Source: an uncultured Chitinophagaceae bacterium
GTDB lineage: Bacteria; Bacteroidota; Ignavibacteria; UBA10030; UBA8401
Length of the DNA: 64,000 bases
Assembly: GCA_964603685.1 (NCBI GenBank)
Contig: CAZRWF010000003.1
Span: 13,501-77,500 of the forward strand
Direction of reading: 5' to 3'
In this document: one piece after another, positions 1 through 64,000 of the stretch
How the letters are laid out: each line of letters begins with the position of its first letter
Position numbering within the stretch: position 1 is the stretch's first letter
Notes under the pieces: generated by a model
What the model saw: the letters and a program-made list of their open reading frames with translations, nothing else
What the model was told of the DNA's origin: nothing
The model's database searches: none
Position numbers and translations under genes: made by a program

Positions 1-363
1 TGCGATATTCGCCACCACCGGCGCGGCACCTGTTCCCGTTCCGCCTCCCATTCCCGCGGTAACGAACACCATGTCGCTGTTGGCCAGCACGCGCGCGATT
101 TCCTCCTTATCCTCTTCTGCCGCCCGCTGTCCGACCGTCGGATCGGCGCCGGCGCCGAGGCCACGGGTGAGGTTTTTGCCGATGCGGATTTTGGAAGAGG
201 ACGAGTTGCGTTCCAGCGCTTGCACGTCGGTATTGATCGCGACGAAATCGACGCCGCTCAATCCGCGGGTGATCATGCTGTGAACGGCATTCGTTCCGCC
301 GCCGCCGACACCGACGATGCGGATCTTTGCGCCATTTTCGGACGGGCTGTCGAATTCAATTGC
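1..363 (-). CDS. ftsZ: Cell division GTPase FtsZ, N-terminal fragment (runs off the window)
   Basis: Reverse translation from the ATG at 363 gives [28 protein letters not shown]...[22 protein letters not shown] (tubulin/FtsZ GGGTGTG signature); no stop before position 1; terminal position of the dcw cluster. Confidence 0.85.
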
Positions 364-580
364 CATAGGAGCTCCTTTAGTTTGGTGATGGATTGGTTGT
401 TAGTTTACATTCTTAATGAGTCAATGACGTCAGAGACCAAAAGTTCGTCGTCAAAGTATTTTTACCTGTCTGTCGAATTCCGACGAACTATGCGAAAATT
501 TCATCGGAGTGAATATATATTTTGTCATGTTTTTTGGTGTCGGGTGTGTGATTTCTGAACACTGACATCGTTTTTGATTT

Positions 581-1822
581 TCACAATTCGTCAAACCATC
601 CCTTCATCCGTTTGAAGATGGAATTTTCTTTTCCGCTCACTTTAGGTTCGGCCACGTTTCCGGCTGCGCCGCGTGCGCGGTTTTTAATCGCATGCAGCAC
701 CAGTCCGACGCCGGTGGCATACATCGGATTTTCGATTTCGCGCACGAATCCGCCGCGGAATCCCCGCGGTATGCCGATTTTCACCGGCATGCCGAGCACT
801 TCGCGGGCCAGATCGGCCGTCCCTTTTACGAGCGCGCCGCCGCCGGTCAACACAACGCCGGCGGATAGATGTTTTTGATATCCCGATCGTTTGATCTCCA
901 ACGCCGCGATTTCGAGTATCTCCTCCATGCGCGGCTGGATGATCTGGCACAACATCTGGGTGTCGATCGTCATCGGCTCCCGCCCGCCGATGCCCGGAAT
1001 GGTGAACGGGAAATTTTCGGCGATCGACGTGATGTGTGTATGCCCGTACTTCAATTTGATTTCTTCCGCCTGCGTCGTCAGTATCCCCAGGCCGCGGCGC
1101 ACATCGTCGGTCACTTTGCTTCCGGCGATCCCGATCACCGCCGTGTGGCGGATGGTGCGGTCGGCAAACACCGCCAGATCGGTCGTGCCGCCGCCGATAT
1201 CGATCAGCACCACGCCGACTTCCTTTTCTTCGCCGTCCAACACCGCATCGCTCGAGGCGAACGGCTCCAGCACGATGTCGCTCACCGACACGCCGGCACG
1301 CTGCACGCAGCGGATGATGTTCTGCGTTGCGGTCACCAGTCCGGTGATGATATGCACGGTCGCTTCCATCCGGACACCCGACATGCCGACCGGTTCATAC
1401 ACGCCGTCCTGTCCGTCCACGATAAATTCCTGCGGGACGACATGGAGGATCTTCCGGTCCGACGGCAGCGCGATTTTTTTCGTATCCTCGATCAGCCGGT
1501 TCACATCCGCCTGGGTGATCTCCTGTTCCGCGCCGCTGATGGCAACGACGCCCCGGCTTTGAAAACTTTGAATATGATCGCCGGCGATACCAGCGACGAC
1601 CGATTGAATCTTCACGCCCGATTGCGCTTCGGCATCGTGGATGGCTGCTTTGATGGACTCCACCGTCCGTTCGATATGCGTAATCACGCCGCGCGTCAAT
1701 CCCTCCGATTTGCTTTTCCCGATGCCGAGAATATTAATCTCGTTGTTCGGGCTGACCGAGGCGACTATGGCGCAGATCTTCGTTGTTCCGATGTCCAAAC
1801 CGACATAAATATGTTCGTTCAT
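581..1822 (-). CDS. ftsA: Cell division protein FtsA (actin-like ATPase)
   Basis: 413 aa, MNEHIYVGLDIGTTKICAIVA... actin/HSP70 fold motifs; purine-rich SD-like GGGAAAGAAGAAGGA upstream; sits between ftsQ and ftsZ. Confidence 0.95.
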   Translation of the reverse strand: MNEHIYVGLDIGTTKICAIVASVSPNNEINILGIGKSKSEGLTRGVITHIERTVESIKAAIHDAEAQSGVKIQSVVAGIAGDHIQSFQSRGVVAISGAEQEITQADVNRLIEDTKKIALPSDRKILHVVPQEFIVDGQDGVYEPVGMSGVRMEATVHIITGLVTATQNIIRCVQRAGVSVSDIVLEPFASSDAVLDGEEKEVGVVLIDIGGGTTDLAVFADRTIRHTAVIGIAGSKVTDDVRRGLGILTTQAEEIKLKYGHTHITSIAENFPFTIPGIGGREPMTIDTQMLCQIIQPRMEEILEIAALEIKRSGYQKHLSAGVVLTGGGALVKGTADLAREVLGMPVKIGIPRGFRGGFVREIENPMYATGVGLVLHAIKNRARGAAGNVAEPKVSGKENSIFKRMKGWFDEL

Positions 1823-1845
1823 TCTATCCTTCTTCTTTCCCTGAG

Positions 1846-2664
1846 TTATGAGTTACCCGAAACGACGACTTGATCGTCGAATCGCAGATCGATATACCGG
1901 ATCTCTTTGGAATCTCCGTTCCGGAGAAACGTCTTCCGGAAAGCATCGAGTTTTACCATTTTTTTCACCGCGTCACCCTTGCCGAAAATGATCGGCACGC
2001 CGGCATCGAACGAATACAACACCAGATCTTTTCCTTTCCGGAGGCGGATTTCGGAAATGGAATGGTACAACTCCGGTCCGGTCGCCTGTGCGGCGTTGAT
2101 GATTTCGAGCGCCTCGTTCACATCGGCGCTGATCAATTTTTGTCCGGCGCGGAGTCCCGCCAGCGAATCCAATCCGCTGATCACCGGAATGTCGTACGTT
2201 TCCGTCGATGCGACAAACGGCAGCAGCGTCCCGTCCGCCGCGATATAGAACATCTCTTTCGCCACCACAATGGCGGAGGGGACGCGTTCCTCCACGATCA
2301 CGCGGATGGTGGAGGGAGCATCCCGCTGCAGAACGACGTTTTTCACGAAACTGTTCGAGAGGATGTTCCGCTGCACGGCGGTCAAATCAACCGCATACAT
2401 CGGAACATTCGGCGGCAGTTTCATCAGCCGGACAATTTCGTCCTTCGTAATGACGCTGATTCCTTCGACCGTCACCTGTTTCACCGGAACATGATCCTGC
2501 CATTGTGATTTCACGGCGTACAACATCAGTACGGCGAACACGAGCAGGGTAAAATAGACGTACACCCGCTTACCGTGTTTCGGTTCGGCCGGATCGGCCG
2601 TGTCGACGTTCTCCCGATATTCTAGATCGCTCTTCATCATTGCTGCGGAATTATTTCGATTCAT
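1846..2664 (-). CDS. ftsQ: Cell division protein FtsQ/DivIB (POTRA domain, N-terminal TM helix)
   Basis: 272 aa, one TM helix (VYVYFTLLVFAVLMLYAV), position between murC and ftsA, overlaps murC by 14 bp. Confidence 0.8.
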   Translation of the reverse strand: MNRNNSAAMMKSDLEYRENVDTADPAEPKHGKRVYVYFTLLVFAVLMLYAVKSQWQDHVPVKQVTVEGISVITKDEIVRLMKLPPNVPMYAVDLTAVQRNILSNSFVKNVVLQRDAPSTIRVIVEERVPSAIVVAKEMFYIAADGTLLPFVASTETYDIPVISGLDSLAGLRAGQKLISADVNEALEIINAAQATGPELYHSISEIRLRKGKDLVLYSFDAGVPIIFGKGDAVKKMVKLDAFRKTFLRNGDSKEIRYIDLRFDDQVVVSGNS

Positions 2665-4030
2665 TCAAAAATTGTTCGCCGAATTTCCAGATATCCCCCG
2701 CCCCCATGGTGATGACGATGTCGCCGCTTTTTGTGATCTTCTTTAAATACGCCGGAACGTTTGTTTTATCCTGCACATAATGCGTCTCTTTGTGGCCGTA
2801 CTGCTTGGCGGCATTGACGATCAATTCCCCCGTCACACCCTGGATCGGCTCTTCGCGCGCGGGATACACATCCGTTACCACCAACACGTCCGCGAAGAGA
2901 AACGCTTTGCCGAACTCTTCATAAAAATCCCTCGTGCGGGAATACAAATGCGGCTGGAACACGCACACGACCCGCTTGCGCCATCCGGATTTCACGCCGC
3001 TTAACGTTGCTTTACACTCGGTGGGATGATGCGCATAATCGTCGTACACCACGATTCCGTTCACTTCCCCTTTTTTCTCCCATCGGCGGTACACGCCGGC
3101 GAATTTTTCGATCCCCGCCTTCACCAGGGAGAACGGCACATTCAGGTTCAAACCGACGGCGATCGCCGCCAGCGCGTTCTGCACGTTGTGTTTTCCCGGA
3201 ATCTGCAGCGTCACCGATCCGAGCTCGGCCGTACCGCGGATGACCGTGAACTGCGTGGTGTTCTCTTTATGATGGATCTCCACCGCCTGCACGTCGGCTT
3301 GCGGGGAGTGCAATCCGTACGTGATCACTTTTTTCTTGCTCAGCTGCGGCAATATGTCCTGCAATGCCGGTTCATCGAGATTCAACACGACAAATCCGTA
3401 AAACGGTACTTTGTTCGCAAATTGTACGAACGCCCCTTTGATGTCTTCCAGATCGCGGTAACAATCAAGATGATCGGTCTCCAGCGTCGTCATCACCGCA
3501 ATCGCGGGAGTAAGGGACAAGAAGGAACGGTCGAATTCATCCGCCTCCACCACGATAAATTCCCCTTTTCCGAGCCGGGCGTTCGTGCCGCCGAGTCCGC
3601 TCAGTTTACCGCCGACGATCACCGTGGGATCGAGGCCCCCTTCCATCAACACAAGGCTGGTCATGGAGGTGGTGGTGGTTTTTCCGTGCGTGCCGGCGAT
3701 ACCAATGCCGTATTTCAGCCGCATCACTTCCGCCAGCATCTCCGCCCGGCGGACGATGGGGATATTCCGACGGAGTGCTTCCTGCACTTCGGGATTATCG
3801 TTGATCACCGCCGACGAATACACCAGCGTATCGACATCCGCCGCAACATGTTCGGCACGGTGGCCTTCAAAGATTTTCGCGCCGAGCGATTCCAGCCGTT
3901 CCGTAACGTCGCTTTTTGCACGGTCCGAACCGGACACCGCAAATCCCTGATCGAGAAGGATCTCGGCGATCCCGCTCATTCCTATTCCGCCGATGCCGAC
4001 GAAGTGTAATTTTTTAATGGAAGAAAACAT
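2651..4030 (-). CDS. murC: UDP-N-acetylmuramate--L-alanine ligase MurC
   Basis: 459 aa; HFVGIGGIGMSGIAEIL, GTHGKTTTTSM P-loop of the Mur ligase family. Confidence 0.95.
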   Translation of the reverse strand: MFSSIKKLHFVGIGGIGMSGIAEILLDQGFAVSGSDRAKSDVTERLESLGAKIFEGHRAEHVAADVDTLVYSSAVINDNPEVQEALRRNIPIVRRAEMLAEVMRLKYGIGIAGTHGKTTTTSMTSLVLMEGGLDPTVIVGGKLSGLGGTNARLGKGEFIVVEADEFDRSFLSLTPAIAVMTTLETDHLDCYRDLEDIKGAFVQFANKVPFYGFVVLNLDEPALQDILPQLSKKKVITYGLHSPQADVQAVEIHHKENTTQFTVIRGTAELGSVTLQIPGKHNVQNALAAIAVGLNLNVPFSLVKAGIEKFAGVYRRWEKKGEVNGIVVYDDYAHHPTECKATLSGVKSGWRKRVVCVFQPHLYSRTRDFYEEFGKAFLFADVLVVTDVYPAREEPIQGVTGELIVNAAKQYGHKETHYVQDKTNVPAYLKKITKSGDIVITMGAGDIWKFGEQFLNESK

Positions 4031-4072
4031 GGAGTCAATATTTGTAAAGTAATAAAGAGTGAAATGGCTGAA

Positions 4073-4561
4073 TTATTTTGCCGTGAACTGAAATCGTTTT
4101 TCTCTTTTCGGCACCAGCGTCGCGATCTGTTCCATTTGCTTCACCAATTCGCGGTCCCGTTCGTACCGTCCCACACGGATGCGGTACGTACGCCGCCGGT
4201 GTTTCATTTTGATGATCACGATCCGGAAACGCCCCGCGGTGCGCACGGTCCGCTCTTTGCCGATGTAGATCCACTCAATCTCCGGTACCTTCAGCTCCCG
4301 TTTGCTGAAGCGGGAGTGGAACACGATCGCCTGTTCCGAAACGATGATCTTCCGGTCCCGGATTTTGTTTAATACCAGAGTGACAAACGATATCCCCACG
4401 AACAGGGCGATCACGTACATGATCGGATCGTGGAAAACGACCGTGACGCTGTCTTCCACGATGGTCCCTTTGATCCCCATGTACAGCACCAGCGTGACCA
4501 GATAGATCAACGCCTGCTGATAATAGAAATCCAGTTTATACCGGTGTTCTGCGTGTGTCAT
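4073..4561 (-). CDS. Membrane protein with two TM helices and a bacterial PH-like (YdbS/YdbT-type) domain
   Basis: ORF 4073..4630 trimmed to the internal ATG at 4561, which forms an ATGA overlap with the stop of the upstream MORN gene; two hydrophobic helices followed by a basic beta-rich domain typical of bPH_2. Confidence 0.55.
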   Translation of the reverse strand: MTHAEHRYKLDFYYQQALIYLVTLVLYMGIKGTIVEDSVTVVFHDPIMYVIALFVGISFVTLVLNKIRDRKIIVSEQAIVFHSRFSKRELKVPEIEWIYIGKERTVRTAGRFRIVIIKMKHRRRTYRIRVGRYERDRELVKQMEQIATLVPKREKRFQFTAK

Positions 4562-5172
4562 TCGATCTTGATCCCGTTTTTGTATGCTTCGTCGCGGGTT
4601 TTCCTTCCGGAAGTGTCCCATTGAATCCACTTCCCGTCCCGTTTTCCGTTGAAAAATTCGCTCTCCTCCTGTTTTTTGGCTCCGGGGAAGAACAACACTT
4701 CCGTAATACGCTCTCCGTTGCGGAGATACATCATTGTCGGATCGCCGTTTTCGTCATAATATTCCCAGGTGGAGACGTTCGTCCCTTCCCGGCGCCGCGT
4801 CCGCCCGTCCTCGAAAAACTCCTCATACAAAAAATGTTTCACCGGACCTTCCATCCATTTCAGGGAGCGCGTTTCGATCTGTTTGTTCGGATAATAACTG
4901 ATGTACTTCGATGCATTCCCCGAATTGTCCGTCAGGTAAAATTCCGATTTCAGCGACCCGTCCTTGTAAAATCCGAATGCCTTCACGTTTTTTCCGTTGC
5001 GGTAATACCGCTCCACGGAAATGTCACCGTATTTGAGCGAATGAATTGTCTCCAGCGACGTATAATTTTCGATCTTCTTTTTCGTGACGGTGGTCCGCAC
5101 AATCAGGTATCCTGCCACCACGGAACAAAAGATCATCCCCAACAACAGCACCGTTCCCCATTGCTGCTTCAT
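4558..5172 (-). CDS. MORN-variant (YwqK-family) repeat protein, N-terminal signal-anchor
   Basis: 204 aa; N-terminal TM helix; repeats of type 'FFNGKRDGKWIQWDTSGRKTRDEAYKNGIK' (MORN_2/YwqK-like). Confidence 0.7.
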   Translation of the reverse strand: MKQQWGTVLLLGMIFCSVVAGYLIVRTTVTKKKIENYTSLETIHSLKYGDISVERYYRNGKNVKAFGFYKDGSLKSEFYLTDNSGNASKYISYYPNKQIETRSLKWMEGPVKHFLYEEFFEDGRTRRREGTNVSTWEYYDENGDPTMMYLRNGERITEVLFFPGAKKQEESEFFNGKRDGKWIQWDTSGRKTRDEAYKNGIKIE

Positions 5173-5213
5173 CGTTTCCCCCGATTAAACATCATGGCAA
5201 AAATTGTTTCCGT

Positions 5214-5810
5214 TCAACGCACGAAGGCACCGTCGCGATACAAATCATTTCTGGTGACGTTCCCCGCCGTGTCCCATTCGATCCATTTCCCGTTCCTGCG
5301 GTCGTTCTTCCATTCCCCCAGTTCTTTCAACTTTCCGTTTTCGTGCCAGCGCCGGACCAACACGATCTCGCCGTTTTTGAACGTGGACGACAGTTTTTTC
5401 TGACCGCTCTCAAAAAATTCCTCGTTCAATTCCGAATCCGCTCGAGTTTTCAGAAAACCGTTCTCGTAATATTCGCGGTAGAACACCCGGTTCGTATCCT
5501 GCCAGACCATAATCACGCGGGTCCGTCCATTCCGGAAAAAACTGATGGTGCTGTCGTATTCCCGCGTTTCGCTCCGCGTGTGATATTCGAACGCCGTTTT
5601 TCCGTTATCGAACCAGGCGATCAGCTTCACCATTTTGCCGTCGCGGTAATGTTCTTCCGCTTCCAGATCCCGCTTTTGCCGTGCAAAAAAATCGGTCCGG
5701 GTTGTTTTGTACACGCCGTCGCGCGGCGGTTTTCCTTCGCTGATCGTCCGCACTTTGCATCCGGCCGCGGCGAACATCAGAACGATCATCCAGAGGAGCG
5801 GACTTTTCAT
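5214..5810 (-). CDS. MORN-variant (YwqK-family) repeat lipoprotein
   Basis: 198 aa; lipoprotein signal MKSPLLWMIVLMFAAAGC; repeats 'RRNGKWIEWDTAGNVTRNDLYRDG'; start ATG overlaps the murG stop (ATGA at 5807-5810). Confidence 0.7.
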   Translation of the reverse strand: MKSPLLWMIVLMFAAAGCKVRTISEGKPPRDGVYKTTRTDFFARQKRDLEAEEHYRDGKMVKLIAWFDNGKTAFEYHTRSETREYDSTISFFRNGRTRVIMVWQDTNRVFYREYYENGFLKTRADSELNEEFFESGQKKLSSTFKNGEIVLVRRWHENGKLKELGEWKNDRRNGKWIEWDTAGNVTRNDLYRDGAFVR

Positions 5811-6883
5811 GCGACGAGGGCGTATAGTTTTTCCACAATCTCTTTTCCGGCCTCCGGTTTTCCGATAGCGCGGCTGTTGTTTTCCATCTCCTTCCGGCGT
5901 CGACCGTCCTCGAGCAAATCCTTTATCCGGGGAAGGAGTGCGGTCTTCAGATCGCGGTCATTCAACATCACGGCCGCTCCCGCTTCCACCATCGATGCAG
6001 CATTCAGCGTTTGATGGTCCGCCGCGGCAAATGGAAACGGGACAAGGATCGCCGGTTTTCCCACTCTCGTCAATTCCGCTAATGTCGTGGCTCCGGACCG
6101 GCAGACCACCAGATCGGCCGCAGCGTAACCGCAATCCATCCGCTCGATGTATGTGCGAACGATGATGTTCGTGTGCCGCACCGGTGATGCCTCTTCCTGC
6201 GCCGATTCTCCGGTCTGCCAGATCACTTGATAATCTTCCGCTATCGCATCCTTCACCACCGCGGGCATGGCGGCATTCAAGGAGGCCGCGCCGAGACTTC
6301 CACCGAAGACGAACACTGTTCGTTTTGCCGGTGAGAGCCCGAAATATTCCGCACCGCGTTCGCGCGTAATTTCCGACAATTCGTTGCGGGTGGGATTTCC
6401 CACCACATCGACCGTTGCTTTCGGAGAGAGCCACCGTTTTGTCGCCGCGAACGTGACGAACACTCTGTCCGCCCGCGACGCCAGCATCCGCGTCGTCACG
6501 CCGGGATAACTGTTGCTCTCGTGCACCACGGTCGGAATTCCCATCACCGAAGCAACGAACAACACCGGGCCGCACACATATCCGCCGGTGCCGAGCACGA
6601 TCTGCGGACGAACTTTTCGAATGACAAAGAACGATTGCACCAGCGACACGATCACTTTCAACGGGAAGAGGATGTTGCTCAGCCGGAGCCGCCGGCTGAA
6701 TCCGCTGATCCAGATCGTATGAAATTCATATCCTTTCGCCGGCACCACGCGCGCTTCGATCTTTCCGGCGGTGCCGACAAACACCGCGCGGTTCGCGGGA
6801 TCTTTTTTCGTCATCTCCTCCGCGATGGCAATAGCGGGATACAAATGTCCGCCCGTGCCTCCACCCGCAAAAAGGATCGTCAT
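5807..6883 (-). CDS. murG: UDP-GlcNAc:lipid I N-acetylglucosaminyltransferase MurG
   Basis: 358 aa; MTILFAGGGTGGHLYPAIAIAEEM GT28 N-terminal motif. Confidence 0.95.
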   Translation of the reverse strand: MTILFAGGGTGGHLYPAIAIAEEMTKKDPANRAVFVGTAGKIEARVVPAKGYEFHTIWISGFSRRLRLSNILFPLKVIVSLVQSFFVIRKVRPQIVLGTGGYVCGPVLFVASVMGIPTVVHESNSYPGVTTRMLASRADRVFVTFAATKRWLSPKATVDVVGNPTRNELSEITRERGAEYFGLSPAKRTVFVFGGSLGAASLNAAMPAVVKDAIAEDYQVIWQTGESAQEEASPVRHTNIIVRTYIERMDCGYAAADLVVCRSGATTLAELTRVGKPAILVPFPFAAADHQTLNAASMVEAGAAVMLNDRDLKTALLPRIKDLLEDGRRRKEMENNSRAIGKPEAGKEIVEKLYALVA

Positions 6884-6884
6884 A

Positions 6885-8057
6885 TCAATAAATCTTTCCG
6901 ACCGCCGGTTCGATTGCCGACGGTGCTTGTTCCATAAACATCCGTTCGCGCGGATGCAGATCGGTCTGCGAGGAAATATTCAGCAGAACGCCGACCGCAA
7001 AGGACGAAAAGATGATTGCCGTACCGCCGTAACTGACAAACGGCATCGGTATGCCGGTGGTCGGTGCCAATCCGAGCGTCACGAGCGCGTTCGCAACGGC
7101 ATACAACACAATGGTACACGTGATGCCGATGGCGAGATATTTCCCGAAATCATCCGGCGCATATTTCGCGATCTTCAATCCCCGCAGCAGAATCATCAAA
7201 TAGAGGCCGACAAAAACGATCGTGCCGATCAATCCGTATTCCTCGCCGACGATGGAAAAGATGAAGTCGCCGTACGATTCCGGAAGAAACAGGTCGCGTT
7301 GCTTGCTTTGCCCCATCCCGACCCCGAAGATCCCGCCGTTCCCGAATCCGATGATCCCCTGCAGCAACTGGTAATTCGCCGTCGATGTCACCGTCTCGTC
7401 ACCGCCGAATCCGACGTACGACAGGATCCGTTTCATCCGGTACGGCGCACTGATCATATACACAAGCAACGCCGGCAACAGCGCGCATAACGAGAAAAAA
7501 ACATGTTTCAACCGCGCTCCGCCGACGAAGACGAGAATCATTCCCAGCACGAAGATCATCGAACCGGTGCTGAAGTTCGGCTGCAGCATCACCAGCACCA
7601 CCACGCTGCCGATCCAGATCATCAGCGGCATAAATCCGGTTTTAAAGTCCGCCAGTTTCTCCCGCTTGTTGGAGAGCAGGAAGGCCAGGTGGAACAACAG
7701 TGCAAACTTCGCAATCTCCGACGGCTGCAGGCTGAAACCGCCGATGGACAGCCAGCGCGCCGCCCCTTTGATTTCGCCGCCGGTAAGACGTGTCGCCGCC
7801 AGCAGCAAAATGGATCCGATGAGCACCCATTTGGTCAGCGGTTTGTATTTTTTGTAGTCAAAATTCATCGCAAAAAACATCACCACCAGTCCGACGAGGA
7901 TTTTGGCGATATGTTTGTTCACCAATCCGCTGGCGGACTGCATCTTCTGCATCGCCCAGGTGGACGAGGCGCTGTACACCACAACGGTACTCGCCACCAT
8001 CAGAATGAGGACGACGAACAACGTTATGCGGTCGATATGATTTTTCTGCGACGCCAT
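6885..8057 (-). CDS. ftsW: Peptidoglycan glycosyltransferase / lipid II flippase FtsW (SEDS family)
   Basis: Polytopic membrane protein with SEDS motifs; start set to ATG 8057..8055, which gives a TAATG overlap with the murD stop (the ORF track extends to 8135). Confidence 0.9.
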   Translation of the reverse strand: MASQKNHIDRITLFVVLILMVASTVVVYSASSTWAMQKMQSASGLVNKHIAKILVGLVVMFFAMNFDYKKYKPLTKWVLIGSILLLAATRLTGGEIKGAARWLSIGGFSLQPSEIAKFALLFHLAFLLSNKREKLADFKTGFMPLMIWIGSVVVLVMLQPNFSTGSMIFVLGMILVFVGGARLKHVFFSLCALLPALLVYMISAPYRMKRILSYVGFGGDETVTSTANYQLLQGIIGFGNGGIFGVGMGQSKQRDLFLPESYGDFIFSIVGEEYGLIGTIVFVGLYLMILLRGLKIAKYAPDDFGKYLAIGITCTIVLYAVANALVTLGLAPTTGIPMPFVSYGGTAIIFSSFAVGVLLNISSQTDLHPRERMFMEQAPSAIEPAVGKIY

Positions 8058-9436
8058 TACGAAATCTCGTGCACCAGCTGTTTGAAAATTTTTCCGCGTT
8101 CTTCGTAGTCCCGAAACCAATCGAACGACGTACACGCGGGAGAGAGCATTACGATCTCACCCGGCGCCGCCAGCGTTGTTGCCGTCTCGATCGTTTTCCG
8201 CATCGAGGCGATATTCGGAATCGCGGTGCCGTCCGTCGGAACCACGGTGACAGGAACGATTCCCGAAAAATTTTTCACGATCGTATCGGCGGAATATCCG
8301 GTGGCGACGATCGCTTTCACTTTCTTTTTCACCAGATCAACAATGGTGGAATAGTCATTCCCCTTGTCTTTTCCCCCCATGATGAGGACTATCGGACGAT
8401 CGTAACTGTTCAGGGACATCTCCACCGCTTCGACCGTGGTCGCTTTGGAATTGTTGATATACGCGATTCCGTTCACTTCCCGCACGAACTCTTGACGGTG
8501 CTCCACCCCTTTAAAATTCCGGAGCGTCGATTTGATATCGGCCGGCGTTACACCCGCCAACATTGCCGCCAGAGTCGCCGCCATCGCGTTGCGCAGGTTA
8601 TGTTCCCCTTTGATCGAAATCTCCTCCGCCGCGATGATCGCCCGCTCCTTCCCCGACAGCGTTACGGTGAGCATCCGGTCCTTCACGAACGCGCCGGACT
8701 CCACTTTCCGCCGCGAACTGAATTCGACAACGCCGGAACGAACACCGACGACCGTTTTGTTTGTCCAGACATCGTCCGCATGACGCACGAAAAAATCGCC
8801 CTCCCGCTGGTTTTTCACAATCCGCGCTTTGGAGGCCGCGTAAAGTTCCATGGAGTGATCGTACCGGTCGAGATGGTTCTGCGTGATGTTGACGATCACG
8901 GCGATCTTCGGACGAAACGTGTCGATAAAATCCAACTGGAAGCTGCTCACTTCCAGAACGACAACAGTTTCTTCATCAACGTCCAGAACGACGGATGAGA
9001 ATGCCGTTCCAATGTTACCCGCAACAACATGTTTTTTCTTTGCATCGGCGAATATCCTCCCGAGTAATGTTGTGGTGGTCGTTTTTCCGTTGCTGCCGGT
9101 GACGGCAATAATCGGAGCGGAACAAAACCAGCTGGCAACTTCGATTTCCGCGACGATGGTGATACCGCGTTTCGCCGCTTCTTTCACCACCGGCGCATTC
9201 GTCGGCACGCCGGGGCTGATAACCATCAGCGAACAGTCGTAAACCAGTTCACTGTGTCCGCCGAATTCGCCGGCGATCTTCTCCGCCGCCAATTCCGCAA
9301 TGTGCCGCTGCGTGCTTTCGCTATTCCCGAAATCGCTGACGAACGGAATCGCCCCTTTCCCATGAAGAAGTTTTGCCGCCGCCACACCGCTCCGTTCCGC
9401 ACCGATCACGCTGATTTTTTTTCCCCGGACGTCCAT
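8057..9436 (-). CDS. murD: UDP-N-acetylmuramoylalanine--D-glutamate ligase MurD
   Basis: 459 aa; ISVIGAERSGVAAAKLL, GSNGKTTTTTL P-loop. Confidence 0.95.
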   Translation of the reverse strand: MDVRGKKISVIGAERSGVAAAKLLHGKGAIPFVSDFGNSESTQRHIAELAAEKIAGEFGGHSELVYDCSLMVISPGVPTNAPVVKEAAKRGITIVAEIEVASWFCSAPIIAVTGSNGKTTTTTLLGRIFADAKKKHVVAGNIGTAFSSVVLDVDEETVVVLEVSSFQLDFIDTFRPKIAVIVNITQNHLDRYDHSMELYAASKARIVKNQREGDFFVRHADDVWTNKTVVGVRSGVVEFSSRRKVESGAFVKDRMLTVTLSGKERAIIAAEEISIKGEHNLRNAMAATLAAMLAGVTPADIKSTLRNFKGVEHRQEFVREVNGIAYINNSKATTVEAVEMSLNSYDRPIVLIMGGKDKGNDYSTIVDLVKKKVKAIVATGYSADTIVKNFSGIVPVTVVPTDGTAIPNIASMRKTIETATTLAAPGEIVMLSPACTSFDWFRDYEERGKIFKQLVHEIS

Positions 9437-9444
9437 TCTGCTAA

Positions 9445-10560
9445 TTACCGGACCTTAAACGTCGTTAAACTCAGGATCATCATCAGAATCGCCAAAATGT
9501 AGAACCGGGTGACAATTTTCGGTTCGGCCCAGCCCAACAATTCAAAATGATGATGAATCGGCGCCATTTTAAAAATGCGCCGCCCTTCGCCGTATTTTTT
9601 CTTTGTGTACTTAAAATAAAACCGCTGCACGATGACGGAGACCGTCTCCAAAAAGAAGATGCCTCCGAGGATCGGCAGAATAAGTTCCTTTTTCGCCATC
9701 ACCGTCAGCGCGCCGATCGCCCCGCCGAGCGCGAGCGATCCCGTATCCCCCATAAACACCTGCGCCGGGTAGGAGTTGTACCACAAAAATCCGAGTGCGG
9801 CGCCGACGAGCGCGATGCAGAACACCACGAGTTCGCCGTTTCCCCGCAGATAGATGATGTTGAGGTAGCTGCTGAACTCAATGTTTCCGGAGATATACAC
9901 AATGATCCCGAGCGTCATCGCGACGATGCCGGACGTGCCGATCGCCAGGCCGTCCAATCCGTCCGTCAGATTCACCGCGTTGGATGTGGCGGTGATGATA
10001 AAAATCACGAGCGGGATATAGAATATTCCGAAATCGAATTCCAAATTTTTAAAGAACGGAACGGTCGTCACCGTATTGGCATCGATCGCTTTTAATTCCG
10101 GCATCGTATACAGTACCGTTCCGAGGATCGCGCCGATCGTCACTTGTCCGATGATCTTGTACCAACCGATCAATCCTTCCTTTTTCTTTTTGACGATTTT
10201 CAGATAATCGTCCATAAATCCGACAATGCCGAGTCCGCCGGTGACGACGATGATCATCTGCACATAGGTATTCGTCAAATCCGCCCACAACAGCGTCGGA
10301 AGAAGGATGGCCGCGATGACGATAATGCCCCCCATCATCGGCGTGCCGGCTTTCAGTTTGTGTTTTTCCGGCGATCCTTCGCGGTACGTGGTGACGATCC
10401 CTTTTTCTTTCAACAGCGTAATCACCTTTCCGCCGATGATAAAACTGATGAACAAGGCGGTAATGGCCGCCATGGCCGCCCGAAACGTGAGGTATTTTAC
10501 CACGCCGAATCCCGGGGGATTGTACACCTGTTCGATCCAATACAAAAGATGGTACAACAT
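9445..10560 (-). CDS. mraY: Phospho-N-acetylmuramoyl-pentapeptide transferase MraY
   Basis: 371 aa polytopic; NAVNLTDGLDGLA and HHHFELLGW motifs. Confidence 0.95.
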   Translation of the reverse strand: MLYHLLYWIEQVYNPPGFGVVKYLTFRAAMAAITALFISFIIGGKVITLLKEKGIVTTYREGSPEKHKLKAGTPMMGGIIVIAAILLPTLLWADLTNTYVQMIIVVTGGLGIVGFMDDYLKIVKKKKEGLIGWYKIIGQVTIGAILGTVLYTMPELKAIDANTVTTVPFFKNLEFDFGIFYIPLVIFIITATSNAVNLTDGLDGLAIGTSGIVAMTLGIIVYISGNIEFSSYLNIIYLRGNGELVVFCIALVGAALGFLWYNSYPAQVFMGDTGSLALGGAIGALTVMAKKELILPILGGIFFLETVSVIVQRFYFKYTKKKYGEGRRIFKMAPIHHHFELLGWAEPKIVTRFYILAILMMILSLTTFKVR

Positions 10561-12002
10561 CAGCGGTGCTCCTTATGATTCATATGATCGGCGGCGCCGG
10601 TTAACGCGGCCACCACCTCTTCCATCTTCATGCCGCGCGATCCTTTAATCAGCACGACGTCGCCGTGCGTGAGCGTCGAACGGAGCGCTGCGGAGAGTTC
10701 CTCTTTTGTTTCCCAGTGACGCGCCGCGGGACCGAACGCTTCGCTCGTGTATTTCGAAAACGGGCCGAAGGTATACAACCGGTCAAATTTCATTTCGGAA
10801 GCAACGACGCCGATGTTCGTATGTTCCCGTTTGGACGCATCGCCGAGCTCACGCATATCGCCGAGAACGACGATCTTCTTTCCGCTCGTGGTAAAGGACT
10901 GCAGCGTGTGCAGCGCGGCAATCACCGAGTCGGGATTGGAGTTATAGGTGTCGTTCAGAATGATGATGCCGTTCGACGACAATACTTCCATCCGCTTCGA
11001 TGCCGAACTGAAGGAGCGCAATGCCGCGGCAATTTTTTTCGGCTTCACTTTTAATTTTAATCCGATCGACGCAGCGGCAAGAGCGTTCACCACGTTGTGC
11101 CGCCCCGGCACGGCCAGGCGGATTGCACATTCGATATTCTTTTTCTGCCAGACGACGCGGAACGAAGATTGCCCCAGTTCATTCTGTTCGATCCGCTTCG
11201 CCCGGATATCCGCCGCGGAAGAGGTGCCGTAACAGATTGATCGCCGCAGGGCAGAACAATCTTCCGCCAGATACGGATCGTCGGCATTGACGAACGCCGT
11301 CCCTCCGGTCTCCGACAGATACGCGAACAATTCCCGTTCCTCCTTGGCCACCCCCTCTTCGTCGACGAAAAATTCCAGATGTTCTTTCCCGATATTCGTA
11401 ATGATGCCGTGCGTCGGCTCGGCGATGCCGCACAGGTACCGGAGTTCGCCGAAATGGTTCGTGCCGATCTCCACCACGGCCACATCGTGTTTCGGAGTGA
11501 GCCGGAACAACGTTTGCGGGACGCCGATATGATTGTTCAAATTTCCTTCGGTGGACAAAACGCCGTATTTCGTACTCAACACAGCCGTGATCATCTCTTT
11601 GGTCGTGGTTTTGCCGTTGCTTCCCCCCACGGCGATCACGGGAATATCGAATTTCCGCCGGTAGATCCGCGCCAGTTCGCCGAAGGCGGTCGTCGTATCG
11701 TTGACGATGACGAACGCGCACGGGAACGTGCGGAAAGCCGGTTCGTGATTCTGTGCCCATTCGCGGTGCACCACCACAGCCGCCGCTTCTCCCCGTACGA
11801 CATCGTCGATAAAATTATGCGCGTCGAATTTTTCCCCTTTGAGCGCAAAAAAAAGGTCGTTCTTCCGTACCGCACGGGAATCGGTCGTCACGCCGGAAAT
11901 CGGGCGCCGTTTCAACAATTCTTTGTTGATCAGCTCCGCTCCGGTCAGTTTTTGCAGATCTTTGGCCGTGATCTTTTTCATGATTCCCTGTCCGTTCAAC
12001 AC
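10560..12002 (-). CDS. murF: UDP-MurNAc-tripeptide--D-alanyl-D-alanine ligase MurF
   Basis: 480 aa; VIAVGGSNGKTTTKEMI. Confidence 0.9.
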   Translation of the reverse strand: MLNGQGIMKKITAKDLQKLTGAELINKELLKRRPISGVTTDSRAVRKNDLFFALKGEKFDAHNFIDDVVRGEAAAVVVHREWAQNHEPAFRTFPCAFVIVNDTTTAFGELARIYRRKFDIPVIAVGGSNGKTTTKEMITAVLSTKYGVLSTEGNLNNHIGVPQTLFRLTPKHDVAVVEIGTNHFGELRYLCGIAEPTHGIITNIGKEHLEFFVDEEGVAKEERELFAYLSETGGTAFVNADDPYLAEDCSALRRSICYGTSSAADIRAKRIEQNELGQSSFRVVWQKKNIECAIRLAVPGRHNVVNALAAASIGLKLKVKPKKIAAALRSFSSASKRMEVLSSNGIIILNDTYNSNPDSVIAALHTLQSFTTSGKKIVVLGDMRELGDASKREHTNIGVVASEMKFDRLYTFGPFSKYTSEAFGPAARHWETKEELSAALRSTLTHGDVVLIKGSRGMKMEEVVAALTGAADHMNHKEHR

Positions 12003-12009
12003 CGGTCCG

Positions 12010-13497
12010 TCATAAATATTTCAGGATCTCTTCTTTATCGCTGAAGTGGATTTTCTCTTTTCCGACCACCTGATAATCTTCGTGCCCTTTTCCCGCCACG
12101 AGAATCACATCGCCGGGTTTCGCCATTCTGATCCCTGCCGCGATCGCCTTTGCACGATCGGGTTCCACAATCACCCGCTCTTTTGATGACATGCCGGCCA
12201 GAACATCGTTGATGATGTCCATCGGATTTTCCGTCCGCGGATTATCCGAAGTGACGATCACCCGATCACTCAGCCGCTCCGCGATCGCTCCCATTTTCGG
12301 ACGTTTTGTGGTGTCGCGGTCACCGCCCGCTCCGAAGATGGCGATGATCGTGTTCGTTCGATCCGTCGGGAGCACGTCGTGGATCGTTTGCAGACAATTC
12401 TCCAGCGCATCCGGCGTATGTGCGTAATCGACGATCGCCGTCCATCCTTTCGGGGAACGGATCTGGTCGAATCGTCCGGGAGCGGGAACAAGCGCTTTGA
12501 TCCGCTCGGGGGTCACCGTCATGCCTAATGCCGTCACGGCGGTGTAGGCGGCAAGCACGTTCGAGACGTTAAAACGGCCGACGAGTGCGGAGGCAATCGC
12601 CGTTCCGTTCACCTCGGCGGTGAATCCGTTCACGCTTACGGCAACGTTTTTCGCCGAAACATCGGCGGCGGAATTGACGCCGTACGTTCGCACCGCCGCG
12701 GCGATTCCCTTCACCATCGCCGCACCGTAGTCCGAGTCCGCATTCGTCACGGCAACCGCCGTTCCGTCCAACGAATCGAACAACATCTTTTTTGCCCGGC
12801 AATATTCTTCCATCGTTCCGTGATAGTCCAAATGATCCTGCGTGAGATTTGTAAAAACTCCGGCGGCAAACGGAATGCCGAACGTACGGAACTGGTGAAG
12901 CGCGTGGGACGACGTTTCCATCACACAATGGGTGCAGCCGCTCCGCACCATCCGGTCGAACAACCGGTGAAGTTCCAGCGATTCCGGAGTGGTATGCGTC
13001 GCGGGGATCCGTTCCGCGCCGATCATATATTCCACCGTGCCGATCAGTCCGACGTTGTTGTTCGGATCCGCTTCCAACAACTGTTTGATTAAAAATGTCG
13101 TCGTCGTTTTTCCGTTCGTTCCGGTCACACCGATCATCTTCATTTTTGCGGCCGGACGGCCGTAATAATTGGCAGCGATTTGCGCGAGTGCCTTCCGCGT
13201 ATTTCCCACCACCACCTTCACCGTACCGGTGTGCATGCACATCGCGTCGGGAATCGACGCGTCATCTTCCACGACGATCACTTTTGCCCCGTTCGCAATC
13301 GCGGAGGAGAGAAAAGCGTGACCGTCCGCCCCTCCCCCTTTTAACGCCACGAAAAGATTTTCCCGCTGCACCAGCCGGGAATCGTATTGCACGCCGCTGA
13401 CTTTGACGTCGTGCGTCGTCACCATCTTCCCGTACATGGTCTGGAACATTTTGGAGACCGCAACGCCTTGTAGTATTGCCGATAATGTCATGGTCAA
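12010..13497 (-). CDS. murE: UDP-MurNAc-L-Ala-D-Glu--2,6-diaminopimelate ligase MurE
   Basis: 495 aa; IGVTGTNGKTTTTFLI, DNPR motif near C-terminus. Confidence 0.95.
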   Translation of the reverse strand: MTMTLSAILQGVAVSKMFQTMYGKMVTTHDVKVSGVQYDSRLVQRENLFVALKGGGADGHAFLSSAIANGAKVIVVEDDASIPDAMCMHTGTVKVVVGNTRKALAQIAANYYGRPAAKMKMIGVTGTNGKTTTTFLIKQLLEADPNNNVGLIGTVEYMIGAERIPATHTTPESLELHRLFDRMVRSGCTHCVMETSSHALHQFRTFGIPFAAGVFTNLTQDHLDYHGTMEEYCRAKKMLFDSLDGTAVAVTNADSDYGAAMVKGIAAAVRTYGVNSAADVSAKNVAVSVNGFTAEVNGTAIASALVGRFNVSNVLAAYTAVTALGMTVTPERIKALVPAPGRFDQIRSPKGWTAIVDYAHTPDALENCLQTIHDVLPTDRTNTIIAIFGAGGDRDTTKRPKMGAIAERLSDRVIVTSDNPRTENPMDIINDVLAGMSSKERVIVEPDRAKAIAAGIRMAKPGDVILVAGKGHEDYQVVGKEKIHFSDKEEILKYL

Positions 13498-13510
13498 TCC
13501 ATCAATACAA

Positions 13511-15712
13511 TCAATATAATTGTGCGGCAGTGATCAATCGCGGTTCGCAGATGATCGTCACCGTCGTTCGCTGTTTCACCGGCGTGCCGGGACTCGGAAA
13601 TTGTCCGGTCACCACACCGGAGCCGACAATGGTCACGCCCCATTGTTCTGCTGCCAGTTTGTTCACCGCGCGACGGATGCTCATACCGCGGAGGTCGGGG
13701 ACCGCCTGTGCACCGGACACCACCGCCTGTTCCGATTCGTTCATCATCAACTGCACGATGGAGCCCCGTTCTACTTTTTTTCCTGCCGGCGGATATTGAC
13801 GCACCACGGCGTCTCCGGTACCGATCACTTTCGCAGCGAGGCCCGATCGTTTTAGTTCTGCTTCCGCCTCTTCCGCGTCATCACCCGAAACGTCCGGAAT
13901 CGAGACGGTGGCGGCCGCTTCCTTATCCGGTGCGGACGTCTGCACCCGCTGTTCGGCGATCATCGTTTTGGCAATCAATCCGTTGTTGTGGATGATCCTG
14001 TCCGCAATCGCTTTGAACACCGGCGCACTGGCCGTCGCACCGTAATATCCCCCCGCTTTCGGCTTTTCGAGAATGACCAAACAGACGATCTCCGGTTTTT
14101 CCACGGGAAAAAATCCGACAAAGGAAGCGTTATAACTCCCTTCCTCGTATTTTCCGTTCACATGTTTTCGGGATGTCCCCGTTTTACCGGCGATGCGGAC
14201 GCCCGGAGTTTTTACCACCGTTCCGCTGCCGTATTCCACCACGCTTTCCAGCATTTGTTTGATCTGGTCGTTCACCGGTTTCGGATTCACCCGCCGGATC
14301 ATCTGCGGCTGCCCCGCGGATACTTCCTGACCGTGTTCGTCGGTTTCCCGTTGCACGATATACGGTTTCATCAACACGCCGTCGTTGGCAACGGCGGCGT
14401 ATGCGGACACGATCTGCAGCGGTGTGACTCCTACTTCATATCCGTACGCGATCGAATTGAGGGAAGCCATGGACCACTCGGATGTTTTTTTCAATTGCCC
14501 GTTGCTCTCCGCCGGAAGTTCGATTCCGGTCGCCATACCGAACCCGAAATCACGCGCCTGTGCATACAGCCGTTCCGGTCCGATCAGGTCGCTCACTTTC
14601 GCCATGACGATGTTGGAGGAATAGGCCATCGCTTCCAAAAAAGTCACGTCGCGCATCGGATGCGAATCGTTGATCAGCCGGAATTTCTTTCCCGGATATT
14701 CGATCCGGTATTTTCCGTTTTCGCCGTAAAATTTCTTCTCGAGCGACGTGATGCCGTGCTCTAATGCGGCGGAGGCGGTGACAACTTTAAACACCGAACC
14801 GGGTTCGTACATATCGGAGATGATTCTATTCTTTAACGCGTCGGCATTCTGCACTTTGTTCAGATTCACCTGCGGGTAGTTTGCCATCGCAAGGATCTCG
14901 CCGGTGTGCGGACGCATCATCACGACCAGGCCGGCTTCCGCATGCGTCCGCGCCACCCCTTTTTTTAATTCTTCATCCGCGATGGATTGGTAGTGGAGAT
15001 CGAGCGTTAACGTGATGTCGTGTCCGTTCACCGCCTCTTCGCGCGGATAATCGACCGACGGACGTTTTCGTCCCAGTCCGTCCTTTTGCATGATCACGTA
15101 TCCGTTTCGTCCCCGCAGCACACCGTCGAACTGTTGTTCGATTCCGCTTACGCCGACATTGTCGATGTTTGTCGCTCCGAGCACTTGGCCCGCCAATTCG
15201 TCGTAATGATAGATGCGCATCGCTTCGTTCATCTTCACGATTCCCCCCATTTTTTTCAGGGGGATCCGTTCGGCAACATCCGGACGGAGATGGCGTTCGA
15301 TCCAGACGAAGCGTTTGCTGCTCTGCAGTTTGGCGATGTATTCCCGTTCCGGCTTGCCGGTCACTTTCGAAAATTCCCGGGCGATGAAAGCCGCATCGTC
15401 GCCGGCGATTTTCGGATCGGCTGCGAACGAAACGAAGTCCGAGTTGGCAACGAGCACATTCCCGTTCCGGTCGTAAATGTTCCCCCGCTCCGCCACCAGC
15501 GGAACGCGTGCTTCATACTGCCGTTTGGCGATCTCCTGATATTTTCCCGATTCGATCAGCTGGATCTGCACCAGGCGGGCGGCCGCCGCGGCAAAAAGGA
15601 GCAAGAAGACGACTTTCACCATCAGCAGGCGATGGCGATAATCTTTCACGGCGGGAGTTTCCGCCGGCCGATCGTCCGTTGTTCGTGAAAATGGATTCCA
15701 CATACCGTTCAC
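13511..15712 (-). CDS. ftsI: Class B penicillin-binding protein FtsI/PBP3 with two C-terminal PASTA domains
   Basis: 733 aa; N-terminal TM helix, dimerisation + transpeptidase domain, then two PASTA-like repeats (VSIPDVSGDDAEEAEAELKRSGL...; AVPDLRGMSIRRAVNKLAAEQWGV...). Confidence 0.9.
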   Translation of the reverse strand: MNGMWNPFSRTTDDRPAETPAVKDYRHRLLMVKVVFLLLFAAAAARLVQIQLIESGKYQEIAKRQYEARVPLVAERGNIYDRNGNVLVANSDFVSFAADPKIAGDDAAFIAREFSKVTGKPEREYIAKLQSSKRFVWIERHLRPDVAERIPLKKMGGIVKMNEAMRIYHYDELAGQVLGATNIDNVGVSGIEQQFDGVLRGRNGYVIMQKDGLGRKRPSVDYPREEAVNGHDITLTLDLHYQSIADEELKKGVARTHAEAGLVVMMRPHTGEILAMANYPQVNLNKVQNADALKNRIISDMYEPGSVFKVVTASAALEHGITSLEKKFYGENGKYRIEYPGKKFRLINDSHPMRDVTFLEAMAYSSNIVMAKVSDLIGPERLYAQARDFGFGMATGIELPAESNGQLKKTSEWSMASLNSIAYGYEVGVTPLQIVSAYAAVANDGVLMKPYIVQRETDEHGQEVSAGQPQMIRRVNPKPVNDQIKQMLESVVEYGSGTVVKTPGVRIAGKTGTSRKHVNGKYEEGSYNASFVGFFPVEKPEIVCLVILEKPKAGGYYGATASAPVFKAIADRIIHNNGLIAKTMIAEQRVQTSAPDKEAAATVSIPDVSGDDAEEAEAELKRSGLAAKVIGTGDAVVRQYPPAGKKVERGSIVQLMMNESEQAVVSGAQAVPDLRGMSIRRAVNKLAAEQWGVTIVGSGVVTGQFPSPGTPVKQRTTVTIICEPRLITAAQLY

Positions 15713-16182
15713 CGTTTTTTCATCCGTTCCTGCACTTCCGCAATCCGGTCCGGATCGATCTCAAACCATGTCGGCGCCTCTTTCGGATTGGTCATGCCGA
15801 GTTTTTCCTGCGCCATCAAGCTGATCCGCTCCAGGCTCGCCTTCCGGTTGATCTCCGCTTTGATTACTTCGTTGGTGCTGACGATCTGATTATAACGCGC
15901 ATTCAAGTCGTTCACTTCTTTGGCGAGATTGTTCACCGCAATCACGTTTCCCACATACAACACTGCCGCCGTTGCAATCAGGAACAGCAGACCGACGATG
16001 TTCGACGTTTTCGCCCGTTTTTTTACATTCACCCGGCGGACGTTCTGCCGCGGCAGGGCATATCCGGGATTTTCGGCGGACATATCCGACGGCATCGCAA
16101 TGGCGTTATTATAGATAGGCCGGTCATTGAAGGCCGGCATCACTGCGGTGTCGAGGGGAGTATGGGAAAATTGTTTTGCCAT
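15709..16182 (-). CDS. ftsL: FtsL-like cell division protein (single TM helix + coiled coil)
   Basis: 157 aa; TM helix IVGLLFLIATAAVLYVGNV followed by a coiled-coil region; position between rsmH and ftsI; ATGA overlap with ftsI. Confidence 0.6.
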   Translation of the reverse strand: MAKQFSHTPLDTAVMPAFNDRPIYNNAIAMPSDMSAENPGYALPRQNVRRVNVKKRAKTSNIVGLLFLIATAAVLYVGNVIAVNNLAKEVNDLNARYNQIVSTNEVIKAEINRKASLERISLMAQEKLGMTNPKEAPTWFEIDPDRIAEVQERMKKR

Positions 16183-16185
16183 GGT

Positions 16186-17118
16186 TCAGCACCGTTCCGC
16201 AACACGCAACTTTGCGCTGCGGGAGCGGGGATTCTGTTGTTGTTCGTTTTCCGACGCCGTCAGCGGTTTTTTGGTGATGATCCGTAATTCCGGCTGGCGC
16301 GGCGTGTCGGGCTGAAATTGGTTGCCGGACGGGATCGACGTCGCGGCACACTCCGAAAAAAACGTTTTTACGATCCTGTCCTCGAGCGAATGATAGGAGA
16401 TCACCACGATCCGGCCGCCGGCGGCGATCATCGGCAGCGCGTCGGACAGGATCGACCGGAGGCGGTGCAGTTCATCGTTCACCTCGATGCGGATTGCCTG
16501 AAAGACCCGCGCCAGGGATTTTACCGCAAACTTCCCGCCGACCGTCCGTTCCACCAGGGCGGCGAGTTGTCCGGTTGTTTCGATCGGTGCTTCCGCGCGC
16601 TGCACGGCGATCCGCCGGGCGATCCGGCGTGACAGACGTTCTTCGCCGTAATGAAAGATGACATCGGCAAGTTCTTCTTCGGAATATCCGTTCACAACCG
16701 CATGAGCATCGAGCGGCTGACGCCGGTCCATCCGCATATCCAGACGTTCATCGCCCCGAAAGGAAAATCCTTTCCGCGCGTCATCCAGTTGAAAAGAAGA
16801 GACGCCGAGGTCCAGCAACAATCCGTGGATCGTCGTGATGTGGTGTGACCGAAGGATGTGTGCGATGTGTGCGGTGTTGTCGTTCACCAAAAGGACATTC
16901 GATTGAAATCGTTTCAGACGTTTTCCCGCTGCGTCGATCGCGTCCGCGTCGGCGTCGATGCCGACCAGTGCACCGTGTTGCGTCAACTGTTCACAGATCT
17001 TCTCCGCGTGTCCCCCCCCGCCGAGCGTTCCGTCAACATACGTTCCGTTTTTTTCCGTGATCAAATTACCGATCACTTCGTCGAGCATCACTGGAATGTG
17101 ATACGTTGTTTCGCTCAC
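16186..17118 (-). CDS. rsmH: 16S rRNA (cytosine1402-N4)-methyltransferase RsmH/MraW
   Basis: 310 aa; HIPVMLDEV...DGTLGGGGHA SAM-MTase motifs; ATGA overlap with mraZ. Confidence 0.95.
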   Translation of the reverse strand: MSETTYHIPVMLDEVIGNLITEKNGTYVDGTLGGGGHAEKICEQLTQHGALVGIDADADAIDAAGKRLKRFQSNVLLVNDNTAHIAHILRSHHITTIHGLLLDLGVSSFQLDDARKGFSFRGDERLDMRMDRRQPLDAHAVVNGYSEEELADVIFHYGEERLSRRIARRIAVQRAEAPIETTGQLAALVERTVGGKFAVKSLARVFQAIRIEVNDELHRLRSILSDALPMIAAGGRIVVISYHSLEDRIVKTFFSECAATSIPSGNQFQPDTPRQPELRIITKKPLTASENEQQQNPRSRSAKLRVAERC

Positions 17119-17594
17119 TCTTTGTTCTCGAACAATCGCTGGGCCACCGTCACATAATCCTCCTGCTGCGCGTCCATATATTTTTTGAACTCGTTCGGAT
17201 TCCAGACTTCAATCCGGTCGAACGCACCGAGGATGAACACATCGCCGCTGATCCCCGCATACTCCATCAACTCTTTCGGAAGGACGATGCGATGTTGTCC
17301 GTCGAGTTCCGCATCCGTGGCGTACTGGAGCATTTGGCGCGTGTACAAACGCGACCGCTGATCGGTCTGCGGAAGTTTTGCGAGTTCCTGCTCACGTTTT
17401 GCCCATTCATCGTTCGGATAGACAAAAATGCAATTTTCAAATCCGCGCGTGATCACGAAAGAACCGTTCGCCTCCGGCGAAAGATTTTTACGCATCTTTG
17501 CAGGGATATTGATCCGCCCCTTGCTATCGACCGTATAATGAAATGAGCCTTTAAAAGAAGACATGGTTCGTTCGGTTTTTACCTTTTGGGTCAA
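17115..17594 (-). CDS. mraZ: Transcriptional regulator MraZ
   Basis: 159 aa; two MraZ/SpoVT-AbrB-like halves (FKGSFHYTVDSKGRINIPAKMR...). Confidence 0.95.
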   Translation of the reverse strand: MTQKVKTERTMSSFKGSFHYTVDSKGRINIPAKMRKNLSPEANGSFVITRGFENCIFVYPNDEWAKREQELAKLPQTDQRSRLYTRQMLQYATDAELDGQHRIVLPKELMEYAGISGDVFILGAFDRIEVWNPNEFKKYMDAQQEDYVTVAQRLFENKE

Positions 17595-17651
17595 TACAAT
17601 CGTTGGTAAAAATAAGGTCAGGATAAAAAAAGTCTATTTTTGTTGACTATT

Positions 17652-17671
17652 TTTTACCCACTTTTACCCAC
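17652..17671 (-). promoter_or_regulatory. Putative MraZ operator: two perfect tandem GTGGGTAAAA repeats (10-bp periodicity) about 58-77 bp upstream of the mraZ ATG
   Basis: + strand reads TTTTACCCACTTTTACCCAC, which is GTGGGTAAAAGTGGGTAAAA on the minus strand; MraZ is known to bind GTGG[GT]-type direct repeats spaced 10 bp apart in its own promoter. Confidence 0.5.
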
Positions 17672-18177
17672 AACTGACCTCAAAAATACAGGATTTCAAC
17701 CGAAAGTCAAGCAATTTCTCCAATAAATACGGTCTCTTTTGAGATTTTTATGAATTTGACGAAGAGGCAGAAAAATCTGACTGAATGGTGGTGGGTTACA
17801 CTAAAGACTTGATGTTTTACTTTAAGTGTTTTTCAACATTATTCGTTCTGAAAACGGATGTGTTGAAGCACTTTGACGCTGGATAAAACTTCCGAGATCT
17901 TTTCTGCTTCTTTTACTCCAAGTACCTTTCCCTTGAGATCATCACTGCATGATACATGGTGTGATCCGATCGTGTGTTTGGAACAAGCAATGGTATAAAC
18001 AGACAAGTGTGGTTTCATTCCGTCGAGAGGAAAGGAGATGAATGTATGAGGAATCAGGGGAATGACAGAGGAGATGCGGAAGTCCATTTACTCATGGCTT
18101 GGACTAGTATTGCAGAGAACGGCGAGCGAATACCGTTCACGACGATGGTACACGAGGGTTGAACGTACGATTGTTAT

Positions 18178-21100
18178 TCATAACCGTCCGATAATGCTCA
18201 CGGCTTCGTCCACCCTGCCGATCCCTTCGGCGGACCGGAGGAATGTTTGCAGGAACAAAAATTTTCCCTCTTGCTTCAGCGTCAATGCCGGCTCTTTGAT
18301 CGCGGAGACCCGTTCCATCATCGCGGTGAATATTCCCTCTTCATAAAAATGTTTATCCTCTTCCGGCGGCAAATGGATCCGCAGCGTTCGTTTGTTCAAT
18401 TCCACTTTGCGGATGTTCGCGTGTGATGCAGCGACGCGCAAGGCGGCAAGTGCGAAAAGATTGTCGACTTCTTCCATCGGCGCACCGAATCGATCGAGTA
18501 GCTCTGCCTTCAATCCGTCCACCTGTTGCTGCGTTGTCGTGCCGTAGAGGCGCCGGTACAGATCCATCCGCTCCGTGTCGCTTTCCACGTAGAGGTCGGG
18601 AATATAGGCTTCGAGATCCGCCTCCACTTGTGTTTCCGTTCGTCGCGGTTTCGCTGCGATGGTTTCCGCGAAGACTTCGGCGAATTCCTGTTCCTTCAAT
18701 TCGGCCACGGCATCCTCGAGAATTTTCGTATACATTTCGAATCCCATTTCCACAATGAATCCGCTCTGTTCTCCGCCGAGCATATTGCCCGCGCCGCGGA
18801 TCTCCAGGTCGCGCATTGCCAAATTTAATCCGGATCCGAGTTCGGTAAATTCTTCAATCGCTTGCAGCCGGCGCAGGGTCTGCTTCGGCAGAAGATTGAT
18901 CGGCGGCACCAGCAGATACGCGTACGCCTGCTGATTAGCCCTTCCCACGCGCCCGCGCAGCTGATACAATTCGGCCAATCCGAACTTATCCGCCCGGTTG
19001 ATGATAATCGTGTTGACGCTCGGAATATCGACGCCCGATTCGACGATTTTTGTCGTCACCAGCACGTCGAACCGTCGCTCCAGAAAATCGATCATCACTT
19101 TCTCCAGTTCATGCCCCTCCATTTGTCCATGGGCGATGCGAAAGCGCGCTTCCGGAATATGGGTCTGCAGTACCGAGGTCAATTCTTCGATATTGTTTAC
19201 CCGGTCGTTCACAATAAACACCTGGCCGCCCCGGTGAATTTCCCGGATCACCGCTTCACGGATGATCCGCTTGTCATACGTTGCGATCTCTGTGTGAATG
19301 GGAAGACGGTTCCTCGGCGGCGTGTTGATCACCGACAGGTCTCGCGCACCCATCAAGGAAAAATGAAGTGTCCGCGGAATCGGCGTTGCGGTCAGCGTCA
19401 GGGTGTCGACCGACACTTTCAACGCCCGGAGTTTTTCCTTTGCGGCAACGCCGAATCGCTGCTCTTCGTCGATCACGAGTAGTCCGAGATCATGGAATTT
19501 TACATCCTTCGAAAGCAGCCGGTGCGTGCCGATAACGATATCGACGCTTCCTTCCGCCAGTTTTTTTAATGTCTCCTTGATCTCCGCGGCGGACTTAAAC
19601 CGGGAGAGCAGTGCGATGCGAACCGGATACCGCCCCAACCGGTCCGCAAACGTATTAAAATGCTGCTGCGCAAGAATGGTGGTGGGAACAAGCACTCCTA
19701 CCTGTTTGCCGTTCATCACCGCTTTAAAAGCCGCGCGCACGGCAATTTCCGTTTTGCCGAATCCGACATCGCCGCAGACCAACCGGTCCATCGGATGAGG
19801 CGATTCCATATCCGCTTTCACCTCCACGGTGGTCCGCGCCTGATCCGGCGTGTCGTCGTACATAAACGACGCTTCCATCTCCTTTTGCCAATGTGTGTCC
19901 TGCTGAAAGGCGAACCCCGGCTGCATCTTTCGCTGGGCATACAGACGGATGAGGTCGCGCGCGATGTCTTTAATTTTTTTCTTCGTCCGCGCCTTCAGTT
20001 TTTCCCAATCGGGGCTCCCCAATTTGTTCAGTTTCGGTTCGTGTCCCTCGGCGGAAGAATATTTCTGTATCCGGGTGATATAGTTGAGATTGACGAATAA
20101 CGTCCCTTTGTCCGCATACTCCAATTTTGCCGCTTCCTGCTCCGTGCCGCCGATGCGAATTTTTTCCAATCCGAGGAATTTGCCGATGCCGTGATCCACA
20201 TGTGTCACATAATCACCGCGCCGCAATGAATGGAGTTCCTTCGCCGAAATTCCTTTAAAACGTTTCCTTTTCCGGTCCGCGCGCGCCTTGATGCGGTTGA
20301 AGATTTCGTGTTCCGTCAACAACAGTAGGGCGGCCGCTTCATAAACGAAACCGGAATGGAGCGCTTCGGAAGAATATCGGACGGCGGGTAACGGTGCATC
20401 CGGTATCTGCTCTTCCGTTCGATCGTCGTCACCGGACGGTTCTTCGCCGGCGGACGGTAGGCGCTCATCTTCTTCGATCAGGTCCCGGATCCGATCCAAT
20501 TCCTCCTTTCGTTCGGAGGTGATGACGACCGTATAACCTTTGCCGGCATACTCCGCGATCGTTTTTCGCAATACCGATACGCTGCCGTTTATTGCCGGCT
20601 GCGGAGCGGAAGAAAACTCGATGTGCGATGAGGACGGACGGAACGGAGAGATCACATACCGGGGATAACCGGAAAGAGCCGAACGGATGTCGTCGATTGT
20701 ATAGTCGACCGGTACCCCTTCGTCCGACAATTCCCGGAGCACTTTTTCCAGCATCCCGTCATCCTCCTGCAGAACGGAGGTTTCCGGCGGAAAGTATGAC
20801 AGCAGCGATACACCTTTTCGATCTGACGGCTCCCCCGCTCTGCGGCGGAGCATGTCCGGTACGATGCTCACCGACCGGAGTTCGCGAATGGAACGCTGCG
20901 AGAGGATCTCAAACTCGCGGATCGATTCAATCGTGTCTCCCCAGAATTCGATCCGAACGGGATGTTCGCCGATAAAGGGGAAGATATCGAGGATGCCGCC
21001 GCGCACCGCCATGTCGCCGTACGTTTCCACAATCGGTTTCCGTTCAAACCCGAACGCGGCGAGCGTCGACAACAACTGTTCGAACCGGTGATCGGTGTTT

Positions 21101-21546
21101 GCGGTCAACTCCACGATCGACCCGGAAAATTCCTGCGGATCGGGGACGGAAAAAGCCAGCGCCGCCGCATGCGTCACATAAATCGCCGGCACACCCGCAT
21201 GCAGAGCCTTTAATGTCTCCATTCGCGAGAGCGAAGCGGTCATATCCAATCCCTGCGATTCATGATCCGGCTCCACGATGTTCAATCGTACCTGAGTGTC
21301 GCCGACAAGTGTTCCGCAATCATCCCGGAATTTTTCCGCTTTTTCCTGTTCGTCCAACACGACGAGAATCGGATTGCCCGTCCTCCGGAACAGCGACACG
21401 GCGGCAAACGCGGGGAGCGATCCGGCGATGCCGTGCAGTACCGCCGGCTCGGCCGGCGACACGTTGGCGGAGGCAAGCCGTTCGAAAGGAGCTGAATCGA
21501 AGATCGATTGAAAGATGTCTGAAGCCATTGCCGGCAATCCGATCAT
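18178..21546 (-). CDS. mfd: Transcription-repair coupling factor Mfd
   Basis: 1122 aa; CarD/TRCF RNAP-interaction domain, DEAD/DEAH superfamily-2 helicase motifs (GFGKTEIA, DEEQRFG), C-terminal TRCF domain. Confidence 0.95.
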   Translation of the reverse strand: MIGLPAMASDIFQSIFDSAPFERLASANVSPAEPAVLHGIAGSLPAFAAVSLFRRTGNPILVVLDEQEKAEKFRDDCGTLVGDTQVRLNIVEPDHESQGLDMTASLSRMETLKALHAGVPAIYVTHAAALAFSVPDPQEFSGSIVELTANTDHRFEQLLSTLAAFGFERKPIVETYGDMAVRGGILDIFPFIGEHPVRIEFWGDTIESIREFEILSQRSIRELRSVSIVPDMLRRRAGEPSDRKGVSLLSYFPPETSVLQEDDGMLEKVLRELSDEGVPVDYTIDDIRSALSGYPRYVISPFRPSSSHIEFSSAPQPAINGSVSVLRKTIAEYAGKGYTVVITSERKEELDRIRDLIEEDERLPSAGEEPSGDDDRTEEQIPDAPLPAVRYSSEALHSGFVYEAAALLLLTEHEIFNRIKARADRKRKRFKGISAKELHSLRRGDYVTHVDHGIGKFLGLEKIRIGGTEQEAAKLEYADKGTLFVNLNYITRIQKYSSAEGHEPKLNKLGSPDWEKLKARTKKKIKDIARDLIRLYAQRKMQPGFAFQQDTHWQKEMEASFMYDDTPDQARTTVEVKADMESPHPMDRLVCGDVGFGKTEIAVRAAFKAVMNGKQVGVLVPTTILAQQHFNTFADRLGRYPVRIALLSRFKSAAEIKETLKKLAEGSVDIVIGTHRLLSKDVKFHDLGLLVIDEEQRFGVAAKEKLRALKVSVDTLTLTATPIPRTLHFSLMGARDLSVINTPPRNRLPIHTEIATYDKRIIREAVIREIHRGGQVFIVNDRVNNIEELTSVLQTHIPEARFRIAHGQMEGHELEKVMIDFLERRFDVLVTTKIVESGVDIPSVNTIIINRADKFGLAELYQLRGRVGRANQQAYAYLLVPPINLLPKQTLRRLQAIEEFTELGSGLNLAMRDLEIRGAGNMLGGEQSGFIVEMGFEMYTKILEDAVAELKEQEFAEVFAETIAAKPRRTETQVEADLEAYIPDLYVESDTERMDLYRRLYGTTTQQQVDGLKAELLDRFGAPMEEVDNLFALAALRVAASHANIRKVELNKRTLRIHLPPEEDKHFYEEGIFTAMMERVSAIKEPALTLKQEGKFLFLQTFLRSAEGIGRVDEAVSIIGRL

Positions 21547-21659
21547 TTAAAACGCAGTTACCCCTGCCGACGGTTCGACTTCCGAACGTCAGCACGGGGA
21601 GTGGAAGATAAAAAGAATTGTTGTAACGAAAAAGGATTTGATTTACATTACCGCCCGTT

Positions 21660-22628
21660 GTGGTGCGCCGCATTTCCCTGCCGACCGCGCGTAAAACGAC
21701 CGAACTGATCACAATCCCGAATCATCCGATCCGCATGAATACCGACGACGTGATTCTTCTCACCGCAGAACGATATTTGCATCCGGCCGATCCCGATTGG
21801 TATGTCCGCCAGATCCTCACCGAAGACGAAATCCTCGCGGCGGCGTTTCGCCGGAACGGGATGTCGGTTCGACGGCGGGCGTGGACGGACAACGGCGATT
21901 GGTCCTCCGCCGGCTGCGTCATCTTCCGCGCCGCGTGGGATTATACGGAACATTATCTTCGCTTCACGGAATTCGTCCGGTCCGTTTCACAAAAAACGCG
22001 GATGATCAATGCCGCAGAAACAGTGCTGTGGAATCTCGACAAACGGTATCTGCGTGATCTTTCCGCGAAAGAGATCGACGTCCCTCCGACGCTCTATATT
22101 GAACGGTATCAGCCGGTCACCCTCCGGGAAATGTTCGAGCGGACCGGCGGGAATGCCGCCATTCTCAAACCGGTGATGTCCGCCGGCGCGCGGCACACGT
22201 ACAAGATCACGGACCGGAATTGCGCAGAATACGAGGAGCGTTTTCAGGCATTGATCGCCGAAGAAACGATGATGATCCAGCCGTTCCTGGCGAATGTGGA
22301 GACACAAGGCGAAATCACGCTCGTGGTGATCGACGGTAAGTTCACCCATGCGGTAAAAAAAATTGCCAAGCCGGGGGATTTTCGCGTGCAGGATGATTTC
22401 GGCGGAACGGTCCATCAATACGAACCGACCGCGGATGAGATCGCTTTCGCGGAGCGGGCGGTTTCCGTATGCGTCCCGAAACCGCTGTATGCCCGCGTGG
22501 ACATTCTGCGGGATGATGCGGACCGCCCGGTGGTGTCCGAACTGGAGTTGATCGAGCCCGAACTGTGGTTCCGTTTCCATCCGCCGGCGGCGGAGTCACT
22601 GGCAAACGCCGTCGGGCGTACGGTCTGA
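21660..22628 (+). CDS. ATP-grasp domain protein (RimK/glutathione-synthetase-like ligase); start uncertain (alternative ATG at 21735)
   Basis: 322 aa; ATP-grasp-like core ILKPVMSAGARHTYKI...VIDGKFTHAVKK...DFRVQDDFGG...ARVDILRDDADRPVVSELELIEP. Confidence 0.6.
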   Translation: MVRRISLPTARKTTELITIPNHPIRMNTDDVILLTAERYLHPADPDWYVRQILTEDEILAAAFRRNGMSVRRRAWTDNGDWSSAGCVIFRAAWDYTEHYLRFTEFVRSVSQKTRMINAAETVLWNLDKRYLRDLSAKEIDVPPTLYIERYQPVTLREMFERTGGNAAILKPVMSAGARHTYKITDRNCAEYEERFQALIAEETMMIQPFLANVETQGEITLVVIDGKFTHAVKKIAKPGDFRVQDDFGGTVHQYEPTADEIAFAERAVSVCVPKPLYARVDILRDDADRPVVSELELIEPELWFRFHPPAAESLANAVGRTV

Positions 22629-22691
22629 CCGGACTGCAGAACTGAACATTGGTGCAGTTGAATTGCGCATCATTCATCAATACGTTGAACA

Positions 22692-23144
22692 ATGCCCTTT
22701 ACCTATTCCATCTCCCGGGAGCGTTCCCTTGTAACCGTCCGTATGACCGGACGAATGGATATGAATGACGCTCTCTCCGCCATCGAAACATTCACAGCCG
22801 ACCGGCAATTCCATGTACGGGATTCCATCTATTTCGATGTGCGTCAGACCGACTATCTGCCGCGGTACGGAGAGGTTTCCACATTTTATCACGTCTATCG
22901 GGATACCTATCGTCAGAAAATCCTCGGCAGAGTTGCCATCGTCGTTTCAAGCAAACTTCAATATGGAATCGCGCGCATGTCCTCCACGATCTTCGCCGCC
23001 ATTAATTTAAATATGGAAGTGTTCCTCTCGCCGGAAGAGGCGCTGGCGTGGCTGAAGGGGACGGAGGATTGGATTTCCGCCGGATCTTCGGGCGCAGACC
23101 AATCCGTCATCGGAACACCGACCGGCTCCGATAAAGACGGTTGA
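22692..23144 (+). CDS. Hypothetical protein (possible STAS/anti-sigma-antagonist-like fold)
   Basis: 150 aa ORF immediately downstream of the ATP-grasp gene; weak resemblance (SLVTVRMTGRMDMNDALSAIE) to STAS domains. Confidence 0.35.
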   Translation: MPFTYSISRERSLVTVRMTGRMDMNDALSAIETFTADRQFHVRDSIYFDVRQTDYLPRYGEVSTFYHVYRDTYRQKILGRVAIVVSSKLQYGIARMSSTIFAAINLNMEVFLSPEEALAWLKGTEDWISAGSSGADQSVIGTPTGSDKDG

Positions 23145-24015
23145 TCGATCGTTTTACGCGATCATCGATCGCCGCTTCTTCCATCGCACTGAAGTGGATG
23201 ATCGGAAGGTGGAACGATCCGTCGGTGATCTCAATCGGTTGTGATAGTACTGCTTGTCCGTTTGTCCAGTAATATCCGTTGCCGGAGAATATACCTTGGA
23301 TCGCCGCAGCCGAAACGGACGATACGGTCGCCGTGGCTGAACTGGTCAGTCCGTATCCGGATTCCAAGAACAGCGAGTCGCTCGGATTAACTGACGGGAA
23401 ATAGGAACATTGTACGACCTTGCCGGCGGCGGGATAGGAGAATGTTCCGGTATAGTTGGAAGTGTTGCTCTTTAACGTGATGATGACGATATCCACATCC
23501 GACGCACTTTTTGCGTTGTATGCGAGCAGCACGATCGATTCAAAATCCTGCAATGCCAAAGCACCGACGCCGCTATCCGGCGGTTCGATGCCATACCGCC
23601 CGATTCCCGTCGCTGTAAAATTCCCCCGCGTGGAATTGAAGGAGAGGGTTCCGCTTCCCGCCGCTGTCAGTTCTTTCGCCACCGTGATCGACACCGTCAC
23701 GGTTTTCGGTGTCGACGATGCATCTTTCACCGTTACCGCGGTCGTACCGACCGATTGGGCACTGATGACCAGTTGACGATTATACATGTTGGCCGACACA
23801 ATTCCGGGAACGGAGATGGAAGAAATCGAATACGGCTCCACACCCCCGCTGATCACCGCGGTACTGACCCCTTCCAGAAGCACGGTCATGGACGATTTGT
23901 TCGTCGACAATCCTCCGCCGGTGCCGGTCGGACCGAGATCATCATCCGAAGATTTGTTGCATTGTATTGCGGTGGCCGAGAGCAATATCAACAGCAGAGA
24001 GAGGGTCTTCTTCAT
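23107..24015 (-). CDS. Lipoprotein with N-terminal bacterial Ig-like (Big_2-like) domain
   Basis: 302 aa; lipoprotein signal MKKTLSLLLILLSATAIQC; Ig-like segment ...TAVISGGVEPYSISSI...VGTTAVTVKDASSTPKTVTVSITV; 3' end overlaps the convergent ORF 22692..23144 by 38 bp, so one of the two ends is probably overcalled. Confidence 0.5.
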   Translation of the reverse strand: MKKTLSLLLILLSATAIQCNKSSDDDLGPTGTGGGLSTNKSSMTVLLEGVSTAVISGGVEPYSISSISVPGIVSANMYNRQLVISAQSVGTTAVTVKDASSTPKTVTVSITVAKELTAAGSGTLSFNSTRGNFTATGIGRYGIEPPDSGVGALALQDFESIVLLAYNAKSASDVDIVIITLKSNTSNYTGTFSYPAAGKVVQCSYFPSVNPSDSLFLESGYGLTSSATATVSSVSAAAIQGIFSGNGYYWTNGQAVLSQPIEITDGSFHLPIIHFSAMEEAAIDDRVKRSINRLYRSRSVFR

Positions 24016-24209
24016 TGCGGGGTCCTTTTATCAAACTCCGTAAAAGTAGAGGTTTGATAAATACGAAGCAAGACGGATTTCGCTTTCCGACTTCGGCATC
24101 TTTTATTCACCGATTTTTTTCTGCATATTCCAATACCCCACTCCCCCTTTTACTTTTGGAAAAGGAGCAGAGGGGTTTTTTATTCACGCGAAATTATACG
24201 GAGCAGTTT

Positions 24210-26204
24210 ATGTTCTTGACCATAATTGCAGGAGTTTTGCTGATGACCGCCACCGACACGACACCGACCGACAAACCGTTTTTGACCGGGATCTCCTCTG
24301 CGGAGGATCTTTCCCGCCGACTCGAGGCCTATCTTGCGGAGGCCGACGCTGCGAAAAAAACCATGCTGACCGTTCAAGGAAAACGGACGGTAGAAAACAC
24401 CCTTCGGCCGTACGACAAGATATTAATCGCCCTGGATGCGGCCGGCGCGCAAGCCAATTTGATGGAGAATGTACATCCGGACGGAGCGATCCGTTCCGCT
24501 GCGGAACAACTCAGCCAAAAAGTTTCCGCCTTCGGCTCGGAGCTGTCGCTGAATCGGCAGGTCTACGATGCGCTGGCAGCGGTCGACCTTTCATCAGCGG
24601 ATGAAAAAACAAAATATTTTGCGGCAAAAACACTGCGCGATTTCCGCCTGGCCGGCGTGGACAAGGATGAACAGACGCGCGACAAGATCGCCGCGTTGCG
24701 AAAAGAATTGGTCGAGATCGGTCAAGAATTCGCACGCAACATCCGGGAGGATGTCCGCACGGTAACCGTCACCGATAAGAAAGAATTGGAAGGACTGCCG
24801 CAGGATTATATCGACCGGCACACCCCCGATTCTGCCGGAACGATCACCCTCACGATCAACTATCCGGACGCGGTCCCGGTGTTCACGTACGCCCGGAACG
24901 AATCTCTCCGCCAACGGATGTATATGGAGTACAATAACCGCGCCTATCCGAACAACATGGCGGTGCTCGACCGGTTGATCGCCCGCCGGCACGAGCTGGC
25001 ACAACTTCTCGGTTTCCCGAATTGGGCGGCGTACATCACCGCGGACAAGATGGTCGGCAGCGAAAAAAATGCTTCCGACTTCATCGAAAAAATCGCCGCG
25101 GCTTCCGACGCCAAAGCGAAGACCGATTACCAACAACTGCTGAAACGCAAACAACAGGATCAACCCGGTGCGACGCAGATCGTTTTGTGGGAATCGGCCT
25201 ATTATTCCGAACTGGTCCGGAAAAGCGAATATTCCTTCGATGCACAATCGGTCCGACCCTATTTTCCGTACGACAAGGTGAAAAAAGGTGTGCTCGACGT
25301 GACCGGAAGATTGTTTGGCGTGGAATTCCGCCGCAATGCCGGCGCACCGGTCTGGCACCCCTCGGTGGAATGTTATGAAATGTTCGAGCGGGGAACGATG
25401 ATCGGCCGTTTTTATCTGGACATGCATCCGCGCGAGAACAAGTTCAATCATGCCGCACAATTTAACGTCCGCAACGGCGTCGCCGGAACGCAGATTCCCG
25501 AAGCGACGCTCGTGTGCAATTTTCCCGGCGGCATCGAAGGGGATCCGGGTTTGATGGAACACAACGACGTCGAAACATTCTTCCATGAGTTCGGCCATCT
25601 CCTCCACACGTTGTTCGCCGGCCGTCAGCCGTGGATGGGCCTCGCCGGCATCTCGACGGAATGGGACTTCGTGGAAGCGCCGTCGCAATTGCTGGAAGAA
25701 TGGGCCTGGGATGTCTCCACGCTGCAAACGTTCGCCAAACATTATCAGACCGACACACCGATCCCTTCCGATCTCGTTTTGCAAATGCGCCGCGCGGACG
25801 AATTCGGCAAAGGCTTGCAGGTTCGCACACAGATGTATTATGCAAAACTCTCCCTCTCCTGTTATGATCGCGAACCCCAATCTGTCAATACCGATGCTCT
25901 GGTGAAATCGTTGCGTGAACGGTATACGCCGTATCAATACGTGGAGAATACGCACTTCCAGACATCCTTCGGTCACCTGGACGGATATTCCGCAATCTAT
26001 TATACGTACATGTGGTCGCTCGTCATCGCCAAAGACCTCTTCACGAAGTTCGACCCCAATAATTTGATGAAGACCGAAATCGCAACAAAGTACCGTAACA
26101 CCATATTGGCGGCAGGAGGATCAAAACCGGCAGCGGTATTGGTGAAAGAATTTCTCGGAAGGGATTTTCGATTTGACGGCTGGAAACAATGGCTGGAGCG
26201 TTGA
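24210..26204 (+). CDS. M3-family zinc metallopeptidase (peptidyl-dipeptidase Dcp / oligopeptidase A-like), secreted
   Basis: HEFGHLLH zinc-binding motif; ORF track starts at 23967 but ATG 24210 gives a hydrophobic signal-like N-terminus MFLTIIAGVLLMTA. Confidence 0.9.
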   Translation: MFLTIIAGVLLMTATDTTPTDKPFLTGISSAEDLSRRLEAYLAEADAAKKTMLTVQGKRTVENTLRPYDKILIALDAAGAQANLMENVHPDGAIRSAAEQLSQKVSAFGSELSLNRQVYDALAAVDLSSADEKTKYFAAKTLRDFRLAGVDKDEQTRDKIAALRKELVEIGQEFARNIREDVRTVTVTDKKELEGLPQDYIDRHTPDSAGTITLTINYPDAVPVFTYARNESLRQRMYMEYNNRAYPNNMAVLDRLIARRHELAQLLGFPNWAAYITADKMVGSEKNASDFIEKIAAASDAKAKTDYQQLLKRKQQDQPGATQIVLWESAYYSELVRKSEYSFDAQSVRPYFPYDKVKKGVLDVTGRLFGVEFRRNAGAPVWHPSVECYEMFERGTMIGRFYLDMHPRENKFNHAAQFNVRNGVAGTQIPEATLVCNFPGGIEGDPGLMEHNDVETFFHEFGHLLHTLFAGRQPWMGLAGISTEWDFVEAPSQLLEEWAWDVSTLQTFAKHYQTDTPIPSDLVLQMRRADEFGKGLQVRTQMYYAKLSLSCYDREPQSVNTDALVKSLRERYTPYQYVENTHFQTSFGHLDGYSAIYYTYMWSLVIAKDLFTKFDPNNLMKTEIATKYRNTILAAGGSKPAAVLVKEFLGRDFRFDGWKQWLER

Positions 26205-26227
26205 ACGTATCATGGCCGGTGCGTCAT

Positions 26228-26255
26228 GGGGGCGGAATTCCGCCCCCGTTTTTTT
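26228..26255 (+). terminator. Rho-independent terminator after the M3 peptidase gene
   Basis: GGGGGCGGAA/TTCCGCCCCC perfect 10-bp inverted repeat followed by GTTTTTTT. Confidence 0.75.
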
Positions 26256-26405
26256 GCACTCGGGTGAACATTTCCCGGTGTGATCGCTGCCAACCGATTG
26301 CGATGTTTTGAAACTGTTCTCTCCTTATAGTTTTCTTTTACTGCACTTCTCTGTATTTTATGGAAGTCTATCCTCTGATTATCTGACCGCTCATCGTCTG
26401 AATAT

Positions 26406-27617
26406 ATGAATGAACTGATCCTCGCCAGCATTTCCGGAACCGATAAACCGGGCCTGACCAGCAAAATCACCAACCTGTTGTCGCGGTACGACATCCGCAT
26501 CCTGGACATCGGCCAGGCGGTGATCCACAATCAATTGTCGCTGGGACTGCTGCTCGATGTTCCCTCCAAATCGGCGTCGTACGAAATGATCAAAGAGGTC
26601 TTTCTGAAGGCGCAGCACCTTGGTTTGACGATCCGCTTCACCCCGATCACGGAAGAGGAATACAACCGGTGGGTGGGAGAACAGGCGAAAAGCCGGTATA
26701 TCGTTACGCTGCTCGGCAGAACGATCACGGCACAGCATATCGCAAAAGTTTCCGGGGTGATCGAACATCACCGTCTCAACATCGACATTATCGAACGGCT
26801 TTCCGGCCGCGCCTCCCTCAATCAACAAAAGGAGGAACAGCGGGCCTGCGTGGAGTTTTCGGTCAGCGGCGAATTGGAAGATTCGCTCGGATTGCGCGCC
26901 GCTTTTATGTCCATCACGCACGAATGTGACATCGACATCGCCTTCCAGGCGGAATCGATGTACCGGAGAAACCGGCGGCTCGTGGTGTTTGATATGGATT
27001 CCACGCTCATCAAGATCGAAGTGATCGACGAATTGGCCAAAGCGCGCGGCGTCGGAGATCAGGTGGTAAAGATCACCGAAGCAGCCATGCGCGGCGAGCT
27101 CGATTTTTCCCGAAGTTTTACACAACGGCTTGCACTGCTGAAAGGATTGGAAGAATCCAAAGTACAAAAGATCGCCGATGCTCTGCCGCTTACCGACGGT
27201 GCCGAACGGCTGATCTCGACGCTGAAGAAACTCGGGTATAAAACCGCGATCGTCTCCGGCGGATTTACCTACTTCGGAAACATTCTTCGGCAGAGACTGG
27301 GGATCGATCATATGGTGGCGAACGAGTTGGAGATCGTCAACGGCGCCGTTACCGGTTCCGTTCGCGGCCCCATCGTGGATGCCTCCCGGAAAGCGGAAGC
27401 GGTGAAGGAGATCGCCGCCCAAGAACAGATTTCTCTCGAACAGGTGATCGCTGTCGGCGACGGTGCGAATGACCTGCCGATGCTCAATCTCGCGGGGCTC
27501 GGCATCGCCTTCAACGCCAAACCGATCGTAAAACAATCGGCGAAACAAGCGATCTCCACGCTCGGGCTGGACGGCATTCTCTATCTTATCGGTGTTCGCG
27601 ACCGCGACATCTCTTGA
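26406..27617 (+). CDS. serB: Phosphoserine phosphatase SerB with tandem N-terminal ACT domains
   Basis: 403 aa; two ACT-like regulatory domains, then HAD motifs VVFDMDSTLI ... GDGANDLPML. Confidence 0.9.
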   Translation: MNELILASISGTDKPGLTSKITNLLSRYDIRILDIGQAVIHNQLSLGLLLDVPSKSASYEMIKEVFLKAQHLGLTIRFTPITEEEYNRWVGEQAKSRYIVTLLGRTITAQHIAKVSGVIEHHRLNIDIIERLSGRASLNQQKEEQRACVEFSVSGELEDSLGLRAAFMSITHECDIDIAFQAESMYRRNRRLVVFDMDSTLIKIEVIDELAKARGVGDQVVKITEAAMRGELDFSRSFTQRLALLKGLEESKVQKIADALPLTDGAERLISTLKKLGYKTAIVSGGFTYFGNILRQRLGIDHMVANELEIVNGAVTGSVRGPIVDASRKAEAVKEIAAQEQISLEQVIAVGDGANDLPMLNLAGLGIAFNAKPIVKQSAKQAISTLGLDGILYLIGVRDRDIS

Positions 27618-27677
27618 TCGTATGTTCCCGCAGGCGGAAGAGTTGATCATCCGCTGCCCCATCGGAGATTCTGCCGA

Positions 27678-28637
27678 ATGAATATAGTTGTTCTTGATGG
27701 TCACACGTTAAATCCCGGCGATCTCCGCTGGTCCGAACTGGAATCGCTCGGTTCGTGCGCTGTTTATGACCGGACCGATGCCGGCGAAATTCTCGCGCGC
27801 TGCCGGAATGCGGAGATCGTGCTCACCAACAAAGTTCCTCTGACCGCCGACATCATCGCACAATTACCGGATTTAAAATATATCGGCGTCACCGCCACCG
27901 GATATAATATCGTTGACATCGCTGCGGCGCGACAACGAGGGATCGTTGTTACCAATATTCCTTCCTACAGCACCCCCTCCGTCGCGCAATTGGTGTTTGC
28001 GTTGATCCTGGAACTGACGCACCGTACCGGCCACCATGCCGATGCGGTCCGTTCTGGCCGTTGGAGTGCGCAGTCCGATTTTTCGTTCCGCGATTTCCCG
28101 TTAATGGAGCTTGCCGGGAAAAATTTCGGTATCATCGGATTCGGGAATATCGGACGGGCCACAGCAGCAATCGCCGCCGCGTTTGAAATGAAGGTGCTGG
28201 TCGCCACGCGGTCTCCGGAAAACGGTCGAAACGAATTTCCGTCGTACCGGTTTCTGGAAATCGAACCGCTGCTTCGACAATCGGATATTGTTTCGCTCCA
28301 TTGCGCCTTAACGCCGGAAACCGATCACCTGATGAACGCCGAACGTCTCGGCTGGATGAAACCTTCGGCACTATTGATCAATACCGGCCGAGGGGGATTG
28401 ATCGACGAACCGGCGCTGCTCCAAGCGCTGCGGAACAGAACAATTGCCGGCGCCGGACTCGACGTACTATCATCCGAACCGCCGCCGCCGGAACATCCGT
28501 TGCTGACAGCGGAACATTGTGTGATCACCCCGCACATCGGTTGGGCAACGATCGAAGCACGAACACGGTTGATGGAAGCGGTGGTGCGTAATGTCCGTTC
28601 TTTTCTCAACGGATCGCCGATAAATGTCGTTTCGTAA
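27678..28637 (+). CDS. D-isomer-specific 2-hydroxyacid dehydrogenase (glycerate/hydroxypyruvate reductase or short PGDH-like)
   Basis: 319 aa; NAD-binding GIIGFGNIGRATA, catalytic-domain motifs LINTGRGGLIDE ... HIGWAT. Confidence 0.85.
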   Translation: MNIVVLDGHTLNPGDLRWSELESLGSCAVYDRTDAGEILARCRNAEIVLTNKVPLTADIIAQLPDLKYIGVTATGYNIVDIAAARQRGIVVTNIPSYSTPSVAQLVFALILELTHRTGHHADAVRSGRWSAQSDFSFRDFPLMELAGKNFGIIGFGNIGRATAAIAAAFEMKVLVATRSPENGRNEFPSYRFLEIEPLLRQSDIVSLHCALTPETDHLMNAERLGWMKPSALLINTGRGGLIDEPALLQALRNRTIAGAGLDVLSSEPPPPEHPLLTAEHCVITPHIGWATIEARTRLMEAVVRNVRSFLNGSPINVVS

Positions 28638-28659
28638 AATTTCTGTCGAAAGGATCGGT

Positions 28660-29085
28660 ATGAAGCATCTCCTTGTTCTGTTGTTCATCCTCCCGGGATT
28701 CGCCGCTGCTCAAAATCCGGACGGGAAAAATGTTTCTCTCCATCTCACTCCGGTCTGGTCCTGGGGATCGTCCGATTTTACGCGTTCGACCGCTTTGTGG
28801 TATCCGCCGACACAAGCGAGTCCCGAACAGACTGTTTCGGTCTCGGAGGCCGGTACACTATCACAGCCGTTGGCATTCGCCGTATCCACCTCCCTGAAGA
28901 TTCCGGCCGCATCATTTTTAACGCTGAATGTTTCGTACGCTTTTGCCCAGCGATTCGAAGAGTTCAACGAGAGCGAGACCGAATCCAAATATTTTTCGCA
29001 ATATTGGAAGATCAACGGTGCCGTCCATACCGTCAGTGTAACCGCCAGCATCTACAATCTCTTTTCCGTTTATCAGGGTGAGTAG
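28660..29085 (+). CDS. Small secreted hypothetical protein
   Basis: ORF 28624..29085 trimmed to MKHLLVLLFILPGFAAAQ, a signal peptide; no recognisable domain. Confidence 0.35.
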   Translation: MKHLLVLLFILPGFAAAQNPDGKNVSLHLTPVWSWGSSDFTRSTALWYPPTQASPEQTVSVSEAGTLSQPLAFAVSTSLKIPAASFLTLNVSYAFAQRFEEFNESETESKYFSQYWKINGAVHTVSVTASIYNLFSVYQGE

Positions 29086-29088
29086 CCG

Positions 29089-29622
29089 ATGCATCGACAG
29101 CCGTTGTTGAGACAACTCCGGTCGTACGTCCCTGCGGATCCGTACGAACGCTCCCTTCGCGACCGGATCATTTCATTCGTCGAGCAGCATCCCGATTGTT
29201 TCGAACGATCGTTGGCGATCGGCCATATCACCGCATCGGCATTGATCCTTAACCACGACCGAACCAGGACTCTGTTGACCCATCATCACAAGCTGGAAAA
29301 ATGGCTTCAACTGGGAGGGCATGCGGACGGCGATCCCGATCCGCTTGCCGTGGCCTTGCGGGAAGCAGAGGAAGAATCGGGCCTCGCGGATATTCGGCCC
29401 GTTTCTCCGGAGATTTTCGACGTTGATGTTCATCCGATACCCGCACGGAAATCCGAACCGGAGCATGTACATTACGACATTCGATATTTATTCACGGCGG
29501 ATGATACCCTGCCATTGTCGATCACGACGGAGTCAAAAGATCTTGCGTGGATCCCTCTGTCGGAAATTCGAACGTACACCGTCGAAGAATCGATCCTTCG
29601 CATGGTGAGGAAGGTCCGATGA
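29089..29622 (+). CDS. NUDIX hydrolase
   Basis: 177 aa; NUDIX box GGHADGDPDPLAVALREAEEESGL; stop overlaps the histidine-kinase start (ATGA at 29619-29622). Confidence 0.75.
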   Translation: MHRQPLLRQLRSYVPADPYERSLRDRIISFVEQHPDCFERSLAIGHITASALILNHDRTRTLLTHHHKLEKWLQLGGHADGDPDPLAVALREAEEESGLADIRPVSPEIFDVDVHPIPARKSEPEHVHYDIRYLFTADDTLPLSITTESKDLAWIPLSEIRTYTVEESILRMVRKVR

Positions 29623-31130
29623 AATACTCCCGGAACTTGATTGCCGCGGTTCTTCTCATCATCATTCTGATGCCGGCGCTTTTCTTTTCGGTGTATCAGA
29701 TCTCCGCTCTGTCCGAATCCGAAGAACTGATCGGAACGGTCTATACACGGCAGCTGGATGCAATATTGTTCTCCGTGAATCAATATCTCTTCGACGTCAC
29801 CGACAGCTGGGCGACTCGGATCGAAACGGCACTTCCCGGCGGGGATTTTTCGTCCTTCACCAAATCATCTCCCTCCATTATAGCGATCACGGCCGCGGAC
29901 AGCGCCTTCCGTCCGCTGCGGGTTCATTCTGCCGAAGACCATCGCCGCACGAAACAATTGCGCGACCGGTACGGCGAAATGGTTTCGACGCTCGTCCGCT
30001 ATCGCGGCGCGGGATACCGGAAACTGGAGACCGTCGTGCCGGATGATTCGACCATCACGGTGATGTTCGCCACCGGCACACGCCCGCTCCGTATCATCGC
30101 CGTTTCGATCGATCGGCAGCGATTTGTTTCCGACATCATCGCCAAAAAATTGAACGGCTTGGCCGAAAACGACATCCTGCTCGGCGTGGTGAATAACCGG
30201 ACCGATTCCGTTGTCGTGTCGACCGCCCCGGTCTCCGCCGGCCGCCTGTCGCAGCGCCGTCCGTTATGGGTTTTTCCCGACTACTCGCTCGGAATCGGCG
30301 TGCGGGGAGAATCGCTCGAAGAGATCGCCCGCGGACGTTTCACGCGCAATATGATTTTGATTGTGATCGTCGATCTTCTTTTCATCGCGGGGGCCATTGT
30401 GGTCTACCGGACCGTCCGGCGGGAAATGGAATTGATCGCGCTCCGTTCCGATTTCGTTTCGAACGTGTCGCACGAATTACGCACCCCGCTGGCGCTGATC
30501 CGCATGTTCGCCGAAACGCTCGCGATGAACCGCGTGCCGGGCGAAAAAAAGAAAAAAGAATATTACGAGATCATCCTCCGGGAAACGGAACGCCTCACAC
30601 GGCTGATCAACAACATCCTCAACTTCTCCCGGATGGAAAATGCCACGCGGAAATTCCAGTTCCGCCCTGCGGACCTCAACGCCGCCGTGTCGGCCGTACT
30701 GTCCGTCTATCGCCATCAGCTGGACCGGGAGAAATTCGCCGTCACGACGGATCTGGCCGAAAATTTACCGGCTGTGTCGTTCGATGAAGAAGCCATCGCC
30801 GAGGCGTTACACAACCTGATCGACAATGCGATCAAATACAGCGGGGAAAAAAAATACCTCCGGATCCGTACCGAAACGTCCGGCACCGGTGTGTCGATTT
30901 CGGTGCAGGACGATGGGATCGGCATCGCGCCGGAGCACCAATCGCACATTTTCGAAAAATTCTTCCGCGTAACGCACGGACTGGTCCACACCGCCAAAGG
31001 AAGCGGACTCGGATTGTCGATCGTCCGCCATATCGCGGAATCGCACGGCGGATCGGTTTCCGTCGTGAGCACAGTCGGCAAAGGGAGCACCTTCACTATT
31101 CATTTACCACTGACACCGGCGATGCGATGA
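29619..31130 (+). CDS. Sensor histidine kinase (two TM helices, periplasmic sensor, HisKA + HATPase_c)
   Basis: Start at MKYSRNLIAAVLLIIILMPALFF; H-box VSHELRTPLALI; N/G boxes LIDNAIKYS ... GSGLGLSIV. Confidence 0.9.
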   Translation: MKYSRNLIAAVLLIIILMPALFFSVYQISALSESEELIGTVYTRQLDAILFSVNQYLFDVTDSWATRIETALPGGDFSSFTKSSPSIIAITAADSAFRPLRVHSAEDHRRTKQLRDRYGEMVSTLVRYRGAGYRKLETVVPDDSTITVMFATGTRPLRIIAVSIDRQRFVSDIIAKKLNGLAENDILLGVVNNRTDSVVVSTAPVSAGRLSQRRPLWVFPDYSLGIGVRGESLEEIARGRFTRNMILIVIVDLLFIAGAIVVYRTVRREMELIALRSDFVSNVSHELRTPLALIRMFAETLAMNRVPGEKKKKEYYEIILRETERLTRLINNILNFSRMENATRKFQFRPADLNAAVSAVLSVYRHQLDREKFAVTTDLAENLPAVSFDEEAIAEALHNLIDNAIKYSGEKKYLRIRTETSGTGVSISVQDDGIGIAPEHQSHIFEKFFRVTHGLVHTAKGSGLGLSIVRHIAESHGGSVSVVSTVGKGSTFTIHLPLTPAMR

Positions 31131-31158
31131 CATCGTTTGCCGGAACGGGAACAACACT

Positions 31159-31842
31159 ATGGCACGCATACTCGTTATAGAAGACGAACCGGAGATGCAG
31201 CGCGGATTGCGCGATAATCTGGAGTTTGAAGGTTACGACGTAACGGTGATCGGCGAGGGGAAAAAAGGACTCGAAACGATCCTCGAGAGAAAATTCGACG
31301 TGATCGTGCTCGATGTAATGCTGCCGGGGATGTCGGGCTTCAACATCTGCAAAAAAGTCCGCGCGGAAGGGATCGGAACCCCCATCATCATGCTGACGGC
31401 AAAAGGAGAAGAGGTGGACAAAGTGCTCGGGTTGGAGTTCGGCGCCGACGATTATATCACCAAACCGTTTTCCCTTCGAGAATTTCTCGCCCGGATCAAA
31501 GCAGTGCTCCGCCGCTCGCCGGACGACCGCCGGTCCCCGGCGGAACCGGTCGTGCTCGGGCAGTTACGCATCGACTTCTCCGGATATACGGCGGACAAAA
31601 AAGGGAAGCCGGTCTCGATGTCCTCCAAGGAATTCGATATCCTCCGGTACCTGTGGAAACACCAACAAGAAGTGATCAGCCGCGATGATCTGTTGAAGGA
31701 TGTGTGGGGATATGATGAGACGATCACCTCGCGGACCGTCGACAACTTTATTGTGAAACTGCGAAAACTGATCGAAAAAGACCCCGGCAAACCGAAACAT
31801 ATCATCACGATCCACGGAACCGGATACAAGTTGATCCCGTGA
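31159..31842 (+). CDS. OmpR-family response regulator (receiver + winged-helix DNA-binding)
   Basis: 227 aa; ILVIEDEPEM...VIVLDVMLPGMSGF (acceptor Asp present)...LTAKGEE; C-terminal trans_reg_C. Confidence 0.9.
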   Translation: MARILVIEDEPEMQRGLRDNLEFEGYDVTVIGEGKKGLETILERKFDVIVLDVMLPGMSGFNICKKVRAEGIGTPIIMLTAKGEEVDKVLGLEFGADDYITKPFSLREFLARIKAVLRRSPDDRRSPAEPVVLGQLRIDFSGYTADKKGKPVSMSSKEFDILRYLWKHQQEVISRDDLLKDVWGYDETITSRTVDNFIVKLRKLIEKDPGKPKHIITIHGTGYKLIP

Positions 31843-32002
31843 ATGCCGCACCGTTCCGCTCTGCTTTACACCAACCCGCTCCGCTGCGCACCGGAATGAT
31901 GCGTCCGGACGGCATTTCCCGCGATGACAACATTTTACATGTTCTGACCCGGCAACGACACGAACAATCCGGCGATCACGTATATTACAATAAAAAATCG
32001 CC

Positions 32003-33061
32003 ATGAAAACGTTCCTTATTTTAATGATCCTCACCGTCGGCGCCGCGGCACAACAATTGTCGGATCGTCCGCTGTTGGACCTGCGCGGCACGTGGAAGTT
32101 TGAGATCGGCGACAACCGATCGTTCGCCGATCCGGCGTTCGATGACCGTGCGTGGACCGAGGTGTTCGTCCCGGCGGATTGGGAGAACGAAGGTTTTCCC
32201 GGATACGACGGTTACGCCTGGTACCGCAAAACCATCACGATCCCCTCCTCCGCCAAAGAAAAACAGTTGTATCTCTCCGCGGGATATGTAGATGATGCGT
32301 GCGCCGTGTATGTGAACGGTACGCTAATCGGAGAAGGAGGATCATTACCGCCGCAGTATGAGACGGCATACGACGTTCCGCAGGTGTTCCGGCTCCCCGC
32401 CTCCGTTCTCCGATACGATCGGGAAAATGTCATTGCCATCCGTGTGTTCGACGAGCACCTGAACGGGGGAATCGTCAAAGGGAAGATCGGCATTTACGAA
32501 GTACGGTATCCGCTCCGGTTCGCCGTAACGCTTCCCGACGTGTGGAAATTTAAAACCGGCGACGATCCCGAATGGTCATCCCCGTCCGCCGACGACCGGA
32601 AATGGCAGACACTGACCGTTCCGGCGAAGTGGGACATTCAAGGATTCAAAAATTATGACGGACCGGCGTGGTATCGCGTTTCCTTCGACGTCCCCTCCTC
32701 ACTGCCGGACGATGACTATGTGGTGGTGCTCGGAAGAATCGATGATGTCGATGAAACATTCCTGAACGGGAAAAAGATCGGCTCCACCGGAAGGATCCGC
32801 AGCGACGGAACGGTGCGCCGCTTGGGAGAGGAATACCGCGAACTCCGCGGTTATGAGATATCGTCCGCCGCATTGATCCGGGGAGGAAAAAATATCCTCG
32901 CGGTCCGCGTGTACGACGGATTCAAAGATGGCGGCATCTATGAAGGGCCGGTCGGCATCGTTCGGAAAAAGGAGTTCACTAGCTGGCTCCGGAACGTCGA
33001 ACGTTCGTCCGGGTCCGACAATCCCGTGGAAAAGATCCTCGATAAAATTTTTAACAAATAG
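32003..33061 (+). CDS. Secreted protein with two tandem GH2_N-like (galactose-binding-like) sugar-binding domains, no catalytic domain
   Basis: 352 aa; signal MKTFLILMILTVGAAAQ; internal duplication WTEVFVPADWENEGFPGYDGYAWYRKTITIPSS / WQTLTVPAKWDIQGFKNYDGPAWYRVSFDVPSS, typical of the Glyco_hydro_2 N-terminal domain. Confidence 0.6.
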   Translation: MKTFLILMILTVGAAAQQLSDRPLLDLRGTWKFEIGDNRSFADPAFDDRAWTEVFVPADWENEGFPGYDGYAWYRKTITIPSSAKEKQLYLSAGYVDDACAVYVNGTLIGEGGSLPPQYETAYDVPQVFRLPASVLRYDRENVIAIRVFDEHLNGGIVKGKIGIYEVRYPLRFAVTLPDVWKFKTGDDPEWSSPSADDRKWQTLTVPAKWDIQGFKNYDGPAWYRVSFDVPSSLPDDDYVVVLGRIDDVDETFLNGKKIGSTGRIRSDGTVRRLGEEYRELRGYEISSAALIRGGKNILAVRVYDGFKDGGIYEGPVGIVRKKEFTSWLRNVERSSGSDNPVEKILDKIFNK

Positions 33062-33178
33062 CGGGGCGGGCATTCGGCGTTTCCGCCCCCGCCCGGGAAA
33101 CCGGCATCCGTCCGACATCACGATTTCGTAACACCGTTCCCCGTTTTCCTTCTTCTTTTTTTCGTATCTTTTCCCGCC

Positions 33179-34504
33179 ATGATGACCACACGCGCGCATG
33201 CCCGCCATCAAAAAGCTTGGATCGTCTCCGCCGACATGGGATACGGTCATCAGCGCGCCGTTTTTCCGCTGAAACATGTCGCCGAAGAGGGATTGATCAC
33301 GGTTGGACGGAACGACGACTCGACGGAAAAAGAAAAAAAACAATGGGTCCGCCTGCTTAACCTCTACGAATCGTTCTCCCGCGCGAGAGGGATCCCGATT
33401 ATCGGAAAACCGATCTTCGCGCTGCTGGATGCCGTCATGCATATCCCCGATTTTTATCCGATCCGGAATCTGTCGCGCAGCACGTATCAAGTGGACCTCC
33501 TGGAAAAGAATATCGCCGCCGGACTGTGCACCGGAATGTTGAAGAAGATCTCGTCCCGGCAGCTGCCGCTCGTCACTTCATTTTACGCTCCCGCCATTGC
33601 GGCGGATCTGAACGGCGTCGAACCGATCTACTGCATCGTCTGCGATGCCGACATCAACCGGGTGTGGGTGGCCAAACAGCCGTGGGAGAGCAGAATCAAC
33701 TATTTTTCCCCGTGCAGCAAAGCAGCGCAGCGTCTCCGCTCGTACGGTGTTCCGGAAGAGCGGATCTTCAACACCGGATTCCCGCTGCCGCTTGATTTGA
33801 TCGGAAAAAACCTTTCCGTCCTGAAACAGGATCTCGGGCAGCGGCTGTTTCATCTCGATCCGAACGGACGGTTCCGGGCGTTACACGGAAAAACCGTGGA
33901 ACATTTTCTGGGGAAAAAAAACTGCCGTTTCGCGAAAGACCGCACGTTGACCATCACATATGCTGTCGGCGGCGCGGGGGCTCAAAAAGAAATCGGCGCA
34001 CGGATCGCATATAGTCTGCGCCATAAACTGCACGGAAACGAAGTGCGGATCAATCTCGTCGCCGGTATCCGGCCGGAAGTCCGCGCATATTTCGACGACG
34101 TCAAATCGGACCTGCAGACGGAAAATATTACCGTTATTTACGGTGAAACGCTGCATGAATATTTCCAGCGATTCAACAACGCGATGCATGAAACAGACAT
34201 TCTCTGGACGAAACCGAGCGAACTTTCTTTTTATGCGGGACTGGGGATTCCGATCATCATGACGCCGACGATCGGTGCTCAGGAGCGGTTCAACCGTCAA
34301 TGGCTGTTCGAGATCCATGCCGGCATGAAGCAGGAAAATCCGGATTATACCGAGCAATGGCTGTTCGATCTTCTTGAGAACGGCCGCATTGCGGATATGG
34401 CCTGGAGCGGATTTTTGAAAGCTCGGAAACTCGGCACGGAAAAAATATTGGAAGTGCTCTCCACCGGAGTGATGATCAAAAGTAACTCCCCGCTGGAGCG
34501 CTGA
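33179..34504 (+). CDS. Putative GT-B glycosyltransferase, MGDG-synthase-like N-terminus (GxGH motif)
   Basis: 441 aa; WIVSADMGYGHQRA resembles the G-x-G-H motif of MGDG synthase / UgtP N-terminal domains; 15-bp gap to the next GT gene. Confidence 0.45.
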   Translation: MMTTRAHARHQKAWIVSADMGYGHQRAVFPLKHVAEEGLITVGRNDDSTEKEKKQWVRLLNLYESFSRARGIPIIGKPIFALLDAVMHIPDFYPIRNLSRSTYQVDLLEKNIAAGLCTGMLKKISSRQLPLVTSFYAPAIAADLNGVEPIYCIVCDADINRVWVAKQPWESRINYFSPCSKAAQRLRSYGVPEERIFNTGFPLPLDLIGKNLSVLKQDLGQRLFHLDPNGRFRALHGKTVEHFLGKKNCRFAKDRTLTITYAVGGAGAQKEIGARIAYSLRHKLHGNEVRINLVAGIRPEVRAYFDDVKSDLQTENITVIYGETLHEYFQRFNNAMHETDILWTKPSELSFYAGLGIPIIMTPTIGAQERFNRQWLFEIHAGMKQENPDYTEQWLFDLLENGRIADMAWSGFLKARKLGTEKILEVLSTGVMIKSNSPLER

Positions 34505-34519
34505 ACCGAAAATAACCTA

Positions 34520-35656
34520 ATGGCAACTCCGCCAAAATATCTGTTCCTCTATTTGCGCACCGGCGGTGGTCATCTCGCACCGGCCCGCTCCATCGCCCGC
34601 TATCTTTCCGAACATCATCGCGGCGCCTGCGAGCCCGTGCTGGTGGACGGGTTGACGGAGGCGGCGGCATTCGCCCGGTACATCATTGAGGACGGTTACC
34701 GGCTGTTGCAGGCGAAGGCAAAATGGTATTACGAATTTCTGTACGCCACAAACAAATTTCCTCCTATCGGATATTTTAACGTCTTTGCCGCGAACTTTTT
34801 CATCAAACCGTACATCCGAAAACGGCTGGCGGAAGAGCGGCCGGAAAAGATCGTCATATTTCATTTTTTTCTCATCGCACCGGTCTATCAGGTGTTACGC
34901 GAACTGGGATGGTCGATTCCGGTCATCACGGCGGTGACCGATCCGTACACGGCACACCCGCTCTGGTTCCAACGGAAGGAACAACGGTACATCCTTTTCA
35001 GCGAACGGCTGAAACAGGAACGGATGCGCAAAGGGATCCCGGAAGATCGTCTGCAGGTTTTCCCGTTTATCGTCGACGACCGGTTCACATCGGCATTGAC
35101 GCCCGACCGGTCGGCGACATTCCGCGCCGCCCATTCGTTTGATCCGAACAGAAAGACCGTTCTCATCATCGGCGGCGGAGACGGAATACCGCACGGTGCC
35201 GCGATCCTGAAAAAATTGCTGACCGGATCCGTCCCGGCGAATATCGTTATCGTCTGCGGAAAGAACAAAGAGCTCTTTAATGCTGCGTCGGCGCTCCAAA
35301 AAGAATATCCGCAGCTGACGGTTTTCGGATTTGTTGATTTTGTCTTTGAATTGCTGAATATTGCCGACGTGGTGATCACGAAATGCGGCGCATCGACGAT
35401 CATGGAGATTCTGATGATGAAGAAAGTCCCGGTGATCATCGACTATCTGTGGGAACAAGAACTCGGGAATATGGAGTTCGTTCGCGATGCGGGAATGGGG
35501 ATCTTTGAACGCGACATCGCAAAACTTCCCGCGATCGTCCGGCGGCTTTGCGTCGACCCCGAATGGTACGGCACGTTCGTCCGGAATATCGAATCACAAC
35601 GGCTCCGCAACGGCACCCGCCCGGTCGCCGAATATCTGCTGAAGGTCTCCGTATGA
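34520..35656 (+). CDS. Monoglycosyldiacylglycerol synthase-like glycosyltransferase (GT28, UgtP/MGD-like)
   Basis: 378 aa; YLFLYLRTGGGHLAPARSIA (MGDG_synth N-terminal), C-terminal GT-B nucleotide-binding region. Confidence 0.7.
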   Translation: MATPPKYLFLYLRTGGGHLAPARSIARYLSEHHRGACEPVLVDGLTEAAAFARYIIEDGYRLLQAKAKWYYEFLYATNKFPPIGYFNVFAANFFIKPYIRKRLAEERPEKIVIFHFFLIAPVYQVLRELGWSIPVITAVTDPYTAHPLWFQRKEQRYILFSERLKQERMRKGIPEDRLQVFPFIVDDRFTSALTPDRSATFRAAHSFDPNRKTVLIIGGGDGIPHGAAILKKLLTGSVPANIVIVCGKNKELFNAASALQKEYPQLTVFGFVDFVFELLNIADVVITKCGASTIMEILMMKKVPVIIDYLWEQELGNMEFVRDAGMGIFERDIAKLPAIVRRLCVDPEWYGTFVRNIESQRLRNGTRPVAEYLLKVSV

Positions 35657-36027
35657 ACATGCTCGAAAAAAATCTCTACCAACAGATCCATCCTGCCCGC
35701 CTCACGACCGATTGGGTGACCGGTTTGTATGCGTGTTACTTGTTATGGCACCAGGAGATGGTGCCGGCTATCGTGGTCGCCTTTCTCCCGTCGCTCGTTG
35801 TTTCGTTGTTCATCGTTCGTTTCGTCGATCTCAACACGATCAAACAATCCTCTTTCGGCCGGTATTACAAACGCACCTATTCGAAAACCGTCGACCTCAT
35901 CCGATTCGCCGGTTTCGTGTTGATGGCGGCCGGTGCGTGGATCAACCTTCTCCCGGTGATCGGCGCCGGATTGGCGGTGATCATCGGAACGTGGACCTAC
36001 GGACTGTTTTTCAAGCGGGAAAAATAG
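35653..36027 (+). CDS. Small integral membrane protein (3-4 TM helices), hypothetical
   Basis: Trimmed to ATG 35653 (ATGA overlap with the GT stop at 35654-35656); hydrophobic helices throughout. Confidence 0.5.
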   Translation: MNMLEKNLYQQIHPARLTTDWVTGLYACYLLWHQEMVPAIVVAFLPSLVVSLFIVRFVDLNTIKQSSFGRYYKRTYSKTVDLIRFAGFVLMAAGAWINLLPVIGAGLAVIIGTWTYGLFFKREK

Positions 36028-36038
36028 TATTTTTCTCC

Positions 36039-36422
36039 ATGTCGCTCTTCAGCGAAACCACTGAAAACATCACCGTCACGGTCCGCCCACTCTATCTGGA
36101 AACGGAATCCAACTTTCTTTCCCGAAAATTCGTCTTCGCCTATTTTATCCGGATCGAAAACAACGGCGTCGAGCCGGTCCAGCTGCTGCGTCGGCACTGG
36201 ATTATCACGCATGACACCGGGAAAGTGGAAGAAGTAGAGGGCGAAGGGGTGATCGGGAAACAACCGGTGATCGCACCCGGCGGATTCCACGAGTACAACA
36301 GCTTTTGCATCCTGGAGTCGCTGGAGGGATTTATGGAAGGGACCTATTTGATGAAACGCCCTTCCCGCGAAACATTCACCATTAACATTCCGCGGTTCAT
36401 TCTCCGCGCCATGGCCAATTAA
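36039..36422 (+). CDS. apaG: ApaG-domain protein
   Basis: 127 aa from MSLFSETTENITV; ApaG/DUF525 signature GEGVIGKQPVIAPGGFHEYNS. Confidence 0.75.
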   Translation: MSLFSETTENITVTVRPLYLETESNFLSRKFVFAYFIRIENNGVEPVQLLRRHWIITHDTGKVEEVEGEGVIGKQPVIAPGGFHEYNSFCILESLEGFMEGTYLMKRPSRETFTINIPRFILRAMAN

Positions 36423-36439
36423 CCAATCCCGAGCGGATC

Positions 36440-37519
36440 ATGATGAAACCCTCTCTTCTGCCGTTTGCACTTTTTGTTGCCGCCATCGCGATCTCCTCGT
36501 GCGGAACCACCCGTCCCCTTACCGACGAGCAGGCGATCGATGAAATTTTTTTCGCCTATTCAACGCCGAACGCGCCGGGTGCGGCGTTACTCGTGTTGCG
36601 CAACGATTCGGTCCTGATAAAAAAGTCGTACGGCTTGGCTGATGTGGAGAAGAATGTTCCCGTCACCGCGGCGACAAACTTCCGGCTGGCATCCATCACG
36701 AAACAATTTACCGCTATGGCGGTACTTTTGCTGGAAGAACGGGAACGGTTGTCGTTGGAAGATAAAATACTGAAGTTTTTCCCCGATTTTCCTCTCTATG
36801 GAAAAGAAATCACCGTCCGCCATTTGTTGAACCACACGTCCGGCCTGGTCGATTATGAAGCGCTCGTGCCCGACTCGCAGACCGTACAGCTACTCGATGC
36901 CGATTGCCTGCAATTGATGTTCTCCGTCGACTCGTTGTACTTCGCGCCGGGCACGCAATACCGGTACAGCAATACCGGATATGCGCTGCTGGCTCTGATC
37001 GTGGAAAAAATTTCCGGCGAACGGTTTGCGGATTTTGTGCAGAAGAATATTTTTTCGGCCGTCGGTATGAATACCTCCGTCGCTTTCGAGAACGGACGAT
37101 CGACCGTGGCGCAACGGGCATTCGGCCATTCGTGGATCGACGGGAAATGGGTCCGGACGGACCAGAGTAACACCAGCGCGGTGCTGGGAGACGGCGGGAT
37201 CTATTCGAACGTGGAGGAGATCGCGTTGTGGATCTCCGCGTTATGGAACTACCGGATGCTTCCCGAAGCATCGCAGCATCGCTCGTGGGCGGACGGCGTA
37301 CTAAACGATGGATCGTCGATTGATTACGGCATGGGTTGGCACAAAGAAACGTACCGCGGAATCCGGCATCCCCATCATGGCGGCAGCACACGCGGATTCC
37401 GAAATCATATTCTTGTCTTTCCGGAACAACAACTGATGGTGATCGTCCTGACCAACCGGAATCAGGGAGAACCGATCACGCTCGCCAAAGCGGTGGCGGA
37501 CCGGTTTTTGGTTCCTTGA
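36440..37519 (+). CDS. Serine hydrolase of the beta-lactamase/PBP fold (class C-like esterase)
   Basis: 359 aa; signal peptide plus lipobox-like SSCG; S-x-x-K motif ASITKQF; YSNTGY (Y-x-N) motif. Confidence 0.8.
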   Translation: MMKPSLLPFALFVAAIAISSCGTTRPLTDEQAIDEIFFAYSTPNAPGAALLVLRNDSVLIKKSYGLADVEKNVPVTAATNFRLASITKQFTAMAVLLLEERERLSLEDKILKFFPDFPLYGKEITVRHLLNHTSGLVDYEALVPDSQTVQLLDADCLQLMFSVDSLYFAPGTQYRYSNTGYALLALIVEKISGERFADFVQKNIFSAVGMNTSVAFENGRSTVAQRAFGHSWIDGKWVRTDQSNTSAVLGDGGIYSNVEEIALWISALWNYRMLPEASQHRSWADGVLNDGSSIDYGMGWHKETYRGIRHPHHGGSTRGFRNHILVFPEQQLMVIVLTNRNQGEPITLAKAVADRFLVP

Positions 37520-37533
37520 CGGCGAACCGTCGA

Positions 37534-38556
37534 TTATTTTCCGTACCGCTGTTTCACCGCCGGAATGAGATACTCCTCAAACGACCGGCGGAAATCATAT
37601 TCCGCCTTCCATCCCCATTCTTTCCGCGCCAGTGAATCGTCCACATCCGCCGGCCAGCTATCCACGATCTTTTGTCGCAGCGAATCGGGAGCAAAATTCA
37701 CTTTCGCCGACGGAAACGCCGCTTTGATCACATCGTAAAATTCCTTCGCGGAGACGGAAAATGCGCCGATATTGTACACTACTTGCGTCAATTGTTGGGC
37801 CGGAGTGGCTTCCAGTTTCAGCAGCGCGTTGATCGCATCCGGCATGACCATAAACGGCAGCGTGGCGGTTTCCGGAACGAAACAGTCGTAGACTTTTCCT
37901 TGTGCGGCATAATGCATCATTTCGGGACCGTAATCGCTGGTGCCGCCCGTGGGAAGAGTAACGGCGCTGATCAAACCCGGAAACCGGATCGAGCGGAAAT
38001 CGACATGCGCCGTTGTCGGATGCGGATCGATCTGACGATAATACCAATTGTAATACCGGCCGAGATCTTCGCAATATTTTTTGTTGATGCCGTACATCGT
38101 GCGGGCATCGAGCCATTCGGTCTCTTTCACTTTTCCCGCCTTCATTTTCGTCGGAACGTCGGGCAGTCCGTACGCCGCAATCGAACTCGGAAACAAAAAT
38201 TTTACATTCTCCCCGGTGGCGCGCGCCTGCCGCGCCGCCAATTCGAGCAATCCCAGCGTGCCGTCCACATTCACGCGATGGCCGAGCACCGGTTCCCGCT
38301 CCGCTTTGGTGGAAAGAATTGCGGCGAGATGATAGATCGTGCCGAAGTCATAAAACGCCGCCAGCCGGTCGAGCAGCGACGAATCCATGATGTCGCCGAC
38401 GATCACTTCGTGGCATTTTTCCTGCAATGTTTTGCTTAACGGATGGACGTCGATCGCGACGATCCGCACATCGGGATTCCGCTCCGTCAAACTGGCGACC
38501 AATCCGTGGCCGATCTCCCCGTTCGCACCGGTGATCAGCACCGCTGTTGTGGACAT
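37534..38556 (-). CDS. NAD-dependent epimerase/dehydratase family protein (L-threonine 3-dehydrogenase / UDP-sugar epimerase-like extended SDR)
   Basis: 340 aa; Rossmann VLITGANGEIGHGLV; Y-x-x-x-K motif YGINKKY. Confidence 0.8.
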   Translation of the reverse strand: MSTTAVLITGANGEIGHGLVASLTERNPDVRIVAIDVHPLSKTLQEKCHEVIVGDIMDSSLLDRLAAFYDFGTIYHLAAILSTKAEREPVLGHRVNVDGTLGLLELAARQARATGENVKFLFPSSIAAYGLPDVPTKMKAGKVKETEWLDARTMYGINKKYCEDLGRYYNWYYRQIDPHPTTAHVDFRSIRFPGLISAVTLPTGGTSDYGPEMMHYAAQGKVYDCFVPETATLPFMVMPDAINALLKLEATPAQQLTQVVYNIGAFSVSAKEFYDVIKAAFPSAKVNFAPDSLRQKIVDSWPADVDDSLARKEWGWKAEYDFRRSFEEYLIPAVKQRYGK

Positions 38557-38611
38557 ACTGTTCCTTTCGAATTTTGTGCGGGAAATATAACGAAAATTTG
38601 GCGCGGGTGGA

Positions 38612-38639
38612 AAATGAAAAAGGCGGAATTTCTTCCGCC
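38612..38639 (-). terminator. Rho-independent terminator downstream of the GHL10/T9SS gene
   Basis: Minus strand reads GGCGGAA-GAAA-TTCCGCC followed by TTTTTCATTT. Confidence 0.6.
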
Positions 38640-38664
38640 TTTCGTGGAATGAATCAAACGGCGA

Positions 38665-40446
38665 TCATTTTTGGAGCACCATCTTTTTCGTCTGCACAAA
38701 ATTTCCCGAAATAATGCGGTAGAGATACACACCGCTGGAGAGGTTCGATCCGGTAAATTGGTACGTGTGTGTTCCGGCCGTCAGTGTCCCATCCACCACC
38801 GTCGTGATCTCGCGGCCGAGCAGGTCGTAGATCTTTACGGTCGTCCGCTCCGCCCGTGCGAGCGTGAACCGGATGGTGGTGGAAGGATTGAACGGATTGG
38901 GATAATTCTGTTCCAGCGCGAAAGTGAACGGCGACCGTTGTTCGTCTTCAACGCCGGTGACGGTGACCGATATTTTTGCCGTGGGATTGCTCTCGTTGTG
39001 TAGTTTATCGAACGACGTGACAACGTACGAATACGACGAACCGGTCAATGCACTGTTGTCGGTGAACCGCGTGGTGTCGTTAAGCGTCACATGGATGAGT
39101 TGACGAATGTCGTTCACATTCACGGTATCCGGCGCCTTGGCACGGTAGACCGCAAAATAATGCGACGTGTCGGCGTCTGCTGCCGTCCCTCCCCGCTGCC
39201 ATTGCAGTTGTACGCTGTTGGACGACGTGGTGGCCGCCAGGTTTACCGGTGCGAGCGGCAGCGCATTGTCCAGCCAGGACATGGTGGGATGCAGCGCCCG
39301 GTATTTGAACTGATTGTTCCGAAGCGAATCTTGGATCCCCTTCAGATTATTGGTGACGGATTTGGAACTGAAAGCGACAAAACCGAGCGCACGGCTGTTC
39401 ACTCTGTTCAATTCGATCTGATTTTGAATCTCCGAAGCGGGCCAGTTGCTTTCGGAGGCCGAAAGACGGTAAACGGCGTTGCCGGAATATAAATGGCGGC
39501 CGTTGAGCTGCGTGTTCCACCACGGCATCAGTTTGGAATAATCCTGCCCGCCGCCGATGATCCAATACATTTGCGGAGTGATGTAGTCCACTTTCTGGTT
39601 TTGCAGCCAGTTCAACGCGTCGCAATAGATGGCAGAATATGCATCCAGTCCGGTCACTCCCGCCGGCGTGCCGCTTTTCCAGATGCCGAACGGACTGACG
39701 CCGAACTTCACCCACTTTTTCACCGATTTGATGCTGTCGTGCACCATGGCGATGAATTTGTTTACATTGTTCCGGCGCCAATCACCGATATTGGTGAATC
39801 CTCCGGAAAAATTGGCGAAGGTCGCGCTGTCTTGCTTCGCCATTCCGCCGTACGGATAAAAATAGTCGTCAAAATGGACGCCGTCGATGTTATACCGCCG
39901 GACCACATCCATGATCACACTCGTGGAATATTTCTGCACATCGGGAATGCCCGGATCGAGCAGTTTGTAGGGACTGCTGCCGTAAGTGATGACCCACTCC
40001 GGTTTGGTTTTGGAGATATGCGAAGAATGGACGCTGCTGCCGGCGGAGACCACCGCACGGTACGGATTAAACCACGCGTGTAATTCCATTCCTCTCTTAT
40101 GCGCTTCTTCAATCCAATACTGCAGCGGATCATAATACGAACTGAGGTTCCCCCCCTGCGTGCCGACCAGATATTCGGAGAGCGGTTCCAGCCCCCCCTG
40201 ATATATCGCATCGCACGACGGGCGAACCTGCAGCAGGATCGCGTTGATATTGTTTAACTTATGTTTATCGAGAATCGACACCACTTCCGCTTTTTGCGCA
40301 GTGGTAGTGAGACTCTTGCTGGAAGGCCAATCAATATTGGAAACGGTGGCGACCCATGCAGCACGGAATTCGCGTTTCGGCGGATTCGTCTGCGCGGTGA
40401 GTAAAATTGAAGCACAAACAAAAAAAATGGTAAAGATTTTTTTCAT
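38665..40446 (-). CDS. Glycoside-hydrolase-like family 10 (GHL10/DUF187, YngK-like) protein with T9SS C-terminal sorting domain
   Basis: 593 aa; signal peptide; TIM-barrel-like GHL10 region (VDYITPQMYWIIGGGQDYSKL); C-terminal ~80 aa KIYDLLGREITTVVDG...GVYLYRIISGNFVQTKKMVLQK is a canonical Por/T9SS CTD. Confidence 0.8.
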   Translation of the reverse strand: MKKIFTIFFVCASILLTAQTNPPKREFRAAWVATVSNIDWPSSKSLTTTAQKAEVVSILDKHKLNNINAILLQVRPSCDAIYQGGLEPLSEYLVGTQGGNLSSYYDPLQYWIEEAHKRGMELHAWFNPYRAVVSAGSSVHSSHISKTKPEWVITYGSSPYKLLDPGIPDVQKYSTSVIMDVVRRYNIDGVHFDDYFYPYGGMAKQDSATFANFSGGFTNIGDWRRNNVNKFIAMVHDSIKSVKKWVKFGVSPFGIWKSGTPAGVTGLDAYSAIYCDALNWLQNQKVDYITPQMYWIIGGGQDYSKLMPWWNTQLNGRHLYSGNAVYRLSASESNWPASEIQNQIELNRVNSRALGFVAFSSKSVTNNLKGIQDSLRNNQFKYRALHPTMSWLDNALPLAPVNLAATTSSNSVQLQWQRGGTAADADTSHYFAVYRAKAPDTVNVNDIRQLIHVTLNDTTRFTDNSALTGSSYSYVVTSFDKLHNESNPTAKISVTVTGVEDEQRSPFTFALEQNYPNPFNPSTTIRFTLARAERTTVKIYDLLGREITTVVDGTLTAGTHTYQFTGSNLSSGVYLYRIISGNFVQTKKMVLQK

Positions 40447-40730
40447 TGAACACTATACGTGATGAGTAAAAATGATGATGAATCTGTCAATAATGTAGCG
40501 GATAAACGATAGGAAATCAATACGGGCCGTCACACAACCGGATTCATACATGATGGAGGCAGCGATTTTTTCGTTTTTTGGCGGCTCTCAAAATCGAAAT
40601 GTATAATTATTCAAAAATATTTTCCGAATGGTGCGTGATGAGCGTGTGGGGAGAACAATGGAGGGGTTTACGAAATCATGAATTGAATTCCGGATTTCGT
40701 GATGCGAATGATGGAGACGGTGTACTCGTT

Positions 40731-41243
40731 TTATCGCTGCAAACGTTTCAGTAACTGAATCTGTCCGGCGTGGTAGATGTCGTGCATGGCGATGCCGGTA
40801 ATGGTTTGCCGATGAGTGAACTTGCTTCCGCGGGGAAACTTCGAAAGATCCGCGTCCGAGAGCTCCAACACCGCAGACACCAACTGATCGTGCATATCGT
40901 CCAGCAACAGAAGATCGCGTTTCCATGCCGCAGCCGAACGATCCTGCGGCCGCGGGAAAAAATTACTTCCTTTTATTGGAAAAGAACCGTGCTGCTCGTT
41001 CGTTATTCGCCGGCGGACGATATATTTCCAGTAGGCGCAATGAACGGTCAATTCCCAGATGTTATGCCGTTGCGGGGCTGGCCGCCAGCAGAGCTGGTCC
41101 ATGGTCAGGCCGCGAACGGAACCCCGCAGGTTTGTTCCGTGCCAGGATTGTTTTCGATAAGATTCCTCGAGCTGTTCGAGGAGCAGTGCTACCGCATTGG
41201 ATTTCGGCATTGTACGTTCCTTCTGTTCAGTGAGACTGTGCAA
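40731..41243 (-). CDS. DinB/YfiT-family (four-helix-bundle metal-binding) protein
   Basis: 170 aa; DinB_2-like His positions incl. C-terminal MHDIYHAGQIQLLKR. Confidence 0.65.
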   Translation of the reverse strand: MHSLTEQKERTMPKSNAVALLLEQLEESYRKQSWHGTNLRGSVRGLTMDQLCWRPAPQRHNIWELTVHCAYWKYIVRRRITNEQHGSFPIKGSNFFPRPQDRSAAAWKRDLLLLDDMHDQLVSAVLELSDADLSKFPRGSKFTHRQTITGIAMHDIYHAGQIQLLKRLQR

Positions 41244-41305
41244 TCAATCTGCCGATCGCCGGCAACAAAAATATCCGGAAAATCGGTCTGCAGCTCCGCT
41301 GCAAT

Positions 41306-42643
41306 CTATTTTTCCGCGCTCTCCTCGCTGTCCGCGTCATGCTGTTGTTTTCGTTTCCAATACCAAAAAGCGGGTAGTCCGGAAAAAATCAACAGCAGCC
41401 CGACCGCGGCATCACCCGGGCTTTCCACAATGGTGTTTATTACAAGTCCGGCCGCGAAGAGTATAAACACCGCCGGCGTGAAAGGATATCCGACGGTGCG
41501 GTACGGACGTTCCATTGCGGGATGTTTTTTTCTCAAGATGATGACTGCCCCACAGGACAGTGCGTAAAATATCCAAATCGCAAAGACGATGTACGTGATC
41601 AGCTGCTCGAACGTGCCGAGCCAGACGAGGACGCATGCCCATACGCATTGTGCAACGAGTGCAATCACGGGTGTGCGTGCCACGGCGTGAATCTGCGCCA
41701 TCGGCGGAAAGAAGAGACGTTCTTTCGCCATCGCATAATATATCCGGGGAGCGGTAAAAACAAAAGCATTGTTCGCACCGAACATGGACACCATGATGGC
41801 AATGACCACTCCCCCGGCGCCGGCAGTCCCCAGCATCACCACCGCCGCATCCGAAGCGACGAGGTCCGACGACCGCATCTGTTCCGGCGTCAGCACCATC
41901 AGGAAAGCAAAGTTCACCGCCAGATATAATACGATCACGATAATCGTGGAAAGAAAGAGTGCCCGCGGGATCGTCTTCTCCGGTTCGGCAATTTCGCCGG
42001 CCACAAAACTGAGGTCGACCCAGCCGTCGTACGCCCATAATATCGCGATCATCGCTAATCCGAACGACGGAACCGTGGCCGACCATTCCCACGTTGAGGA
42101 GACCATTCCGCCGGAGAACCATATTCCTCCCGCGGCGATCGCCAACAGAGCCCCCATTTTGAGAAACGTGAGCACATTTTGAACGCCGATGCCGAATTCT
42201 GTCCCGACGGCATTGATGAACGTCAACACAATGATCGATCCCGTGGCGATCAATTTAATTTCGACATCGGAAAGAGGGAAAAAAAATCCCAGATACTGCG
42301 CCGCGCCGACCGCCACAGCGGCAATGGAGGCGGTCATAATCACCGTGAAGGATGCCCACCCGGAAAGAAATCCCCATACGTCGCCGTACGTTTTTTTCAA
42401 ATAGACATATTGTCCCCCCGCAAAGGGCATCATCGCGCCGAGTTCGGCAAAGGAGAGGGCGCCGCACAGACTGACAATCCCGCCGACAACCCAGGCGATA
42501 AGGATTTCCGCCGGAGAGTGCAGCGAAACCGCCACGGCGGCCGGTACAATAAAAATACCGGAGCCGATCATGCTACCGACGTTCAGCATCGTCGCATCGA
42601 GAAGGGTTAAACGTCGGGGAAGGTCCGGCTGACTGTTGGTCAC
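41306..42643 (-). CDS. APC-superfamily amino-acid/polyamine permease; predicted GTG start overlapping the Rieske gene stop (GTGA)
   Basis: ORF track extends to 42793, but that extension lies inside the Rieske CDS. GTG at 42643..42641 gives (M)TNSQPDLPRRLTLLDATMLNVGSMIGSGIF, a typical APC N-terminus, followed by 12 TM helices. Confidence 0.8.
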   Translation of the reverse strand: MTNSQPDLPRRLTLLDATMLNVGSMIGSGIFIVPAAVAVSLHSPAEILIAWVVGGIVSLCGALSFAELGAMMPFAGGQYVYLKKTYGDVWGFLSGWASFTVIMTASIAAVAVGAAQYLGFFFPLSDVEIKLIATGSIIVLTFINAVGTEFGIGVQNVLTFLKMGALLAIAAGGIWFSGGMVSSTWEWSATVPSFGLAMIAILWAYDGWVDLSFVAGEIAEPEKTIPRALFLSTIIVIVLYLAVNFAFLMVLTPEQMRSSDLVASDAAVVMLGTAGAGGVVIAIMVSMFGANNAFVFTAPRIYYAMAKERLFFPPMAQIHAVARTPVIALVAQCVWACVLVWLGTFEQLITYIVFAIWIFYALSCGAVIILRKKHPAMERPYRTVGYPFTPAVFILFAAGLVINTIVESPGDAAVGLLLIFSGLPAFWYWKRKQQHDADSEESAEK

Positions 42644-43752
42644 AGCGATGGAGAGATTTGGTGATTGTTTACTGCGGCGGCGTATGTACGTTTTAATAAC
42701 GATTGAAAATGATAGACACCCTGTTCCGTTTCGGGTGAAAATCGTCCGGTCGTGTATGCATCGGATTCCAGTCCGCGCTGCACATGTTCGCAAATTTCGA
42801 CGTCTTCCACTTGAACGGTGTGACTGTACTCCACATCCTTCAACGCCCGCTCTTCCGCAGCAGGCGAAGCGACATCGTCATAATAAAAATCGAAAATCAC
42901 GCGGCAGGTATTGTGCGACGTCGGCACCACAATGTTGGTTTGGAGCCGTCCGGGAAGGATATTTAACATGAAGTTCGGGTAGAGGAAGTAATAAAATGCA
43001 TTGCCGGTGCCGTAGACCGTATCGTTTTCTTTCAGCGGACTGTATTGCAGGGAGTACGATTCGGCGGTTTCCGTCACGTATTCCTGCAGATCCAACAGGT
43101 CGCATAACTCGGGGTGGACGTACGGCACATGGTATCCTTCCAGATAATTGTCCACGTACGCCTTCCAGTTGCATCGAACATCGTAGATCTTTCGCCGGGA
43201 GAATTTTTTGGCCGCCAAGGATTCGGGGAATATCCGTTCGGAAATTCCCGCGGCATGGCGTGCAAACGGCGTGTTGTTTTCTTTCAGTGATACGAAGAGG
43301 AGTCCCTCCCACTCATCGAGAGCGATCGGGAACAGACCGAAGTCTTTTTTATCAAAAAGATCAACGCGGTTGAACCGGGGCGTTCCGCGGAGACTTCCGT
43401 CGAGCAGATAGGTCCAGCCGTGGTACTTGCACTGCAATACCGACGACCGGCAATCTTCCGTGGCAAGCGGACCGCCGCGGTGACGGCAGACGTTGTAAAA
43501 CGCGCGAATCTGTCCGTCGTTTCCTTTAACCGCAATGACGGGATTACCGGCAACGGTCGCAATGATCTGGTCACCGGGTTCGGTGAGCCGCGATCGGTGT
43601 CCGATATAATGCCAGTGGGTGGAAAAAAGGTGATGCTTTTCGAAGTGATGGACTGCTTCGTCGTGATAGAATCGGGAAGGAAGGGTTTCCGCACGTTCGA
43701 TCGGATGAATAAACAATTCTTCCGGCGATATGCGAAGCGCGGTGCCGCTCAT
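42640..43752 (-). CDS. Rieske [2Fe-2S] non-heme iron oxygenase alpha subunit (choline monooxygenase / GbcA / CntA-like)
   Basis: 370 aa; Rieske motif CRHRGGPL...CKYHGW; mononuclear Fe motif NYLEGYHVPYVHP; ATGA overlap with the upstream gene. Confidence 0.85.
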   Translation of the reverse strand: MSGTALRISPEELFIHPIERAETLPSRFYHDEAVHHFEKHHLFSTHWHYIGHRSRLTEPGDQIIATVAGNPVIAVKGNDGQIRAFYNVCRHRGGPLATEDCRSSVLQCKYHGWTYLLDGSLRGTPRFNRVDLFDKKDFGLFPIALDEWEGLLFVSLKENNTPFARHAAGISERIFPESLAAKKFSRRKIYDVRCNWKAYVDNYLEGYHVPYVHPELCDLLDLQEYVTETAESYSLQYSPLKENDTVYGTGNAFYYFLYPNFMLNILPGRLQTNIVVPTSHNTCRVIFDFYYDDVASPAAEERALKDVEYSHTVQVEDVEICEHVQRGLESDAYTTGRFSPETEQGVYHFQSLLKRTYAAAVNNHQISPSL

Positions 43753-44951
43753 TTTGCCGCCAATCGGCCTTCCACTGCCGCGACGAGTAATTCCACGTCG
43801 ATCGGCTTGGGAAGCGTCAGATCGAAGCCCATGCGCAGAGCGGCGCGCGCGATTTTATTGTTGTTCACCTCCGCCACAAAAAAGAACGGCACATTCTTCA
43901 ACGACGGATGCTCCTGCACTTTTTTGTAAAAACCGAAGCCGTCCAAAGAGCCGGTGGGGAACCGCGCTTCGCAGATGATCAACTTCGGAAATTGTTTCAG
44001 CATCATCTGCAGCGCATCTTCCGCGCGGGAGGTCGCGATGACCTCGTAATTTCTTTGCTGCAGTGCCCGCATCATATTAACTAATTCCGCTTTGTCCGGT
44101 TCAACGATCAAAATGCGTGCTTTCGGCTGCAGCCCCTTTTTTGCTTCTTGGACGATATGTTCGATCGTCAGGTGTTCGTCCGGCGTGATACCGTACCGCC
44201 GGCGCATCATATCCAACACCTGCCGTTCCATTTCGGTAATGACCCCGTCCTTCCACGCGAGACGCAGCGCATCCACGTACGATTCGATCTTCACCTTTTT
44301 TTCGATGACGGCATGTTCTTCATCCGTGATTCCGAATGTCTCGCGGATCAACCGCAATTCCTGCTCTTCCTCTTCCGTCACTTTCCCGTCGAACCAGGCC
44401 TCTTTCATCGTTTCTTCATACATCAACAGGCTTCCGCGATCCAGTTGCAACGGCGAAGTTTCGGCAACGGCGGTTTTTTTCGGCGCCATCGCATTGGAAA
44501 AGATCTTTTGTCCTTCTTGCTGCTGCAATAACATCAACTGTTCGATCCGGTCGGAGTAGGCTTTCGCAAAATGATTTCCCGGGTCGATCTTATAAACTTC
44601 TGCGATCTTTTTTAACGCTTCATCATATTCGTGCTTGGCGATCAGCTGTTCCGCCGCCGAGAACATCTGTGTGATGAGCTGCATGATTTCTTCTTGACTC
44701 AGCGTCGGTGTTTCTTCTTTGGGCGCATTCTGTTTTTGAATGAGCATCACCCTCTGCTGAAAAGATCGGGCAAGGGCGTGTTTCGGATCAATTGTCAGCG
44801 CCTTTTTGATCTCCGCCAGTGCGCCGTCGTAATTTTTTGCCCGGGCCATCTCGTCCGCAAAGCGCAGATGTTTTGAGATGATCTCTTTTTGCTGATCGGC
44901 AGGCGAAGCGGTTGGTTTATTTCCAAACATATTGTTCTTTTCCCCAATCAA
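43749..44951 (-). CDS. TPR-like + tandem TerB-like repeat protein with C-terminal atypical receiver domain (Glu at the acceptor position)
   Basis: 400 aa; two TerB/DjlA-N-like repeats (EAWFDGKVTEEEEQELRLIRETFGITDEEH / LAWKDGVITEMERQVLDMMRRRYGITPDEH); C-terminal CheY-like fold ILIVEPD...KLIICEARFPTGSLDGF...LPKP with E/C where the phospho-Asp is expected. Confidence 0.55.
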   Translation of the reverse strand: MIGEKNNMFGNKPTASPADQQKEIISKHLRFADEMARAKNYDGALAEIKKALTIDPKHALARSFQQRVMLIQKQNAPKEETPTLSQEEIMQLITQMFSAAEQLIAKHEYDEALKKIAEVYKIDPGNHFAKAYSDRIEQLMLLQQQEGQKIFSNAMAPKKTAVAETSPLQLDRGSLLMYEETMKEAWFDGKVTEEEEQELRLIRETFGITDEEHAVIEKKVKIESYVDALRLAWKDGVITEMERQVLDMMRRRYGITPDEHLTIEHIVQEAKKGLQPKARILIVEPDKAELVNMMRALQQRNYEVIATSRAEDALQMMLKQFPKLIICEARFPTGSLDGFGFYKKVQEHPSLKNVPFFFVAEVNNNKIARAALRMGFDLTLPKPIDVELLVAAVEGRLAAK

Positions 44952-45002
44952 ATCGATGTTAATACCAATAAACTATTGAAACTCCATGCGAAACTCAACT
45001 GC

Positions 45003-45033
45003 AAAAATAACAACGCCGCATTTCTGCGGCGTT
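45003..45033 (-). terminator. Rho-independent terminator after the OMP gene 45061..46509
   Basis: Perfect AACGCCGCA-GAAA-TGCGGCGTT hairpin followed by GTTATTTTTGC on the minus strand. Confidence 0.7.
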
Positions 45034-45060
45034 CAATGCTTTCCCTGCGTAAAACCTTGC

Positions 45061-46509
45061 TCAAAAGCGGTAACTGACGGTCACATTCACGGCAACGGTG
45101 GAAACGGATTCTTCCATACGGGAGGCATTCGGCACCGCAGGATCGGTATAGTGATTGCGGAATGTCCGGAACGATCCGAACGCCGCGGCACCATCCAAGA
45201 CGACGTTGCGCTGCAGGAATAATCCGAATCCGCCGGTGATCGTCGTGTTATCAAAGGACGCCGGGTCGTTTTTGTACGGAGACGGACTTACGGAGTATCC
45301 GCCGCGAAGCTTTAGATCGGTGGAGGGTACGTCGAATTCTGCACCGATCCGGTAGCCGGTTGTTGCGCGGAAATTGGATTGCATCTGAATATTATTCTTT
45401 TCCAGTACCGGTTCGTCGGTGAATTCTGCCTGCGTCCAATCGCTGTACTCCACATCGGCCGAAACAAGAAATTCCTGTAAGAGATACAACGAAACACCGG
45501 CGCCGAGAGTCCACGGGGATGAAATACCGTATTCATTGGTCGCTGTCGCACTGTGTTTTCGCGCCGGATTGTTTCCGGACCAGGTCCCCGTCGCATCAAA
45601 AATGCTTTCTCCTTCATCCGTATAATTTTCGCGAACCTTTAAAGTGATCGGTCCTTTCGCCACTGCCCCGATGCGGAACCGTTCCGATCGGTACATCATT
45701 CCGAGATGCATGGCACTGCCGCTGATTTCGCCGGAGAGAAAGTTATCGACATAAAACCGGTGGTAACGAACAAAGGCGGAATCGGGTGAAAGACCGGCCG
45801 ATGCATTCGCATAAACATTGTTAACATCTTCTTCCAGGAAATTCCTCGTATAATCGTACATGCCGGAGAAGACATACAGCGAAACACCGAAGGAGATATT
45901 TTCTTCAATATCAATCGCCATGCTGATGGCCCATTGTCCGAGATTCCCCCCTTCTTGTGTCCTGCCCCGCTGTTGAACGTTCCCCGTGATGCTGGAGGCC
46001 GTTCCATTCGTGTCCGTTAAGTATGTTTGATACGCCAAATTAAAATCGGACCGGCCCTGATTCAAATAACTCCGGACAATGGAACTTTGCGTGTTAAATC
46101 CGCTGAACGTGGAGGCGGCCGAAAATTCGGAGATGCGATTGTATCCAAACGCAAAGACCAAACTTCCTCGATCGGTCGGAAACGGAAAAACAAATCCGAT
46201 ATTGTCGAGCGCGGTGGCGGAGGCGCTGGCGTTTTGTGTGGCGGAAATAAACGTGGCATCGTTCGAAGCGGAATAGTTCGAAATTCCTCCCATCACTTCC
46301 AGTCGCCGCAGTTGCGCCAATCCGGCCGGATTGCTGATCGATCCGCTGTAATCATCGGAGATGCCGAAATAGGCGTTTCCCATTCCCAACGAACGGGCGC
46401 CGGCGCCGTTACCGAGGCGCGTATATCGAATAATATCTTCGGAAAATTGCGCCGACAGCATTGCGGTACCGGCGGCGGTGAACAGTACAGCGGCAAAAAA
46501 TCTTTTCAT
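45061..46509 (-). CDS. Outer-membrane beta-barrel protein (FadL/OmpP1-like or PorV-like; family uncertain)
   Basis: 482 aa; signal peptide MKRFFAAVLFTAAGTAMLSAQ; alternating amphipathic beta-strand pattern; C-terminal ...VSYRF aromatic terminus typical of OM barrels. Confidence 0.55.
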   Translation of the reverse strand: MKRFFAAVLFTAAGTAMLSAQFSEDIIRYTRLGNGAGARSLGMGNAYFGISDDYSGSISNPAGLAQLRRLEVMGGISNYSASNDATFISATQNASASATALDNIGFVFPFPTDRGSLVFAFGYNRISEFSAASTFSGFNTQSSIVRSYLNQGRSDFNLAYQTYLTDTNGTASSITGNVQQRGRTQEGGNLGQWAISMAIDIEENISFGVSLYVFSGMYDYTRNFLEEDVNNVYANASAGLSPDSAFVRYHRFYVDNFLSGEISGSAMHLGMMYRSERFRIGAVAKGPITLKVRENYTDEGESIFDATGTWSGNNPARKHSATATNEYGISSPWTLGAGVSLYLLQEFLVSADVEYSDWTQAEFTDEPVLEKNNIQMQSNFRATTGYRIGAEFDVPSTDLKLRGGYSVSPSPYKNDPASFDNTTITGGFGLFLQRNVVLDGAAAFGSFRTFRNHYTDPAVPNASRMEESVSTVAVNVTVSYRF

Positions 46510-46523
46510 AATCGATCCGTAGT

Positions 46524-47204
46524 TTATCGCGGTCTGCTCCGGTCATCGCGTGTTCCTCCGTCCGTTCTGGTGCGCGTGGAAGATTCGTTCGATGAACCGG
46601 AACTATTCGAATTGCGGTCTGTGGTTGCTGCCGGCGTGGCGGTTGCCGGCGGTGCTGTGACCGTTGTTGTCGGCGGAGTCGACGCGGGCGGCGCGGAGGT
46701 TGAACCGCCGACGGGCGCCTGCGGTTGCGTATATGTGCCTGTGGATCTGCGGTCGTCGCGTGTCACTCCATCCGTGCGCGGACGGTCTGTTTCTCCGGCG
46801 GTCGAAGTAGGGGTTGACACAGCAGTCGAAACGGTTGGCGACCACCATGGATTCATCCGGCCCGGCGTGGAAGGCCAGTATGGATTGGGTTCCCGAACAT
46901 ATATTGAGCTCGTTTCCTCGCGCCATTGATGCGCTGCCAGGAGCGATCCGTTGTGCACCGTCCGGATTCCGTACAATCCCAGCTCTTCCGCTCTCTCATC
47001 CAATTCCACCACGCTGTGACACGACACGCACGATTGCTGGAAGTTCATCACCGAAGAATGATCGGTCCGGTGTTGCGACACGGTCGTGGCGGCACGTCGT
47101 GTTTGAATAAAATCGTGCGGACTCATCACTTTTGTATAACAGCCCGGCATCAATATTCCGGCGAACAGTACCGCGGATAATAATATTTTATTGGTTCCGT
47201 TCAC
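46524..47204 (-). CDS. Lipoprotein with a single CxxCH motif and a Pro/Thr-rich disordered tail carrying RTDGxTRD repeats
   Basis: ORF track (to 47369) overlaps the upstream gene; GTG 47204 lies 1 nt after the upstream stop and gives (M)NGTNKILLSAVLFAGILMPGC, a lipoprotein signal. Contains QQSCVSCHS; tail TPTSTAGETDRPRTDGVTRDD...TRTRTDGGTRDDRSRPR. Confidence 0.45.
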   Translation of the reverse strand: MNGTNKILLSAVLFAGILMPGCYTKVMSPHDFIQTRRAATTVSQHRTDHSSVMNFQQSCVSCHSVVELDERAEELGLYGIRTVHNGSLLAAHQWREETSSIYVREPNPYWPSTPGRMNPWWSPTVSTAVSTPTSTAGETDRPRTDGVTRDDRRSTGTYTQPQAPVGGSTSAPPASTPPTTTVTAPPATATPAATTDRNSNSSGSSNESSTRTRTDGGTRDDRSRPR

Positions 47205-47205
47205 G

Positions 47206-48252
47206 TCACTCTCCCCTTCTGCCGGAGTTGCCGGAGGTCGATCCGGAATTGCCGCTGCTTCGCGGAGCGGATTGAGCCGGCGGCGATTGTTGTTGCGGCG
47301 GCGGCGATACGTGTTGCTGTCTCGGTTGACGGGGACGTTCTTCCGATTTCGGCTCCTCTTTGGGAACATTTTTTTTCACCGGCGGAGTGAATCGCGGCTC
47401 TTCCCGTTTCGGACGTTCCGGGGCGGTTTCATCTTGTCGTTCTGCTTTTTTGGGGGGAACATATCGCGGCTGATCGCGCACCGGTTGATTATTTACCGGA
47501 CGTTCTGCCGGAAGAATTCGACGTGTCTCTCCCGGTGTTGCCGGCGGCGGTGCCGGTCGTTCTTCACCCTCCGCGACTCTGGTCGTTTTGGTTTCACTCA
47601 CTTTTTCCCACCACGGTTTTTCCGTATCGCGTCGCCCCTCCGGCGGTTTCGGCCCCTCCGGTACCCATGTGCCCGTTCTGCCGACAGTGATCGGACCGGT
47701 GGACGGAACGGAGGGGGGATTGCCTGCGGTTGGCCGGTCGCGGCCGGGAATCGGGTCTCGGGTCGGCCCATCCGTTCGCGGTCGATCGGTCGTTACCGGC
47801 CTGTCATTATAGACCGGTGACGGGTAATAGACCGGGTAATACACAACAGGAGGATAGTAGACCGGATAAGGATAGGGGTACGGATACCACGGATCCCAAT
47901 ATGGCGGCGGAGCGTAACACCAACCGTACGAGGAGTAGAATGGATCATAATACCATGACGGTCGGTGGTACATTCCCCAATAATAGTTGTCAAAATATGA
48001 ATGATAGTACGCGCTGATCCAGGAAGTATAGGTCGGATAATAATAGTTGAAGGAGACACGCAGCCGCGAACGGCGGTAGTCATCATCAAGATAATAATGA
48101 TTGTTGATCGTCGTATTTCCCGCTTCGGTGGATGTATCCGATGCGTACGATTGGTCTCGGTCTTCTGTTTCTCTTGTCGCCAATTCCGTATAACATCCGG
48201 AAAAAACGAATACACAAACAGCGGCCGTCATCATCATCAGTCCCGGTTTCAT
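47206..48252 (-). CDS. Lipoprotein with an extreme Tyr/Pro/Trp-rich low-complexity segment and Pro/Lys/Glu-rich tail
   Basis: 348 aa; lipoprotein signal MKPGLMMMTAAVCVFVFSGC; ~90-aa segment YYYPTYTSWISAYYHSYFDNYYWGMYHRPSWYYDPFYSSYGWCYAPPPYWDPWYPYPYPYPVYYPPVVYYPVYYPSPVY; then DRPRTDGPTRD and a long proline-rich, highly charged (Lys/Glu/Arg) tail. Confidence 0.55.
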   Translation of the reverse strand: MKPGLMMMTAAVCVFVFSGCYTELATRETEDRDQSYASDTSTEAGNTTINNHYYLDDDYRRSRLRVSFNYYYPTYTSWISAYYHSYFDNYYWGMYHRPSWYYDPFYSSYGWCYAPPPYWDPWYPYPYPYPVYYPPVVYYPVYYPSPVYNDRPVTTDRPRTDGPTRDPIPGRDRPTAGNPPSVPSTGPITVGRTGTWVPEGPKPPEGRRDTEKPWWEKVSETKTTRVAEGEERPAPPPATPGETRRILPAERPVNNQPVRDQPRYVPPKKAERQDETAPERPKREEPRFTPPVKKNVPKEEPKSEERPRQPRQQHVSPPPQQQSPPAQSAPRSSGNSGSTSGNSGRRGE

Positions 48253-48427
48253 GGCTCACCTCTTTGTTGGTCGTACCAATAAAAACACACACAGAAGGAA
48301 AATCATTCCGTACAATGTACCATATTCACCGGCACATATCAATGGAGACGAAACGAGCGTAGAAAAGGTTTAATAGCGGATTGGGTTGAATTTTGTCACA
48401 ATATGGAAGATTCGGGCAACCGTCCGG

Positions 48428-49192
48428 TCAAAATGTCCGGACATATTCCACCTTTAACGTCCGGTTCGCAAACGTCACATTCTGCTGGTTTTTTGCCATG
48501 TTTTTCAGATCGAATCCGAGTGTTAACCCGTTGGCAAGCGACCAGCGGATGCCGGTATTTAAATATCCTTTGCCTTGACCGAGCGCACGGCCGTGACTGT
48601 CGTTAAACGCAAAATCATATTCTGCCATCAGAGAGATCTCTTGTCCGAGCGATTTTTCCACACCCCAATAGACATTCATATCCTTGTCGCCGTCCGATTT
48701 TTCCATACTCCAGTTCACTCCGCCGTGAAAGCTTAAATAGCCGAGGAAGGAATAATTTTTGCTCGCGGCGATGAAGATCCCCCGCGATTTGATCGTAAAC
48801 CGCTCCAGCGAGTCGAGGTAGGTCTCTTTTCCCTGCGAATCGAATCCGAAAGCGACGGCCGGCATCGATTCGCTTTCGTCGAAGAGCCGGTATTTCACCA
48901 TCACGCCCGGAAGTTTTTGCATCGTGGTGTTTCCTTTGCCGATAATGCCGACGCCGCCGTACGAAATTCCGAAGGTGAGCCGGTCCAACGCTCCCGCATA
49001 CAATCCGAAGGTCAGTCCGCCGTCCTGAAAAAAGTTCGACTCCAGTGAAAAGGCCCCGCGTTTTAACAATCCCGCCGTCGGCGTATCGATAAGGAACCGC
49101 GGTTCGATATTGGCGGCATCGCCGGCGGAATTCTGTCCGAACGCCGGGGAGACCGCAAAGAACATGATCGCAATGAGGGCTAACACTTTCAT
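48428..49192 (-). CDS. Small outer-membrane beta-barrel protein (OmpA-N/OmpW/PorT-like, about 8-10 strands)
   Basis: ORF trimmed to MKVLALIAIMFFAVSPAFGQ (signal peptide); C-terminal ...LKVEYVRTF; alternating hydrophobic strands. Confidence 0.55.
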   Translation of the reverse strand: MKVLALIAIMFFAVSPAFGQNSAGDAANIEPRFLIDTPTAGLLKRGAFSLESNFFQDGGLTFGLYAGALDRLTFGISYGGVGIIGKGNTTMQKLPGVMVKYRLFDESESMPAVAFGFDSQGKETYLDSLERFTIKSRGIFIAASKNYSFLGYLSFHGGVNWSMEKSDGDKDMNVYWGVEKSLGQEISLMAEYDFAFNDSHGRALGQGKGYLNTGIRWSLANGLTLGFDLKNMAKNQQNVTFANRTLKVEYVRTF

Positions 49193-49229
49193 AATATTCC
49201 TTCGAATGATGTAACAGTGTACGAAATTC

Positions 49230-50672
49230 TTACTCTTTTTTCCACGTGGTTCCCTCTTTTGTGTCTTCCAGCACCACACCCATCGCTTTGAGGTCGTCGC
49301 GAATCTTGTCCGACAACGCAAACTGTTTTGCCGTCCGTGCGGCCGCGCGGGAGGCGATGAGCAATTCGATCAATTGCGGTTCGAGTCCGCCGGACGACGA
49401 TGCTGCCGCCGTTAACCGAATGCCGAGGATCGTTTCTGCCGCAGAGGTGAAGAACTGATCGAGTGTGACAAAAAATTCGTGCGAGCCGTTCTTGGCATCG
49501 GAGAGCAATTCGTTCGTCTCACGCACCACTTCGAACAGTACGCCGATCGCCGCCGGTGCGTTCACATCGTCGTTCATCGCCTCAAAGAACCGTTTTTTGT
49601 ACTCTTTCAGGCGGTCCTTAAAATCGATCGTTCCGGCCCGCTGCCGGGCGATCTCTCCGCGCAGACGTGCGACGGTGTTGCGGAGTTTTTCCAGTCCTTT
49701 CGCCGCCCCCTCCACCGCCTGCTCGCTGTAGTCCAGCGTGCTGCGGTAATGACTTTGAAGAATAAAAAACCGGATGACCCCCGGTTCGAATTTTTTAAAT
49801 GCGTCCTTTAAGGTGGTAAAATTGCCGAGCGATTTTCCCATCTTCTGCCCGTTCACTGTCACGAGATTGTTGTGCATCCAATATTTGACGAAGGGACGCT
49901 GTGTCAGGCATTCGCTCTGAGCGATTTCGCATTCGTGATGCGGAAATTGATTGTCCATCCCGCCGCCGTGGATGTCGAATGTCTCGCCGAGATATTTCAT
50001 GGACATTGCGGAACATTCGATGTGCCACCCGGGGAATCCTTCTCCCCAGGGTGAATTCCACCGCATCAGATGATTCGGTTCCGCCTTTTTCCACAACGCA
50101 AAATCGGCCGGGTGGCGTTTTTCGGATTTTACTTCCACGCGCGTTCCCGATTCCGCTTCGTCGAGATTCCGGCCGGACAATTTCCCGTATTCTTTATCCT
50201 TGCTGACGTCGAAATAGACCGAGCCATTCGCTTCGTAGGCAAACCCTTTGGCGAGCAGCTGCTGGGTCATCGCAATCTGTTCTGGTATGTGCCCCGTGGC
50301 GCGTGGAGAAATATCGGGACGAAGAATATTCAACGCATCCATATCCTCGAAATATTCCCGCGTGTACATCTCCACCACCTGCATCGGATGCAGCTTATCC
50401 TTTTTCGCCTGTTTGGCGATCTTGTCTTCTCCCTCATCGGCATCGTCGGTCAAATGGCCCACATCGGTGATGTTCTGCACGTATGTGACGGCATATCCGA
50501 GATACCGCAGATACCGCACGACCACATCGAACGACACATAACTTTTTGCGTGGCCCAGGTGCGACAGTCCGTACACCGTCGGACCGCAGACGTACATGCG
50601 GACGATCCCTTCGTTCAGCGGAATGAATTCTTCTTTAGTTCGCGTGAGTGAGTTGGTGATAAAAAGTGGCAT
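49230..50672 (-). CDS. cysS: Cysteine--tRNA ligase
   Basis: 480 aa; HIGH motif (HLGH) in [17 protein letters not shown]; KMSKS motif as KMGKS. Confidence 0.95.
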
Positions 50673-50699
50673 GGTCGTTATATTTCGGGCAATGGTGAT

Positions 50700-50720
50700 T
50701 CGCCGCCGGATCGGCGGCGA
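50700..50720 (-). promoter_or_regulatory. Perfect 9-bp GC hairpin in the cysS 5' leader (function unknown)
   Basis: TCGCCGCCG-GAT-CGGCGGCGA 28 nt upstream of the cysS ATG, with no following U-tract. Confidence 0.3.
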
Positions 50721-50766
50721 AGGAGATCGACAAACCGTGCGGACATTCGTTTGCGCACAACAGCGC

Positions 50767-52479
50767 TTAGCGAATAATCCCCATCAGCTCTTTGGCGCTT
50801 TGTAATCCTGCTTCCGTCACTTCCGATCCGCTCAATAATTTCGCCACTTCACGGATCCGCTCATCGTTGGTCAGCTCCCGCAGACGGGTGGAGGTTTTTT
50901 TGTTCGTTTCGCTCTTCTCCACCGCAAAATGTGTGTCCGCCAGGCCGGCGATCTGCGGCAGATGCGTGATGGCAATGATCTGATGATGCGCGGAAAGTTT
51001 TTTCAGGCTGAGACCGACCGACTGGCCGATCCGTCCGCTCACACCGGTATCAATTTCGTCGAAGATCAGCAAGGGTGTCTTGTCCGACGTTGCCAGCGCC
51101 CCTTTGAGCGCGAGCATGATCCGCGAGACCTCGCCGCCGGAGGCGACCTTTGCCAGCGGTTTTGGTTCTTCGCCGACATTGGTGGAGAGAAAAAATTCCA
51201 CGGTATCCACGCCGTTCGGAGCGGCAAGCCACCGTTTGTCGCCGATGCGGACCGATAAGGAGGATGCTGATGGATCGGCAGGCGTTTGCCGGATGTCGGT
51301 AACAAACTTCGCCTTGGCGATGCCAAGGTCCGCGATGGCGGACAGGATCGCCTGTTCCAGTTTTTTGGCGGCGGCGGTCCGTTGCCGGGTGATTTTCTGC
51401 GCTTTTTCGCCGCACTCTGCGCGCAGCGTTTCGATCGTACTTTCGAGTTTGGCCAATTCACCCGAAAAATTTTCCGCAAACCGGAATTCCTCGCCGATTT
51501 TTTTTCGGAATTCGATCAGCTGTTCGACCGTCCCGCCGTATTTTTTCTTCAACAGCGCCAGCGCGCCGAGCCGTTCGCGGATCCATTCCAGCCGTTCCGG
51601 ATTAAATTCGATTCGCGACGCATAACTTTGCACCTGCTTAGCAATCTCATCCACAATCACTTCGGCGGAGCGTGCTTCGGTCACCGATTCCGTAAAGGAG
51701 GGATCGATCTCCGCCAACCGCTCTACCATTTTTCGTGCTTTAATCAGGTTGTCCCGGACCGACTGTTCGGATTCGTACAATAATTGATGGATGCCGCCGG
51801 TCAGCTCATTGAGCGTTTCGGTGTTTTCCAGGATCGTCAGTTCGGATTCGAGTTGTTCTTCTTCGCCGCTTTTCGGATCGACCGCATCAATCTCTTTGAT
51901 CTGAAACTCGAACAATGACTTTTTCGCCTTCAATTGATCTTCCTGATCCTGCAGTTCTCTTTTTTGCGCGCTCCGTTCCGCCAGGGCGCGATAACTGCGG
52001 CGGTACGCTTCGATTTCCGCTCCGTATCCGCCGAAGGCATCGAGCACATCGATGTGTGTTTCCGGCCGGAGGAGCGACTGATGTTCATGCTGGCCGTGGA
52101 GATCGACCAATGCATCGCCGATCTCTTTCAGCAGCGAAACGGAGACCGGCGAGTCGTTCACGAAACATCGGCTTTGTCCTTTGTTCGTCACTTCCCGCCG
52201 GATGATCAGTTCTTCCGTCACATCGTTTTCGCTCGACCGGAGAATGTCCGCCACACGATCGTTTCCTTGTACGACAAATACCCCTTCCACGATTGCTTTG
52301 TCGGCGCCGGTGCGGATCATTTCCGAACTCGCACGTTCGCCCAGCAGCAATCCGAGTGCATCAATCAGAATGGACTTTCCGGCACCTGTTTCGCCGGTGA
52401 TGATGGTAAGTCCGGAAGAAAACTCGACGGAAATTTCTTCGATGAGGGCGTAATTTTTGATGAGGAGTTGTTTCAGCAT
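50767..52479 (-). CDS. recN: DNA repair protein RecN
   Basis: 570 aa; N-terminal Walker A GETGAGKS; long coiled coil; C-terminal SMC signature region. Confidence 0.9.
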   Translation of the reverse strand: MLKQLLIKNYALIEEISVEFSSGLTIITGETGAGKSILIDALGLLLGERASSEMIRTGADKAIVEGVFVVQGNDRVADILRSSENDVTEELIIRREVTNKGQSRCFVNDSPVSVSLLKEIGDALVDLHGQHEHQSLLRPETHIDVLDAFGGYGAEIEAYRRSYRALAERSAQKRELQDQEDQLKAKKSLFEFQIKEIDAVDPKSGEEEQLESELTILENTETLNELTGGIHQLLYESEQSVRDNLIKARKMVERLAEIDPSFTESVTEARSAEVIVDEIAKQVQSYASRIEFNPERLEWIRERLGALALLKKKYGGTVEQLIEFRKKIGEEFRFAENFSGELAKLESTIETLRAECGEKAQKITRQRTAAAKKLEQAILSAIADLGIAKAKFVTDIRQTPADPSASSLSVRIGDKRWLAAPNGVDTVEFFLSTNVGEEPKPLAKVASGGEVSRIMLALKGALATSDKTPLLIFDEIDTGVSGRIGQSVGLSLKKLSAHHQIIAITHLPQIAGLADTHFAVEKSETNKKTSTRLRELTNDERIREVAKLLSGSEVTEAGLQSAKELMGIIR

Positions 52480-52602
52480 TGGGTCAAATTACACGGAAAA
52501 ACGGTCAGTTTCAAGGAAAGGATACCGGCTATTGCGGACATGGATTCCGGCGGAAACTTCCTCGGTACGCACGGCGGCGACCGGCGGGCCTCCGAATGCG
52601 CC

Positions 52603-53418
52603 TTATTCGGCGATGGTGATTTCGGGAATATCTCCCAGCATTCCGTAATAGAACGCCATCCGGAAAAATTCCTCCAACGCGGTTTTGGTAAGATCGTCGA
52701 ATCCGTACGAAAATCGGGAAAGATAATTCTGCAGCAGATCCGCCGAATGCCCGGTTTCCGCCGCCAGTTCGTTCACGACCGATTCCAGAGTGCTACGGCC
52801 GGCGTTTTGTGATGCAATAAGCAGCGTGCTGAGCGCGGGATCGAATGTTTCCGAGCGGCCGACGCAGAGGGTGTGCACAAACGGCAGTTCCGTCATATCG
52901 GTCCACTCATCCACCATGTCGATGAACGGCAGATCGCTGTCGATGGTGAGAAGCGCATCGCCGGTGACGAGGGCGGAATCCGCTTTTACCAGCATTTCGT
53001 CGACCGAGCCGAGAGCCGGAACGATCGCCGGTTCGGAATCATATTTTTCGCCGAGGACAATGCGGGAAAGGACCACATCCGTGGTCATCACCGCTCCCAC
53101 CGCCATCGTGGTAATCTTCTGCAGATTGCGACGGAGATACAAACGGGATGAATTGCTCTGTCCGGCGGACGAGACTCCCAATTCCGGATAGAGAAATAAT
53201 CCCGAACTGTTTTGCGCGTACTCCACCGGGGGGATGTAGATGACATCCCGTTCTTTGCTCATCAACCCGTCCATCTGCGCGGCAGGCGTATCAAACAAAA
53301 GTTCCCCCGGGAATCCGGAGGAACGATGAAGCGTACGATACAACGGCCGGGTGTAGAGATCGCGGAGCGCGCCCACTCGCCGGCCGTTTGCCTGGCCGGT
53401 GCGCACGGCGGAACTCAC
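52603..53418 (-). CDS. mqnA: MqnA/MqnD-family protein (futalosine-pathway menaquinone biosynthesis; probably chorismate dehydratase MqnA)
   Basis: 271 aa; periplasmic-binding-protein-like fold; N-terminal [14 protein letters not shown] resembles the MqnA Y-x-N-x-x-P-L motif; ATGA overlap with the rplS stop. Confidence 0.45.
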
Positions 53419-53762
53419 TGATTCGCGCCGGTCTTTTGACGGATCTGTTTCGCCGCCAATCCGCGCAAGTAGTACAGTTTCGCGCGCCGGGCGTGTCCTT
53501 CCTTCACCAATTCAATCTTGGCGATACGCGGTGAGTGCAGCGGGAAAATTCTTTCCACTCCGACACCGTCCGACACTTTGCGGACGGTGAACGTGGCACC
53601 CATGCCTTCGCCACGGCGTCCGATCACGACACCTTGATATTGCTGGATACGTTCTTTATCCCCTTCCACCACGCGGACGTGCACATTCACCGAATCGCCC
53701 ACTTTGAATTCCGGAAGGTCGGCCTTCACATAAGCCGCTTCCACTAATTTGATTTTGTCCAT
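53415..53762 (-). CDS. rplS: 50S ribosomal protein L19
   Basis: 115 aa; [34 protein letters not shown]. Confidence 0.95.
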
Positions 53763-53879
53763 ACTTACCTCGTTGTTGTGTCCCGTTCTTTCGGGACGAT
53801 GATTGAATACTGTATTTTATTTTCACACTCTGGAACGGACCGTTGTATTTCGTTTCGCTTTGGGTCCGTATTTTTTGTC

Positions 53880-54554
53880 CTACGGTAACAAATCTTTTCT
53901 TCGCTCCTTCGTCTTTGCCGCTCGCTGCTCTTCTCTCCATTGTGCCACTTCTTTGTGGTTTCCGCCGAGCAGCACTTCCGGCACTTTCATTCCCCGAAAT
54001 TCCGGGGGGCGCGTGTAACTCGGCGCGTCGAGTTGTCCGTCCTGAAACGAGTCGGACAACGCCGATTCACCGTCACCGATCGCTCCGGGTATCAGCCGGA
54101 TAACCGCGTCGGCGATCACCATCGCCGCCAACTCCCCGCCGGTCAACACATAATCGCCGATAGAAATCTCTCTGGTCACCAGCACATCCCGCACCCGCTG
54201 ATCGATTCCTTTGTAATGTCCGCAGAGGATGATCAGATTGTTCTTCAGCGAAAAATCGTTCGCCATTTTCTGATCAAACCGTTCTCCGTCCGCCGTCACA
54301 TAGATCACATCGTCGTAGTCCCGTTCGGACCGAAGTTTCTCCACACATTCGAAGATCGGTTCCGGCTTCAGGATCATCCCCGATCCGCCGCCGTACGGCG
54401 GAAGGTCGATGATGCGGTGTTTATCGTGGGCGTACGACCGGAGGTCGTGCACCGCGATTTCCGCCAATCCTTTTTCCTGCGCCCGCTTGAGAATACTTTC
54501 CGACAGAGGGCTTTTCAACAGCTGCGGCACTGCGGAAACGATATCGATCCTCAT
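53880..54554 (-). CDS. trmD: tRNA (guanine37-N1)-methyltransferase TrmD
   Basis: 224 aa; [13 protein letters not shown]...SPOUT knot motifs. Confidence 0.95.
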
Positions 54555-54572
54555 ACGTCCGTCACCATCGTT

Positions 54573-55112
54573 TTATAACATTTCGCCGTCGAACAATCCT
54601 TCCGGAGGGCGGACGACGATCCGCTTGTTCTGCACATCCACATTCATCACAAATTCCCGGACGGCGGGGAGCAGCACCTGACCGCGCCGCGTTTTGACCG
54701 TGTAGACCATTTGTGCCGGATACGCATCCACCGAAACGACCGATCCGTACATTTTTCCCGCCTCGTTCACCACCGAACAGCCGACAAGATCGTCGATGAA
54801 AAATTTTTCGTCCGGCAGTTGTTTCCGGCGGATCTCTTCCACGAACAGATACTGTCCGCGGAGCAGTTCGGCATCGGTCCGGTCATCCACGCCCGCCAGT
54901 TTCAGATAAATCCCGTCCCCGCGTGTTTTCACCGACTCCACCGTGCACGGCACCACGTCGGCATCGGACGCACCGAGCAGGAATGTTCCTGCCGCCTGAA
55001 GTTCTTCGGCGCTCCGGGCGAACGATTCTACTTTCACTTCGCCGCGGATGCCGAACACTTTCCGGACCTGCGCCACCGCACGAAGTTCCCCGGTGATCTG
55101 TTTAGTCTTCAA
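54573..55112 (-). CDS. rimM: 16S rRNA processing protein RimM
   Basis: 179 aa; RimM N-terminal + PRC barrel; operon position. Confidence 0.85.
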   Translation of the reverse strand: MKTKQITGELRAVAQVRKVFGIRGEVKVESFARSAEELQAAGTFLLGASDADVVPCTVESVKTRGDGIYLKLAGVDDRTDAELLRGQYLFVEEIRRKQLPDEKFFIDDLVGCSVVNEAGKMYGSVVSVDAYPAQMVYTVKTRRGQVLLPAVREFVMNVDVQNKRIVVRPPEGLFDGEML

Positions 55113-55332
55113 CTTCGAGTATCGCCCTTTTACCAGTTTTCGCCGCCACCGCGCTCAGCAGAACGCGCATGGATTGCGCCGTGCGCCCTTGTTTCCCGAT
55201 GATCTTTCCGATATCGGGTTGCGCCACTTTAATCCGGAAGACGATTTTTTCATCCTTCTCCTCTTCCGAAATGACGACCGACGCGGGATCGTCGACGAGA
55301 TGCTTCGCAACATATTCGAGGAATTCACGCAT
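55102..55332 (-). CDS. KH-domain RNA-binding protein (YlqC/UPF0109 family)
   Basis: 76 aa; KH signature IGKIIGKQGRTAQSMR; conserved position between rpsP and rimM. Confidence 0.7.
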   Translation of the reverse strand: MREFLEYVAKHLVDDPASVVISEEEKDEKIVFRIKVAQPDIGKIIGKQGRTAQSMRVLLSAVAAKTGKRAILEVED

Positions 55333-55388
55333 ATCTGCCTCCTGGTGGTGGTGATACGACGGCGTTCTCTACGATGATGCCGAAACGA

Positions 55389-55814
55389 TTACGCTTGCGC
55401 GGGAGCTTCCGCCGCGGGAGCCGACGGAACAGCCGCTTTTTTCTTTGCCGCTTTGCGGCGTGCTTTTTTCGCCAATTCTTTTTCGCGTTTTAAACCCTGC
55501 GCGGCGGACCATTTTTCGTATTCCGCGGCGATGGTCGCTTCATCTTTCCCTTTTTTCTTCAGGGTCCATTTCAGCATAATCCCTTTACGGCTGAGAAGGT
55601 TCTTCACCGTATCGGTCGGTGTCGCGCCGACGCCGAGCCAGTACATCACCCGGGTCTCTTTCAGGTCGATCGAAATCGGATCGGTGCTCGGATTGTATTG
55701 TCCCAGTTTTTCCAGGAACCGTCCGTCCCGTTTGTAGCGGGAATCGGCCGCAACGATACGGTAAATCGGCTGCTTCTTTTTGCCGCCGCGTTGTAATCTG
55801 ATTTTTACTGCCAC
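55389..55814 (-). CDS. rpsP: 30S ribosomal protein S16 with Lys/Ala-rich C-terminal extension
   Basis: 141 aa; [42 protein letters not shown]; tail ...[26 protein letters not shown]. Confidence 0.9.
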
Positions 55815-55872
55815 TGTGGTGCTCCTTTAACTGTACTGCTGATTGATATGTTGTTATTTAATTTTTTTCGAA

Positions 55873-57213
55873 TCATCGTCCGAACCGCTGGCCCATCATT
55901 TTCGCGATACTTTTTCCTTTGGAAAAATTCCGCATCATCTTCTGCATCTCGGTAAACTGGTTCAGCAGTTTGTTCACTTCTTGGATCGTCGTGCCGCTCC
56001 CGGCGGCGATCCGTTTCCGGCGCGATCCGTTGATAATGCCCGGATTGCTCCGCTCTTCTTTCGTCATGGAGAGAATGATCGCTTCCACGTACTTCAACTC
56101 TTTGTCGTCTACTTCGTTCAGGTTCCCCAGTTTCGCGGCGCCCGGAATCATGGACATCACCTGCGACAACGGCCCCATCTTTTTGATCTGCTGCAGCTGT
56201 TCGTAAAAATCCTGCAGCGTGAACTGCGCCTTGACGATCTTTTCCTGTAACTTCTCCGCCTGCTTCTGGTCAAAGGTCTGCTGCGCCTTTTCCACGAAGG
56301 AGACAATGTCTCCCATACCGAGAATGCGCGATGCCATCCGGTCCGGATGGAACTGCTCCAGCGCATCCATCTTTTCACCGACGCCGACGAATTTGATCGG
56401 TTTGCCGACCACGCTGCGGATCGACAACGCTGCGCCGCCGCGGGTATCGCCGTCCAGTTTTGTCAGCACGACGCCGTCGTAATCCAGCCGGTCGTGGAAC
56501 GCTTTCGCCGTGTTCACGGCATCCTGGCCGATCATCGCGTCGACGACAAAAAGGATCTCGTGCGGCTTCACGGCGGATTTAATGTCCGCCACTTCCTGCA
56601 TCATCGTTTCGTCGATCGCCAAACGGCCGGCGGTATCGATGATCACGATGTCACGGGCATTCTCCTTCGCATGTGCGATCGAACGCTTGGCGATGGCGAG
56701 GGCCGATTCGTTTTTCAGATTGAAAACCGGAACGCCGATCTGCTCGCCGAGCGAAAGCAGCTGATCGACCGCCGCAGGGCGGTAGACGTCCGCCGCCACG
56801 AGAAGCGGCTGCTTCCCTTTTGCTTTTAAATAGTTCGCGAGTTTTCCGCTGAAGGTCGTTTTACCGGACCCCTGCAGACCCGCCACCAAAATTACGGACG
56901 GGATGTCGGAGGAAATGTTGATCTCCGCTTTCGCCGTTCCCATGAGCTCCACGAGTTCGTCGTGGATGATCTTGATGATAAGCTGACCCGGCGTGACGCT
57001 CGCCACCACTTCCTGGCCGAGCGTTTTGATCTTGACGTTCTCGATGAACGTTTTGACCACGTTCACGTTCACGTCGGCATCGAGCAGAACGCGGCGTACT
57101 TCGCTCAGCGCCTCATTCGTGTTCTCATCCGAGATCCGATGCTGCCCACGGAGTTTCCGTAACGCTCCGTCTAATTTTTCCGTCAGTGTTTCGAACATAC
57201 TGTTGTGAACCAC
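55873..57213 (-). CDS. ffh: Signal recognition particle protein Ffh
   Basis: 446 aa; N/G domain GLQGSGKTT, DTAGR; Met-rich M domain. Confidence 0.95.
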   Translation of the reverse strand: MVHNSMFETLTEKLDGALRKLRGQHRISDENTNEALSEVRRVLLDADVNVNVVKTFIENVKIKTLGQEVVASVTPGQLIIKIIHDELVELMGTAKAEINISSDIPSVILVAGLQGSGKTTFSGKLANYLKAKGKQPLLVAADVYRPAAVDQLLSLGEQIGVPVFNLKNESALAIAKRSIAHAKENARDIVIIDTAGRLAIDETMMQEVADIKSAVKPHEILFVVDAMIGQDAVNTAKAFHDRLDYDGVVLTKLDGDTRGGAALSIRSVVGKPIKFVGVGEKMDALEQFHPDRMASRILGMGDIVSFVEKAQQTFDQKQAEKLQEKIVKAQFTLQDFYEQLQQIKKMGPLSQVMSMIPGAAKLGNLNEVDDKELKYVEAIILSMTKEERSNPGIINGSRRKRIAAGSGTTIQEVNKLLNQFTEMQKMMRNFSKGKSIAKMMGQRFGR

Positions 57214-57275
57214 GAAGACACCAAAAACACAAAATTAAAAATATTTCGTGTCCTTTGTGTTTTGGCGGTTATTCC

Positions 57276-58157
57276 TTAACTCGCTTTTTTCAACGCTTCG
57301 GCGCCGCCGACGATTTCGAGCAATTCTTTCGTGATGGCGGCCTGGCGCGCCTTGTTATAGTTCAACTGCAATACTTTGATCAAATCGCGCGCATTGGTCG
57401 ATGCGTTTTCCATCGCCGACATCCGCGCTCCTTGTTCCGCCGCGTTCGAATCGAGCAGCACGCGCCAGAACTGGAAGTTGAGATGTTTCGGCACCAGGGC
57501 GGAAACGATCTCGTCGCTGGCCGGTTCATAGATATAATCCGTACCGTGCGCCGGTCCGCCCGACGTCTGCGGCACCACCGGAAGGAACTGTGCGATCGTT
57601 AATTTCTGCTGGACGGCGTTTTTAAATTCGTTGGAGATAATCTCCACCGTGTCGTATTCCCCCTTCAAAAAACCGTCGGTCACTTCCGCGACGATCATCT
57701 TTGCGGTAGCGAAGTTCATCTGATTGTACACGCCGACATGTTTGCCGATCACTTCATAATTCCGCTTGCTGAAGAAATCGTATCCTTTTTTCCCGACGCA
57801 GATCAATTTCACTTTGCCGGCCTTATTCATCTCGGCGTAGTTCGTTTTGATGTGATTCACCGCCGCTTTGATGATGTTGCTGTTGAACGCGCCGCAGAGT
57901 CCGCGGTCCGCCGTCACCACCACGATCGCCACCGCTTTCACTTCGCGCCGTTCAAACTGCGGATATTTCGTCACGTCCACCTGTCCGGAAAGATGGGAAA
58001 GGAGCTCCTGCATCTTTCGTGCATAGGGGCGCGCCGCCACGATCGCGTCGGTCGCACGGCGAAGTTTCGCCGCCGCCACCATTTTCATCGCTTTGGTGAT
58101 CTTCTGTGTACTTTTGACGCCGCTGATGCGCTGGCGTATTTCTCGTAAGGTGGCCAT
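57276..58157 (-). CDS. atpG: ATP synthase F1 gamma subunit
   Basis: 293 aa; MATLREIRQRISGVKSTQKITKAMKMVAAAKL. Confidence 0.95.
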   Translation of the reverse strand: MATLREIRQRISGVKSTQKITKAMKMVAAAKLRRATDAIVAARPYARKMQELLSHLSGQVDVTKYPQFERREVKAVAIVVVTADRGLCGAFNSNIIKAAVNHIKTNYAEMNKAGKVKLICVGKKGYDFFSKRNYEVIGKHVGVYNQMNFATAKMIVAEVTDGFLKGEYDTVEIISNEFKNAVQQKLTIAQFLPVVPQTSGGPAHGTDYIYEPASDEIVSALVPKHLNFQFWRVLLDSNAAEQGARMSAMENASTNARDLIKVLQLNYNKARQAAITKELLEIVGGAEALKKAS

Positions 58158-58163
58158 GAAAAA

Positions 58164-59711
58164 TTACGCTGCTTTGAATGTGGTCAAAAAGTCCTTCACG
58201 ATCGCCTGGATCTGCTTCGCAATATCGTCGGTCAAATCTTTTTTCTCGGCGATGGCGGTCAGAAGTGCCTTATGCTTCAATTCGAACATTTGCAGGAATT
58301 CCTTTTCGAACTGTTGCACTTTATCCACCGGCAGTTCATCCAGGAATCCGTTCGTGCCGAGATAGATCATCACCACCTGTTTTTCCACCGTGAGCGGAAC
58401 GTATTGTCCCTGTTTGAGCAATTCCACCAACCGGGCGCCGCGGCGCAGCTGCTGCTGCGTGGCTTTGTCCAGATCGGAACCGAATTTCGCGAATGCTTCC
58501 AGTTCGCGGTATTGCGCCAGCTCCAGACGGAGACGGCCGGCCACTTTTTTCATCGCTTTGATCTGTGCGTTTCCGCCGACACGCGATACCGAGATACCGA
58601 CGTTAATAGCGGGACGAACACCGGCGTTGAACAGGTTCGGTTCAAGATAAATTTGACCGTCGGTAATCGAGATCACGTTGGTGGGAATGTATGCCGACAC
58701 GTCACCCGCCTGCGTTTCGATAATCGGCAGCGCGGTCAAACTTCCGCCCCCTTCTTCGTCGCTCAATTTGGATGACCGTTCCAGCAAACGCGAGTGCAGA
58801 TAAAACACGTCGCCCGGATACGCTTCGCGTCCCGGAGGACGGCGGAGCAGCAGCGACACCTGCCGGTACGCGGCCGCTTGTTTGGAAAGATCGTCGTACA
58901 CCACCAGCGCATCGCGACCGCTGTCGCGGAAAAATTCGCCCAGTGTGGCTCCGGAATACGGAGCGACGAACTGCATCGGCGCCGGATCGCTCGCGTTGGC
59001 GGCAATCACGGTGGTGTAGGCCATCGCCCCCTCTTCCTGCAATTTCCCGACCACCTGCGCCACGGTCGATCCTTTTTGGCCGACCGCCACATAGATACAA
59101 TAGACGGGACGGATCCCCTGCTTCTTCGCTTCTTCGGTGTGCGTATATTTTTGATTGATGATCGCATCAAGCGCCACGGCGGTTTTTCCCGTCTGACGGT
59201 CGCCGATGATGAGCTGACGTTGGCCGCGTCCGATCGGGATCATGCCGTCGACCGATTTTAATCCGGTCTGCAGCGCCTGTTTCACCGGTTGACGCTGAAT
59301 GACGCCGAGCGCTTTCCGTTCGATCGGAGAAAATTTATCCGTTTTGATCGGCCCGCGTCCGTCCACCGGCTGTCCGAGCGGATTGATCACGCGTCCGAGC
59401 ATCGCTTCGCCGACCGGCATAGAGGCGACACGGTTCGTCCGTTTGACGGTGTCCCCTTCTTTGATCTTCGTATCGTCCCCGAAGAGAATACAGCCGACGT
59501 TGTCCTCTTCCAGGTTCAGCACCATGCCGAAAACGTCGTTCGGAAATTCGACGAGTTCGCCGGCCATACATTGCGAAAGGCCGTACACACGGGCGATACC
59601 GTCTCCCACCTGGAGAACCGTACCGACATCGTACACATCTACTTCTTTTTCGTATCCGGCAAGCTGTTTGCGGAGGATCGCGGTAATTTCATCGGGTCGA
59701 ACTTCAGCCAT
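58164..59711 (-). CDS. atpA: ATP synthase F1 alpha subunit
   Basis: 515 aa; Walker A GDRQTGKT. Confidence 0.95.
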
Positions 59712-59726
59712 GTCCTTTGTTCCTTC

Positions 59727-60278
59727 TTAATTATTGTACGAACCTTGTTTTAATTTCTGATGTAAAATCTCCAGTTGGCGTTTGATGCTGCCGTCGAGCA
59801 CCGTATCCCCCACGCGCGCAACAAATCCCCCTTTGATCGACCGGTCGATGCTGAAGGTGATCTCCACCTTCTTTTTGGTCATCACTTCCAATTGTTTTTG
59901 CAGGTCTTTTTCCTGTTTTGCGGAAAAGTCGACGCTCGTCGTGACGCTCACGCGCACGATGCCGAGTTGTTCGTCCCGCCGGACGAAATATTGTTTCAAA
60001 ATTTCACCGAGAACGTCTTCGCGTCCTTTTTCCACAATCTCATTCACGAATCCCAGCACCGTTTCGCCGACCTTCTTCTTCAGCACATCGCGGAGAATCG
60101 CCTGTTTTTTTTCCTTCGGCACAATGGGGCTCGCCAACACGGCGCGCAGTTCCCGCGAACCGTCGATGGCGTTTTTTACGATCTGCAGGTCGCTTGCCAC
60201 GGTGTCCGGTTTTTTTTGTTCGTTCGTCAGCGCCATCAAGGCGGAGGCGTAACGGTTGGCTACTCTCAGGTTGCTCAT
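59727..60278 (-). CDS. atpH: ATP synthase F1 delta (OSCP) subunit
   Basis: 183 aa; OSCP-like; operon position. Confidence 0.8.
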   Translation of the reverse strand: MSNLRVANRYASALMALTNEQKKPDTVASDLQIVKNAIDGSRELRAVLASPIVPKEKKQAILRDVLKKKVGETVLGFVNEIVEKGREDVLGEILKQYFVRRDEQLGIVRVSVTTSVDFSAKQEKDLQKQLEVMTKKKVEITFSIDRSIKGGFVARVGDTVLDGSIKRQLEILHQKLKQGSYNN

Positions 60279-60817
60279 CAGTTATTCTGTAATTGTTGAA
60301 GCGCTTTGTCGACCATTTTTTTCTGTTTGGCGCCGTCCAGCGACTCATCAAGGATTTTTTCGGCGACGGCGATCGAAAGATCGGCCACTTCGCTGCGGAG
60401 CTGCGCCATGGCGGAATCCTTCTCGCGCGCAATCTCTTCTTTCGCCTGATCGAGCATCTTTTTCGCGTTGTCGTTCGCTTTCGCCACGATGTCGCTCTTC
60501 AATTGTTCGGCCATCGCGCGCCCTTCGGCGATAAGCCGGGCGGTTTCGTTGCTCGCCTTTTCCATCGCGATCCGGTTCTCATTCATCATCCGTTCGGCAT
60601 CTTTCTTCGCTTCTTCCGCTTTTTTGAGCGCGTCGGCGATCTCCTGTTCGCGGGAGTGGAGCGCCGCGAGGATCGGTTTCCAGGCGAATTTGCCGAGCAC
60701 GAGCACGAGCGTCACGAAGGTGATGATCGTCCAGACGATCAATCCGGTGTCGATTTTCAGCAGCGGATTTCCGGAATCTCCGCTCAACAGCATCAGGGAA
60801 ACAATAAACGTCGGCAT
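60278..60817 (-). CDS. atpF: ATP synthase Fo b subunit
   Basis: 179 aa; N-terminal TM helix then long charged coiled coil. Confidence 0.8.
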   Translation of the reverse strand: MPTFIVSLMLLSGDSGNPLLKIDTGLIVWTIITFVTLVLVLGKFAWKPILAALHSREQEIADALKKAEEAKKDAERMMNENRIAMEKASNETARLIAEGRAMAEQLKSDIVAKANDNAKKMLDQAKEEIAREKDSAMAQLRSEVADLSIAVAEKILDESLDGAKQKKMVDKALQQLQNN

Positions 60818-60849
60818 TGTCTTCTCAGTTGACTATAAAAAAATATGAA

Positions 60850-60873
60850 GGCGGGAAGAACGGTCTTCCCGCC
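60850..60873 (-). terminator. Intercistronic stem-loop (partial terminator / mRNA stabiliser) between atpE and atpF
   Basis: Perfect 10-bp stem GGCGGGAAGA-ACGG-TCTTCCCGCC; on the minus strand it is followed by TTCATATTTTTTTAT. Confidence 0.5.
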
Positions 60874-60885
60874 GTAATTCCCGAA

Positions 60886-61107
60886 TTACTTCGTTGCCAG
60901 AATGATGCAGATAACGAAGCAAAACAGCACGGCCCCTTCGATGAGCGCCGCAGCGATGATCATCGAGCCGCGGACGGATCCCGCCGCTTCCGGTTGACGG
61001 CCCATTGCTTCCATTGCCGCTGCCGCGAGTTTACCGATGCCGAGCCCGCCGCCGATGACCGCCATGCCCATGCCGAGTCCTGCTGCCAAAAGTCCGAGTG
61101 ATTCCAT
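60886..61107 (-). CDS. atpE: ATP synthase Fo c subunit
   Basis: 73 aa; two TM hairpin with GLGIG...conserved carboxylate E in ALIEGAVLF. Confidence 0.9.
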   Translation of the reverse strand: MESLGLLAAGLGMGMAVIGGGLGIGKLAAAAMEAMGRQPEAAGSVRGSMIIAAALIEGAVLFCFVICIILATK

Positions 61108-61167
61108 TGTAATGTTCCTTATAGTTGGTATGAGTGAATGATGTTGATTACTGAAATTGGTTGACGA

Positions 61168-62148
61168 TTAATGATGTTCCGCCGCATGTTCATCATGGCC
61201 TTCCGTTTGTATCCCCATGCCCATGAAAATGGAGGTCAACATGGTGAAAATGTACGCCTGCACCAGCGCGACGAAGAGTTCCAGCATGTTCACCGCCACC
61301 GCCAGCGGAACCGAGACGAGTCCGACCGCGGAGTGTTGGAAGATGAAGATCAATCCGATCAATGCAAGAATGACAATATGGCCCGCCGTCATGTTGGCGA
61401 ACAGACGGATGCACAACGCGAACGGTTTAATGAAGAGCCCGAGAAATTCGATCGGCACCATGATCGGCCACATCGCCCAGTGTGTGCCGCCGGTAAGATG
61501 GGCAAGGTAATGGCCGAGCCCTTGCGCGCGGATCGCGGAGAATTGGATCATCACAAAGGCGATAATCGCCAATCCGGCAGTGACGTTAATATTGCCGGTA
61601 GAAGAGGCGCCGTACGGAATTAATCCGATGAGATTCATCACGAGGATGAAGAAAAAATTGGTGAGCAGGTACGGAAGATATTTCAATCCGCCTTTGCCCA
61701 TGTTCGGCAGAACGATCTCATCGCGGATGAACACGACGAGGATCTCCACGAGATTGCCGAATCCTCTCGGCACTTTGTTCTTCGTGTTTTTGCGCGCCAC
61801 CGCGATCAATCCGATGGTCAACAGCAGTGCGGAGAAGAGAAGAAAAAACACATGCTTGGAGATGACGATGTCGATGCCGAGCACGTTGAACGCCGGAAGT
61901 TCCATTCCGTGGATGGACGGATCGGGATTATGATAGAACGGAATGTCGAGATACCGGCTGTCATAAATATGGTGCAGCAGCACGTTAAAATCGAACGGTT
62001 CCCCGGAAGTGGAGAGGGAATCGGCCGCCGTGCGCACCGTATCGGCTGCCGCGGCATTCACCGTTTGTACTTCTGAATTGTTGATCCAAGAAAACACGTC
62101 GTACCTGATTATGAATCGATCGATGATTGTTGAACAGTGGATTGCCAC
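61168..62148 (-). CDS. atpB: ATP synthase Fo a subunit (start uncertain; N-terminus overlaps atpI by ~40 nt)
   Basis: 326 aa; conserved Arg in ...LCIRLFANMTAGH; polytopic. Confidence 0.85.
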   Translation of the reverse strand: MAIHCSTIIDRFIIRYDVFSWINNSEVQTVNAAAADTVRTAADSLSTSGEPFDFNVLLHHIYDSRYLDIPFYHNPDPSIHGMELPAFNVLGIDIVISKHVFFLLFSALLLTIGLIAVARKNTKNKVPRGFGNLVEILVVFIRDEIVLPNMGKGGLKYLPYLLTNFFFILVMNLIGLIPYGASSTGNINVTAGLAIIAFVMIQFSAIRAQGLGHYLAHLTGGTHWAMWPIMVPIEFLGLFIKPFALCIRLFANMTAGHIVILALIGLIFIFQHSAVGLVSVPLAVAVNMLELFVALVQAYIFTMLTSIFMGMGIQTEGHDEHAAEHH

Positions 62149-62519
62149 GAGGTGTGGAGATACAGCACCTCCAAACCCAAAAAAATCACATACAGAGTAA
62201 ACAGGGACACAACCAGGGCCAGCGCATGCACTTTCACCAGCCAGATCAGCACTAACAACGCCGCCGCCATCAATAACAATCGGACGGCGATCCCCCCCAG
62301 CACAATATTGATGAATCCGGAATACGATTTTCCCGCCGACAGTTCGATCGCCGCATATCCCAGCAGCGCATTCACGAGACTCAACACATAACCGATGATC
62401 GATGCATTCACCACTTCCGGTGATCCGTATGTCGTCAACGGATACGCTGCCAGCGCGGGCACAATTACCGCGGCACCGAGGATCTGCCGGAACAACCGGA
62501 GGTTAAACTTTGCTGCCAC
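62109..62519 (-). CDS. atpI: ATP synthase protein I-like membrane protein
   Basis: 136 aa, four hydrophobic helices, immediately upstream of atpB. Confidence 0.45.
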   Translation of the reverse strand: MAAKFNLRLFRQILGAAVIVPALAAYPLTTYGSPEVVNASIIGYVLSLVNALLGYAAIELSAGKSYSGFINIVLGGIAVRLLLMAAALLVLIWLVKVHALALVVSLFTLYVIFLGLEVLYLHTSWQSTVQQSSIDS

Positions 62520-62769
62520 GTTCGCGATCTTCCTTCTCTCCCATTTCCGTTGCCATCCGGAAGAATTTGATCATACTTCCGGTGAATCCAAAAACGATGC
62601 CGATGATCATCAGCCACGGTGTTGTTCCCCAGAGCTCATCCGCATATTTCCCGATGAAGAGGAACACCGTTACGGCCAGTGCCATTTGCAGCCCGAGCGT
62701 CATATACGGCGCCGCCGACCGCAACACTTCACCCGCTTTTTTCTCGTCGCTCCCTTGCGTGTTCATCAA
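62503..62769 (-). CDS. atpZ: AtpZ/AtpR-family small membrane protein (putative F0F1-ATPase-associated subunit)
   Basis: 88 aa; two TM helices with a conserved Arg; first gene of the atp operon. Confidence 0.45.
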   Translation of the reverse strand: MMNTQGSDEKKAGEVLRSAAPYMTLGLQMALAVTVFLFIGKYADELWGTTPWLMIIGIVFGFTGSMIKFFRMATEMGEKEDRERGSKV

Positions 62770-62784
62770 CGGGAGGCTTTCCGG

Positions 62785-63144
62785 TTAATAGTTTTGTCCG
62801 GCGGGCCGATTTTCCGTCATGGAGATCCGTCCGTCGAACACCGCACCTTCGTCGATCACCAAACGGGACGCTTTAACGTCTCCTTTGACGACCGCTTTTC
62901 CTTCCAGCACCAATTTTTCCACCGACGTGATATTCCCCCGCACTTTCCCTCCGACAGTCACGTTCCGTCCGTTTACCGCCCCTTCGATCTCGCCCGTAAC
63001 GCCGACGGCAAGATTTTCCGCCGCATGCACTTCGCCGGTCACTTTACCGTCCACCCGGATGCTGCCTTGTGTCCGGATCTTCCCATCCACGGTAGTGCCG
63101 GCGCCGATGAGGTTCAAATTTTTTATCGCATTGTTGTCTGCCAT
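62785..63144 (-). CDS. Bactofilin (CcmA-like polymer-forming cytoskeletal protein)
   Basis: 119 aa; beta-helical repeats IRVDGKVTGEVHAAENLAVGVTGEIEGAVNGRNVTVGGKVRGNI. Confidence 0.8.
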   Translation of the reverse strand: MADNNAIKNLNLIGAGTTVDGKIRTQGSIRVDGKVTGEVHAAENLAVGVTGEIEGAVNGRNVTVGGKVRGNITSVEKLVLEGKAVVKGDVKASRLVIDEGAVFDGRISMTENRPAGQNY

Positions 63145-63992
63145 CAGAGTTCGCTCGCGATCAGGTAATCGTTAGGGTTCTGTGCTTTTCCGTTGCTCCA
63201 AATTTCAAAATGCAGATGCGGGCCGAAACTTGTCCGCCCCGAATTGCCGAGCAGGGCGATCGGTTCGCCCCGTTTCACAAAATCTCCCGCACTTTTCAAG
63301 ACCGTCTGATTGTGTTTGTAAATCGTCAAATACCCTCCGCCGTGCGAGAGGATCAGCAGATGTCCGTCGTCCGCGGAATATCCGGAGAAGATCACGTATC
63401 CATCCGCCGCGGCAACGATCAGCGATCCGATCTTTCCGGCATAGTCGATGCCGTTATGCCCCTTGTCCGATTCGAACCTTCGCGACACAAATCCGGTCGC
63501 GGGTGCGATAATCGGAAATTCCGCCCGGAACGTCGCTTCCTCTTTTTTGGCCGACGCCGGAAGATATGTCACCGAAGGACGACGATCCGTGCTCCCGTTC
63601 GAAAGAACTTGTTCGCGCTCCGGCTGCGGTTCATCCTCCATCCCCACCGGGAGATCCTTCGGCACATCCACGATGGCGAAATTGAACGTGCTGTCCGCCG
63701 GAATTTCTTTTTGACCTAATGCACTGCGTAATTTGTTGTTGTATTCTCGGAGAACAAGCACTTCGGAAGAGAGTGTGTTCAACCGTTTTTGTACCTCGAA
63801 CAATTCAGAACCGTACCGCTTCTGCAACTGTTCTTCGGACATCGGAAGGAGCAATCCCGCCGGCGTGTACACGATCGACGCGATGGTCAGCGAAGCGATC
63901 AATATCACGACTGCGATTCCGGCAAGGGATATCGTCAATACAGAGGCTGTGTAAGAGCGGGTCGAACCGGTATCTCCCCGCGGGATCACCAC
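63144..63992 (-). CDS. M23-family metallo-endopeptidase with N-terminal TM anchor and coiled coil
   Basis: 282 aa; HNGIDYAG ... GNSGRTSFGPHLHFEI (H-x-x-x-D and H-x-H motifs); 1-nt overlap with bactofilin. Confidence 0.8.
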   Translation of the reverse strand: MVIPRGDTGSTRSYTASVLTISLAGIAVVILIASLTIASIVYTPAGLLLPMSEEQLQKRYGSELFEVQKRLNTLSSEVLVLREYNNKLRSALGQKEIPADSTFNFAIVDVPKDLPVGMEDEPQPEREQVLSNGSTDRRPSVTYLPASAKKEEATFRAEFPIIAPATGFVSRRFESDKGHNGIDYAGKIGSLIVAAADGYVIFSGYSADDGHLLILSHGGGYLTIYKHNQTVLKSAGDFVKRGEPIALLGNSGRTSFGPHLHFEIWSNGKAQNPNDYLIASEL

Positions 63993-64000
63993 AATTTCAA

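Follow-up and report, generated by a model that had tools for sequence, protein, structure and literature searches.

Few gene arrangements in bacteria are as well conserved as the dcw cluster. Non-canonical genes are embedded in the dcw clusters of Firmicutes and Actinobacteria, and the actinobacterial protein CrgA is a divisome protein with two transmembrane (TM) segments; such cases show that a dcw cluster can take up members specific to one clade. Complexes centered on MurG have been described in E. coli (MurG-MraY-MreB/FtsQ; PMC2170320) and in B. pertussis, where MurG is reported to oligomerize and to bind Mur ligases, i.e., MurE-MurF (PMC6420597); neither contains a dedicated integral-membrane adaptor encoded beside murG. 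Membrane proteins of another kind, those of the bPH_2/bPH_4 (YdbS/YdbT-like) and PHb DUF1696 (Xu et al. 2010) families, are small proteins in which two TM helices at the N-terminus precede an intracellular PH-like beta-sandwich that ends in a C-terminal helix cap. According to Xu et al. 2010 (PMC2817789), the PHb domain of the TM-containing families lies inside the cell, and PHb domains assemble into oligomeric rings. For most members of the bPH and PHb families, the biochemical function is not established. To our knowledge, none of these families has a fixed position after murG, and no such position was found described in our literature search. Lastly, YwqK of the YwqJK pair, which belongs with the MORN_2 proteins, is a cytoplasmic immunity protein encoded beside a YwqJ-type toxin gene.

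The locus described here lies in a 64-kb window (the whole stretch of DNA that was analyzed, 64,000 nucleotides), which carries a dcw cluster in the order mraZ, rsmH, ftsL-like, ftsI, murE, murF, mraY, murD, ftsW, murG, MORN-A, MORN-B, P3, murC, ftsQ, ftsA, and ftsZ; only the N-terminus of ftsZ is inside the window, and the rest is beyond its edge. As seen in the ORF listing and the minus-strand sequence, the murG-murC interval holds three co-directional genes, all on the minus strand, which we refer to as MORN-A, MORN-B, and P3. The features are as follows:

Enclosing dcw cluster, 1..17594, minus strand: from ORFs and translations
murG, 5807-6883, minus strand: Pfam Glyco_transf_28 and Glyco_tran_28_C, E ~1e-37
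ATGA overlap, 5807-5810, minus strand: murG stop and MORN-A start, sequence read directly
MORN-A, 5214-5810, minus strand: 198 aa, MORN_2-repeat lipoprotein, adjoins murG
MORN-B, 4558-5172, minus strand: 204 aa, predicted N-terminal TM helix followed by a MORN_2-like beta-hairpin-repeat domain
ATGA overlap, 4558-4561, minus strand: MORN-B stop and P3 start, sequence read directly
P3, 4073-4561, minus strand: 162 aa, predicted two-TM inner-membrane protein, adjoins murC
murC, 2651-4030, minus strand: Pfam Mur_ligase, Mur_ligase_M, and Mur_ligase_C

The original prediction had placed three non-canonical, co-directional, and tightly coupled genes inside the dcw cluster, and the ORFs, the sequence, and the ATGA overlaps confirmed this arrangement. 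The predicted overlap of the murG stop with the start of the first MORN gene is present in the sequence, and the one at the P3 start is equally real, but its partner is the second MORN gene (MORN-B) and not the first, to which it had been assigned. The other two junctions are spaced by 41 nt (MORN-A to MORN-B) and 42 nt (P3 stop to murC). A longer version of P3, the GTG-initiated ORF at 4073-4630, was dismissed because every homologue starts at the Met that matches ATG 4561. Internal promoter-like and terminator-like sites were in no excess over shuffled sequence, and searching the window for Rfam families and tRNAs gave no matches.

P3 is encoded by 249 species genomes in our genome scan, and its family (630 homologues at E<=1e-3, all ~160 aa) comprises 176 clusters at 50% identity. 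Its relatives carry Ignavibacteria-like MAG names. Names of distant P3 clusters are nearly all "hypothetical," with a few automatic JGI names that are inconsistent (AbrB/MazE, PRC-barrel) and were judged uninformative. Gene neighbors were counted in the best 80 genome loci, with the murG count restricted to the 74 loci that had enough upstream flank. On this basis, murG was upstream of P3 in 74/74 loci and murC was downstream in 80/80, and no P3 copy was found away from the murG-murC slot among the best 80 loci. Position and orientation are kept across these loci and gaps are mostly small or overlapping, as expected of a dcw member: the distance from murG to P3 ranges from -14 to ~+150 nt (mostly <50 nt), that from P3 to murC is often 0-30 nt or overlapping, and where relatives lack the MORN genes, murG and P3 are coupled directly. 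Distant members are alike in this respect, as P3 directly follows murG in all five distant relatives studied (20-32% identity; seven contigs). L084 and L088 show the order murG, P3, murC with overlaps of 1-8 nt at the murG junction, and in L086, L090, and L091 the murG-P3 pair is intact in an otherwise fragmented cluster. On one contig (L002), P3 and MORN-A keep murC and murG is not upstream, so either the link to murG is not absolute or this contig is rearranged. The median identity to the window was 58% for P3, compared with 57% for MurG, 65% for FtsW, and 44% for FtsQ, and the alignment of 38 P3 sequences contained 42 invariant columns.

The synteny of the murG-murC junction, which the original prediction had proposed as a check, thus showed P3 as common to the best 80 loci, whereas MORN genes were present in 18/88 loci only. 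Because P3 is fixed across the lineage while the MORN genes are restricted to a shallow subclade and repeatedly absent, the three genes do not constitute one module, contrary to what had been proposed. We consider it highly probable that P3 truly belongs to the dcw cluster throughout the lineage, with the MORN genes as optional additions. Neither Pfam nor our literature search yielded a family that claims P3 or a description of its gene, and the literature search gave no role for the MORN genes either, in line with the earlier statement that the three genes are without a described role; P3 is a previously uncharacterized component of the Ignavibacteria-like dcw cluster. The suggestion that these genes form a divisome or peptidoglycan (PG) synthesis accessory holds up in part, as synteny supports it for P3 but lends no such support to the MORN genes. 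Since P3 occupies the same slot in every Ignavibacteria-like genome examined, it stands out as a strong candidate for a cell-wall synthesis partner specific to this lineage. It resembles CrgA-type proteins in being a small, lineage-restricted membrane protein that is tied genetically to the division and cell-wall machinery; P3 differs from them in its PH-like cytoplasmic domain, the lack of a sequence relationship, its location at the murG-murC junction, and its occurrence in Ignavibacteria-like lineages.

The P3 protein begins with a conserved N-terminal motif (YKLDFYYQQ, from the alignment of homologues), followed by TM1 (~residues 10-35) and TM2 (~46-68) according to AF2 helices and hydropathy. 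The short periplasmic loop between them is acidic (net charge -2.5) and contains a conserved D-P, while the C-terminal domain carries a net charge of +9.5 and ends in a K/R-rich tail of +6, with a pI of ~11.5. With so acidic a loop and so basic a C-terminal domain and tail, the C-terminal domain is expected to be cytoplasmic, and the charge pattern indicates that both termini are cytoplasmic with the basic domain at the cytoplasmic face of the membrane. The AF2 model (pLDDT 75, pTM 0.52) has two TM helices, seven strands (71-130), and a C-terminal helix (134-147), and its Foldseek matches are all PH-like. Among them are 3dcx, 3hsa, and 3b77, which are PHb structures from bacteria, and PH domains from FACT, Rtt106, and TFIIH are found among the best. 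P3 is hence predicted to adopt a PH-like fold, i.e., a seven-strand beta-sandwich with a C-terminal helix cap, and together the AF2 helices, hydropathy, and charge give it the layout of TM-containing PHb proteins, with two N-terminal TM helices and an intracellular PH domain. A holin-like identity (two TM segments with a charged C-terminus) was also considered and rejected, given the class-wide fixed chromosomal position and the absence of a phage context.

At the sequence level, the similarity to described PH families is weak. Neither the P3 of the window nor any of the 38 family members matched Pfam bPH_2 (PF03703) at E<=1, so the earlier description of P3 as a bacterial-PH membrane protein stands for the predicted fold and the TM helices but not for membership in this Pfam family. 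Scans against Pfam and NCBIfam reached no curated family threshold, and the matches obtained were all below threshold: bPH_4 in 8/38 members (best E 0.0059), EbsA in 15/38 (best E 1.3e-4), and NCBIfam STM3941_fam in 23/38 (best 1.4e-5), the last with a score of 20.4 bits for the P3 of the window against a cut-off of 40. Searching PDB sequences with a profile of the P3 family gave no match, even with the limit set at E<=10. With no curated-family threshold reached and no solved sequence homologue found, the fold assignment rests on a medium-confidence model. P3 further differs from the bPH families in its conserved N-terminal cytoplasmic motif, its extremely basic domain, and its fixed place in the genome after murG.

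The likeness to these families raises the question of whether P3 is simply a bacterial-PH (YdbS/YdbT-like) protein with a general part in membrane homeostasis or stress, fixed in the dcw operon without a specific role in PG synthesis or division; YdbS/YdbT-like proteins have been linked to the tolerance or transport of antimicrobial peptides or bacteriocins. Its two TM helices and intracellular PH-like domain are the bPH family architecture, the weak sub-threshold similarities to the bPH_4, EbsA-like, and STM3941 families point in the same direction, and one report implicates PH-domain proteins in bacteriocin transport (PMC8657885). A passenger gene, however, is not expected to retain one and the same position, start-stop overlaps included, from ~66% down to ~20% identity, nor to stay with murG once the cluster fragments, and the conservation of P3, which equals that of MurG, as well as the lack of copies elsewhere among the best 80 genome loci, also argues against such an origin. 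We therefore regard this explanation as unlikely. The class-wide fixed slot beside murG and the MurG-level conservation instead argue strongly that P3 acts in cell-wall precursor synthesis or division, and overall we judge a role in PG synthesis or division to be probable from these sequence comparisons.

The strong basicity of P3 invites another explanation, namely that it is a membrane-anchored DNA- or RNA-binding factor, e.g., one that coordinates nucleoid and septum or acts post-transcriptionally on dcw mRNA. The C-terminal domain (pI 11.5, net charge ~+15 including the tail) would suit such a function, the PH domains of FACT, Rtt106, and TFIIH that its fold matches are binders of histones or acidic partners, and one distant P3 cluster is named "DNA-binding antitoxin AbrB/MazE fold" by JGI. 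These automatic names are nevertheless inconsistent among themselves (mostly AbrB/MazE, one PRC-barrel, one also "amino acid permease") and lie below curated thresholds. Moreover, the most divergent members (e.g., L086) are far less basic and have kept the position after murG, so extreme basicity does not define the family. Anionic lipids are the typical ligands of PH domains that are basic and close to the membrane, which also counts against nucleic acid as the ligand, and we consider a nucleic-acid-binding function very unlikely.

The reading that we favor, with marginally better than even confidence on sequence-based grounds, is that P3 is a lineage-specific core dcw gene whose product works at the inner membrane face together with MurG. 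One point against it is that a domain with a pI of 11.5 might just as well have nucleic acid or an anionic lipid as its ligand, and not MurG. Its putative context resembles, by analogy, the MurG-centered Mur complexes, in which membrane-proximal channeling of PG precursors may go along with neighboring, translationally coupled genes, and P3 is a candidate for the integral-membrane adaptor that the E. coli and B. pertussis complexes lack. We infer that P3 is co-transcribed with the neighboring dcw genes, for which the ATGA overlaps, the gaps of 41-42 nt, and the lack of an excess of terminator-like sites are indirect evidence; it would then share a transcript with murG and would often be translationally coupled to both murG and murC. 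Placed at the cytoplasmic face of the membrane, P3 could serve as an adaptor or organizer for MurG, a partnership suggested by the shared gene order, and could hold or place this peripheral lipid II synthase beside MraY and FtsW, perhaps together with the Mur ligases that come after it. By analogy with the rings of PHb domains, P3 may also oligomerize through its PH-like domain. The specific adaptor mechanism is put forward tentatively, and a still fuller version, in which P3 is an essential class-wide component of lipid II synthesis or division, an integral-membrane receptor whose basic PH-like domain docks MurG, and via MurG the Mur ligases, to the membrane, perhaps in the form of an oligomeric ring, is more doubtful.

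If P3 is indeed a membrane adaptor of MurG, a bacterial PH-like membrane protein would for the first time have a defined role in making cell-wall precursors or in division. P3 would then also provide direct genetic evidence for an organized membrane "Mur complex" and would represent a lineage-specific addition to a machinery that is usually held to be universal. Likewise, if P3 acts as a scaffold, Ignavibacteria and their relatives would have, unlike model bacteria, a membrane scaffold devoted to the final cytoplasmic steps of PG synthesis. A more speculative proposal is that P3 forms a ring via its PH-like domain and that the resulting 2xN TM helices build a channel or platform that takes part, as a flippase accessory or like a pore, in translocating or handing over the lipid-linked PG precursor made by MurG. 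Here, the placement of the P3 gene directly after the lipid II synthase gene murG would make sense, as would the conservation of residues in the TM helices and of the periplasmic D-P loop (Y20 and P46 are nearly invariant in the deep alignment), but two TM helices with few polar residues make a poor channel, and we hold such a conduit to be quite improbable.

The two genes between murG and P3 are of a different nature. On their sequence similarity (~26% identity), MORN-A and MORN-B are paralogues. MORN-A matches Pfam MORN_2 (PF07661) with 38.8 bits (E 5.1e-10), above the gathering threshold of 29.6, while MORN-B scores 22.5 bits and is under this cut-off, though 9/25 of its homologues have precomputed PF07661 matches. 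The AF2 model of MORN-B (pLDDT 90.9) has 14 strands that form a sheet of stacked beta-hairpin repeats, as in MORN_2/YwqK proteins, and its Foldseek matches are to single-layer beta-sheet and repeat proteins. Both had been predicted to be lipoproteins. For MORN-A this is well founded: it has a signal peptide and a lipobox (..MFAAAG-C-KVR), with G-C-K/R kept in the three full-length database members and the lipobox Cys ([GA]-C) present in every A-type copy across loci, and by these signals MORN-A is a lipoprotein. For MORN-B it is not, because Cys16 is not conserved (C/I/V/L/F in homologues) and the hydrophobic segment of ~20 residues, which is followed by a K-rich stretch, corresponds to a predicted TM helix at ~residues 5-31; on sequence features, MORN-B is TM-anchored. 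The lipoprotein signal of MORN-A and the N-terminal TM helix of MORN-B imply that both repeat domains are membrane-tethered and that there is export of at least MORN-A. Probably the MORN domains lie in the periplasm, across the membrane from the PH-like domain of P3, which makes a direct functional link between P3 and the MORN proteins uncertain and which we count against the MurG-centered reading of the locus. Nothing in this analysis backs the analogy to eukaryotic MORN division proteins that had been drawn.

Several MORN-B homologues are named "antitoxin component YwqK of YwqJK toxin-antitoxin module" by JGI, and MORN-A and MORN-B could accordingly be viewed as a YwqK-type antitoxin or immunity pair, or the whole interval as recently transferred or mis-assembled. 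No toxin-like ORF was found next to the MORN genes, whose neighbors are murG, P3, and murC. The earlier objection that the YwqK antitoxin label does not fit was thus well taken, since both MORN proteins bear export or anchor signals and an adjacent toxin gene is absent; whereas YwqK is cytoplasmic and paired with a toxin gene, MORN-A and MORN-B are predicted to be membrane-tethered and lie in a dcw operon without a toxin partner. The GC content of the three-gene region (0.49-0.53) is slightly below that of its neighbors, as recent transfer might predict, yet the GC3 of MORN-A, MORN-B, and P3 (0.65-0.73) is inside the range of the neighboring dcw genes (0.61-0.73), and P3 is ancestral at the murG-murC site. 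The order murG, MORN-A, MORN-B, P3, murC also recurs in the independent assemblies L003 and L007, and single-MORN arrangements occur in 15 other loci. Both an assembly artefact, which the original prediction had named as a possible objection, and recent horizontal transfer were rejected on the GC3 match and the repeated gene order, and the murG-murC interval is real. Taken together, we find an antitoxin pair or a spurious or newly acquired interval extremely unlikely. The systematic mis-annotation as "YwqK antitoxin" is thereby corrected for dcw-embedded MORN proteins.

Compared with MORN_2 proteins at large, the subfamily is tiny. MORN-A has 3 members including itself in a database of 5.8 billion sequences and MORN-B has 25 homologues, all counted as database clusters. 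The 18/88 loci with MORN genes all belong to the clade with MurC identity >=87%, i.e., at least 87%, and a dcw position of these genes therefore holds in the subclade of the window only. On the NJ tree, the states with both genes, MORN-A only, MORN-B only, and neither are interleaved. Our reading of this pattern is that the MORN genes entered the murG-P3 junction close to the base of the subclade and were later differentially lost, and that they are dispensable add-ons that use the expression of the operon and are not part of the core machinery. Dcw-embedded MORN proteins would then be optional envelope accessories, gained recently and lost often. Start-stop overlaps between a MORN gene and P3, as seen in the window, also occur in L002 and L027.

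A complete dcw (division and cell wall) cluster was found on the minus strand in the first 17.6 kb of the window, based on ORFs and their translations. The three extra genes predicted between murG and murC were confirmed with small corrections from the ORFs, the minus-strand sequence, and the junctions:

17115-17594, minus strand, mraZ
16186-17118, minus strand, rsmH
15709-16182, minus strand, ftsL-like gene
13511-15712, minus strand, ftsI
12010-13497, minus strand, murE
10560-12002, minus strand, murF
9445-10560, minus strand, mraY
8057-9436, minus strand, murD
6885-8135, minus strand, ftsW (longest ORF)
5807-6883, minus strand, murG
5214-5810, minus strand, MORN-A (198 aa)
4558-5172, minus strand, MORN-B (204 aa)
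4073-4561, minus strand, P3 (162 aa)
2651-4030, minus strand, murC
1846-2664, minus strand, ftsQ
581-1822, minus strand, ftsA
off the left end of the window, minus strand, ftsZ N-terminus

Reading the junctions from the sequence, the murG stop and the MORN-A start overlap in an ATGA (5807-5810), as predicted, and the second ATGA (4558-4561) is indeed present at the P3 start, though its partner is the stop of the second MORN gene and not that of the first. The remaining two gaps of the interval are 41 and 42 nt, terminator-like and promoter-like sites showed no excess over shuffled sequence, and GC3 of MORN-A, MORN-B, and P3 (0.65-0.73) lies inside the range of the neighboring dcw genes. The reading of the interval as an assembly artefact was rejected, as was an upstream GTG as the P3 start, which is ATG 4561. 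Elsewhere in the cluster, the longest ftsW ORF (from GTG 8135) overlaps murD by 79 nt (8057-8135); since alignments to relatives begin only about 26 codons downstream (matches of 390 aa), ftsW probably starts at an internal Met (MASQKNH...) just past the murD stop.

Comparison with relatives showed that P3 is a true member of the dcw cluster, present throughout the class and strongly constrained. We identified 630 homologues (55-75% identity, all ~160 aa), whose named sources were all Ignavibacteriales or "Bacteroidota bacterium" MAGs, and 249 genomes encoded P3 in a pattern scan that took a single genome for each species. Among the best 80 loci, murC was downstream of P3 in all 80 and murG directly upstream in each of the 74 whose flank was long enough; the sole flagged locus (L049) was an overlap artefact and not a true exception. 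Across the loci compared, the distance from murG to P3 was typically -14 to +50 nt and that from P3 to murC often 0-30 nt. An exhaustive profile search yielded 176 P3 clusters at 50% identity, with no fusion to another domain among them, and for five distant members of the family (sharing 20-32% identity with the window P3; seven contigs) the P3 gene directly followed murG in every case. Two of these loci (L084 and L088) retain the order murG, P3, murC, murB, ftsQ, ftsA, ftsZ with overlaps of 1-8 nt at the murG junction, while L086, L090, and L091 keep the murG-P3 pair although the cluster has come apart on the opposite side. Median identity to the window was 58% for P3, 57% for MurG, 65% for FtsW, 83% for MurC, and 44% for FtsQ; 42 columns were invariant in an alignment of 38 P3 sequences, and Y20, P46, R84, I95, and R129 were nearly invariant in a deep alignment.

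P3 encodes a protein with two TM helices and a basic cytoplasmic domain of predicted PH-like fold. Its AF2 model (pLDDT 75) opens with a short strand at the N-terminus, continues with two helices (residues 10-35 and 46-68), and ends in seven strands followed by a C-terminal helix, and Foldseek matches were uniformly PH-like, including the bacterial PHb (bacterial PH-like) crystal structures 3dcx, 3hsa, and 3b77. The loop between the two helices is acidic (net charge -2.5 on average) and the C-terminal domain plus tail strongly basic (about +15, pI 11.5), a charge split that points to a cytoplasmic location of both termini and the PH-like domain; a nucleic-acid-binding membrane factor is one rival reading of such a protein. 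The predicted topology agrees with that of TM-containing bacterial PH families as described by Xu et al. (PMC2817789). By sequence, P3 reached no Pfam or NCBIfam family at threshold, a PDB sequence search with the family profile gave no match, and 38 aligned members scanned singly gave only sub-threshold matches (EbsA-like 15/38, bPH_4 8/38, STM3941 family 23/38). Thus, the predicted bacterial-PH membrane protein held up in architecture and modeled fold but not as a bPH_2 member, and because bPH_2 membership fails and bPH_4, EbsA, and STM3941 are marginal, P3 is best described, on its model, as an unclassified family within the bacterial PH-like superfamily.

That dcw clusters gain lineage-specific members is already known, so P3 is not categorically new in kind. 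We think a cell-division or peptidoglycan specialist would be surprised by an uncharacterized gene that matches murG in conservation and stays tied to it throughout a class. In the literature searched, we found neither an Ignavibacteria gene described between murG and murC nor a PH-like protein linked to MurG, and a dcw survey lists only the 17 canonical genes (PMC8871954). P3 is likely co-expressed with murG and murC and may work with them. We favor a role for P3 as a MurG-centred adaptor or organizer, because the murG-P3 pair persists in fragmented clusters, start/stop overlaps are frequent, and the PH-like domain would share the membrane face of MurG, a peripheral enzyme. A rival reading is a bPH-type protein with a general membrane or stress role that became fixed in the operon. 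By analogy with PHb rings (PMC2817789) and MurG oligomer scaffolds (PMC6420597), PH-mediated oligomerization of P3 is plausible, and a further rival to the adaptor role is an oligomer that serves as a pore for lipid-linked precursor or hands it over. The lineage has received little study and every functional claim for P3 is inferential, and the hypothesis is directly testable.

The original prediction had grouped the three genes as one accessory module of two MORN lipoproteins and a PH protein, and this interpretation was partly supported: in the synteny comparison only P3 is lineage-wide and fixed at the site, whereas the MORN genes encode envelope proteins that are optional within a shallow subclade, and the object of interest is P3 and not the MORN pair. 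MORN-A matched Pfam MORN_2 (38.8 bits against a threshold of 29.6) and carries a lipoprotein signal, with the G-C-K lipobox conserved in all A-type copies. Its paralogue MORN-B (~26% identity, with the C-terminal motif ..GKW.[EQ]WD..G in common) fell under the MORN_2 threshold (22.5 bits), and because its Cys16 lacks conservation and its hydrophobic stretch spans ~20 residues, it is a membrane-anchored protein and not a lipoprotein. The AF2 model of MORN-B, a confident one (pLDDT 90.9), has an N-terminal helix followed by 14 beta-strands as hairpin repeats, nearest among solved folds to single-layer sheets and YD-type repeats. The doubt cast on an "antitoxin" label for these genes was borne out, as that reading was rejected.

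A MORN gene lay between murG and P3 in 18 of 88 loci, all 18 in the subclade with MurC at least 87% identical to that of the window, and it abuts or overlaps the P3 start where present; the database held three clusters of MORN-A and 25 of MORN-B. Both genes occur in the window, L003, and L007, MORN-B only in nine loci, MORN-A only in L002, L027, and L029, and a shorter A-like lipoprotein (172 aa) fills the slot in L008, L030, and L035, while no MORN gene is present in at least eight members of this subclade. These states are interleaved on an NJ tree (MurC+P3+FtsQ), which is consistent with a single early gain plus duplication and, later, recurrent differential loss. The 172-aa lipoprotein is a third MORN-like type (29-33% identical to MORN-A; lipobox ..[AG]-C-[KRT]-V), with a murG-P3 interval of ~516 nt.

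Several relatives' loci were unusual. L002 (1-4327) was the only contig with P3 not preceded by murG, and its order is an SLT-type lytic transglycosylase (opposite strand), a GIY-YIG nuclease fragment, MORN-A, P3, a four-helix ORF of the 23S-rRNA-intervening-sequence type, and murC, a layout suggesting that selfish elements inserted at the dcw cluster of that MAG, that the cluster was rearranged, or that the contig is chimeric. L086 (842-4300) and L087, whose lineage is highly divergent and very rich in AT (28% MurG identity to the window), keep a P3-like gene after murG, with murC not adjacent; beyond the P3-like gene lie an uncharacterized 162-aa ORF and then opposite-strand HicAB and DUF4160/DUF2442 toxin-antitoxin pairs. 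In L091, a 193-aa ORF without a Pfam match (1184-1765) overlaps the P3 end in murC's place. Record titles of L006, L009, L010, and others with an Ignavibacteria-type dcw locus read "Chitinophagaceae," "Chitinophaga pinensis," "Synechococcus sp.," or "Acidobacteriota," and are probably taxonomic mis-assignments or bin contamination. Finally, murC and ftsQ overlap directly at 2651-2664 in the window, with no murB between, as in its close subclade; many deeper relatives (L019, L021, L023-L026, L032, L036-L042, L084, L088) have ~1 kb there, called as murB (FAD_binding_4 and MurB_C) in L084 and L088, and in the clade of the window murB has apparently been relocated away from the cluster.

Follow-up and report, generated by a model that had tools for sequence, protein, structure and literature searches.

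Organization of the locus

Three overlapping minus-strand ORFs at positions 44951..43749, 43752..42640 and 42643..41306 of the window, by which we mean the whole 64,000-nucleotide stretch of DNA that was analysed, encode a receiver-domain protein, a Rieske oxygenase and a permease respectively, in agreement with the original prediction for this region (Table 1). The predicted DinB gene is also present downstream of the permease gene and the unit continues into it, the spacer between the two being 95 nt rather than the 62 bp first given. Two start codons were adjusted: 1) the ORF of the receiver gene extends to TTG 44951, but the family-conserved N-terminus MFGNK places the start at ATG 44930, and the 77 homologues of the protein, nearly all of which are 388-399 aa long, without exception begin with MFG or MFS. 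2) The DinB_2 gene starts at ATG 41210 and not at TTG 41243, the resulting 159-aa form being kept in relatives.

Table 1. Features of the receiver-Rieske-permease-DinB_2 unit and its probable upstream boundary
Feature	Position	Strand	Basis
FadL/TolX-like porin gene, upstream of the unit	46509..45061	-	neighbour gene
Terminator-like hairpin after the porin gene	45012..45033	-	9-bp stem (6 G-C), then GTTATTTTTG
Orphan pseudo-receiver gene, 393 aa	43749..44930	-	ORF, Pfam, homologue alignment
N-terminal helical region, residues 10-147, two TPR-like three-helix units	44490..44903	-	Pfam TPR_2, AF2
Five-helix domain, residues 166-264, two W-x-D-G-x-[IV]-[TS]-x-x-E repeats	44139..44435	-	profiles, AF2
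Pseudo-receiver (REC) domain, residues 272-386	43773..44117	-	Pfam Response_reg, HMM alignment, Foldseek
ATGA start/stop overlap, receiver/Rieske	43749..43752	-	read from sequence
Group Va-like (CntA/CMO-like) Rieske non-heme-iron monooxygenase gene, 370 aa	42640..43752	-	Pfam Rieske, Ring_hydroxyl_A
GTGA start/stop overlap, Rieske/permease	42640..42643	-	read from sequence
LAT/SLC7-type amino-acid exchanger gene (APC superfamily), 445 aa, GTG start	41306..42643	-	Pfam AA_permease_2, 3e-57
DinB_2-family gene, 159 aa, final gene of the unit	40731..41210	-	Pfam DinB_2, 7e-16

Both 4-bp start/stop overlaps that had been described are present, although the three genes share two junctions and not three. 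The overlap between the receiver and Rieske genes recurs in two related loci (L013 and L014) and in a locus with a remnant Rieske gene (L010), whereas a clade B relative (L012) has a 73-bp spacer instead; the Rieske/permease overlap is likewise found in L012 and L013, and in L012, L013 and L014 the DinB_2 gene overlaps the permease gene. Obligate co-expression had been argued from these overlaps; however, at least three further 4-bp overlaps occur within the same window (15709-15712, 17115-17118 and 53415-53418), and because they are not unusual there they are by themselves no argument for it. On the upstream side, the stem of the hairpin that follows the porin gene suggests that it is likely to mark the 5' boundary of the transcription unit. 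The receiver, Rieske, permease and DinB_2 genes form one co-directional, tightly packed unit, which we infer to be co-transcribed.

The receiver protein

Pfam searches with the receiver protein recovered Response_reg (3e-13) and TPR_2, and its AF2 model has a mean pLDDT of 80. The TPR-like helices of the original prediction were borne out, with TPR_2 (residues 34-58) scoring 28.1 bits (cut-off, 27) and the model displaying helices 10-30, 34-47 and 52-68 in one unit and 79-98, 102-115 and 120-147 in the other. The central five-helix domain is modeled with a pLDDT of 90, but the TerB relationship proposed for it is below threshold, both for the full-length protein (E = 0.044) and for the isolated domain (22.5 bits versus a cut-off of 24.4), which ENT and Tic110 match equally well. 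Among 21 family members tested TerB and ENT match all and Tic110 matches 20, and the window's own domain lies under the curated cut-offs; a Foldseek search with it returned nothing better than E = 1, the ENT-domain matches having TM scores of 0.55-0.69 over approximately 65 columns. We describe it as TerB/ENT/Tic110-like and assign it to no single family.

An HMM alignment of the C-terminal domain to solved receivers showed that: 1) the first residue of the acidic pair is Glu277 (44100-44102), as predicted. 2) The second is Pro278, and this position is acidic in just one of 74 orthologues. 3) Opposite the phospho-accepting aspartate, and with no normal aspartate there, lies Glu321 (43968-43970) in the peptide KLIICEARFP (43956-43982), confirming the predicted replacement; glutamate occupies this position in 71 of the 74 orthologues. 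4) The conserved threonine is replaced by Ala353. 5) Lys375-Pro376 retain the K-P motif, again as predicted. The proline and alanine substitutions had been overlooked in the earlier reading. The same changes (DD to EP, D to E, T to A, K-P kept) are seen against 3t6k, to which the domain has a Foldseek TM score of 0.89, compared to 0.85 for FrzS. Judged by these residues in the 74 orthologues the domain is predicted to be incapable of phosphorylation in the usual way, which upholds the phosphorylation-independent receiver originally proposed. Bacterial pseudo-receivers typically display such an EP/E/A/K-type pattern (PMC12632262). Given that homologues of the same architecture at 35-39% identity carry canonical VDD[ED]/D/S/KP residues, the pseudo-receiver state is derived here, and its type is common and known.

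Like the aspartate-less receivers FrzS and ChxR, the domain combines a (beta-alpha)5 fold and a retained lysine with a non-acidic second position and a replaced acceptor; with the plant PRRs and fungal Rim15p it shares the specific replacement of the acceptor by glutamate, and, as in bacterial pseudo-receivers, the protein is an orphan, no kinase being encoded next to it. Unlike all of these, it is joined to two TPR-like units and a WxDG helical-repeat domain, belongs to a family confined to Ignavibacteria-like MAGs and has canonical Asp-type relatives of the same architecture. Pfam, the AF2 model and Foldseek revealed no DNA-binding, enzymatic or catalytic output domain in it.

The Rieske oxygenase and the exchanger

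The Rieske protein resembles CntA of Acinetobacter baumannii (PDB: 6y8j) and the other group Va enzymes, plant choline monooxygenase and OxyBAC, in being a single alpha-type subunit of about 370 aa, and it aligns with CntA over its full length (E = 5e-51, 32% identity). It keeps the Cys/His Rieske ligands (CXH...CXXH), His208, His213 and Asp323, the bridging Glu205, the aromatic Tyr203 for a cation-pi contact with a trimethylammonium group, and Tyr225, Phe258, Asn270 and Tyr315; unlike in CntA, Tyr295 is replaced by Phe, Phe319 by Val and the Cys206/Cys209 pair by Gly/Val. The 72 family members share the metal ligands, Glu205, Tyr225 and Asn270 without variation; at position 203 they carry either Tyr or Phe, and at 258 and 315 an aromatic residue in most cases. 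An aromatic residue at 203 sets the quaternary-amine enzymes of group Va apart from others (PMC7948474). From its residues and its CntA match we classify the protein as a CntA/CMO-like group Va oxygenase, and the earlier choline-monooxygenase/GbcA/CntA-like assignment stands for CntA and CMO. Its GbcA component was rejected, the protein scoring 147 bits on the GbcA model against a cut-off of 670 and having Tyr in place of the Asn found at 203 in group Vb (GbcA/BmoA, Stc2). The Rieske domain and overall fold family shared with group Vb account for the GbcA NCBIfam match and the PDB matches 3vca and 4qup, matches to Stc2 spanning only the N-terminal half (residues 24-224). An aromatic ring-hydroxylating type was likewise rejected on Tyr203, Glu205 and the full-length CntA match.

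The top NCBIfam match of the permease is TIGR00911 (L-type amino acid transporter), at 259 bits against a trusted cut-off of 702. Its best solved match is BasC (6f2g, E = 1e-72, residues 16-433), followed by xCT, y+LAT and LAT1/2, and its TM1 GSGIF and TM6 AYDGW motifs align to BasC, the substrate-site motifs of BasC and the SLC7 light chains (LAT1/2, xCT, y+LAT, b0,+AT) being conserved. Of the amino-acid/quaternary-amine-type permease originally predicted, the amino-acid part is thereby retained and the quaternary-amine part dropped, as the protein is no recognised carrier of such compounds and LAT exchangers are not known to transport them. Pairing with an oxygenase gene and the score below the TIGR00911 trusted cut-off distinguish it from BasC and the SLC7 light chains. 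CntA too is encoded with a substrate transporter, but that transporter is a BCCT carrier. Also unlike CntA, the oxygenase has no adjacent CntB-type reductase: consistent with the original prediction, the window contains no reductase-like gene, and across 80 related loci we found no Fer2- or FNR-type ORF, the sole iron-sulfur motif match being a 4Fe-4S-type ORF common to L123 and L124.

Distribution and phylogeny

In 16 further metagenome loci the Rieske gene is immediately followed by an orthologue of the permease (51-61% identity), which supports the predicted joint oxygenase-permease module; the flanks of these loci are diverse and include no receiver or DinB homologue. Conversely, of 24 orthologous receiver loci, five carry the cassette, ten have the receiver gene directly followed by DinB, three have another gene between them, five have other content and one (L010) has a Rieske remnant. 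The Rieske gene is reduced there to its initial 26 codons (69% identity; tblastn E = 4e-7), which have kept the ATGA overlap with the receiver stop codon, and a toxin-antitoxin pair comes next. Across relatives, the unrelated genes that occupy the receiver-DinB spacer encode an amidohydrolase, a metallophosphoesterase, a CaCA exchanger, PBP1C and a toxin-antitoxin pair. In 18 of the 24 loci the receiver gene lies at the same chromosomal position, with about the same length and conservation, without the cassette. The Rieske-permease cassette is portable and adjoins the receiver gene in some relatives only. Since receiver and cassette are separate units, the operon represents ordinary packaging, and what it offers is a pseudo-receiver of known type beside a still uncharacterised oxygenase-exchanger pair rather than a new regulator-enzyme system. 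L085 and L088 have a RidA-family gene in the vicinity of the cassette, and in L118 one adjoins a permease-less Rieske gene.

Both the Rieske and the receiver trees were constructed by neighbor-joining only. The receiver-linked Rieske proteins are monophyletic in 200 of 200 bootstraps, and the cassette carriers occur at scattered positions in the receiver tree, sharing clades of 99-100% support with non-carriers, a pattern consistent with a single gain and repeated losses thereafter. The two topologies differ slightly for L013, which is nested in clade A in the receiver tree and falls outside a group of the window, L014, L012 and L032 in the Rieske tree, and hence the cassette could have spread by recombination instead of vertical descent with losses. 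Rieske identity is 70-74% within clade A and 67-69% between clades; the receiver values are 68-74% and 47%.

Functional implications and alternative explanations

We consider it probable that this packed unit is built of two units that are evolutionarily, and probably also functionally, independent: the receiver and DinB_2 genes, a backbone of the Ignavibacteria-like lineage adjacent in most relatives just downstream of the FadL-like porin gene, and the portable Rieske-exchanger cassette, which would have entered the spacer between them once, before the deepest split of the lineage, and been lost many times since. The receiver protein would most likely be a phosphorylation-independent protein-interaction scaffold and not a transcription factor. 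The exchanger is proposed to import an amino-acid-like cation, plausibly with a trimethylammonium group, which the oxygenase would hydroxylate beside the nitrogen, leading to C-N cleavage or demethylation; the electrons might come from a general ferredoxin/reductase encoded elsewhere, as for plant choline monooxygenase, and the product may exit via the same exchanger. A single signature residue, together with a template at 32% identity, makes an osmolyte or quaternary-amine substrate plausible. Alternatively, the exchanger might transport a standard alpha-amino acid, whether neutral, aromatic or cationic; its hydroxylation or desaturation by the Rieske enzyme would then serve catabolism, or else tailor it into a product exported through the exchanger. 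The canonical LAT/SLC7 type of the transporter with its alpha-amino-acid-binding motifs, the altered CntA contacts (position 319 being Val/Ile in the family), the absence of the group V Cys pair from all 72 relatives and the RidA-family genes are in keeping with this; we nevertheless hold it to be unlikely in view of the invariably aromatic position 203, the bridging glutamate shared with CntA, and CntA, and no aromatic-substrate oxygenase, being the best full-length solved match.

A model along the lines of the earlier reading, in which the Glu-bearing receiver serves the uptake-plus-oxidation module as its dedicated, constitutively 'on' regulator and translational coupling fixes the regulator:oxygenase:permease stoichiometry, appears very doubtful. 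It could draw on the start/stop overlaps in the window and relatives, an arrangement that predates the split of clades A and B, and the strong conservation of the acceptor glutamate; yet many loci keep the receiver but not the cassette, 16 other contexts have the cassette with no receiver homologue in the flanks, the protein has no output domain, clade B has a spacer at the receiver-Rieske junction and 4-bp overlaps are common in the window. Quite unlikely, too, is the possibility that the receiver-DinB spacer, as a hot spot for insertions, received the cassette through lateral transfer on several occasions, or through homologous recombination via its conserved flanks, rather than by one ancient gain with six or more losses. 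The unrelated genes found in this spacer, the discordant placement of L013 and a Rieske identity that hardly drops between clades while that of the receiver falls steeply would all accord with it; against it, neither in the window nor in L012-L014 is the cassette flanked by mobile-element genes, the receiver-linked Rieske proteins form a single clade, and L010, with its remnant, attests to at least one loss in situ. In the favored scenario of two independent units, co-expression with the receiver protein may still confer some functional benefit, the four-gene packing with 4-bp overlaps persisting in lineages as distant as those with 47% receiver identity.

Organization of the locus

An ORF scan recovered three minus-strand genes exactly where the original prediction had placed them, joined by two 4-bp overlaps (...gcaaaATGAgc... 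at 43749-43752 and ...gctGTGAcc... at 42640-42643). Pfam recognizes a Response_reg domain (E = 3e-13) and one TPR_2 repeat in the product of the first gene (hereafter the receiver protein), Rieske and Ring_hydroxyl_A domains in the second and AA_permease_2 (3e-57) in the third, and the next gene downstream encodes a member of the DinB_2 family. Both overlaps also stand as predicted, but two other boundaries required correction. Since nearly all homologues of the receiver protein begin with MFGNK or MFGSK, its start is ATG 44930 and not TTG 44951; similarly, because the DinB protein is 159 aa long in relatives, its start is ATG 41210, leaving a spacer of 95 nt rather than 62 after the permease gene.

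A terminator-like hairpin lies 3' of the upstream FadL/TolX-like porin gene, and the 95-nt spacer shows no significant structure, its fold being no better than those of shuffled sequences (z -0.3); hence we claim neither a terminator nor an attenuator for it. Together, the upstream hairpin and the unstructured spacer make the transcription unit simplest to read as running from the receiver gene through the Rieske and permease genes to the DinB gene. These four genes lie on one strand with overlapping or short junctions and no internal terminator that we could find, and their co-expression is likely in this genome. Taken alone, the overlaps do not imply obligate co-expression: 4-bp overlaps occur at at least three further junctions of the window, and are thus a sign of compact packing rather than of an obligate functional tie. 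An Rfam scan of the whole window returned no match.

Features of the window (nucleotides) and of the receiver protein (residues)
Feature	Position	Strand	Basis
Receiver ORF as first placed	44951..43749	-	ORF scan
Receiver gene, corrected (393 aa)	44930..43749	-	homologue N-termini
Rieske ORF	43752..42640	-	ORF scan
Permease ORF from GTG	42643..41306	-	ORF scan
DinB_2-family gene	41210..40731	-	length in relatives
Terminator-like hairpin	45012-45033
Porin-like protein	45061-46509	-
Two overlapping-frame ORFs (281 and 348 aa)	46524-48252	-
HisKA/HATPase_c kinase (527 aa), then OmpR-type response regulator (227 aa)	29547-31842	+
Complete dcw cell-division/peptidoglycan cluster, ATP synthase subunits, ffh-rpsP-rimM-trmD-rplS, recN-like, cysS	580-17600, 53400-60300	-
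Two TPR-like three-helix units	residues 10-147		AlphaFold model
Disordered linker	residues 148-165		AlphaFold model
Five-helix domain, two WxDGx[IV][TS]xxE repeats	residues 166-264		AlphaFold model
Receiver domain	residues 272-386		AlphaFold model
First acidic residue (DD1)	Glu277		HMM alignment
Metal-binding second Asp (DD2)	Pro278		HMM alignment
Phospho-Asp position, end of beta3	Glu321		HMM alignment
Conserved Thr, end of beta4	Ala353		HMM alignment
Lys-Pro, end of beta5, retained	Lys375-Pro376		HMM alignment

The receiver protein carries a pseudo-receiver

We aligned the receiver domain with solved receivers by HMM, 3t6k being the best match. The proposed replacement of the acceptor Asp by Glu was upheld, but the loss proved wider than anticipated: the metal-binding position of the acidic pocket is a Pro, so that the acidic DD1/DD2 pair of canonical receivers is missing from the end of beta1, and the conserved Thr is an Ala. 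A survey of 74 orthologues showed that: 1) Glu occupies the acceptor position in 71, Asp in three; 2) DD2 is acidic in a single sequence; 3) the beta4-end position is Thr or Ser in 56, Ala in 10, the window protein among these, and Val in 7; and 4) every one of the 73 sequences covering the position retains the Lys-Pro. The fold itself is preserved, with the strands and helices of a (beta-alpha)5 arrangement throughout the domain in the AlphaFold2 model, Foldseek TMt values of 0.89 to 3t6k and 0.85 to FrzS, and a Response_reg score of 50.2 bits against the Pfam cut-off of 30.2, though DD2, D and T are all replaced. Recognized by the profile but lacking residues needed for phosphotransfer, and predicted not to be phosphorylated, the domain is a pseudo-receiver, or aspartate-less receiver, as defined in a 2025 review (PMC12632262). 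The residue pattern of the window protein agrees with what this review describes for bacterial pseudo-receivers. In its account, pseudo-receivers make up about 6% of receiver domains and about 80% of them have a non-acidic DD2; in the PRRs of plants and in Rim15p of fungi, the Asp has become Glu.

Distant homologues (35-39% identity) of equal length and domain order have a canonical VDD[DE], Asp, Ser and Lys-Pro, and an intermediate group of paralogues displays D-x-D with the Glu already in place. These canonical and intermediate forms indicate that the Glu state is ancient and under selection, and that it arose from a normal receiver inside a single architecture family. How bacterial pseudo-receivers work is described as a mystery in the 2025 review (PMC12632262), and an architecture that includes canonical Asp-type as well as derived Glu-type receivers provides a natural series in which to address what the substitution does. 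Further members of the receiver family were noted at L036:8001-10816, L037:8001-10654 and L038-L046: paralogues with 41-44% identity elsewhere in the same MAGs and, in two genomes, a more distant second copy in tandem that is 33-34% identical to the window protein. The deeper homologues L047-L062 retain the canonical Asp-type receiver. A canonical two-component pair also lies in the window, some 12 kb away from the gene for the pseudo-receiver, and no link between the two is evident.

The full-length AlphaFold model (pLDDT 80) revealed the domain layout, and a Foldseek search with it returned receiver matches only. For the middle, five-helix domain, the prediction of TerB-like repeats is favored by all 21 homologues matching TerB (PF05099; best E = 2e-6), but the window copy itself stays below the cut-off (14.5 bits for the full-length protein; 22.5 against 24.4 for the isolated domain), and the ENT and Tic110 profiles score about equally. 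Nor does structure decide for or against TerB: modeled in isolation (pLDDT 90), the domain gave nothing below E = 1 in Foldseek, the top match by E-value being 2h5n (E = 1.0, TM 0.32), which we take to be TerB-like, and the best local superpositions were on ENT domains (TM 0.55-0.69). A profile search of PDB sequences found nothing below E = 0.28 for this domain. No DNA-binding or enzymatic output domain was found anywhere in the receiver protein.

A Rieske oxygenase and an amino-acid permease

Carnitine monooxygenase (CntA) aligns with the Rieske protein from end to end (E = 5e-51, 32% identity, 177 bits); matches to Stc2 (107 bits) and to aromatic ring-hydroxylating enzymes are confined to the N-terminal half of the Rieske protein. 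Onto this protein we mapped by HMMER alignment the key CntA residues, as defined in PMC7948474 and PMC10952381. The CXH...CXXH Rieske motif and the 2-His-1-carboxylate iron site are both present, with Cys89, His91, Cys108, His111, His208, His213 and Asp317 (equivalent to CntA Asp323) invariant in 72 sequences. The window protein has Tyr203, at the position whose cation-pi contact divides group Va from group Vb (PMC7948474), along with the bridging Glu205, and all 72 relatives have Tyr or Phe at the former and Glu at the latter. It also retains Tyr225, Phe258, Asn270 and Tyr315 (CntA numbering) and departs from CntA in Tyr295->Phe (Phe287 here), Phe319->Val, Cys206->Gly and Cys209->Val. These four changes are constant across the 72 relatives, as are the metal ligands, Glu205, Tyr225, Asn270 and an aromatic residue at 203; positions 258 and 315 are slightly more variable.

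Hence the CntA/choline monooxygenase part of the original assignment stands, while the GbcA part fails, NF058607 scoring 147.3 bits against an NCBIfam cut-off of 670. CntA proper is likewise rejected: the Cys206-X-X-Cys209 pair and the Tyr295 contact are absent and there is no adjacent CntB-type reductase. By its scores and signature residues against PDB references, the protein is best placed in a distinct, uncharacterized group Va-like subfamily. As had been predicted, the 64-kb window encodes no reductase-like partner, and 80 related loci yielded no Fer2- or FNR-type ORF. This CMO/CntA-like subfamily is large and strongly conserved in Bacteroidota and Ignavibacteriota, with members 52-74% identical to the window protein.

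The third protein bears out the expected amino-acid permease but not a quaternary-amine type: it most resembles BasC, a structurally solved exchanger (E = 1e-72), with SLC7 light chains next, and is not among the known carriers of quaternary amines. The LAT1 and BasC structures define a G-S-G in TM1 and an (A/F)-Y-x-G-W in TM6 as substrate-site motifs, and the aligned GSGIF and AYDGW of the window protein conform to both. Nearest to members of the LAT family (TC 2.A.3.8), it is a LAT-type amino-acid exchanger with predicted exchange activity; its best NCBIfam match, TIGR00911, reaches 259 bits, under the trusted cut-off of 702.

Backbone genes and a portable cassette

In 24 orthologous loci the receiver gene comes after the porin gene, and what lies beyond the receiver varies. 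Five loci (the window, L012, L013, L014 and L032) continue with the Rieske-permease cassette and DinB, ten go directly to DinB, three reach it after another gene (for an amidohydrolase or a metallophosphoesterase) and five have other content. In the remaining locus, L010, the receiver stop overlaps by ATGA a 77-codon ORF (L010:9188-9421; same coordinates in L011) that opens with 26 residues sharing 69% identity with the N-terminus of the Rieske protein (tblastn E = 4e-7) and diverges beyond them; 3' of this ORF comes a toxin-antitoxin pair with a PIN_2 toxin gene. The rest of the gene order normally seen downstream (DinB, GHL10) is missing, which points to a rearrangement breakpoint within the former Rieske gene, and L010 is a cassette loss caught in the act. 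When the receiver-DinB spacers of 13 cassette-less loci were searched for Rieske or permease remnants, L010 alone yielded one, the rest giving chance-level matches. The post-receiver site resembles a small island of variable content flanked by conserved genes. In six loci the variable stretch falls within the first 1-6 kb 3' of the receiver gene; it encodes an Amidohydro_3 protein (552-556 aa) in L022 and L023, a membrane Metallophos protein (384 aa) in L029 and L035, a CaCA-type exchanger in L031, and a PBP1C with an alpha-2-macroglobulin-like giant protein in L024.

Conversely, among 80 metagenome loci anchored on the Rieske gene, a permease orthologue directly follows it in 16, in varied surroundings, and none has a receiver or DinB homologue nearby. 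Neighborhood clustering identified the permease as the only recurrent partner beyond local synteny; RuvB, AroE-like, PstB-like and similar neighbors were rejected as lineage synteny. Stand-alone GBBH-like_N proteins (PF06155; ORFs of 113-117 aa) occur near more distant Rieske homologues of one sub-lineage (L107, L112, L115, L117, L128), and a RidA/L-PSP protein near Rieske(-permease) genes in three loci (L085:9526-9930, L088, L118). Suggestive of trimethylammonium or imine chemistry, these neighbors are restricted to a few related contigs of one or two sub-lineages and were left out of the evidence.

The adjacency and overlaps of a single genome had suggested a regulator-enzyme system, and comparison of 24 orthologous and 80 related loci shows it to be a backbone gene next to a portable cassette. 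The receiver and DinB genes are backbone genes that persist, no less conserved, at loci lacking the cassette, and the cassette occurs elsewhere without them; therefore the receiver protein, which also has no output domain, is not the dedicated regulator that had been proposed. Neither the acceptor residue nor the Thr->Ala change is associated with the cassette, Glu being found in carriers and non-carriers alike. The three-gene observation was largely correct, and its interpretation is supported in part. The five receiver-linked Rieske proteins form one clade (200/200 neighbor-joining bootstraps), and in the neighbor-joining tree of receivers the carriers occupy at least three well-supported positions, intermixed with non-carriers. 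The simplest history consistent with these trees would be one capture of a pre-existing cassette before the deepest split of the lineage, followed by at least six losses; alternatively, the cassette may have spread via recombination in the conserved flanking regions.

Functional implications

The oxygenase and the exchanger are the predicted functional pair. We propose that the exchanger takes up an amino-acid-like cation, which the Rieske protein would hydroxylate beside a nitrogen, probably a quaternary one, and the product might leave through the same exchanger. In plant choline monooxygenase the supply of electrons from a general ferredoxin is established, and by analogy a general ferredoxin may feed the window enzyme. 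A more ambitious reading sees here a new, reductase-less and ferredoxin-fed group V reaction type, acting on an alpha-amino acid with a distal trimethylammonium (for example N-epsilon-trimethyllysine or a related betaine), coupled to an SLC7-like substrate/product antiporter and, in this lineage, physically organized or gated at the membrane by a co-translated Glu-locked pseudo-receiver scaffold. We regard this full scheme as quite improbable. Individually, the components all belong to known kinds (pseudo-receiver, group V Rieske oxygenase, LAT exchanger, DinB_2 protein), and the DinB_2 protein has no match among PDB sequences. Our literature search found nothing specific on a Rieske plus LAT-permease module or on bacterial CMO function. 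With no dedicated reductase, and with the LAT-type exchanger as its sole constant partner, in one sub-clade, the Rieske subfamily provides a well-defined starting point for seeking new substrates among the quaternary amines.

The window as a whole is core chromosome, with cell-division, ATP synthase and ribosomal genes; these were named from N-terminal sequences and synteny with annotated relatives, with a Pfam check for part of them. The porin-like protein has no Pfam match at E <= 0.001, most of its orthologues have precomputed Toluene_X (FadL-type) matches, and it displays a signal-peptide-like N-terminus and a C-terminal ...SYRF. Just upstream of its gene are two Pro/Thr/Tyr/Arg-rich ORFs. 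Relatives have three unannotated genes (~254, 335 and 219 aa), one with a faint YjbH match, between cysS and the porin gene, and together with the porin these may make up an outer-membrane system.

Follow-up and report, generated by a model that had tools for sequence, protein, structure and literature searches.

A conserved barrel and lipoprotein gene module of Ignavibacteria with a tyrosine-rich, disordered lipoprotein

Which envelope structure, if any, is specified by two outer-membrane beta-barrel genes that enclose two lipoprotein genes, one of them with a segment that is about one-third tyrosine, is the question raised by a locus in the window analysed here, the whole stretch of 64,000 nucleotides. 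A first-pass annotation of the DNA had suggested a surface structural module, exported or anchored by the barrels, whose tyrosines might be cross-linked. We followed this proposal through gene order, families, motifs and predicted structures.

Layout and conservation of the four genes

All four genes, OMP254, lipo1, lipo2 and OMP482, lie in this order on the minus strand between cysS and an intrinsic terminator (Table 1), which confirms the annotated bracketing of the lipoprotein genes by barrel genes. The terminator, described earlier as clean, is real (AACGCCGC-AGAAAT-GCGGCGTT, then GTTATTTTTG) and is the only one of the unit. The stop codon TGA of lipo1 is followed by 1 base and then by the GTG of lipo2 (47202-47204), with AGGGGAG upstream of it, just as a 1-nt gap and a GTG start had been predicted; in relatives this junction is an overlap of 1-4 nt or a 2-nt gap, and the gap between lipo2 and OMP482 is 14 nt. 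In the spacer before lipo1, a promoter scan finds TTGATA-17-TACATT with an upstream TG (48342-48314), and the same blocks are invariant in an alignment of 9 orthologous spacers while the remainder is variable and takes insertions; a small GGAAnnnnTTCC hairpin and then a ribosome-binding site, GAGGTG, are also present.

Table 1. Positions of genes, regulatory elements and protein motifs, counted from the first letter of the window
Feature	Position	Strand	Remark
OMP254	48428-49192	-	254-aa barrel
OMP254-lipo1 spacer	48253-48427	-	conserved promoter-like element
ATTAAACCTT box in spacer	~48367-48376	-	invariant block, 9-spacer alignment
TTGATA in spacer	48337-48342	-	promoter scan and 9-spacer alignment
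TG-n-TACATT in spacer	48314-48322	-	promoter scan and 9-spacer alignment
lipo1	47206-48252	-	348-aa lipoprotein
lipo1 signal peptide and lipobox, residues 1-20	48193-48252	-	mature N-terminus CYTELAT
lipo1 aromatic block, residues 53-148	47809-48096	-	opens with YYLDDDYRRSRLRVSFNYYYP, then Tyr/Trp/Pro-rich stretch
lipo1 copy of shared Arg/Asp motif, RPRTDGPTRDPIPGRDRP, residues 157-174	47731-47784	-	R159, G162, R165, R171 invariant
lipo1 PWWEK motif, residues 213-217	47602-47616	-	W214, W215 invariant (46 sequences); local pLDDT rise to 68
lipo1 disordered basic tail	47209-47601	-	Pro, Arg, Lys, Glu abundant; RPRE..R.SYSPPP; basic C-terminus GRKRD-like
lipo2	46524-47204	-	226-aa lipoprotein, GTG start
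lipo2 CVSCH, residues 59-63	47016-47030	-	candidate haem c attachment site
lipo2 shared motif copy 1, RPRTDGVTRD, residues 141-150	46755-46784	-	R141, R143, G146, R149 invariant; T148, D150 nearly
lipo2 shared motif copy 2, RTRTDGGTRD, residues 211-220	46545-46574	-	R213, G216, R219, D220, R224, R226 invariant
OMP482	45061-46509	-	482-aa barrel
Intrinsic terminator closing the unit	45012-45033	-	9 pairs, 6 GC; T-rich tail

Among the 56 species-level loci with enough downstream DNA, OMP254, lipo1, optional lipo2 and OMP482 are contiguous in 55, and the 56th has a truncated lipo1; an OMP482-like gene occurs in all 56. The flanks vary: downstream neighbours differ among loci, and in one clade an amidohydrolase-like gene (by sequence motifs) is inserted between cysS and OMP254. 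Judged from this gene order, the four genes are a real module in the sampled Ignavibacteria genomes, and the co-occurrence that the first-pass annotation asked about holds with lipo2 as an optional member (33 of 56 loci, absent from the other 23), which by the same comparison is dispensable in the module.

It might be argued that there is no functional unit at all, and that four unrelated envelope genes are kept together by recN-cysS synteny alone. Indeed, in those related loci whose upstream region was examined, recN and cysS are kept there as well, a response regulator is conserved downstream in the nearest clade, and the gap from OMP254 to lipo1 contains a separate promoter; part of the conservation is thus simple lineage inertia. 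However, the block survives where its flanks change, its genes overlap or lie 1-14 nt apart, the lipoproteins have two docking-like elements in common, and the lipo1 family is found only beside these barrels, carried by 55 of 56 loci and with one architecture in all its clusters. We consider this reading very unlikely.

The two lipoproteins and their common elements

The signal peptide of lipo1 ends in ...FSGC, and G19, C20 (the lipidation cysteine), Y21 and T22 do not vary across 46 sequences. The 90-residue stretch richest in tyrosine (59-148) contains 28 Tyr (31%) together with 16 Pro and 6 Trp, in agreement with the tyrosine-rich segment noted at first pass, and Pro, Arg, Glu and Thr are abundant in the last 198. 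Had this frame not been the translated one, the whole proposal would have fallen; but the aromatic block is kept in 46 homologues, and against 10 orthologues the nucleotide differences concentrate at third codon positions (0.49-0.61, vs 0.12-0.32 at positions 1 and 2), so that, on comparative grounds, purifying selection acts on the block in the Tyr-rich frame. Its conservation goes residue by residue: N51, Y53, Y54, L55, D56, D57, Y59, R60, S62 and R63, and further S67, Y70, Y71, P73, Y82, S85, G93 and W122, are the same in all 46 sequences. The tail is otherwise poorly conserved, with R306 and P317 invariant and R308, S314, Y315, R345 and R347 nearly so.

No Pfam, NCBIfam or PDB match was obtained for lipo1, and its homologues bear no label or 'hypothetical protein' at source, so that the Tyr/Pro/Trp-rich protein is, by these searches, a member of an unannotated family, as had been supposed. 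The family is small: a search of 1.84 billion representatives yields no more than 53 clusters, each of ~300-370 aa, with matches beginning at the lipobox Cys. Disorder, which had been left for checking, is what AF2 returns from 46 sequences (pLDDT 52.8, pTM 0.18, with slight pLDDT rises at motifs); by this prediction lipo1 is an intrinsically disordered outer-membrane lipoprotein with no predicted fold.

Three features lie beyond the first-pass annotation: the dispensability of lipo2, its invariant CxxCH and a CYT N-terminus common to both lipoproteins. The signal peptide of lipo2 ends in ...MPGC, with the Cys invariant in 13 homologues (10 from databases, the sequence of this window and 2 from related loci), and is followed by a ~100-aa N-terminal domain with the CxxCH. 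After this domain come PWW and a disordered tail rich in Thr, Pro and Ser, in which the shared motif occurs twice, the second time close to a C-terminal RPR. C59, C62, H63 and H84 are invariant in 13/13 sequences, and CxxCH occurs in 30 of the 33 lipo2-bearing loci (missing in L006, L033 and L035). It is possibly a haem c attachment site, to judge from the pattern; profile matches of the family are weak (CCP_MauG, E = 0.053, three members; cytochrome c555, E = 1.3). A haem c domain would most simply be periplasmic, whereas the partners known for FadL-type anchor barrels lie outside the cell.

With these data the idea can be weighed that lipo1 serves at the surface as a structural protein or adhesive, which the barrels export or anchor and whose tyrosines are oxidatively cross-linked (dityrosine or DOPA), with haem-bearing lipo2 as a possible oxidant. 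The extreme composition of lipo1, the resemblance of OMP254 to the polypeptide-secretion barrel FapF, the extracellular partners held by FadL-type barrels of the superphylum and the lipo2 CxxCH with its MauG/dihaem peroxidase match speak for it. But that match is not significant, no tyrosinase, laccase or peroxidase was found among 10 neighbouring genes scanned, and an obligatory catalyst is unlikely to be absent from 23 of 56 loci and to lose its CxxCH in three more. Moreover, the aromatic positions (Y, W, P and G) are individually invariant and not merely conserved in composition, which fits specific binding, or folding on a partner, better than bulk cross-linkable material. Cross-linking is therefore unsupported, and we would give this reading only a slim chance; the module resembles an integral complex of the envelope more than a cross-linked adhesive. 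As for the surface location, export of the lipoproteins is plausible by analogy with FapF and BamG/PorV-type barrels, but neither lipo1 nor lipo2 carries the at least 2 acidic residues that the Bacteroidota surface-lipoprotein rule places within six positions after the Cys (PMC12578637), and the absence of this signal counts against the original proposal.

The motif noted earlier in both tails is present, as DRPRTDGPTRD in lipo1 and as DRPRTDGVTRD and RTRTDGGTRD in lipo2. Chance alone gave the pattern R.R..G.[TS]R[DE] in 0.03% (lipo1) and 0.02% (lipo2) of 20,000 shuffles, and never in both. An hhalign comparison of the two families gives one block of ~33 columns, which is the Arg/Asp motif (probability 97.9%, E = 6e-13), with no aligned region outside it; this is, by alignment, one short linear motif of ~30 residues within unrelated tails, which points to a common partner, as had been suggested, but not to a family of tail repeats. 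The mature N-terminus CYT is invariant in both lipoproteins and is found in every lipo1-like protein from related loci, in a search anchored on that motif. That lipo1 and lipo2 have nothing but these two elements in common is what one would expect if the two elements serve for docking.

Two barrels of different families

OMP254 consists of a signal peptide and a 12-strand outer-membrane beta-barrel of the YjbH-N-terminal/FapF type, in every strand of which hydrophobic and polar residues alternate. The AF2 model (83 sequences) has 12 strands, pLDDT 81.7 and pTM 0.77, and the top 18 Foldseek matches in PDB are all FapF (E = 3e-7), at a TM of ~0.5 that is not specific between 12-strand barrels, followed by NanC, KdgM, OmpG and NalP. 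It matches Pfam YjbH with E = 4.5e-6 and 26.2 bits (cut-off 24 bits), covering only profile positions 10-105 of 658, and many of its 1252 homologues are named 'YjbH domain-containing' by NCBI; the N-terminal barrel of YjbH/GfcD has been placed in the FapF family (PMC8346858). A 26-residue N-terminal segment is conserved, and the acidic loops GFDSQGKETY.DSLERF and EK.DGDKDM strongly so. Since its identity is 76-88% in genomes where that of lipo1 is 33-50%, OMP254 evolves about as slowly as CysS, even in its long loops.

Such similarity may suggest a split GfcD/YjbH-like exporter of a lipid-anchored polymer, in which OMP254 would be the GfcD N-terminal barrel and OMP482, through a lateral opening, would take on the function suggested for the C-terminal barrel with its lateral gate. 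The aromatic-rich lipoprotein would stand in for the middle domain in the periplasm, with Tyr/Trp stacking as its means of binding glycan or peptidoglycan. GfcD is predicted as a 12-strand FapF-family barrel, a periplasmic peptidoglycan-binding domain and a second barrel of 13 strands, arranged in a 14-strand topology, whose lateral gate has been compared with that of FadL (PMC8346858; PMC11494523). The gene order of the module mirrors this domain order, OMP254 attains the YjbH gathering score, and a lipoprotein and a small, natively unstructured protein are likewise among the products of the gfc and yjb operons (PMC8346858). Nevertheless, the profile matches only ~90 residues of OMP254, OMP482 has no YjbH match at E <= 0.1, the block has no GfcB/GfcC/Wza-type genes and the unit no polysaccharide genes, and the function of GfcD is itself only modelled. 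We regard this exporter as unlikely.

OMP482 is a FadL/Toluene_X-type barrel, its orthologues having a precomputed Pfam Toluene_X match, and thus belongs to a different family from OMP254. It ends in the beta-signal SYRF and has a conserved mature N-terminus, QF.EDALRFS..G.GAR..GMGNAY, with Q21, D25 and R28 invariant. The best NCBIfam match of OMP482 and of 7 of 8 orthologues tested is BamG, with 49-91 bits against a cut-off of 250 and with only positions 113-373 of 397 covered; its N-terminal part matches PorV/PorQ profiles instead. By profile scores, BamG and PorV are its closest families, far below the BamG cut-off.

The module could then be an Ignavibacterial BAM accessory pair that aids outer-membrane protein assembly, with OMP482 as BamG and the upstream lipoprotein as BamH. 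This would accord with the leading place of BamG among the matches, the conserved OMP482 N-terminus, the class-wide conservation and slow evolution expected of an essential machine, and the order of lipoprotein and then barrel, as in IALB_1454 (BamH) and IALB_1455 (BamG) of Ignavibacterium album, for which only one BamG is listed (PMC12611786, supplementary table 1). Besides the low score, however, the extensions at both termini by which BamG differs from other FadL proteins are left unmatched, OMP482 ending directly in SYRF without a C-tail; BamH is a folded DNRLRE/CBM-like lipoprotein, whereas lipo1 and lipo2 are disordered and have no NCBIfam match; and the at least 2 acidic residues after the Cys of BamH-K (PMC12578637) are lacking. 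Its probability is, in our estimate, small.

A proposed outer-membrane complex and its known relatives

We tentatively favour, at somewhat below an even chance, a dedicated outer-membrane complex that is a standard envelope part of Ignavibacteria, with the lipoproteins as cognate partners of the barrels. The contiguity despite differing flanks, the short gaps with a single terminator and the conserved promoter before lipo1 argue for it, as do a FapF-like barrel with YjbH N-terminal homology beside one nearest BamG/PorV with an invariant mature N-terminus, and a lipoprotein disordered in AF2 yet invariant at its aromatic positions. Against it stands the Ignavibacteriaceae-type clade, where the motif takes another form (R.SG.RR.G) and the OMP254 loops hardly change.

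In the proposed complex, lipo1 and lipo2 would be lipidated at the invariant Cys, and we infer that their N-terminus, CYT-x-L/M-x-T, docks into or against OMP482, while the Arg/Asp motif (R-x-R-x-x-G-x-T-R-D ... R-x-R-P) would bind OMP254, likely at its invariant acidic loops or in a lumen whose wall bears small residues and a handful of conserved charges. The aromatic block, not folding alone, would gain order only upon contact with the barrels or the membrane interface, and the fast-evolving basic Pro-rich tail, with 2-3 small conserved motifs, may be a flexible tether, or a spacer, that reaches a further layer of the envelope. lipo2 would be a lineage-specific add-on with the same two docking elements and probably with haem. 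Overall, such a complex would act in envelope structure or biogenesis, as a tether or scaffold, and not as an enzyme. In a bolder extension, which we think rather unlikely, the lipo1 chain would thread OMP254, and a single protein would then be exposed on either face of the outer membrane.

Known systems give models for both contacts. FapF/YjbH-N-type barrels like OMP254 are a class known to accommodate unfolded polypeptide. For OMP482 the nearest comparison is BamGH, from which the module differs in a barrel under the BamG cut-off and a partner lipoprotein that is not BamH-like, and this counts against the complex. Within BamGH, the lipoprotein BamH is wedged into the FadL-type barrel BamG by its lipidated N-terminus, which is highly conserved (PMC12578637), and bamH and bamG are adjacent in many genomes of the superphylum (PMC12578637; PMC12611786), where FadL-type barrels act as protein anchors; the docking of lipo1 and lipo2 on OMP482 may follow this model.

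Layout and distribution of the gene block

Between cysS and a terminator lie four co-oriented genes, in which two outer-membrane barrels, OMP254 and OMP482, flank two lipoproteins, lipo1 and lipo2; gene coordinates and a terminator scan show that the first-pass annotation had described this arrangement correctly. It had also read the lipoprotein genes as 1 nt apart with a GTG start for the second, and one base indeed separates the lipo1 stop codon from the lipo2 GTG, while the gap between lipo2 and OMP482 is 14 nt. The terminator is the sole terminator-like site at a gene boundary on the minus strand of this region. The 175-nt spacer 5' of lipo1 (48253-48427) contains blocks invariant across nine orthologous spacers, which coincide with a sigma-70-like promoter, TTGATA-17 nt-TG-n-TACATT, at 48342-48314. 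It also holds an upstream ATTAAACCTT box, a small GGAAnnnnTTCC leader hairpin and the ribosome-binding site GAGGTG; in three relatives an insertion that varies separates the -10 element from the GGAAnnnnTTCC hairpin. Besides read-through from cysS and OMP254, lipo1, lipo2 and OMP482 probably have a promoter of their own. At gathering thresholds Rfam gave no match in the whole 64 kb (no tRNA, rRNA or riboswitch), and likewise none in the lipo1 spacer.

Features of the block and their positions in the window
Feature	Position	Strand	Remarks
cysS	49230-50672		adjoins the module on the OMP254 side
OMP254	48428-49192	minus	254-aa outer-membrane barrel
lipo1	47206-48252	minus	348-aa lipoprotein with Tyr-rich aromatic block
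lipo2	46524-47204	minus	226-aa lipoprotein
lipo2 CxxCH	47016-47030		residues 59-63; invariant H84 downstream
OMP482	45061-46509	minus	482-aa outer-membrane barrel
Terminator	45033-45012	minus	9 pairs, 6 GC, T-rich tail

Three further minus-strand genes were noted downstream. Adjoining the terminator (43749-44951) is the gene of a 400-aa protein that has TPR/coiled regions at its N-terminus and a receiver domain at its C-terminus but no output domain recognised by Pfam; it is syntenic in the nearest clade only. A Rieske-type ring-hydroxylating oxygenase alpha subunit is encoded at 42640-43752, and a GHL10 glycosyl-hydrolase-like protein at 38665-40446. Because the latter bears a C-terminal sorting domain of the type IX kind, a type IX secretion system is presumably present in the organism.

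Scanning one genome per species gave 214 genomes with a relative of OMP254, and the 80 loci listed of these are overwhelmingly Ignavibacteria-type MAGs, with a few under other taxonomic labels. Linkage was counted in the 56 non-duplicate loci with at least 3.3 kb downstream. Co-occurrence across genomes, a check suggested by the first-pass annotation, holds for OMP254-lipo1-OMP482 in 55/56: an OMP482-like gene is found within 3.5 kb in 56/56, and a lipo1-like gene stands between the barrels in every locus except one with a truncated copy. lipo2 is present in 33 and absent from 23 of the 56. In distant Ignavibacteriaceae-type loci lipo1 falls below BLAST detection, yet a gene of the same architecture is there: it has the lipobox followed by CYT, an acidic linker, (I/V)GF.YYYP, a Tyr/Trp/Gly/Pro-rich block, an R.SG.RR.G-type motif, a disordered Ser/Arg/Gly tail, PAPSYSPP and a basic C-terminus. 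These loci also carry between cysS and OMP254 a gene of about 500 aa, amidohydrolase-like by sequence (4485-5987 in locus L054, 4430-5956 in L080); absent from the window, it was rejected as a part of the module.

The downstream neighbours of the block differ among loci. Since the flanks vary around it, lineage inertia has a share in keeping the block intact but does not account for all of it; we give only a slim chance to synteny without function. Some copies are interrupted: OMP482 is split in L037 (8281-10165), lipo1 is cut to 117 aa in L056 (about 6993-7427) and lipo2 to 113 aa in L025 (7997-8398), which may reflect assembly errors or real decay. In addition, L014, L047 and several loci named uncultured Chitinophagaceae show an Ignavibacteria-type locus and synteny under Synechococcus sp., Acidobacteriota or Chitinophagaceae labels, which points to mis-binned or mislabelled MAG contigs in public records.

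Two disordered lipoproteins with common short elements

The densest 90 residues of lipo1 contain 28 Tyr, 16 Pro and 6 Trp, bearing out the segment of about 90 residues, one-third tyrosine with Pro and Trp, that had been noticed from the DNA; in a tail of 198 residues Pro, Arg, Glu and Thr abound. The first-pass annotation had worried mainly that this frame might not be the translated one. However, the frame is genuine, as shown by the codon-position bias against ten orthologues with DNA (0.12-0.32 differences per site at positions 1 and 2 vs 0.49-0.61 at position 3) and by a family of 46 proteins found by database search (35-57% identity, including the window's own sequence at 100%). All the matches come from Ignavibacteria/Bacteroidota MAGs, and those with a source name are called "hypothetical protein". 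The lipo1 signal peptide ends ...VFSGC, with G-C invariant in the 46 sequences, which predicts lipidation. Conservation in the alignment is highest over the aromatic block, where many single Y, W, P and G positions are invariant; the AF2 model from the 46 sequences predicts disorder (pLDDT 52.8), with small rises of confidence at conserved motifs.

Regarding relatives elsewhere, lipo1 has no match in Pfam, NCBIfam or PDB, and its aromatic part finds nothing in Pfam or NCBIfam even at E <= 10, including any Tyr/Trp-repeat family. With a profile of its first 200 residues, no more than 53 clusters were retrieved out of 1.84 billion representatives; all are of about 300-370 aa and match from the lipobox Cys in every case. 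A literature search for tyrosine-rich disordered outer-membrane lipoproteins returned nothing comparable. The lipo1 family, disordered and one-third tyrosine, is new, and is seen here only in Ignavibacteria-type genomes or contigs.

The first-pass annotation had taken this tyrosine content as a possible sign of a cross-linked surface or adhesive protein, an idea that did not fare well and that we now consider quite improbable. A scan of ten neighbouring genes revealed neither a tyrosinase nor a peroxidase nor a cytochrome-maturation gene, and thus no oxidase close by; lipo2 is missing from 23/56 loci; and the residue-level conservation of the aromatic block argues for specific contacts.

lipo2 is also predicted to be lipidated, its signal peptide ending ...LMPGC with G-C invariant in 13 sequences. 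In its N-terminal domain of about 100 residues C59, C62 and H63 (CxxCH) as well as H84 are invariant in 13/13 aligned sequences, and CxxCH is present in 30 of the 33 loci with lipo2, three lineages (L006, L033, L035) having lost it while retaining the remainder of lipo2. From these residues, CxxCH is a candidate haem c site and lipo2 may perhaps be a small c-type cytochrome. Profile hints of a cytochrome are non-significant (CCP_MauG, E = 0.053 in 3/13 members; cytochrome c555, E = 1.3), a PDB search with the domain only gave no cytochrome, and no cytochrome profile or structure was matched significantly. NCBIfam at E <= 0.1 gave one non-significant, unrelated match (E = 0.066), and neither the four proteins nor the lipo2 domain by itself had a significant match in sequence and profile searches of the PDB.

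Two short elements are common to both lipoproteins. The first is the Arg/Asp motif R-x-R-x-x-G-x-[TS]-R-[DE], with one copy in lipo1 and two in lipo2; in 20,000 composition-preserving shuffles it arose in at most 0.03% for either lipoprotein and never in both. Aligning the two families, hhalign finds only the block of this motif (33 columns, probability 97.9%, E = 6e-13). Of the tail repeats formerly ascribed to both proteins, the common motif therefore stands, but it is a single short linear motif in tails otherwise unrelated. Paralogy of lipo1 and lipo2 was considered and rejected, as these 33 columns alone align and the order of elements differs, PWW following the motif in lipo1 but preceding it in lipo2. 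The second element is the mature N-terminus, C-Y-T-(E/Q/R/H)-(L/M/F/V) in lipo1 and C-Y-T-(Q/V/K)-L-M in lipo2, where CYT is invariant in all the lipo1- and lipo2-like proteins that a CYT-anchored search of the loci yielded. The same two short elements in two unrelated disordered proteins, encoded between the same barrels, are most simply read as marking two clients of the same docking sites.

The two barrels and a possible complex

OMP254 matches Pfam YjbH (PF06082) at 26.2 bits (gathering cut-off 24, E = 4.5e-6) over profile positions 10-105 of 658 only, and many of its 1252 homologues in the database search have a precomputed PF06082 match or are named "YjbH domain-containing". Its AF2 model, from an 83-sequence alignment, is a confidently predicted single 12-strand barrel (pLDDT 81.7, pTM 0.77), in which every strand alternates lipid-facing and lumen-facing residues as expected, the lumen side being mostly Gly, Ser, Thr and Ala with a few conserved charges. 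When this model was compared with solved structures by Foldseek, ranks 1-18 were all FapF chains (E 3.4e-7 to 2e-5, probability 1.00), followed by NanC, KdgM, OmpG and the NalP translocator. With 12-16% sequence identity and TM 0.45-0.52, the predicted model places OMP254 in the same barrel class as FapF, a TM of about 0.5 not indicating a close relative. This result agrees with published work, in which the N-terminal barrel of YjbH/GfcD is a 12-strand barrel of the FapF family (PMC8346858, PMC11494523).

OMP254, its long acidic loops included, keeps 76-88% identity in genomes where the figures are 71-89% for CysS and 33-50% for lipo1; a comparison of correlated change across clades finds these loops almost invariant and the lipo1 motif altered in form. 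Loop conservation of this kind is unusual among outer-membrane proteins. We also observed that the predicted long loops, nearly invariant across the class, are strongly acidic, for example EKSDGDKDM at residues 164-172, and that the DGDKD run resembles a calcium-binding loop.

OMP482 belongs to the FadL/Toluene_X type, as its orthologues have a precomputed Pfam Toluene_X match, and it also matches the BamG, PorV and PorQ profiles. BamG (NCBIfam NF053685) is the best curated family for OMP482 and 7/8 orthologues tested, with 53.5 bits for OMP482 and 48.9-91.2 bits for eight orthologues, under the curated cut-off of 250 bits. The alignment covers HMM positions 113-373 of 397 only, leaving the BamG-specific N- and C-terminal extensions unmatched, and the N-terminal part of OMP482 aligns to PorV/PorQ profiles rather than BamG. 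The mature N-terminus QF.EDALRFS... is invariant, and the chain terminates at the beta-signal SYRF without a tail. Neither the window nor 86 related loci held a second FadL-type paralogue as a possible "true" BamG.

Such FadL-type barrels of the Fibrobacterota, Chlorobiota and Bacteroidota have recently been seen as protein-holding platforms, in the pairs BamG-BamH, PorV-PorU and PorQ-PorZ. In two 2025 structures of the Bacteroidota BAM, the FadL-type BamG holds the surface lipoprotein BamH, whose highly conserved lipidated N-terminus is wedged between BamG strands beside BamG's own conserved N-terminus, and many genomes of the superphylum have bamH and bamG side by side (PMC12611786, PMC12578637). 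This contact was compared with the function in substrate binding proposed for PorV, likewise a FadL homologue (PMC12578637).

Whereas the analysis establishes gene linkage, fold classes, motifs and disorder, all protein-protein contacts, the topology and the role are inferred. For the function, drawn from analogy only, we tentatively favour a dedicated complex with a structural or biogenetic role. In such a complex OMP482 would, like BamG, grip the CYT... N-termini of the lipoproteins, and the FapF/YjbH-type barrel OMP254 would bind or thread the Arg/Asp motif, a proposal suggested by its invariant acidic loops and by its lumen of small residues and conserved charges. Passage of lipo1 itself through OMP254 is unlikely. 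The aromatic block, unable to fold alone, would take on order against the barrels or at the membrane interface, and the variable tail, basic and Pro-rich, would serve as a tether.

The topology may be viewed in two ways. The surface-lipoprotein signal of Bacteroidota calls for two or more acidic residues among the six that follow Cys (PMC12578637). Neither lipo1 (CYTELAT, with one acidic residue, for which many members have Q, R or H) nor lipo2 (CYTKVMS, with none) follows this rule, which is Bacteroidota-derived and may not apply to Ignavibacteria. Lack of the signal favours a periplasmic location, as do the candidate haem c domain of lipo2, which would most simply be periplasmic, and the resemblance of the lipo1 tail to Pro-rich periplasmic spacers. 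Surface exposure is favoured, on the other side, because BamG partners are extracellular (PMC12611786, PMC12578637), because FapF-type barrels pass unfolded polypeptide, and because the long OMP254 loops are invariant, as if under a conserved partner.

A redox device of a new kind would be another reading, in which monohaem lipo2, anchored in the outer membrane, acts with Tyr/Trp-rich lipo1 placed in or through the narrow FapF-type barrel. Electrons could cross the outer membrane by hopping from one aromatic side chain to the next, making a minimal "porin-cytochrome" without multihaem proteins, or haem-driven radical chemistry could cross-link tyrosines of envelope proteins in situ. The invariant CxxCH and His, the invariant aromatic positions and the docking motifs common to both lipoproteins would suit this reading, but lipo2 is missing from 23/56 loci and no cytochrome fold was found, and we regard it as very improbable.

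Returning to the dedicated complex, the module joins a YjbH-N-type barrel, a BamG/PorV-like barrel and a one-third-Tyr disordered lipoprotein in one class-conserved unit with testable docking motifs. To our knowledge the N-terminal barrel of YjbH/GfcD has no known role, and we know of almost no envelope biochemistry in Ignavibacteria. If the proposed contacts are true, the module would be a simple natural system for barrels that grip or thread disordered lipoproteins, would give the first functional handle on the YjbH-type N-barrel and would define a lineage-specific envelope component of Ignavibacteria.

Comparison with known systems

As in small monohaem c-type cytochrome lipoproteins, lipo2 has an invariant CxxCH with a downstream His in a secreted domain of about 100 aa behind a lipobox; unlike them, it has no significant cytochrome match and its CxxCH is lost in three lineages. 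RcsF with OmpA/C/F, the Slam-dependent surface lipoproteins and the TonB/TolA linkers are anchored proteins with long disordered segments that depend on barrels or span the periplasm. From general knowledge, the lipo1 tail (PPVKKNVPKEEPKSEERPRQP) resembles the Pro/Lys/Glu spacers of this kind, but by sequence they are unrelated, and none of these proteins is known to carry an aromatic block of the lipo1 type.

FapF, which secretes functional amyloid in Pseudomonas, is similar in that a gene for a 12-strand barrel lies beside one for an unfolded low-complexity protein. FapF has a long N-terminal coiled-coil and plug region, whereas in the OMP254 model only 26 residues (21-46) precede the first strand. 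Moreover, there are no fapA-E genes, the neighbours of OMP254 being cysS and lipo1, and the predicted lipid anchor of lipo1 together with 17% Pro in its aromatic block argues against amyloid.

The YjbH/GfcD likeness goes beyond the N-terminal match and the 12-strand FapF-type barrel. After the N-barrel the chain of about 700 aa continues with a periplasmic domain that binds peptidoglycan and then a C-terminal barrel with a lateral gate (PMC8346858, PMC11494523), and the gene order here mirrors this domain order (12-strand barrel, periplasmic/lipoprotein part, laterally open 14-strand-type barrel); the gfcABCD and yjbEFGH operons also include unstructured low-complexity proteins and lipoproteins. 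The module might accordingly be imagined as a split GfcD/YjbH-like exporter of a lipid-anchored polymer. However, the homology spans only about 90 residues, the unit has no glycan genes, and its parts are separate genes rather than one two-barrel chain. OMP482 is FadL-type with no detectable relation to the GfcD C-terminal barrel, and there is no peptidoglycan-binding middle domain, GfcB/GfcC homologue or capsule gene; nor are the operon partners GfcA/B/C (YjbE/F/G) there, lipo1 and lipo2 having no Pfam or NCBIfam family. We therefore think a split exporter improbable.

A close parallel in arrangement is BamG-BamH, as also PorV-PorU and PorQ-PorZ of type IX secretion, where a FadL-family barrel gene adjoins a lipoprotein gene; in BamG-BamH, as here, a barrel with a conserved N-terminus goes with a lipoprotein whose lipidated N-terminus is highly conserved. 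With BamG the best-matching family for OMP482 and the gene order suggestive, the module could be the Ignavibacterial equivalent, and a single BamG is listed for I. album, IALB_1455, with IALB_1454 as BamH (PMC12611786); a literature search meant to tie the locus to I. album gave no paper with these tags. But OMP482 stays far under the BamG cut-off with the terminal extensions unmatched, and BamH is a folded DNRLRE/CBM-like surface lipoprotein (PMC12611786), unlike the disordered, aromatic-rich lipo1. The module further adds the 12-strand barrel OMP254. Equivalence is a rather doubtful reading. What is known already, then, is the barrel superfamilies and the principle of a barrel with its cognate lipoprotein; what is new, besides the lipo1 family, is the free-standing YjbH-N-type barrel and the fixed combination of lipo1 and this barrel with a BamG/PorV-like barrel and shared docking motifs.
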